Positions 1 through 17,257 of a stretch of 17,257 nucleotides of DNA are shown piece after piece. The position numbers were made by a program, and so were the translations under genes. How positions within the stretch are numbered: the stretch's first letter is position 1; every line of letters starts with the position of its first letter. Under the pieces are notes generated by a model. That model saw only the letters and a program-made list of their open reading frames with translations, ran no database searches and was not told the DNA's origin. The stretch is from assembly GCA_046761065.1 (NCBI GenBank), contig JBHIFL010000083.1, forward strand, positions 1-17,257. The letters run 5' to 3'. This stretch comes from Candidatus Heimdallarchaeota archaeon (GTDB taxonomy: Archaea; Asgardarchaeota; Wukongarchaeia; Wukongarchaeales; JBHIFL01).

Positions 1-29
1 ATGTCATACCGCGGCTATGAGACCCTCAC
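1..29 (-). rRNA. Possible 5' end of a 5S rRNA, truncated by the window edge
   Basis: The minus strand reads GUGAGGGUCU-CAUAGC-CGCGGU-AUGACAU. This matches the spacing of the CAUAGC-N6-(N3)ACAY pattern at archaeal 5S rRNA 5' ends. Only 29 nt are visible, so it could instead be a leader plus the ATG of a downstream CDS. Confidence 0.25.
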
Positions 30-52
30 TCCCACAAGAAACTTTATACTCC

Positions 53-835
53 CTATTTTTTTAATTTAAATTGGTCTTTGAAAATACTCTGCCGATAACA
101 CGCCCAAATACACTTACCACAGACTTCATCTTCCAAACCCAATGCAATGATATACTTTCGGCAATTTTCCCGATAATTTTTAAGACGAGCTTTCTTCTTG
201 AGAATCGAACAGATCTCAAGACATGCTCTGCAATTCTCACACAACGACTCCCTTTTTATCCCTTGGAGTAATGGAAGAGTGGTTATTATCGAGGCAAAGC
301 GCAGCGCACAGCTATACTGCTCGTGTACGATCAATTCATTTTTACCCCTCCATCCGAGGCCAGCATGCTCAGCTCCGACTCGATGCGAAATGGTATGGCC
401 ATAGTATTCCTCTACATGATTCACTTCATTTGCAAATCCTTCTAAAGTTGCAGGAACAGGAATCCCACCAAAATGGTTTGCAATTTTGCGTGAAATATCA
501 TTTAACAGGCGATTGAGCTTTTGATATTCCCGAGCATAGACGTTCCATCGAGTTTTATCAAGCATTCCGTTACGTTTGACATTAATGCAATCAATGACGG
601 ATTCGGGATAAGCAATACCCACTGAGATGATTGAACCCTGTTGTATGAGTTTTTGGAATTGGAATTGACAAAGCTCTTTAAGCTTAACCTGTTGGATTGG
701 TAACAGATCCTGGTAAACGCTGTTAAAATTCGCAACTCCGAAAACGCCTTCGTAGTAGATATTCTTTAAATGCTCATGGAAGAAGTGGCGAACTCGCTTT
801 GTGTTCCGTTCTCTTTCTTGTTCTTTTTGTGCCAT
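53..835 (-). CDS. Epoxyqueuosine reductase (QueG)-like / reductive-dehalogenase-domain 2x[4Fe-4S] protein
   Basis: Contains SHRVGAEHAGLGWRGKNELIV...LRFASIITTLPL, then CENCRACLEIC, a lone C (ENC) and CGKCIWAC. Start placed at ATG 835, which has GGAG upstream, rather than TTG 850. Confidence 0.8.
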   Translation of the reverse strand: MAQKEQERERNTKRVRHFFHEHLKNIYYEGVFGVANFNSVYQDLLPIQQVKLKELCQFQFQKLIQQGSIISVGIAYPESVIDCINVKRNGMLDKTRWNVYAREYQKLNRLLNDISRKIANHFGGIPVPATLEGFANEVNHVEEYYGHTISHRVGAEHAGLGWRGKNELIVHEQYSCALRFASIITTLPLLQGIKRESLCENCRACLEICSILKKKARLKNYRENCRKYIIALGLEDEVCGKCIWACYRQSIFKDQFKLKK

Positions 836-1004
836 AAAGATGAGCTCCAAAATCTTGCATTTCGATTGTTGCTTTAGGGATCATAAATATATCTTACCAT
901 ATCCTTTTCATAAAAGAGCGTGTTCTAGTGATAGAATGGTATTTGCACTTCCCGTGTTTGTTTATTGGCACCTTGTCCTTATCATAGGAAAAATCATTTA
1001 TCAT

Positions 1005-1526
1005 TTAAGGTAAATCATTTTTTCGCTTTCTTAAAGAATTTAAGCATAATTGAAGGAATTTATTCAGGTTTAGACCTATTTCCTTGCATTTTAGTAAGTT
1101 GGTGATATGCCATGGCTGCCTAGTAGAGGTTTTTTCAAGTTCTGCACGAATGATTGCGACACCTACTTCTGCCGGGGGAATACCGGATCTTTCTATCAGA
1201 ACTACCAAAGAATCAGTTGCTAGCAATGCCTTATCAAGCTGGCTGTGAGAAATAAATCCTGTTCGATAATCATGAGCCTTTATGGCATAAAGACAGTTCT
1301 CAGGAAGTTTGCTCTTCAATCTCTCAGAAGAAACAATACCATGCTGTTCCATATTATCCCTTACATCATCATAATCTAAATCATGCAACAACCCGACAAG
1401 CTCCCATTCTCTCTCATCCTTGCCGAGATATCTTGCTAACTCGCCCATCATTCTAGAGACAATTATTGCATGAGCATACTTACTTGTATTCTTGATGGGT
1501 TGAAGAGCTTCCTCTCGAGATATCAC
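1005..1526 (-). CDS. HD/HDIG-domain metal-dependent phosphohydrolase (COG2316-like)
   Basis: Shows SREEAL..., H...V...M..LA..LG.D..EW.L.GLLHDLDY, HG, AIKAH and a conserved D (ATD). The start is likely GTG 1526, preceded by GAGG. The 64 codons upstream in the ORF track translate a terminator/poly-T intergenic region. Confidence 0.85.
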   Translation of the reverse strand: MISREEALQPIKNTSKYAHAIIVSRMMGELARYLGKDEREWELVGLLHDLDYDDVRDNMEQHGIVSSERLKSKLPENCLYAIKAHDYRTGFISHSQLDKALLATDSLVVLIERSGIPPAEVGVAIIRAELEKTSTRQPWHITNLLKCKEIGLNLNKFLQLCLNSLRKRKNDLP

Positions 1527-1615
1527 ACATTTCCTCTCATATAAAATTATTATTGAAAAATTCCCTTTCTTGTAAGGGAGATACAAGTAAACTGTTTTTC
1601 GCACTTGGTACATTC

Positions 1616-1644
1616 TTTTAATCAATAGAAAAAATTGATTAAAA
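1616..1644. promoter_or_regulatory. Perfect 11-bp inverted repeat (candidate operator or hairpin)
   Basis: TTTTAATCAAT-agaaaaa-ATTGATTAAAA, about 90 bp upstream of the HD gene start. Confidence 0.45.
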
Positions 1645-1667
1645 TTCTTTAGATTGTTCTGATTACT

Positions 1668-1712
1668 AAAAAAAGAAGAAAAAAAGAAGAAGAGAGACGG
1701 AATGGCTCTCTT
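1668..1712 (-). terminator. Hairpin plus long oligo-U terminator of the surface-protein gene
   Basis: On the minus strand, AAGAGAG-N9-CTCTCTT overlaps the stop codon and is followed directly by a ~22-nt C/T-only, T-rich tract. Confidence 0.7.
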
Positions 1713-4317
1713 ATACAAGGTGCTTCTTTCGAGTCATCAATAGCAATCCAAAGACACTCAGTGCCATTACTACATCCAATAACGTGAATCCTGGAACAAA
1801 GAAAGCGGCTTCCTGCTCCAACTCACTTGGGGGGACGTTTTCCGTAATACCGTTGTCTGTTACTATTATACTGTCTACTTTAGCTTCTTCGCCATCCATT
1901 CCAATTGCAATTACTACAATCAAATGTTCACCGTCTGCTCGCGTTGTACTATCCCAGGTAAATGAATACTCATCAGTCTCTTTCTGCTCCATTGGATATC
2001 CCAGCCCATCTATAGTAAGTGAGACAAATTGTAAACCCATGGGATCATATACCTTGGCCAAAATAGTGACTTCCCCTGAAACCGTGTCCCCTTTGAGAGG
2101 TTCTATAATTTCTATCATTGGAGGCTTGTTATCATCTGCTAAGTTATCCACTTCCACACTAACTTCCGCTTTTGCCCGATGTCCTGCATTGTCTAAAGCA
2201 GAAACGCGTAGATTGTACGTCCCATCTCCACCCAGCTTGGTCGTGTCCCACATCGCCGTCCAACGCTCATTATCTTGTTTCTCAAGGTTCAATTCTGTCC
2301 AATCAATCAAGAGGTATTTACTGCCAATTTCGAGTCTTACTGAATCATCTCGCACTCCACTTTCTGGATCGCGAATCATAATTTCGATTTCAATCGTTCC
2401 AGAAACCCGATCACCTTGAATTGGATATTGAAAATCGATTTCCGGCGCTCGGATATCGGTTCCTTCCTTGATAAAATCAAATTCAAAGAGCACACCAAAT
2501 TCCGTGAGTTCAACGGACTCGTTAAATAGTTGGAGCTCAAATTGATTTTTAGGAATGCCTTCGTCTTCCCATTCATTATGCCAAACATCATAACCCTGGC
2601 CCCATTTGTCCTTGTTAGGAGTAACATCGAGAACCCGACCGGGAACTTCAATGCGGAAGTGAGAACTGTCTACTTCTGGTAGTTTTCGGAGAGGAGCGTA
2701 GCCATTCAATGCATTCTGTGTCGAGATATAATTCTCACCTGGGCTGAAATACTGTTCTAGCCACCAATCCACGCCAATCCCCTTCTCAGGTAACCGAGAA
2801 GGTGCTTCGAAATGTATGTTATTCTCGATGTGAGGGGCACTCCCGAAGTCAATATGGTTATATAATGCACTCTTTGAGATTAATTCAGGTTTCTTTGCCC
2901 GTTCTATAATAATGTTCCAGTCCACCCAGCCATAGTAGTGAACATGTAAGCCGCCATCCCAAAAGTCTTCATTACCCAAGTGGAACTCGACATCTAAGTC
3001 AACTCCATAAGCTGCTGCAATCGCATCGGCAATTGAACTATACTCAGGGTCATCGGATACAAAATCTATATCTAAGAAGATATTGGGCTCTTGCCGGATT
3101 ACCTGCGCCGCCAACGACGTGTTCGAAGAAATTGGGGCTTCTACCAGTTGTTCTTTGGGACCTTCTACTCGCAAATGTAAATTCTCAACAAACTCATAGA
3201 GTGGGTCATTCTCATAGTCTATGGTTTGTGTTAAGGATGCACTTGGATCTGCTAACCCCATCCGTACCTCTAGGTTTCCAAAGGGATCAACGCTCATTTC
3301 AGCATGTTCGTGAGTCTGTAATGCCCGGGGGACAAATTGATAGTCGAAGCGAACCCTGAAGCTATCGAAAGAAACCATTGGATCACGTATATCCAAGTTA
3401 ACTCCATGTCGCCAAGCGTTTTGCCAACCTTCATACCAACGATCTTCGTGGACCGCATAGCCCCCATAATCACCTATTGGAGGCTCTGTCGAGAGAATGT
3501 CAACATCTGGCAGGTTGAAGCTGTACCATGAGTCCTCCGAGTATTCACTTCGCTCTATTCTTGCTAAGTGAAGGAGGTTCTCCATCACAAGTTCGTGTCC
3601 TCCTTCAAGCTCCGAAATAAAACTATTGAAACCCACTCCAATCTGTTCGAAGAACTGGTCATCCCCAACGGAGAACGAGTCCCCTTGATGATGCTGAATT
3701 TCGAACCACGCCTCATCTGCGCCAGTCACATCAATATTCGCAGCGATACCTCCCATCTCACGAGGCAGACTATTCTCCAGCTCATTCACAAACCAAGGAA
3801 AGTCGATGTGCGCGCTATAGTAAACTCGAACCATGTCTACATCGTCATAAACATTCTGAGGATCACGTTCTTCAACCCAGGTCTCTGATCCCCGGAACTC
3901 GAAAGTCACTAATAGTCTAGAGTTTATTTGGTGCATTATTTGATTGGCAAATTCTTCTGCAGCCACCGGATCCTTTAACTCGAAATTCACATCTACCCAG
4001 GTGTTCTCTTCATTCGGATCCCGGCTTTCTTTGGCATTTGTTCGTAGCCATCTAAAAGCTATCCATTCGTTTCCAGAAAAGTCAAGAGAGGTCTTTGACC
4101 AATGCACTCCAATGCCTTCTACTGAAGCCCAAGACCAAATATGTCCCTCTCGCTCTACTCGAACTTCTGCAGATTCTCGATAGTAGTCTGAAGGCTGACT
4201 GAGACCTAATGATTTGTCTAAACAGCGTTCTGATCGTGCTACATGTGTTGGAAACATTACCAGTCCAATGGCAAGGACTACTATTACAACTCTTATATAA
4301 AATCGTGTCAAATCCAA
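1711..4317 (-). CDS. Secreted cell-surface protein: signal peptide, two tandem ~285-aa unknown domains, two Ig-like domains, PGF-CTERM-like anchor
   Basis: N-terminal basic plus hydrophobic signal (RFYIRVVIVVLAIGLVMFPTHVA) and an acidic mature region. Two D..PP.I....P..GD.VSG...WD.T...DG.Y/H.L Ig-like repeats. C-terminus is VPGF + transmembrane helix + RKK. The TTG start is uncertain by a couple of codons. Confidence 0.85.
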   Translation of the reverse strand: MDLTRFYIRVVIVVLAIGLVMFPTHVARSERCLDKSLGLSQPSDYYRESAEVRVEREGHIWSWASVEGIGVHWSKTSLDFSGNEWIAFRWLRTNAKESRDPNEENTWVDVNFELKDPVAAEEFANQIMHQINSRLLVTFEFRGSETWVEERDPQNVYDDVDMVRVYYSAHIDFPWFVNELENSLPREMGGIAANIDVTGADEAWFEIQHHQGDSFSVGDDQFFEQIGVGFNSFISELEGGHELVMENLLHLARIERSEYSEDSWYSFNLPDVDILSTEPPIGDYGGYAVHEDRWYEGWQNAWRHGVNLDIRDPMVSFDSFRVRFDYQFVPRALQTHEHAEMSVDPFGNLEVRMGLADPSASLTQTIDYENDPLYEFVENLHLRVEGPKEQLVEAPISSNTSLAAQVIRQEPNIFLDIDFVSDDPEYSSIADAIAAAYGVDLDVEFHLGNEDFWDGGLHVHYYGWVDWNIIIERAKKPELISKSALYNHIDFGSAPHIENNIHFEAPSRLPEKGIGVDWWLEQYFSPGENYISTQNALNGYAPLRKLPEVDSSHFRIEVPGRVLDVTPNKDKWGQGYDVWHNEWEDEGIPKNQFELQLFNESVELTEFGVLFEFDFIKEGTDIRAPEIDFQYPIQGDRVSGTIEIEIMIRDPESGVRDDSVRLEIGSKYLLIDWTELNLEKQDNERWTAMWDTTKLGGDGTYNLRVSALDNAGHRAKAEVSVEVDNLADDNKPPMIEIIEPLKGDTVSGEVTILAKVYDPMGLQFVSLTIDGLGYPMEQKETDEYSFTWDSTTRADGEHLIVVIAIGMDGEEAKVDSIIVTDNGITENVPPSELEQEAAFFVPGFTLLDVVMALSVFGLLLMTRKKHLV

Positions 4318-4682
4318 CCCCTACTAGGTTAGATCCCATACTCCCTAATTAAGGTTTCCAATAACATTGCAAGTTTGCACTTTACTCTCTGGCACAATGT
4401 GGTTTCCATTACTTTTGTAATCTTATTGGTTTTTCATAAGACTATGCCGTGATATATTTATTTCAAGGAAGATCCTTTGCTACACTTCCTAAGCTCAAAT
4501 ATATTGCGTTGTTTGGATATTTCACACCGTTTTTAGGGTTAATAATATGTGGGTTAATGGCTTCTTTGTAGGTTAGAAACATGTAGATAACTAGGGATTC
4601 CAGATATTAAGTAAAGGTTATAAAGTTATATGCATAGAATACTTTAATTTACGGACTTTCAGCTCTATCTTACTAAAGGTGA

Positions 4683-5843
4683 TTATTCCTCGGTTTTCGG
4701 CTTAGGTAGTACCGCCTTGAACAATGCTTCGTCTACTAGTTTCCCTTGAGCAAGCAGTTGGCGAAACTTGATAAAGTCAATTGTGTCCTTTCCCGTGAGT
4801 TTTCGCGTGTTGAACGCATGAAACCCTAGAAAGGCTTCATAGTTCATATTGACTGCTAACCAGTGCCGATTGTAATTCTTCGTAGCATCCCAGAAGAACT
4901 TTTTCTTCGCTCGAACACTATCCATTGCTTTCATCAAACACCCGGGGAAGAGGTTCGCAAAAGTCCAAACTATTTTGTTTACCTCTTTATCCAGCAACTC
5001 AAAGCTGATCTTATCCTGGTCTCTTGCTTCTTTGATGTAGGCTTGAGCCGCCTTGAATTTTTCCCCTGTTTTGAACTCGCCATAGACTATTTCACCATCG
5101 TCCACATACTTCTCTATGACGACCGACGGATTGCGAACCCATTCGTCTCCATCCTTGATCACTGGCACGACTTTGGTTAAATACCCTAGACGCTTCATCT
5201 TATAGGCACTCCACATCTCACAGGAGACACAATTCCACATGGCATCTTCAATTGACAGATACCACGGCAAGAAGTCAGAGGATCCCCCATCGGGAGAAGA
5301 CCCGTGTCTGGGGCCCGCTTGGCCAAAAATTGCCAGGTCGGAAGTGACCGCCAAATCGCAAGCCATCCCGATTTCTTGCCCACCAGCTACCCGCATTCCG
5401 TTCACTCGGTTAATCACGGGCTTCTTGCACATGAGAATAGAATCCACCAATTTTATGAAGAGCTCCATGTATTCTCCGTATTCATTGGGACGACTGGTAT
5501 AGTATTCGGCGTATTCTTTGGTGTTTCCACCGGTGCAGAACGCGACTGACCCAGTACCAGTAAAAATAACCGCCACGACACTGCGATCTAGAGAGGCATT
5601 TTCAAATCCGGCGATGGCCCCTTTGCACATTTCAGTTGTATAGCTGTTATATTGCCGAGGGTTGTCTAGGATAATCCAAGTGACATAGAGATCTTCGATG
5701 ATGTTACCTTCAGGATCTGTCAATGGACGTTTTTCATATATCGTGCGGGGAGCGGTACTACCCCAGTGCTGCGTGCCATGGAGATCGTTATGCGTCTTAA
5801 GTTCGAGATCTCGCGTTAACCAATCCAATCTCACATTTTTCAC
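4683..5843 (-). CDS. bamA: 6-oxocyclohex-1-ene-1-carbonyl-CoA hydrolase (ring-opening hydrolase of the benzoyl-CoA pathway)
   Basis: Family-diagnostic stretches: YEKRP, WIILDNPRQYNSYTTEM, AFCTGGNTKEYAEYY, KPVINRVNGMRVAGGQEIGMACD, GQAGPRHGSSPDGG, CEMWSAYK, FPGCL, WLAVNM..EA.LGF.AFN, DFIKFRQLLA. Length 386 aa; GTG start. Confidence 0.95.
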   Translation of the reverse strand: MKNVRLDWLTRDLELKTHNDLHGTQHWGSTAPRTIYEKRPLTDPEGNIIEDLYVTWIILDNPRQYNSYTTEMCKGAIAGFENASLDRSVVAVIFTGTGSVAFCTGGNTKEYAEYYTSRPNEYGEYMELFIKLVDSILMCKKPVINRVNGMRVAGGQEIGMACDLAVTSDLAIFGQAGPRHGSSPDGGSSDFLPWYLSIEDAMWNCVSCEMWSAYKMKRLGYLTKVVPVIKDGDEWVRNPSVVIEKYVDDGEIVYGEFKTGEKFKAAQAYIKEARDQDKISFELLDKEVNKIVWTFANLFPGCLMKAMDSVRAKKKFFWDATKNYNRHWLAVNMNYEAFLGFHAFNTRKLTGKDTIDFIKFRQLLAQGKLVDEALFKAVLPKPKTEE

Positions 5844-5892
5844 GATCCCTTTCTTTTTCAGTGGTTTCTGTTTAGTGCCTATTTTGTGTTTT

Positions 5893-5907
5893 TCGATTTA
5901 TAATCGA
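5893..5907. promoter_or_regulatory. Palindrome overlapping the putative bamA TATA box
   Basis: TCGATT-TAT-AATCGA. The minus strand reads TTATAAAT within it, about 50 bp upstream of the bamA start. Confidence 0.45.
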
Positions 5908-6101
5908 GATTAGTTATTTATTTCCAATTTATTAGGATTTGCGATTTAATTAAGAGAGATTTGGGATTATGGCGAATGATTTCTTTTCCGTAGATGGAAG
6001 AAAGAATCCTTTAAGTGGACATAGTGTTTTAAGACTAATAAACACTTTTCCAGTTAATAACATATAATGGAAACACCGATGATTTAGGAGATATTGTACT
6101 G

Positions 6102-6950
6102 ATGAAAATTAAAGTTGTGGATTTCCACGTCCATGCATTGAGCTCAGAAGCGGATTGGCATCCTTGGGTTGTGTCATATGGTTTTGATATGAATCCTACC
6201 CTACAAACGATGTTAATAGAGGTCACAACCCCTACCGGTCTTTGGACGTACTTATCTGAACAAGGAATTGACTTAGCAGTAATCCTCGCCGAAGATTCGC
6301 CCGTAACGACTACTGCGAAGCGAGGAACCGAAATTAATGAGTTTATTGCAAAAATATGTTCGCAAAACCCGGATAAAATGATTCCATTCTGCTCGGTTAA
6401 TCCGAAAACAGTTGCAAGGCCTGCAAAGGAACTCCAGCGCCTTGTCGAGGACTTGGGTTTTAAAGGATTAAAGCTTTATCCACCATATCAGTTGTATTAC
6501 CCAAATGATCAAGAGATCTATCCACTATATGCGAAAGCTGAAGAACTAGGCATTCCAGTCATGGTTCATACGGGTAGTAGTGTATTTCGAGGGGCTCGCT
6601 TGAAATATGGTGATCCCCTCTATTTAGATGATGTGGCAGTTGATTTCCCCGATCTTAAGCTGCTTCAAGTTCACTCGGGTCGAGGATTCTGGTACGACCA
6701 GGCATTCTTTCTTGCAAAACTACATAAAAATGTGTATCTTGAAATCGCTGGATTGCCCCCTCAAAATCTATTAAAATACTTCCCAAAGCTCGAAAAACTT
6801 GCAGACAAATTTATTTTTGGTTCCGACTGGCCAGGTGTTCCCAGTATAAAGAAGAACATTAAGATAATCAGAGAATTGCCTCTCAGTTCAGAAACAAAAC
6901 GGAAAATTCTTGGGCAAAATGCGTTGAGGATCCTAAAGAGTGTCTTATAA
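6102..6950 (+). CDS. Amidohydrolase_2 family metal-dependent hydrolase/decarboxylase
   Basis: Motifs DFHVH, GFKGLKLYP, IPVMVHTG, DDVAVDFPDL...H.G and FIFGSDWP. AGGAG Shine-Dalgarno upstream. Confidence 0.92.
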   Translation: MKIKVVDFHVHALSSEADWHPWVVSYGFDMNPTLQTMLIEVTTPTGLWTYLSEQGIDLAVILAEDSPVTTTAKRGTEINEFIAKICSQNPDKMIPFCSVNPKTVARPAKELQRLVEDLGFKGLKLYPPYQLYYPNDQEIYPLYAKAEELGIPVMVHTGSSVFRGARLKYGDPLYLDDVAVDFPDLKLLQVHSGRGFWYDQAFFLAKLHKNVYLEIAGLPPQNLLKYFPKLEKLADKFIFGSDWPGVPSIKKNIKIIRELPLSSETKRKILGQNALRILKSVL

Positions 6951-6978
6951 ATGAGGTACCCCTGCCAAATCATTTATC

Positions 6979-6989
6979 GCTTTTTTTAA
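6979..6989 (+). terminator. Oligo-T tract between convergent genes
   Basis: T7 run about 30 nt after the amidohydrolase stop codon. Confidence 0.4.
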
Positions 6990-7004
6990 CATGCTGAAAG
7001 GGCA

Positions 7005-7448
7005 TTAATCTCGTGTGTCAGGTGAGTTTGTGGGTCTTTCAACATAAACTAAGGCTTCGGTAGGACATTGTTGAGTACAAAGGGGGTGCTCCTCATTCCG
7101 GCATTGATCACATTGAACGGCTACTTTCTGCTCCATATCAGCTGCTATTGCTCCGTAGGGGCACGCCATGATACAAGTCCAGCATCCAACGCACTTCCTA
7201 AAATCATTAAACACAACTTCCTTCTGTAAATCTTTCTGCAATGAGCCCGTCAAACATGCATCAATGCAAGGTGAATCCTCACACTGTCGACATATCGCTT
7301 GCCACTCATATCGGCCAAAAGGATCGCGATGTATCGTGATCCCGCTAGCCCAAGGTTTTGATTCTCCAAACTTACTTATCGAACACACCATAGAACAAAT
7401 TTTACACCCTGTACATAATTCCGATCTAGCGTAAATCTGTTTAACCAT
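7005..7448 (-). CDS. 4x[4Fe-4S] electron-transfer subunit (DmsB/HycB-like), small subunit of the AOR-family complex
   Basis: Cys groups CTGCKICSMVC, CRQCEDSPCIDAC, CVGCWTCIMACP and CDQC...PLCTQQCP. Lies 16 bp downstream of the AOR gene. Confidence 0.92.
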   Translation of the reverse strand: MVKQIYARSELCTGCKICSMVCSISKFGESKPWASGITIHRDPFGRYEWQAICRQCEDSPCIDACLTGSLQKDLQKEVVFNDFRKCVGCWTCIMACPYGAIAADMEQKVAVQCDQCRNEEHPLCTQQCPTEALVYVERPTNSPDTRD

Positions 7449-7464
7449 CTTTATTCTCTCTCTT

Positions 7465-9312
7465 TTACCATAGTGACTCCGATGAAGTTGGACGCCCTTC
7501 TTGATCCCACCCTCTTAGAGCGTAATAGCGGGATAACATCCTTTGAAATTCTGTTCGGTCGATATGGTGGCCCTTAGCTAAGCGTAACGGCATAGGGTCA
7601 TCGAAATAGCGCTTCGGTAACGTATCATCTTTCCGAGAGACACCTAGCTTCACATTTATTCTTCGTTCAAGTTCAACTATTCGTTTCCCGACTTCTTGCA
7701 ACTCGTCTTCCGTATATTCGAAGCCTGTCACTAAGCGAATCAATTCTGCAAAGTGTTCATATCCTAATAATCGCGGGGAATTAAAACCGCGGCAAAGAAA
7801 CTTGCAAAGGCCCAAGGAGTCTATGACGGCATGGATATTCTCTTGCCCATAGACGATGTGTTCCTTTGTCGAATATTCTATTGGGGATGGATTGATGTGC
7901 GTACCATAGAGATCCTCATAGATCTCTGGAGGGAGATCGAGAATATCTAGCGTTGGACGTGAACGGAGATGGTCAGCTCCTCGTGAGGAGGTTGCAATGC
8001 CGAGGGCAAAACTTTTGATGTAACGACAATCATGAGGATCAGATTGTGGGAGCCCTTTTATCGCAATAAGGTAGTCTATAGCATCTTCTCCAAAGATTTT
8101 TGTTGCTTCTATGCTATTAGCTAAAATGTTTCCAAAACCCTCTCGCTTAGAGATGTCTATCATGAGCTGTTTTGCAAGCTCGGAATTTCCAAACTCTAAA
8201 TAGATCCCCCCTGTCACCTTTTCGTCTATCAACCCTCGCTCAAATAGCTCGATAGCCCAACCAATGATAGTGCCAGTAGACGCTACATCCAAACCAAGCT
8301 CATTGGCTAAATTGTTAAGTTTAATTACCTCTGTAGTTGAGGAAATCCCAAGATTGGCACCTAAAAGGCCTATTGTGGTGTATTCCGGGCCTTCACCACC
8401 AAACACATTCCTATGTCGGCAATGCACCAGACACCCGTGACAAGAGAGCATTTTCATTACATAATTATGAATCACTTCAGCATCAAGGGTGTCTTCAAAT
8501 GCGTTCAGTTGACTGTTTTTCGTCCTGATAGCGCCTAAATAGTTGCTAACTTCATAAAGGAGTGGTGTTCCAACGCGTCCAAGCACCTGAACTATTTTTG
8601 ATTGGGCGAGATATTTGTTTATTTCCATGAGTCGCATTAAAAATTCTTTTGGGGACTTAATGGGGATACCAAGGGTTCCACTTGCTACAATAGCTTTGAG
8701 GTTCTTTGATCCCATAATGGTACCTATCCCACATCGTCCTGCGGCATTCTTAACACCATTAATGACTGTTGCAAAACGTACAAGATTCTCTCCGGCTGGA
8801 CCAATACACGCCACTTCGATATGGTGTCCCAACTCCTTTCTGAGCGCAAGCTGTGTTTCTCGAGTATTCAACCCCCAATAATCTTTTACGTCTCTAATCT
8901 CGACCCTTCCATTTTTTAAAAACAGATATGAAGGAGAATCGGCTTTTCCAAGAATCACCAGGCGATCTATGCCTGCATATCTCATCTCGGCAGGGAAGAA
9001 TCCCCCCATGTTCGTATCTCCCAGAATCCTACTCTCTGGCGACTTTGTGGTGATATTGATTCGAGAACAGTTCGGAGCTCCGGTCCCTGTCAGAAGTCCC
9101 GTACCAAAAATGAGTGGATTAGTCGGGGAAAGAGGATCCACTTCCGGCTTCAGGAACTCGTGGAGATAATACATATTAACTCCTCTCCCACCAAGCAGGG
9201 CTTTAACCACATTTTTAGGGGTATAGGTGGTCTTCGATGTTTTATTAGTAAGATCGACAACTGTTACGTTGCTACGCCAGAATTTACGATCTTTCTCTTC
9301 GTTTTTCATCAT
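7465..9312 (-). CDS. aor: Tungstopterin aldehyde:ferredoxin oxidoreductase (AOR/WOR) family catalytic subunit
   Basis: VDL, LGGRG, NPLIFGTGLLTG, KSP, GGFFPAEMRYAG, IGPAGENLV, AAGRCGIGTIMGSKNLKAI, CxxCxxxC (CHGCLVHC), ELGLD, RGADH, DSLGLC, DDTLPKR and YYALRGWD. The family call is secure; the substrate is unknown. Confidence 0.93.
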   Translation of the reverse strand: MMKNEEKDRKFWRSNVTVVDLTNKTSKTTYTPKNVVKALLGGRGVNMYYLHEFLKPEVDPLSPTNPLIFGTGLLTGTGAPNCSRINITTKSPESRILGDTNMGGFFPAEMRYAGIDRLVILGKADSPSYLFLKNGRVEIRDVKDYWGLNTRETQLALRKELGHHIEVACIGPAGENLVRFATVINGVKNAAGRCGIGTIMGSKNLKAIVASGTLGIPIKSPKEFLMRLMEINKYLAQSKIVQVLGRVGTPLLYEVSNYLGAIRTKNSQLNAFEDTLDAEVIHNYVMKMLSCHGCLVHCRHRNVFGGEGPEYTTIGLLGANLGISSTTEVIKLNNLANELGLDVASTGTIIGWAIELFERGLIDEKVTGGIYLEFGNSELAKQLMIDISKREGFGNILANSIEATKIFGEDAIDYLIAIKGLPQSDPHDCRYIKSFALGIATSSRGADHLRSRPTLDILDLPPEIYEDLYGTHINPSPIEYSTKEHIVYGQENIHAVIDSLGLCKFLCRGFNSPRLLGYEHFAELIRLVTGFEYTEDELQEVGKRIVELERRINVKLGVSRKDDTLPKRYFDDPMPLRLAKGHHIDRTEFQRMLSRYYALRGWDQEGRPTSSESLW

Positions 9313-9350
9313 AATTATGCTCCTAACCCATAATAAATTTCCCTTTCCTC

Positions 9351-10727
9351 CTATGCCTCGCCGAGTTCTTTTTTTCGCCAGCGTTCCTCATCGATCTTCT
9401 TCTTATACTTCTTCTCCATTCCAATGGTTTTTCTCCAAACCACATAACCAGGAGGACCTTCCATCTCAGATTGGAAAAGTTTATGCCTCAGATGCGCAAA
9501 AAACTGACCTCTTTCTGCAAGATACTCTGCTGCTGTTCCTAATATTGTGCCATTTTTGATTAGATTTGTGAGAATACCGCCTTGGGTGATGTCTCCAACA
9601 AGAATGGCTCCAAGGAGTGTTCCATCTCCATCCTTAATTAGCAACTTTTCATAAATTCCCTCCTTTTCCGAGTGAAGCCCTACAATTTCATGGCATGATG
9701 CTCGAGGGCATGAGATGGCTCCTATAGAAATCCAAGGGATTCCAAAGTATCTCATCGCGACCATAGCTATCCCTCCCTTGTACTCTCTTTTAACTCCAGC
9801 TAAGTTCATTCCAGCAATCCGACCCTGTTCGCGAGCATTACCAAGATTCGCTACCATTCGGTTCTCCCGGTAGACCAGATCATACGGTTGGGCGGCATCT
9901 CCGGCGGCGTACACATTCGGGACAGACGTCCGAAGATAATGATCAACAAGAACCCCCGATGCGGTGCGGATTCCAGAATCTTTCAAGAAATTAATAGCAG
10001 GTCGTACTCCAGTACACATAACCACAAGTGTACTAGGAATCTGTCGTCCATCGTCAAGGATAACACCAGTAACACCTCTTCCCTTTTCATCTCCACGAAT
10101 TTCTTGTATTTCCCGCCCAGTTAAGACGATAAGCTCTTTTTTTTCCATATACCTTTGGACGATCCGCGCTGCGGTGGTGTCTAGATTTTGGGTTAAAATT
10201 TGGTTAAGAAGCTCCACCACAACAACTTTAAGGCCCCGTGTAGAAAGCGCGTGTGCTGCACTCAGACCCACAAGTCCAGCACCTACCACAACCGCGGTTT
10301 CAGCTCTCTTTGCCCTGTTGGCTATTTGTTGAGCATCATTAAGGGTCCAAAAGGAATAAACTCCTTCTCTTTGGAGACCCGGGATATTAGGACAGGTTGG
10401 GGTAGACCCTGTAGCGATTAAGAGGCGATCGTAACTTATATTTTGGCCATTACTCAAATGAACCACTTGATTTTCGCTATCAATACTAACAGCTTCAAGA
10501 CCATCTAATTTCGATATTTTCTTCTCTTTGTAAAATGTTTCAGGACGATAGAGGATCTCTTCATAGGTTTTCTCGCCCGACAGGTATTCTGCAATCAAAG
10601 GGCGCGAATATGGGGCGGTCCAAGCCTCTTTTGAAACAAGTGTTATGGTACTCGTTTTATCAATCTGCCTGAAAGACTCAATAGCTGCTATGGCCGCTGT
10701 GGAGTTGCCCAGAACAACGAGATCCAT
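9351..10727 (-). CDS. FAD-dependent pyridine nucleotide-disulfide oxidoreductase family protein (NirB/rubredoxin-reductase-like; putative NAD-coupling subunit of the AOR complex)
   Basis: Degenerate FAD motif VVLGNSTAA, PYSRPLI, YDRLLIATGS, NAD motif VVVGAGLVG...VVE, TGVRP and TSVPNVYAAGD. Confidence 0.9.
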   Translation of the reverse strand: MDLVVLGNSTAAIAAIESFRQIDKTSTITLVSKEAWTAPYSRPLIAEYLSGEKTYEEILYRPETFYKEKKISKLDGLEAVSIDSENQVVHLSNGQNISYDRLLIATGSTPTCPNIPGLQREGVYSFWTLNDAQQIANRAKRAETAVVVGAGLVGLSAAHALSTRGLKVVVVELLNQILTQNLDTTAARIVQRYMEKKELIVLTGREIQEIRGDEKGRGVTGVILDDGRQIPSTLVVMCTGVRPAINFLKDSGIRTASGVLVDHYLRTSVPNVYAAGDAAQPYDLVYRENRMVANLGNAREQGRIAGMNLAGVKREYKGGIAMVAMRYFGIPWISIGAISCPRASCHEIVGLHSEKEGIYEKLLIKDGDGTLLGAILVGDITQGGILTNLIKNGTILGTAAEYLAERGQFFAHLRHKLFQSEMEGPPGYVVWRKTIGMEKKYKKKIDEERWRKKELGEA

Positions 10728-10844
10728 GGTTAATGCCTGTAGAAATAGTTCTTTTTAAGTTCTTCACTTTCTCTATAAGAACCCAAATAATGCTCAATAA
10801 TATTTGCGAATATTGATAATGATCGCTTATAGAATACTTTCTGT

Positions 10845-11228
10845 TTACTTTTCTTCAATTAACTTATAGAGACTTGTTGATCCTCTTTCCTTAGGAATTA
10901 TGCAAAGGAAAACGAAGGGCTCTGTATCACTCTTGTTCTTGAAACCGTGGATCTCGTTACTCTCGATATATACAAAATCACCCGGTCCGACTGTTTTTTC
11001 TCCATCTTTCCCAATCACCGCTCCCTGCCCTTCCAGAATGTACATTTCATGCTCATGGGAATGCTGGTGTAGTGGGATCGTCGCATTGGGCTCAAAATCA
11101 TAGCGGCGCAATAAAGAGTTTTTCCCCACATCATCACCAATTAACCATCGAATCTTAGCCCCCTTCGTACCAGGGAGAAGATGATCTATTGTTTCTAATT
11201 TTACATCCTTGTAGTTGCCTATGATCAT
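10845..11228 (-). CDS. Cupin domain protein (cupin_2)
   Basis: PLHQHSHEHEMYILEGQG and GPGDFVYIESNEIHGFKN, the two metal-binding cupin motifs. GAGG Shine-Dalgarno upstream. Confidence 0.92.
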   Translation of the reverse strand: MIIGNYKDVKLETIDHLLPGTKGAKIRWLIGDDVGKNSLLRRYDFEPNATIPLHQHSHEHEMYILEGQGAVIGKDGEKTVGPGDFVYIESNEIHGFKNKSDTEPFVFLCIIPKERGSTSLYKLIEEK

Positions 11229-11457
11229 GATTTTACCTCAATTCCGTTTTATTTTAAGAAATCATTCTTATGTATAGCCTAATAAGATTGTCGTAAGGTA
11301 ATTTTATTTTCACTCGAGTTCCTCTTTGAAAAATCGGTCTAGATACATTGAAATATTCCAATAATCATCCTAACCATTAACCTTGAAGGATCAAACTCCA
11401 TTAAAGAAGCTGTTTCCGAAAGATTTTGAATTTAAAATGCGTCATGAAAGTGTATTG

Positions 11458-11469
11458 AGAGGTGAGGTT
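11458..11469 (+). promoter_or_regulatory. Archaeal-type Shine-Dalgarno
   Basis: AGAGGTGAGG just upstream of ATG 11475. A similar AAGGTGA precedes ATG 13202. Confidence 0.65.
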
Positions 11470-11474
11470 GAAAA

Positions 11475-12251
11475 ATGAAGTATAAGGAAATTCTCCTCCA
11501 ACGGGATAATCAAGTAGCGACACTCATTCTGAATCGACCCGAAAAGCGAAATGCGTTATCTTTATGTCTCCTCGAGGAACTTATTATTGCTTTACAGGAC
11601 TTCTATGTCGATAAGGAAACACGTGTCGTGGTAATCAAAGGAGCGGGACCATGCTTTAGCGCAGGACATGATCTGTCTGAGATGATCAACAAAGATATTC
11701 TTCATTACAAGAAGATCTTTGAGACATGCTCTAAAATGATGAAATTACTTCAACAAATTCCACAGCCAACCATTGCACAAGTTCACGGGGTTGCAATGGC
11801 TGCAGGTTGTCAATTAGTTGCCGCATGTGACCTAGCTATTGCTGCAGAAGGAACTCGCTTCAGTACGCCAGGTGTAAGGATCGGTTTGTTCTGTATTACC
11901 CCAAGTGTACCACTGAGTAGAGCCATCGGAAGAAAACGAGCTCTAGAAATGTTGTTTACTGGGGATTTTATTAATGCAAAAGAAGCATACGAGTACGGTC
12001 TTATAAACCGTGTTGTCCCTCCAGCTCAACTGGAAGCTGCCACCCAAGAATTAACCACAGCGATCGTACGTTCGAGTCCCATGGCTATCAGTATCGGTAA
12101 ACAAGCTTTCTATACGCAGATTAATATGCCTGATGATCAGGCTTATGACTTTGCCACAAACACTATTGCTCTCAATCTTGCTACGTATGATGCACAAGAA
12201 GGCATTTCGGCTTTTCTTGAAAAGAGAACCCCAAAATGGAAAGGAAAATAA
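11475..12251 (+). CDS. Enoyl-CoA hydratase/isomerase (crotonase) family protein, ECHDC3-like subgroup
   Basis: LNRPEKRNALS, FSAGHDL, PQPTIAQVHG.A.AAGCQLVAACDLA, FSTPGVRIGLFC.TP.V.LSR.IGRKRALEMLFTG and EGISAFLEKR.P.W. Confidence 0.92.
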   Translation: MKYKEILLQRDNQVATLILNRPEKRNALSLCLLEELIIALQDFYVDKETRVVVIKGAGPCFSAGHDLSEMINKDILHYKKIFETCSKMMKLLQQIPQPTIAQVHGVAMAAGCQLVAACDLAIAAEGTRFSTPGVRIGLFCITPSVPLSRAIGRKRALEMLFTGDFINAKEAYEYGLINRVVPPAQLEAATQELTTAIVRSSPMAISIGKQAFYTQINMPDDQAYDFATNTIALNLATYDAQEGISAFLEKRTPKWKGK

Positions 12252-12323
12252 CAATATTAGATTAATTGTAATTCCTATACTATTCAAGTATAGGAGCTTT
12301 CTTGTAAAGGCCGGTTGTAGAAA

Positions 12324-13085
12324 TTGAGTTTCTATGATCTTTCAAAAGAAGAACGAGAAAAGACCGTGAAAGAGATAAAACAAGTGATCGAACACGATTT
12401 GAGGTGCGGTATCGTAGAGAATATTTTGAAATATGCGGCCGACCACGATACTTACATACGGAAGAATACCTACATCATACTAGGATGCCTTTATCGTGAT
12501 AGGCAAGATATGAGAGAAAGCATTTTAAGTGTATTAGATGCCTTATTTGTTAATAAAGACGAAAAAGTGAGACAGACTGTTGTTTATGCACTTGGGGAGA
12601 TTGGGAAAATCGATGCTCAGAAGGTTTTAAAGCTATTTGAGAAAGCCTTAGAAGATGAACAGCCATCAGTGGGAAGAGCAGTAACTGGAGCTTTAAAACA
12701 AATGGGACAAAAGAATCCAACCTCTACATTGGAATTTGCGAAACGGTTTTTACATCATCCTGATCCGAAAATTCGCCGGAAAATCATCCATGGGATTGAA
12801 CTCCACGGACGAACTCATCCTGAAGACATTTTACCTCTTTTAACAGAAGTTCAAAACGATCCCAATAGAGACGTAAGGAAAATAATTACCCATGTGATTA
12901 GCCAAATAAGCTATAAAAAGGGTTGTTTAGAAAAAGTGATTTCCACGTTAAAGGGTTGGGAGAACAAAGAATTAGTAGAGAAGGCTTTAAAGGAGATTTT
13001 AGAAGTCCATAAGCGCTATGAAAAATTTAGTGCAAAATCCTTCGATAAGGCAAAAGAGTACATAGAACACCAATTTAACACATAA
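12324..13085 (+). CDS. HEAT-repeat protein (DNA alkylation repair AlkD/AlkC-like or PBS-lyase-like solenoid)
   Basis: Repeating helical units: D..EKVRQ....ALGEIG, D....V.RAV..AL..MG, HPDPKIRR..I.GI and DPNRDVRK. TTG start. Confidence 0.75.
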   Translation: MSFYDLSKEEREKTVKEIKQVIEHDLRCGIVENILKYAADHDTYIRKNTYIILGCLYRDRQDMRESILSVLDALFVNKDEKVRQTVVYALGEIGKIDAQKVLKLFEKALEDEQPSVGRAVTGALKQMGQKNPTSTLEFAKRFLHHPDPKIRRKIIHGIELHGRTHPEDILPLLTEVQNDPNRDVRKIITHVISQISYKKGCLEKVISTLKGWENKELVEKALKEILEVHKRYEKFSAKSFDKAKEYIEHQFNT

Positions 13086-13086
13086 C

Positions 13087-13151
13087 GATAGGAACCGGCA
13101 TTTTTATCAATTCCAAGAACAATAAGCTATTTATGAACATGAGTTCCTATC
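13087..13151. repeat. 9-bp perfect inverted repeat bracketing a 47-nt AT-rich spacer
   Basis: GATAGGAAC (13087-13095) and GTTCCTATC (13143-13151). Confidence 0.5.
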
Positions 13152-13201
13152 TTCAAAATCTGGAAAATGATCACATTCACAATTAGGATAGTGGAAGGTG
13201 A

Positions 13202-14368
13202 ATGAAACAGCTTCAGGTCGCTAAAAGGTCGACAAATATCCCATCAAGTGGCATTCGACGGATGTACAACATTGCCACGCAGATGAAAGAAAAAGACATG
13301 ATCTGGCTTGTCATCGGAGAACCCGACTTTCCGACACCCGTTCATATTATTAATGCGGGCAAAGAAGCACTAAACTCGGGGTTTACACATTATACCCATA
13401 ACTTGGGTTTACTTGAGCTAAGGGAAGCAATTGCGCGTAAGCTCAAGCGTGAGAATGGAATTGAAACAAATCCTGAAACAGAAATTATCGCAACAACGGG
13501 GGCACAAGGCGCCTTAATCATGACCCTTTTTATAATCCTCGAAGAAGGAGATGAAATATTAGTTCCACGCCCTTGTTTTGCTAGCTACGAGGCGCAAATC
13601 AAGCTGGCAAATGCGATCCTAGTTCCTATTTCTCTAAAAGAAGATGAATTCAACTTGGATATCGAATTAATCAAAGAAAAGATTACTCCCCAAACAAAGG
13701 CTCTACTGATTAATTCCCCTTGTAATCCAACAGGTGCGATGTGTTCGGAAGCGGTTCTCAAAGCTATTGCAGATTTGGCCGAAGACCATGGGATTTTCAT
13801 TATCAAAGACAACCCGTATGAGAAGATCGTATATGATAGAAAGCATGTTAGTATTGCTCCCATGGCTAAAGATCAAACGATCTCGATCTTTTCTTTTTCA
13901 AAAAGCTATGCCATGGCCGGGTGGCGGATTGGGTATGCTACTGCAAATGAAGAGATCATCCGAGAAATGCAAAAAATGCACGAGCATTTTTGTATTCACC
14001 CGAGCAGTGTCTCCCAGAAGGCGGCAATAGCAGCCCTTGACGGTTCACAAGAGTGTGTGGAATCAATGGTACAAACCTATAAGGAAAGGCGCTCCGTTAT
14101 TGTGAATGGGCTGAACAAGATTCCAGGAATCTCTTGTATTGCACCCCATGGGACTTTTTATGTTTTCCCTAACATTAAAGCGCTAGGACGTTCTTCGCAG
14201 GAGCTTGCCGAGTATTTGCTTAGAGCAGGTCATGTTGTGACTGTTCCAGGAACCGCCTTTGGACCGGAGGGAGAAGGACATCTCCGTATTTCCTATTCTG
14301 CTTCGATGGAAGCTATTAAAGAGGCGCTTTCCCGGATCCAAAAGGCGGTTTTACGCTTAAGTCAGTAG
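13202..14368 (+). CDS. PLP-dependent class I/II aminotransferase (aspartate/aromatic aminotransferase-like)
   Basis: IGEPDFPTP, THYT...GL.ELREAIA, NSPCNPTG, D.PY, SFSKSYAMAGWRIG (PLP lysine), G.FYVFP, VPGTAFG..GEGHLRISY. Confidence 0.95.
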   Translation: MKQLQVAKRSTNIPSSGIRRMYNIATQMKEKDMIWLVIGEPDFPTPVHIINAGKEALNSGFTHYTHNLGLLELREAIARKLKRENGIETNPETEIIATTGAQGALIMTLFIILEEGDEILVPRPCFASYEAQIKLANAILVPISLKEDEFNLDIELIKEKITPQTKALLINSPCNPTGAMCSEAVLKAIADLAEDHGIFIIKDNPYEKIVYDRKHVSIAPMAKDQTISIFSFSKSYAMAGWRIGYATANEEIIREMQKMHEHFCIHPSSVSQKAAIAALDGSQECVESMVQTYKERRSVIVNGLNKIPGISCIAPHGTFYVFPNIKALGRSSQELAEYLLRAGHVVTVPGTAFGPEGEGHLRISYSASMEAIKEALSRIQKAVLRLSQ

Positions 14369-14429
14369 AATACATCCTCTGTATCCAACTGAGGTATTGA
14401 TCAAAAAAACATATTCTACCGTCTTTACT

Positions 14430-15647
14430 TTATTTGACTTTGCCTATAATTGCTTTTAAGTCGTCATCAGAAAGGGTAGATTTTCTTTTCACAGCCTCCA
14501 CCTTAACTAGTTCAATAACTTTATTTATTTCATCTTCGGTAAGGTTAAGGCCTAATATATTTAAATTGTGTATAATAGAATCGCGGCCACTTTTCTTTCC
14601 ATACATAATCTCCACTCCTTTCTGACCAACCAAATCCCAGCGGTATGGGTACATCACTAAAGGCATGTTTGCTTCTTTAACTCGTAACCACCAGCCCACG
14701 ACTATGCCTGACTCCATTGCAAAAGCATTATCTCCGACAATCGCTTTATGGGGAGGCATCTTTATGCCTGAAAGCTTTTCAACCAGTTTTGATAACTCAT
14801 AAAGTTTTGTATAATCTAGTCCAAGTTGAAATCCATAAAGGGCTTCAAGGGCCAGCGCTACCTCCGCCAAATCGGCATTCCCCATCCTTTCACCGATGCC
14901 ATTAACAGTTGTGTGGACGATTTCTGCGCCTTCGCATACCGCTGCAAGGGTGTTTGCTGTTGCTAACCCAAAATCATTGTGGAAATGGGCCTCAATTGGC
15001 TTGTTCAATTCATCACGAGCTTTTTTGGTGAAGAACCGGGTTGCCTCGGGTGAACAGACTCCAAACGTATCGACAAGAGCTAATGAGTCCATATGGCCTT
15101 CCGTTGCGACATTGTTTATTATTTTGATCCACCAATCAAGGTCTGCCCTGGTTGAATCGATTGTGAAGAAGGTTACGTGTAAACCATGGTCCGCAGCATA
15201 CTTTGTAGCTTCGATAGATAAGTCAATAGCCTTTTCAAGTGGCCATTTATATGCATGCTTTATAATATGTTTGCTGGAGGGAATCTCCGTTACCACCCCA
15301 TCAACATCACATTCTAAAGCTAAATCCACATCTGCTTTCATACATCGACAAAATGCAAAGATTTTTGCGTTTAAGCCATCATTTGCAATATCTTTCACTG
15401 CATCTTTATCTTCTTTAGAGATCGCTGGCATTCCAGCTTCGATACGAGGAACTCCTAGCGCATCGAGCTGTCTTGCAATTTTGAGTTTGTCTTCCTTATT
15501 AAATACCAAACCCGCTTGTTGCTCACCATCCCTCAATGTAATATCGTGAATCGCGACATCTTTTGGCAGGTTTAAGCCTGCTCGTACTTCATCATCAAAA
15601 TTGTGTTGACTTACCCACCACTTATCAGTTAACCATTGTTTTCGCAT
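14430..15647 (-). CDS. LeuA/homocitrate-synthase-like DRE-TIM metallolyase without a regulatory domain
   Basis: HDITLRDGEQQAG, IEAG.P, DTFG, HFHNDFGLATAN.LAA, TVNGIGERMGNA, K.IVGDNAF and GKKSG. At 405 aa it has no C-terminal allosteric domain. Confidence 0.88.
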   Translation of the reverse strand: MRKQWLTDKWWVSQHNFDDEVRAGLNLPKDVAIHDITLRDGEQQAGLVFNKEDKLKIARQLDALGVPRIEAGMPAISKEDKDAVKDIANDGLNAKIFAFCRCMKADVDLALECDVDGVVTEIPSSKHIIKHAYKWPLEKAIDLSIEATKYAADHGLHVTFFTIDSTRADLDWWIKIINNVATEGHMDSLALVDTFGVCSPEATRFFTKKARDELNKPIEAHFHNDFGLATANTLAAVCEGAEIVHTTVNGIGERMGNADLAEVALALEALYGFQLGLDYTKLYELSKLVEKLSGIKMPPHKAIVGDNAFAMESGIVVGWWLRVKEANMPLVMYPYRWDLVGQKGVEIMYGKKSGRDSIIHNLNILGLNLTEDEINKVIELVKVEAVKRKSTLSDDDLKAIIGKVK

Positions 15648-15840
15648 AATTCAACCCTCTTTATTTATCGCAAAGATATCTGTTTTACTTTCTTTTGGTT
15701 CATCAAGAATTTTTTGGCTTTCATAATCAACCAACTTTTCAGAACATCTACCTATAACAAATAGCTATTGGAGTCCCATCGATTAATTTAAAACCCCATA
15801 AGTTTAGCCCGAATACAAACAAGCCAGCAGAGGGCTTAAA

Positions 15841-17046
15841 ATGATACACCAGCAAAAGTTAGTTCTTATCGGGGTAACTTTCGCCCATTCACTTTCTCAC
15901 GCATTTGTGATGACATTTCCTGCCCTTTTACCTTTTATTCAAGAGAGTTTCGTCCTCACATCATATACAGAATTGGGGCTCCTACCAGGGATTCTCTTAG
16001 TTACTTATGGCTTAACGACATTTCCAAGTGGAATTTTATCAGATGCGGTAGGAATTACTCGTGTTTTGACTGTGTACTTGGTTATTTTAGCAATTTGTTC
16101 TTTTATGTTGCTTGTTGTAACAACGTTTACTGTGCTTCTTGTTCTTGTGGGAGTAATTGGCCTTACTGCTGGGTTATATCATCCTCCTGGCCTATCGTTA
16201 ATTTCCCAATCATTCTCATCAGACGATCTGGGCAAATTTTTTGGAGCACATGGCATATCTGGTAATATAGGTGTCGCGATTGCCCCCGGTATAGCAGTAT
16301 TTATAGCGAGTACAAAATATGGTTGGCAATATGCTCTCCTACCGTTTGGTCTGTTCTCACTTTTTGCGATCCCCCTTTTTCTAGCCCTCCCTCTTCAACC
16401 AGAAAGTACTAGCCATCATCAAAATCGTTCTAAACTGATAAACTCTCTTGACTCACAATTTGATGCTGAAAATCCTCCAGTTATCTACATCCACCCATTG
16501 ATTGTTATATTTGCAATTAGTACTCTAGTGGGCTTAATTGACCGTGGTTTGATCTCATTTTTAGCTGTTTACTTAGTAGATGCCCGTTATTATACACATG
16601 CGACTGCCGGTTTTATAATTTCGGGGATCTTTTTAATTGCAATAACTAGTCAGATCGCTTTTGGGATGTTCGCAGATTCTATTGGCCCAATGACCGCGTT
16701 TCGAATCGCAGCTATAGTTATTACACTTTTCTTTTTTCTGATACCGTTCGTTCCTGGGACTGTACTCCTAATTGTTTTGACCATTGCAGCTTTTGCCATC
16801 ACAGGGACCCAACCACCCCTTAACATCCTAACAACAAGTGTCAGCCCCTTAGAAAAAAGAGGCACCATTTTTGGATTCCAGTTTACTGCGGTTTTTGGGT
16901 TTGGAGGGATCGCAGGCTTTCTTGCAGGAATAATTGCGTCATTATTTGGACTTGAAGTAATTTATCTTGTTCTTAGTGGCTTTGGCGCATTACTTTTGAT
17001 CCTACTCCTAATATACCCCCGGTGGGCACCTACTCCAACTTATTAG
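15841..17046 (+). CDS. MFS transporter
   Basis: About 12 hydrophobic segments, motif A variants G.LSDAVG and G.FADSIG, GLYHPPG, and a hydrophilic central loop. Confidence 0.92.
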   Translation: MIHQQKLVLIGVTFAHSLSHAFVMTFPALLPFIQESFVLTSYTELGLLPGILLVTYGLTTFPSGILSDAVGITRVLTVYLVILAICSFMLLVVTTFTVLLVLVGVIGLTAGLYHPPGLSLISQSFSSDDLGKFFGAHGISGNIGVAIAPGIAVFIASTKYGWQYALLPFGLFSLFAIPLFLALPLQPESTSHHQNRSKLINSLDSQFDAENPPVIYIHPLIVIFAISTLVGLIDRGLISFLAVYLVDARYYTHATAGFIISGIFLIAITSQIAFGMFADSIGPMTAFRIAAIVITLFFFLIPFVPGTVLLIVLTIAAFAITGTQPPLNILTTSVSPLEKRGTIFGFQFTAVFGFGGIAGFLAGIIASLFGLEVIYLVLSGFGALLLILLLIYPRWAPTPTY

Positions 17047-17257
17047 AGCGTCAACTCCTATTAGAAAATGTTAAAAATCAATACATCGGAGCTCAAAAAT
17101 AAGCCTTGTTTACTCAGCAAGTATAAAGTTCAGAAAAAGAAGAAATAGATTACGGTCTCCTCTTTCGCTGATCACATTTCCTGCTTATCAGCCCGATTAA
17201 TTTGAGCCGAATTGCAACCGATTAGACCGTTAGGATAGGTCGATGACCTGCAAATCC

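Follow-up and report, generated by a model that had tools for sequence, protein, structure and literature searches.

The window analysed here (17,257 nt), which is the entire contig C83 of the Heimdall/Hod-type Asgard MAG G000, carries the genome's single copy of the gene for the ring-opening hydrolase BamA/Oah, 1.2 kb downstream of three genes for a tungsten aldehyde oxidoreductase (AOR). On balance, and with modest confidence, we read the window as a chromosomal segment of an archaeon that degrades aromatic acids anaerobically via a class I Bzd-type pathway, with the AOR trio feeding into it. The following features were identified.

1..54, no strand: terminal part of a multi-copy mobile-element-like repeat; assembly break point, outside the catabolic cluster
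4683..5843, minus: BamA/Oah ring-opening hydrolase (TIGR03200, 522.8 bits against a curated cut-off of 464.45)
6102..6950, plus: Amidohydro_2 (ACMSD/LigW superfamily) metal-dependent hydrolase or decarboxylase (PF04909, 142.8 bits)
7005..7448, minus: AorA/WorS-like polyferredoxin subunit (Fer4_11; 16 Cys)
7465..9312, minus: tungsten (molybdopterin) AOR catalytic subunit (AFOR_N 243 bits, AFOR_C 344 bits)
9351..10727, minus: AorC-like FAD/NAD(P)-binding subunit (Pyr_redox_2, 198 bits, and Rubredoxin_C); the trio begins with this gene
10845..11228, minus: TM1459-like small Mn-type cupin (Cupin_2, 64.9 bits; PDB 5wsd/1vj2, 79 bits)
11475..12251, plus: crotonase-family enoyl-CoA hydratase, ECH (PRK08139, 347 bits against a cut-off of 313)
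12324..13085, plus: HEAT-repeat protein (HEAT_2, 73.8 bits)
13202..14368, plus: class I aminotransferase (Aminotran_1_2, 265.9 bits)
14430..15647, minus: short LeuA/homocitrate/citramalate-synthase-like enzyme without regulatory domain (HMGL-like, 215.7 bits)
15841..17046, plus: MFS transporter (MFS_1, 132.5 bits)

Every gene named in the first-pass annotation proved to be a real, correctly placed ORF with a strong family match, and the assignment of BamA as unambiguous was upheld by the curated model. The HEAT-repeat and MFS genes had gone unmentioned. The ORF layout also bore out several transcription units on both strands: FAD-AOR-FeS, possibly with the cupin (minus); amidohydrolase (plus); BamA, probably monocistronic (minus); ECH-HEAT-aminotransferase (plus); LeuA-like (minus); and MFS (plus).

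Judged by sequence, the trio is a tight operon, with gaps of 38 nt (FAD to AOR) and 16 nt (AOR to FeS), and by homology its products are the counterparts of AorC, AorB and AorA in the NAD-reducing Aromatoleum enzyme. The FAD subunit had AorC as its top PDB match (8c0z_E, 182 bits) and was PadH-like at 301 bits, under the cut-off of 475. The AOR subunit carries the cofactor motifs CxxCxxxC (residues 291-298) and DxxGLC (498-503), and matched 1aor (377 bits), 9mqx_D (358 bits), AorB (8c0z_A, 277 bits) and BamB (4z3w, 209 bits). Its identification as BamB was rejected, as 4z3w was the lowest PDB match and aligned over residues 16-414 only. The FeS subunit was closest to WorS (9mqx_E, 107.7 bits; AorA 8c0z_C, 63.7 bits), and its 16 cysteines would suffice for four [4Fe-4S] clusters. 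The likeness to AorABC makes the NAD link claimed for this enzyme plausible.

AorABC of Aromatoleum aromaticum (8c0z) has been linked to anaerobic aromatic (phenylalanine) metabolism (PMC6365974, PMC10413684); it favours benzaldehyde and phenylacetaldehyde as substrates, with reduction of NAD+ (PMC6365974). Its FeS polyferredoxin, W-pterin and FAD/NAD subunits are each homologous to those of the window. The gene order, however, is C-B-A in the window and A-B-C in Aromatoleum, and the window trio has no adjacent MoaD/ThiS-like gene. In the 2019 paper, three-subunit enzymes fall in the bacterial branch, whereas the present host is archaeal. The window W subunit is also nearer the broad-spectrum Pyrococcus AOR than AorB, so the substrate cannot be deduced.

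The claim that the DNA is archaeal was confirmed. The SSU rRNA of the bin scored 1335 bits with the archaeal model and 991 bits with the bacterial one, and the genome encodes two eukaryote-type actins (454 and 445 bits). Homologues bear Hodarchaeota/Heimdallarchaeota labels, among them FAD-subunit orthologues at 81-83% identity. Sigma-70-like promoter matches were not enriched (23, against 25.3 in shuffles). Alba and the genome's sole ArgRS lie just past the end of C83, on C114.

BamA is 82-83% identical to BamA of Bathyarchaeia and nests within that clade in the phylogeny, and the bin (91% complete) has a contamination of 8.2%. Both would fit a mis-binned fragment from Bathyarchaeia or elsewhere, the Asgard BamA then being a binning artefact. 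This is highly improbable. The terminal 53-55 nt of C83 occur identically at the ends of C1, which carries the archaeal 16S, and of C43, C48 and C103, and the repeat shared with the 16S contig ties C83 to the genome. A sister assembly physically joins C81, C83 and C114; C83:54 meets C81:54, so the terminal stretch is also on C81, and the 8-bp overlap at this join suggests a target duplication. The same gene order occurs on a 371-kb scaffold and in an NCBI MAG with a Heimdallarchaeota label on its FAD-subunit record (79-93% identity), and all window genes except BamA are at most 44% identical to their Bathyarchaeia-locus counterparts. The tetranucleotide profile of C83 lies at the genome centroid. 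C83 thus belongs to the Asgard bin, and BamA would have been acquired horizontally from Bathyarchaeia.

BamA and the trio are not one operon, since an opposite-strand gene lies between them. The full gene order of the window is kept in relatives at about 79-93% identity, as a synteny check of the proposed linkage would have it. ArgRS and Alba are equally syntenic in these close relatives, however, so that gene-order conservation is uninformative there. The ties suggested between BamA and the aminotransferase and LeuA-like genes were not sustained, as these genes are syntenic in close relatives only, like ArgRS and Alba; the same pattern holds for the HEAT and MFS genes, for which no tie to BamA is supported.

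More distant relatives were informative. In L172 and P0010, BamA (561 bits) adjoins the FAD-AOR-FeS genes in divergent orientation; the L172 AOR and FeS subunits are 66% and 58% identical to those of the window. In L172, the trio and BamA make up a single block together with genes for a BzdV-like 848-aa protein and an HGD-D protein. In L173, FAD-AOR genes are located 6 kb away from a BamA/Zn-ADH/ECH/thiolase block, the AOR being 67% identical to the window's. The BamA-AOR neighbourhood thus recurs, differently arranged, in two more distant Asgard-labelled MAGs. Their BamAs belong to an Anaerolineae-related clade other than the Bathyarchaeia-type clade of the window BamA (AU test rejects a single clade, p = 5e-59).

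The neighbourhood could nevertheless be coincidental, with BamA dropped by horizontal transfer beside a general-purpose AOR that has no tie to ring cleavage. The AOR would then serve peptide or amino-acid fermentation, detoxifying aldehydes from 2-oxoacid oxidoreductases. The separate transcription units on both strands would agree with this, as would the synteny of ArgRS and Alba, the at least five additional AOR paralogues in the genome, and the finding that only BamA is Bathyarchaeia-like (AOR 43% identical; amidohydrolase at most 37%, no close homologue being found in Bathyarchaeia genomes). AORs of the trio clade are likewise present in Asgard families that yielded no BamA, such as f12 (0/19) and f14 (0/12), and at a Peptococcaceae locus lacking BamA, which indicates that the trio has roles beyond this pathway. 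Against coincidence, an orthologous trio beside or within 6 kb of a BamA of different clade, in differing arrangements, is hard to obtain by chance. In addition, 15 of 80 unrelated BamA loci had an AOR and FeS pair close to BamA. Pairs of an AOR-type and an FeS gene were also located within 10 kb of BamA in Bathyarchaeia, Syntrophia-like and Anaerolineae loci. Chance proximity therefore seems rather unlikely, if still a serious contender.

The expectation that the genome encodes the rest of the benzoyl-CoA pathway was borne out in part. A class I reductase, BzdNOPQ, is encoded on the separate contig C13, with BzdN (495 bits against 454), BzdO (683 against 449) and BzdQ (419 against 380) above their cut-offs; a second activase and an 831-aa BzdV-like protein, a candidate for ferredoxin regeneration, are encoded there too. 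Bin membership of C13 is based on composition and a relic paralogue, and that of C23 on composition and orthology to Asgard-labelled loci. C23 carries a Had-like dehydrogenase (positions 17412-18440; top model TIGR03201, 278 bits, below cut-off) that shares 82% identity with the L173 Zn-ADH encoded 2.8 kb away from BamA. C81, directly left of the window, carries a thiolase/DUF35/CoA-transferase set. No equivalog was found in the genome for Dch (best 107 bits against 292.5) or benzoate-CoA ligase (275 against 375); the window crotonase was likewise rejected as a Dch equivalog (TIGR03189, 87 bits). The proposed funnel from phenylalanine via phenylacetate to benzoyl-CoA was not supported, with no phenylacetate-CoA ligase (best 21 bits) or PadI equivalog (220 against 700) found in the genome.

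The trio might instead be a redox module of the pathway that connects NAD(H) with a couple of low potential (aldehyde/acid or ferredoxin); for instance, it could help provide the class I reductase with reduced ferredoxin, or run in the acid-reducing direction. With donors of low potential, enzymes of the AorABC type reduce acids as well as NAD+ (PMC9295118), and the related WorABCSL enzymes are electron-bifurcating, with ferredoxin and NAD as acceptors (PMC12318220); the shared block in L172 would also fit. However, BfuABC-type bifurcating subunits were not found adjoining the trio, C13 already offers a separate candidate for ferredoxin regeneration, and the idea is purely inferential. We consider it improbable.

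The amidohydrolase gene, which diverges from BamA and converges on the AOR operon, has an uncharacterised protein as its top PDB match (BB4693; 3irs, 72.5 bits) and weak matches to LigW, ACMSD and gamma-resorcylate decarboxylase; it is equally placed in L167, L168 and L169 (L167 copy 89% identical). The cupin gene precedes the trio in the same orientation, and a cupin stays next to the trio as far as L171, whose FAD subunit is 63% identical. Amidohydrolase and cupin may conceivably alter ring substituents. The aminotransferase, closest to Pyrococcus aromatic/aspartate aminotransferase (PDB 1dju/1gd9, 325 bits), matched no NCBIfam equivalog above cut-off. The LeuA-like enzyme is probably biosynthetic (LEU1_arch 365.8, under the cut-off of 484.75). 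The HEAT gene is missing from the corresponding position in L167 and L168 and is probably unrelated. Together with the MFS gene, these last three are most likely unrelated neighbours.

Under the favoured reading, in which the trio feeds an ATP-dependent class I Bzd-type pathway, the trio would oxidise aromatic (or other) aldehydes at its tungsten site, and electrons would run via the FeS wire to FAD and then NAD+. The resulting aromatic acids would be CoA-activated and dearomatised by BzdNOPQ, then hydrated and oxidised by the Had-like dehydrogenase. BamA would open the ring to 3-hydroxypimelyl-CoA, with beta-oxidation following, for example by the C81 set. The suggested peripheral funnel in an archaeon thus keeps the support of BamA, the trio, the class I reductase and the recurrent association, and loses that of the phenylalanine route and most neighbours.

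Comparable systems differ in layout. In Bathyarchaeia bzd-bamA-had clusters such as that of CP070835 (L011), which match G000 at 82% identity for BamA and 59-61% for BzdN/O, an AOR-type W enzyme and FeS subunit also adjoin BamA. That AOR lacks an FAD partner, however, and BamA, Had, ECH and BzdNOPQ form one cluster, whereas the G000 pathway is spread over at least three contigs. The class II benzoyl-CoA reductase BamB-I of Geobacter metallireducens (4z3w) likewise pairs a small FeS subunit with a W subunit of the AOR family, encoded near bamA in aromatic degraders, but no BamDEFGHI-like genes adjoin the window AOR, and the reductase of this genome is of class I.

The view that the archaeal pathway is characterised only in Ferroglobus placidus is outdated. 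In the available text of Zhang et al. 2021 (PMC8163825), the pathway is described for Asgard, Bathyarchaeota and Thermoplasmata metagenomes, with Asgard sets in Hermodarchaeota and also Loki- and Heimdallarchaeota, the last already among the Bcr carriers. Those sets likewise come from uncultured Asgard MAGs and comprise a class I reductase and Dch/Had/Oah candidates. Compared with that text, BamA here lies apart from the reductase cluster and beside a three-subunit AOR, while AORs are treated there as general aldehyde oxidisers only. The Asgard benzoyl-CoA pathway itself is already known, and the AOR-BamA association is modestly new. Most of BamA's neighbours have no demonstrable link to it; the window is a further instance of a type of archaeal aromatic degradation that has been published before.

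Genes in the window were called from an ORF listing together with Pfam and NCBIfam scans, and the gene inventory of the first-pass annotation proved correct. The genes are listed below.

Genes called in the window (coordinates, strand, product; by Pfam/NCBIfam unless stated)
53–850, minus: unknown protein (ORF listing with Pfam/NCBIfam)
1005–1718, minus: HD-domain protein
1711–4317, minus: large Big_7 surface protein
4683–5843, minus: BamA/Oah (TIGR03200, 522.8 bits, cut-off 464.45)
6102–6950, plus: Amidohydro_2 protein
7005–7448, minus: 16-cysteine FeS protein
7465–9312, minus: AOR-family tungsten/pterin enzyme
9351–10727, minus: FAD/NAD oxidoreductase
10845–11228, minus: small cupin
11475–12251, plus: crotonase
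12324–13085, plus: HEAT-repeat protein
13202–14368, plus: class I aminotransferase
14430–15647, minus: short LeuA/HMGL-like synthase
15841–17046, plus: MFS transporter

Scans of the window for bacterial promoters and terminators returned counts at chance level. By eye, archaeal TATA-like boxes around −30 were recognised at just two genes, those for the cupin and the FAD subunit, which is weak evidence. The HEAT-repeat gene lies between the crotonase and the aminotransferase in the population of the source genome, G000, and is missing from that position in the close relatives L167 and L168.

The protein annotated as BamA, the ring-opening hydrolase of the benzoyl-CoA pathway, is genuine, as it exceeded the curated equivalog cut-off along the full model (positions 9–359 of 360), with the next family at 98 bits. 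Its best PDB matches were MenB-type crotonases (79 bits), there being no solved BamA structure for comparison.

The G000 assembly comprises 4.42 Mb in 234 contigs, with 91.5% completeness and 8.2% contamination. Its SSU rRNA, on contig C1, scored 1335 bits with the archaeal model and 991 bits with the bacterial model. Two eukaryote-type actins were found (454 and 445 bits, Pfam Actin), while none of four archaeal control genomes gave a match, and the FAD subunit is most similar (81–83% identity) to proteins that their submitters labelled Candidatus Hodarchaeota or Heimdallarchaeota. Together with the joins to contigs C81 and C114 described below, the rRNA and the actins identify contig C83, all 17,257 bp of which make up the window, as archaeal, in line with the initial proposal.

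Because the bin is 8% contaminated and the BamA looks Bathyarchaeial, membership of C83 in G000 was tested. Its tetranucleotide profile falls at the G000 centroid. Window positions 1–54 form the end of a repeat that recurs identically, over 53–55 nt, at the termini of C1 (which carries the 16S), C43, C48 and C103. On a contig of 41.5 kb, assembled from a sister sample, C81:54 and C83:54 are joined without a gap (99.9% identity), with an 8-bp overlap, so that the terminal stretch is also present on C81; the same contig runs on into C114 at the other side of C83. Among the genes of C114 are those for Alba, a Ras/Roc-type GTPase and the one ArgRS that could be detected in G000. A 371-kb scaffold carries a gene order near-identical to that of C83. 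Given the centroid profile, the shared repeat, the sister-sample join, the C114 markers and the scaffold, mis-binning of C83 was rejected as very unlikely.

The sister assembly does not contain the repeat. This and the 8-bp overlap at the join suggest a mobile element present in several copies, with inverted ends of 53 nt or more and a target duplication of 8 bp, that inserted in this population only. The archaeal 16S match in C1 (440–2273, minus strand) spans 1834 nt for a model of 1478 positions, leaving about 350 inserted nucleotides that are possibly an intron. Among species representatives, no other genome belongs to the family of G000. Two genomes of the same order, G001 and G002, are about half its size, and the G000 ArgRS matched them weakly and in its C-terminal part only.

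The FAD, AOR and FeS genes lie on one strand (10727 to 7005, minus), with gaps of 38 nt (FAD–AOR) and 16 nt (AOR–FeS). The AOR subunit matched Pyrococcus AOR (1aor, 377 bits), WorL of Acetomicrobium (9mqx_D, 358 bits) and AorB of Aromatoleum (8c0z_A, 277 bits). BamB (4z3w, 209 bits) was the weakest of nine AOR-family matches, and identification of the subunit as BamB was rejected; no BamD–I-like genes were found in the window by the Pfam and NCBIfam scans. The best solved relative of the FAD protein was AorC (182 bits), and the FeS protein, with 16 cysteines, matched WorS (108 bits) and AorA (64 bits). The catalytic subunit contains CxxCxxxC at 291–298 and DxxGLC at 498–503, which we take to be the [4Fe-4S] cysteines and the pterin-binding motif of AOR, as defined for the Pyrococcus enzyme. 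On the basis of the PDB matches, gene packing, motifs and cysteine count, the trio is, as judged from sequence, a three-subunit, AorABC-like enzyme rather than a class II benzoyl-CoA reductase. The NAD-linked tungsten enzyme of the first-pass annotation is thus present as a three-subunit trio, its link to NAD being a prediction.

The trio matches all three subunits of Aromatoleum AorABC, that is, the FAD/NAD, W-pterin and four-cluster FeS proteins, but differs from it in several respects. The gene order is C-B-A (FAD-AOR-FeS); no ThiS/MoaD gene adjoins the trio, unlike Aromatoleum with its MoaD-like aorD/E; and the catalytic subunit is nearer to the 'archaeal' AOR branch, as seen in the higher score with 1aor than with 8c0z_A (377 versus 277 bits). 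A ThiS gene is present at the related Peptococcaceae locus, L174. Three-subunit enzymes have been assigned to a bacterial branch and homodimers to an archaeal branch (Arndt et al. 2019, PMC6365974); an archaeal three-subunit lineage would modestly extend this picture.

The rest of the pathway was sought in G000. The region C13:36597–40761 encodes BzdN (495.1 bits, cut-off 453.8), BzdO (682.6 bits, cut-off 448.6), BzdQ (418.6 bits, cut-off 380.2) and a second activase-type subunit. C13 also encodes a BzdV-like FeS/flavin protein of 831 aa and an IorA-like protein (571 bits, cut-off 651). Equivalogs of Dch (TIGR03189; best 107 bits, cut-off 292.5) and benzoate-CoA ligase (TIGR02262; best 275 bits, cut-off 375) were not found in G000. 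The ECH of the Bathyarchaeia cluster likewise fell under the Dch cut-off, at 147 bits. The best Dch-like gene, on C16, has an uninformative gene context. The window crotonase is not supported as Dch (87 bits) and is non-orthologous to the Had-neighbouring ECH of either L173, a more distant Asgard-labelled MAG, or L011, a Bathyarchaeia locus. For Had (TIGR03201), the best match in G000 was C23:17412–18440 (matched over 17433–18434), at 278 bits against a cut-off of 338.65; TIGR03201 is the top family of this protein, which is 82% identical to a Zn-ADH sited 2.8 kb from BamA in L173.

The C23 gene, coding for this Had-like Zn-dehydrogenase, shares its cluster (6531–19515, L091) with genes for a HGD-D (2-hydroxyacyl-CoA dehydratase/BcrB-like) protein, an activase, an ApbA-like reductase, an acyl-CoA ligase and a branched-chain-type ABC transporter. 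Directly left of the window, C81 encodes two CoA-transferase subunits, a DUF35 protein, a thiolase and an acyl-CoA synthetase, a set compatible, if unspecifically, with the lower, β-oxidation-like part of the pathway. Just downstream of bzdQ, at C13:41284–41442 (minus strand), the final 53 codons of an aminotransferase gene survive as a relic, with no intact upstream part and 72% (aa) and 74% (nt) identity to the window gene at 13202–14368. It is a hint that the bzd region and the window neighbourhood were once connected by a rearrangement.

The first-pass annotation had further envisaged a funnel from phenylalanine through phenylacetate to benzoyl-CoA. The closest solved relative of the window aminotransferase is indeed the aromatic aminotransferase of Pyrococcus, a likeness that by itself does not establish the route. 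Since equivalogs of phenylacetate-CoA ligase (TIGR02155; best 20.8 bits, cut-off 646) and PadI (NF045766; best 220 bits, cut-off 700) were not found in G000, the route is not supported.

Gene order was compared in three related assemblies: the 371-kb scaffold, an NCBI MAG with a Heimdallarchaeota-labelled FAD-subunit record, and a Logan contig. All three keep the order MFS, LeuA-like, aminotransferase, ECH, cupin, FAD, AOR, FeS, amidohydrolase, BamA, Big_7, and those L167 proteins that were compared are 79–93% identical to their window counterparts. In the two long contigs among them, collinearity takes in Alba, ArgRS and a DNA methyltransferase, which indicates recent common ancestry and not selection for clustering. 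Conservation among close relatives is thus uninformative, and a linkage of the aminotransferase, LeuA-like, HEAT and MFS genes to BamA is not supported. In G001 and G002, no BamA, close AOR homologue or DNA similarity was found.

Deeper comparisons, for which the relatives were found through the protein database only, were more informative, and in these the association of the trio with BamA recurs. In L172, a second MAG with a Heimdallarchaeota-labelled FAD-subunit record, FAD-AOR-FeS (AOR 66%, FeS 58% identical) and a bona fide BamA gene (561 bits) are immediate neighbours in divergent orientation. The trio is followed there by ApbA-like and HGD-D genes, whose G000 orthologues lie on C23 with the Had-like gene. 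Locus P0010, seen without its DNA, has the same layout, with an ECH protein of BamA length in the BamA position. In L173 (AOR 67% identical), FAD-AOR lies 6 kb from a block of 3-hydroxyacyl-CoA dehydrogenase, thiolase, BamA, DUF35-SDR, thiolase, Zn-ADH and ECH. The trio-type enzymes form one clade in the AOR tree, apart from the widespread two-subunit AOR+FeS pairs.

The window BamA, its L167 orthologue (93% identical) and the L168 copy fall inside the Bathyarchaeia BamA clade, which adjoins BamAs of Thermodesulfobacteriota. Support for this nesting was 100/96 in the careful tree and 98–99 (SH-aLRT) in the quick tree, and the window protein is 82–84% identical to Bathyarchaeia BamA. At the level of sequence phylogeny, this shows horizontal acquisition of BamA by the window lineage from Bathyarchaeia. 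Co-transfer of BamA with its neighbours was considered and rejected. The AOR adjoining BamA in Bathyarchaeia is just 43% identical to the window AOR, no close homologue of the amidohydrolase was found in Bathyarchaeia genomes (≤37%), and BamA is the only Bathyarchaeia-like gene of the neighbourhood.

A separate clade, grouping with Anaerolineae, contains the BamAs of L172, L173 and 14 genomes from a single Asgard genus (probably the published Hermodarchaeota). An AU test rejected a single clade for the BamAs beside orthologous trios (p = 5e-59, for a group defined post hoc from the tree). The test and the tree thus place BamAs of two origins beside the same enzyme, reflecting either in-place displacement or independent recruitment to the trio.

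The association was surveyed in the best 80 BamA loci from species-representative genomes, whose lineages are partly non-independent. An AOR-family gene lay within 10 kb of BamA in 19 of the 80, and 15 of these 19 AORs were 37–44% identical to the window AOR. Hosts of these 15 were Bathyarchaeia, Syntrophia-like Thermodesulfobacteriota and Anaerolineae. Two examples, from L011 and the deltaproteobacterial L047, were checked by PDB comparison and were AOR-type rather than BamB; a 'BamB-like' label for deltaproteobacterial AORs near BamA was rejected on the L047 result. Two-subunit AOR+FeS pairs were seen within 10 kb of BamA at L010–L015, L047, L053, L056, L057, L061, L066, L082, L076 and L086. 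An AOR also lies 7–8 kb from BamA in three genomes of the other BamA-bearing Asgard genus. Trio-clade AORs also occur where no BamA was found, in Asgard families f12, f14 and f22 and at a Peptococcaceae locus, which argues against strict functional coupling.

The initial proposal is supported in part: for the archaeal host, the BamA, the AorABC-like enzyme and the reductase elsewhere in G000. We lean slightly towards a mechanism in which the NAD-linked tungsten trio would oxidise aromatic or other aldehydes, the resulting acids would feed the class I benzoyl-CoA pathway, and the horizontally acquired BamA would open the ring. That one orthologous FAD-AOR-FeS operon has BamAs of two origins as neighbours raises a further reading, which we consider doubtful: the AOR-type tungsten enzyme may be a selected, integral module of the benzoyl-CoA pathway in Heimdall-group Asgards and, as a two-subunit version, in Bathyarchaeia, Syntrophia-like bacteria and Anaerolineae, serving as either an aromatic-aldehyde entry or a low-potential redox link. 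If true, archaea would here have their first native lineage of three-subunit NAD-linked AORs.

Hermodarchaeota were reported by Zhang et al. 2021 (PMC8163825) to encode Bcr, Dch, Had and Oah; Heimdallarchaeota made up three of their ten Bcr-bearing Asgard genomes, and for Lokiarchaeota, Bathyarchaeota and Thermoplasmata they referred to previous work. A benzoyl-CoA pathway in archaea, Asgards included, was thus already known from metagenomes, and the picture of the pathway itself is unchanged. A full-text search of the open literature, as a weak negative, found the association of AOR-type enzymes with BamA not widely discussed, with a Geobacter match only.

These data place predicted anaerobic aromatic-ring degradation in Heimdall/Hod-type Asgards, the closest prokaryotic relatives of eukaryotes, and do so by physical linkage, which is better than binning alone. 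The ring-opening gene of this lineage appears to have come from Bathyarchaeia, and other Asgard lineages hold a different BamA clade. The repeated occurrence of AOR-type tungsten enzymes beside BamA in unrelated anaerobes hints that they may feed aromatic aldehydes, such as those derived from lignin, into the pathway.

What the first reader, a model, noticed from the sequence alone, without database searches (positions are those of the whole stretch)
8371..8400. AOR-family tungsten enzyme with the catalytic EYE glutamate replaced by Thr (GPEYTT)
Seen: GGEGPEYTTIG (Thr codon ACC at 8377-8379), while the [4Fe-4S] cysteines, the pterin-binding motifs and the active-site His (RGADH) are intact. 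Established: Pyrococcus furiosus AOR and FOR use the second Glu of EYE as a catalytic residue. Benzoyl-CoA reductase BamB differs in this region and has a W-ligating Cys. Inference: this protein is neither a canonical AOR nor BamB. It may be an uncharacterised WOR clade with a different substrate or mechanism, which is notable so close to bamA.
Basis: partly seen in the sequence, partly recalled or inferred. Interest (0 to 1): 0.7.

Follow-up and report, generated by a model that had tools for sequence, protein, structure and literature searches.

The report
Glu-less tungsten oxidoreductase beside benzoyl-CoA genes
An Asgard archaeon from a hydrothermal vent encodes a three-subunit tungsten enzyme of the aldehyde-oxidoreductase family whose usual catalytic glutamate is replaced by threonine; this is the fixed hallmark of a widespread, unstudied branch of the family that usually sits beside genes for anaerobic breakdown of aromatic rings.

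Summary
The gene is on the minus strand, 7465-9312 (615 aa). Codon ACC at 8377-8379 is Thr312 in GGEGPEYTTIG, which aligns with P. furiosus AOR Glu313. It is not an error. Four per-run assemblies carry the same codon, and all 132 close homologues have Thr (125) or Ser (7).

The Thr/Ser clade is monophyletic and nested in a larger Glu-less group. It occurs in at least 229 species genomes of about 13 phyla.

Thr243, Glu311, Tyr312, His448 and the four cluster cysteines are kept. Tyr427 is His, Tyr452 is Arg, and a Ser-Asp-Pro insertion is invariant.

Thr312 probably occupies the position of the metal-ligating Cys of BamB (Cys322) and YdhV (Cys336). No invariant extra Cys exists, so this is not BamB.

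The flanking genes are AorC-like (FAD) and AorA/WorS-like (four [4Fe-4S]), giving a Class III WorLSN layout.

Neighbourhoods link the clade to Bzd-type and Bam-type benzoyl-CoA reductases, Dch/Had/Oah, CoA ligases and 2-hydroxyacyl-CoA-dehydratase-like genes. The link is not obligatory.

The substrate is unknown. My best guess is an NAD-linked oxidation of an aromatic carbonyl compound using a relocated proton relay.

The parts
7465..9312 (-). Catalytic tungstopterin/[4Fe-4S] subunit (WorL/AorB-like), 615 aa, Thr/Ser clade
   Evidence: Pfam AFOR_N 2.4e-72 and AFOR_C 1.2e-102. PDB 1AOR 9.5e-112. AF2 model pLDDT 84.7, TM 0.86 to 1AOR/9MQX and 0.82 to BamB.
8377..8379 (-). Codon ACC = Thr312, at the position of PfAOR Glu313 and, by inference, BamB Cys322 and YdhV Cys336
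   Evidence: the reads agree
8419..8442 (-). C291-x2-C294-x3-C298: three of the four [4Fe-4S] ligands, within the clade-invariant HCRH
7804..7806 (-). Cys503, the fourth [4Fe-4S] ligand (PfAOR Cys494), in pterin motif IDSLGLC; followed by the clade-specific insertion C507..F510-N511-S512-P513
8566..8568 (-). Thr249 = PfAOR Thr243 (second-shell residue kept)
8023..8043 (-). S424-D425-P426-H427-D428-C429-R430: a clade-specific Ser-Asp-Pro insertion, then His427 in place of Tyr427. D428 and R430 are family-wide anchors.
   Evidence: HMMER and MAFFT place the gap differently.
7957..7971 (-). H448-L-R450-S-R452: His448 kept; Arg452 replaces PfAOR Tyr452 and is invariant in the clade
7005..7448 (-). 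Small polyferredoxin subunit (WorS/AorA-like), 147 aa, 16 Cys for four [4Fe-4S]; 16-bp gap after the W subunit gene
   Evidence: Pfam Fer4_11. PDB 9MQX_E 4.3e-30 and 8C0Z_C 1.5e-16. Cys motifs. Adjacent in 50 of 63 related loci.
9351..10727 (-). FAD/NAD(H) subunit (WorN/AorC-like), 458 aa; 38-bp gap before the W subunit gene
   Evidence: Pyr_redox_2 2.4e-58. Best PDB hit 8C0Z_E (AorC) 1.7e-52. Best NCBIfam hit PadH, below its cut-off. GAGLVG...VVVVE. Adjacent in 58 of 63 related loci.
4683..5843 (-). [quoted passage not shown]
   Evidence: NCBIfam TIGR03200 equivalog, 522.8 bits against a cut-off of 464.45
11475..12251 (+). Enoyl-CoA hydratase, 258 aa (context gene; a Dch-type role is not shown)
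   Evidence: ECH_1 1.2e-58; NF006008 347 bits
14430..15647 (-). LeuA/HMGL-like gene that recurs beside the module in Hermod- and Promethearchaeota loci (context gene)
   Evidence: cluster 22

Best explanation
The gene encodes the tungsten-bis-pyranopterin/[4Fe-4S] catalytic subunit of a three-subunit complex built like AorABC of Aromatoleum aromaticum. The parts are the W subunit, a polyferredoxin with four [4Fe-4S] clusters, and an FAD/NAD(H) flavoprotein (Class III WorLSN). It belongs to a widespread, uncharacterised clade in which the proposed catalytic Glu313 is fixed as Thr/Ser.

Shown here: family membership, the cofactor motifs, the subunit set, that the substitution is fixed across the clade, and the genomic linkage to anaerobic aromatic and acyl-CoA catabolism.

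Inferred: the enzyme still carries out a two-electron oxidation of a carbonyl substrate at W(VI)=O. The most likely substrate is an aromatic or other aldehyde whose acid product goes to the neighbouring CoA ligase and on to benzoyl-CoA. Electrons would pass through its own cluster, then the four clusters of the small subunit, then FAD, to NAD+.

Also inferred: the acid/base work normally assigned to Glu313-His448 is taken over by His448, His427 and the inserted Asp425. The Thr312 hydroxyl would hydrogen-bond a W-oxo/hydroxo group or the substrate, and Arg452 and other new arginines would hold an anionic group. The substrate itself is not identified.
For: Family and cofactor sites.

Partner subunits: the best structural relatives are AorC (8C0Z_E, 1.7e-52) and WorS/AorA. 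The genes are co-oriented with gaps of 38 and 16 bp. The FAD gene is adjacent in 92% and the FeS gene in 79% of 63 related loci.

Second shell: Thr243, Glu311, Tyr312 and His448 are kept. Tyr427 to His is a substitution already seen in the characterised aldehyde oxidisers AOR_Cf and ASOR.

Pathway logic: an AMP-forming CoA ligase lies within 10 kb in 48% of loci, and some CoA-pathway gene in 70%. bamA is above its curated cut-off in 33 of 49 carrier genomes, against 1 of 166 non-carrier Asgard genomes.

Benzoyl-CoA reductase genes lie beside the module. Bzd-type (BzdN 490 bits, BzdQ 434 bits, both over cut-off). True bamB.

The module coexists with both reductase classes, so it is an accessory enzyme and not the ring reductase.
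Against: Every characterised aldehyde-oxidising clade (AOR, FOR, GAPOR, GOR, WOR5/ASOR) keeps Glu313. Only the non-aldehyde BamB and YdhV clades lack it.

Several new invariant basic residues (R117, R263, R299, R301, R452) would suit a CoA ester as well as a carboxylate.

Of 35 Asgard carrier genomes, 28 have no bamA. In one Asgard family the FAD subunit is replaced by an HdrD-like CCG protein.

No activity, structure with cofactor, or expression data exist. The model has low confidence (pLDDT 53-65) in exactly the active-site loops.
Confidence: 0.42

Rival explanations
1. A non-aldehyde enzyme that acts on a CoA thioester of the benzoyl-CoA or 2-hydroxyacyl-CoA pathways. This would be a third reaction type in the family. 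Examples are NAD(H)-linked reduction or oxidation of an alicyclic or aromatic acyl-CoA, or a CoA-acylating aldehyde/thioester interconversion whose potential (about -0.4 V) suits NAD(H). Thr/Ser312 would replace the water-activating Glu.
For: Glu313 is lost, as in BamB and YdhV, and the substitution very probably sits at their Cys-ligand position. Extra invariant Arg and His residues are present. The module is embedded among CoA-ester enzymes in 70% of loci. It lies next to BCR genes of both classes.
Against: Thr243, His448, Glu311 and Tyr312 are retained, unlike in BamB. NADH cannot drive arene reduction without bifurcation or ATP, and no Bam-type bifurcating module belongs to the unit. Sister clades tolerate Gly or Ala at position 313. 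There is no evidence for a CoA-binding channel.
Confidence: 0.3
2. An electron-supply module. The W subunit oxidises a very low-potential donor, and the polyferredoxin hands electrons to the ferredoxin or activator ATPases of Bzd-type benzoyl-CoA reductase and HGD-type dehydratases, with NAD(H) as a buffer.
For: In Thermoplasmatota the order is bzdNOPQ, ferredoxin, BzdV-like, MBL, W, FeS. BcrAD-type ATPases or HGD-D genes lie within 10 kb in 25 of 63 loci. The Asgard f9 loci pair the module with HGD-D and an activator.
Against: This overlaps the best explanation and still needs a substrate. The module also occurs beside ATP-independent Bam-type reductases, and in loci without any such gene. 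A BzdV-like ferredoxin reductase is already present.
Confidence: 0.13
3. An assembly or sequencing error, or a decaying paralogue among the genome's 13 AOR genes.
For: The MAG has 8.2% contamination and 13 AOR paralogues.
Against: Four assemblies carry the same codon. Thr/Ser is invariant in 132 homologues, with many invariant clade-specific residues and an intact open frame.
Confidence: 0.01

Closest known systems
AorABC of Aromatoleum aromaticum (PDB 8C0Z), the only characterised Class III WOR (WorLSN)
   Same: The same three-subunit set: W subunit, polyferredoxin with four [4Fe-4S] clusters, FAD/NAD subunit. AorC is the best PDB hit of the flavoprotein. A MoaD/ThiS-like gene accompanies the module in related loci. 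Both lie in an aromatic-catabolism context.
   Different: AorB keeps all four second-shell residues including Glu313 (alignment). Foldseek identity of the W subunit is only about 31%. The gene order here is FAD-W-FeS. The Thr clade has the S-D-P and F-N-S-P insertions and Arg452.
Pyrococcus furiosus AOR (1AOR) and Acetomicrobium mobile WOR1 L subunit (9MQX)
   Same: These are the best sequence and fold matches (E 1e-112 and 1e-106; TM 0.86). Cluster cysteines, pterin motifs, Thr243 and His448 are shared.
   Different: Glu313 becomes Thr, Tyr427 becomes His, Tyr452 becomes Arg. Partners differ: PfAOR is a homodimer that uses ferredoxin, and WOR1 has a bifurcating ABC module.
[quoted passage not shown]
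   Same: It lacks the catalytic Glu. Its distinguishing residue (Cys322) very probably lies at the same position as Thr312. It has a polyferredoxin partner and works in the benzoyl-CoA pathway.
   Different: Here there is no thiolate at that position and no invariant extra Cys. Thr243 and His448 are kept. Identity is 27%. True bamB is a separate gene next to the module in four loci. No BamDEFGHI partners belong to the unit.
YdhV of E. coli (Class V, clade 41)
   Same: It lacks the Glu. Its Cys336 aligns with Thr312 in MAFFT.
   Different: It is a Mo enzyme with a Cys ligand, a Tat-exported partner and 700 aa. Only the N-terminal 300 residues align well.

Membership tests
AOR/WOR family (tungsten-containing oxidoreductases) | AFOR_N plus AFOR_C domains and the three-domain fold | tested here: met
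   Pfam 2.4e-72 and 1.2e-102; TM 0.82-0.87 to all solved family members
AOR/WOR family (tungsten-containing oxidoreductases) | Four Cys ligands of the [4Fe-4S] cluster and two D-x-x-G-L-(D/C) pterin motifs | tested here: met
   C291, C294, C298 and C503 are invariant in 132 homologues; NELGLD and IDSLGLC are present
AOR/WOR family (tungsten-containing oxidoreductases) | Contains W (not Mo) bis-pyranopterin | not testable with these tools
   Needs metal analysis of the protein
Aldehyde-oxidising AORs (AOR sensu stricto, FOR, GOR) | Second-shell Glu313 | tested here: not met
   Thr312; Thr in 125 and Ser in 7 of 132
Aldehyde-oxidising AORs (AOR sensu stricto, FOR, GOR) | Second-shell Thr243 and His448 | tested here: met
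   T249 and H448
Aldehyde-oxidising AORs (AOR sensu stricto, FOR, GOR) | Second-shell Tyr427 | tested here: inconclusive
   MAFFT pairs it with His427, a substitution known in AOR_Cf and ASOR. HMMER pairs it with Ser424.
Class III WOR (WorLSN, AorABC type) | Adjacent small subunit with four [4Fe-4S] clusters | tested here: met
   147 aa, 16 Cys; 9MQX_E 4e-30, 8C0Z_C 1.5e-16
Class III WOR (WorLSN, AorABC type) | Adjacent FAD/NAD(P) subunit (IPR023753 type) | tested here: met
   Pyr_redox_2; best PDB hit AorC, 1.7e-52
Class III WOR (WorLSN, AorABC type) | NAD+-dependent aldehyde oxidation; filament of LS units on N | not testable with these tools
   Needs enzyme assay and cryo-EM
BamB (class II benzoyl-CoA reductase) | Cys322 thiolate ligand to W | tested here: not met
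   Thr at the equivalent position; no invariant extra Cys (C507 98%, C194 78%, C429 43%)
BamB (class II benzoyl-CoA reductase) | Orthology to 4Z3W and BamDEFGHI partner genes | tested here: not met
   209 bits to 4Z3W, against 1154 bits for a true orthologue; partners are FAD and FeS only
BamB (class II benzoyl-CoA reductase) | Zn/proton-relay residues Glu251, His255, Glu257, His260 | not tested
   The region aligns poorly; I did not map these residues
YdhV / Class V (clade 41) | Cys336 ligand | tested here: not met
   Thr312 in the same MAFFT column
Archaeal GAPOR | NCBIfam NF040818 equivalog score | tested here: not met
   30.9 bits against a cut-off of 1300

The most novel reading that the evidence does not exclude
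Thr/Ser312 lies where BamB and YdhV place their metal-binding Cys. Its O-gamma may therefore bind tungsten directly, as Ser does in DMSO reductase. That would be the first oxygen-ligated W centre in the AOR family, and the complex would catalyse a so far unknown, non-aldehyde step on a CoA thioester of the anaerobic benzoyl-CoA / aryl-acid pathway: a third reaction type for the family after aldehyde oxidation and arene reduction.
Probability: 0.15. Interest if true: 0.85.

Novelty: new variant of a known kind. Interest (0 to 1): 0.62.

Why it matters
Only five of 92 WOR clades have a known physiological role, and only one non-aldehyde reaction (BamB) is known (PMC13328260). This clade is common in anoxic sediments and in subsurface Bacteria and Archaea, including Asgard archaea.

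It has a sharply defined active-site signature: Glu replaced by Thr/Ser at the BamB Cys position. It keeps company with the key enzymes of anaerobic aromatic degradation.

Finding its substrate would either show that the supposedly essential Glu313 is dispensable for aldehyde oxidation, or add a missing step or accessory function to the benzoyl-CoA pathway. A cultured carrier exists, Desulfoscipio gibsoniae, whose orthologue P0035 is 60% identical, so the question can be tested directly.

Tried and rejected
I took neighbourhoods from the search for related loci and the fetch from genomes instead.
- One search was a mistyped, too-short query. One search exceeded the 50-locus limit and was repeated.
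- I looked for a BamB-like sequence among own paralogue C63 and representative P0208. Both turned out AOR-like. A true BamB was then found in a carrier genome.
- MAFFT (three modes) put BamB Cys322 six columns before the Glu column. I rejected this placement. Local alignments downstream give constant offsets that put Cys322 on the Glu/Thr position, and MAFFT puts YdhV Cys336, which the review equates with Cys322, in that column.
- BLASTP of YdhV against P0001 stops at the third Cys, so it does not settle the point.
- I could not assign the WOR clade number (Class III clades are 13, 67 and 87). The supplementary table is cut after clade 7, and its Thermoplasmatales entries are other, 772-aa AORs.
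- No paper mentions the accession numbers of the named homologues. Papers on Hermodarchaeota and wetland Asgard archaea do not discuss this enzyme.
- No RNA holder was listed for the stretch.
- A Cys in the inserted loop (C429) as a W ligand is rejected: it is Val in 72 of 132 homologues.
- An obligatory link to ring cleavage is rejected: 28 of 35 Asgard carriers lack bamA.
Full report
**Observation.**
The finding lies in a minus-strand ORF, 7465-9312, of 615 aa. Bases 8371-8400 encode GGEGPEYTTI. Bases 8377-8379 read GGT on the plus strand, which is ACC, Thr312.

The protein carries AFOR_N and AFOR_C. Its best solved relative is P. furiosus AOR (1AOR, E 9.5e-112). In that alignment:
- C291/C294/C298/C503 match the cluster ligands C288/C291/C295/C494.
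- T249 matches Thr243.
- E310-Y311 match Glu311-Tyr312.
- H448 matches His448.
- Thr312 stands opposite Glu313.

**Not an error.**
Four contigs assembled separately from four hydrothermal-vent metagenomes hold the whole stretch. These come from one study and may be the source of this DNA. Only two differences appear, at 7177 and 7747, and none is at the Thr codon; depth is 16-37.

More telling is conservation. All 132 full-length homologues of 54-88% identity have Thr (125) or Ser (7) here.

**The clade.**
An alignment of 27 diverse members (A1) and a comparison with 80 Glu-containing family members define a signature:
- H297-C-R299-H300-R301-N302
- GEGPEY-[T/S]312
- an inserted S424-D425-P426 before H427-D428-x-R430
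- S443-RGADH448-L-R450-x-R452-P
- a second insertion, C507..F510-N511-S512-P513
- K188-N189, where canonical enzymes have Arg182

With the invariant anchors D428 and R430, MAFFT pairs PfAOR Tyr427 with His427. The review PMC12096430 reports Tyr-to-His in the characterised AOR of C. formicoaceticum and in WOR5/ASOR. HMMER instead paired Tyr427 with Ser424, so this point stays open.

A FastTree of 173 sequences gives the following:
- The core EY[T/S]/SDPHD/R452 clade has support 95.
- It is nested in a group of 34 (support 97) with Gly, Ala, Ser or Thr at position 313.
- That group is nested in a group of 41 (support 100) with no Glu at all, and Arg452 in 37 of the 41.

The Glu was therefore lost before this clade arose. 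The strict Thr/Ser is a later, fixed trait.

Among the genome's own 13 AOR paralogues, only this one lacks the Glu in this way.

**Relation to BamB and YdhV.**
According to the review, BamB and YdhV are the only clades that lack the second-shell residues, and they share a Cys ligand: Cys322 in BamB and Cys336 in YdhV.

E. coli YdhV, taken from the annotated K-12 record, puts Cys336 in the Thr312/Glu313 column.

I found a true BamB orthologue in a carrier genome: 655 aa, 1154 bits, collinear with 4Z3W. Local alignments downstream of the site give a constant offset of 10 to P0001 and of 3 to the canonical own paralogue. Extending these back without gaps places Cys322 on Thr312 and on the canonical Glu319. 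MAFFT alone misplaces it by six columns.

I take the equivalence as probable, not proven. No extra Cys is invariant in the clade (C507 98%, C194 78%, C429 43%). The BamB-defining ligand is therefore absent.

**Architecture.**
The upstream gene (9351-10727) is a Pyr_redox_2 flavoprotein. Its best solved relative is AorC (8C0Z_E, 1.7e-52). It has a GAGLVG...VVVVE dinucleotide fold, whose acidic end favours NAD(H) by the usual rule, which is an inference.

The downstream gene (7005-7448) has 16 Cys in four cluster motifs. It is closest to WorS of A. mobile and to AorA.

This is the Class III WorLSN layout of PMC13328260. Its only characterised example is AorABC.

**Distribution and neighbours.**
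Clade-specific peptide patterns found 229 species genomes. The 80 loci kept come from about 13 phyla of Bacteria and Archaea. The closest relatives, at 88% and 68% identity, are labelled Heimdallarchaeota and Hodarchaeales.

I clustered all ORFs of these loci and named them by Pfam and NCBIfam. In the 63 loci with enough flank, the share with each gene type within 10 kb is:

| Neighbour | Share of 63 loci |
|---|---|
| FAD subunit | 92% |
| FeS subunit | 79% |
| AMP-forming or PaaK-type CoA ligase | 48% |
| MoaD/ThiS-like | 41% |
| Had-like Zn-ADH | 35% |
| HGD-D/Bcr-type subunits | 33% |
| BcrAD ATPases | 33% |
| ApbA-like reductase | 33% |
| Crotonases | 30% |
| BzdV-like | 27% |
| Any CoA-pathway gene | 70% |

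The layout differs by lineage:
- In Thermoplasmatota the order is bzdN-O-P-Q, ferredoxin, BzdV-like, MBL, W, FeS. BzdN and BzdQ score above their equivalog cut-offs.
- In Hermod- and Promethearchaeota the module lies between bzdNOPQ and beta-oxidation genes.
- In Peptococcaceae BRH_c8a, two Chloroflexi and a Gemmatimonadota it lies beside a true bamB with BamC/D/E-like genes.

The module accompanies both classes of benzoyl-CoA reductase, so it is not itself the ring reductase.

bamA scores above its cut-off in 33 of 49 carrier genomes.

In a sample of 201 Asgard genomes, 35 carry the clade and 8 carry bamA, and 7 carry both. The link is strong but not obligatory.

One Asgard family pairs the W and FeS genes with an HdrD-like CCG protein in place of the flavoprotein. 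Its other neighbours are ApbA, a ligase, an HGD-D subunit, MaoC, a thiolase and an activator ATPase.

A pathway reading that unites these neighbour sets is aryl-2-oxoacid to aryl-lactyl-CoA to cinnamoyl-CoA to benzoyl-CoA to ring reduction and opening. This is inference only.

In the window's own genome the partners are scattered: bzdNOPQ, ferredoxin and a BzdV-like gene on contig C13; HGD-D, activator, ligase, Zn-ADH and ApbA on C23. bamA itself lies 1.6 kb from the module.

**Function.**
Nothing here identifies the substrate. I rank three readings.

1. An NAD-linked oxidation of an aromatic or other carbonyl compound, with a relocated proton relay (0.42). It rests on the retained Thr243, His448, Glu311 and Tyr312, the AorABC-type partners and the adjacent CoA ligases.
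2. A CoA-thioester-directed reaction that is not aldehyde oxidation (0.30). It rests on the fact that all characterised aldehyde oxidisers keep the Glu, on the BamB-like position of the change, and on the new basic residues.
3. An electron-supply role for the ATP-dependent radical enzymes (0.13).

That sister clades accept Gly or Ala at position 313 argues against an essential metal-ligand role for the residue in the wider group. The strict Thr/Ser in the core clade shows that the hydroxyl matters there.

**Structure.**
The AF2 model has pLDDT 84.7 and pTM 0.90. It matches all solved family members, with TM 0.85-0.87 to AORs and 0.82 to BamB. It is least confident (pLDDT 53-65) in residues 241-280 and 421-460, the loops around the metal site.

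**Known or new.**
I found no characterised member, structure or discussion of this clade. Earlier follow-ups in this scan reached a similar reading on other genomes.

What this report adds:
- the positional equivalence with the BamB/YdhV Cys
- the His427 reading
- the wide bacterial distribution
- the association with Bam-type as well as Bzd-type reductases
- the HdrD-like partner variant
- the evidence that the bamA link is not obligatory

Noticed in passing
G000 whole genome (contigs C92, C77, C8, C50, C44, C91, C40, C63, C59): The genome holds 13 AOR-family paralogues, and most of them keep EYE. C63:11903-13807 has a very divergent site (LQGND) but is AOR-like, not BamB-like, by PDB search.
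   Followed up: partly
G000:C13:36597-41097 and C13:60190-62730; G000:C23:6531-19515: A complete Bzd-type benzoyl-CoA reductase operon (N, O, two ATPases, ferredoxin) and a BzdV-like gene lie on C13. HGD-D, an activator ATPase, an AMP ligase, a Had-like Zn-ADH and ApbA lie on C23. In relatives these are the usual neighbours of the module; here they are scattered.
   Followed up: partly
L018 (Peptococcaceae BRH_c8a), ORF 14108-16075 = L115:286-2253:-: A true bamB orthologue (1154 bits to 4Z3W_A), with BamC-, BamD- and BamE-like genes, lies about 2 kb downstream of the Thr-clade FAD-W-FeS module. Chloroflexi loci L026 and L046 and Gemmatimonadota locus L072 show the same arrangement.
   Followed up: yes
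L097-L102 (Asgard family f9): A variant module in which an HdrD/TfrB-like protein with two CCG domains (519 aa) replaces the FAD subunit. It is flanked by ApbA, an activator ATPase, HGD-D, MaoC, a thiolase and an AMP ligase, with a ferredoxin-EtfA fusion nearby.
   Followed up: partly
window 14430-15647 (-); cluster 22 in L058, L071, L075, L089, L093-L095, L105, L106: A LeuA/homocitrate-synthase-like HMGL gene, below all equivalog cut-offs, recurs next to a crotonase and a Zn-ADH beside the module in Hermod- and Promethearchaeota. Its role in a CoA-ester pathway is unexplained.
   Followed up: no
protein P0208 (657 aa representative): An AOR-like protein (best PDB hits 9MQX and 1AOR) has Cys at the Glu313 column (RLELCTV). 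It may be another clade with a thiolate at this position outside BamB and YdhV.
   Followed up: partly
window 6102-6950 (+): An Amidohydrolase_2 gene sits divergent from bamA and has no NCBIfam match. Its family includes non-oxidative aromatic-acid decarboxylases.
   Followed up: no
window 1711-4317 (-): An 868-aa acidic protein with a C-terminal membrane anchor (a surface-protein candidate). I did not examine it.
   Followed up: no
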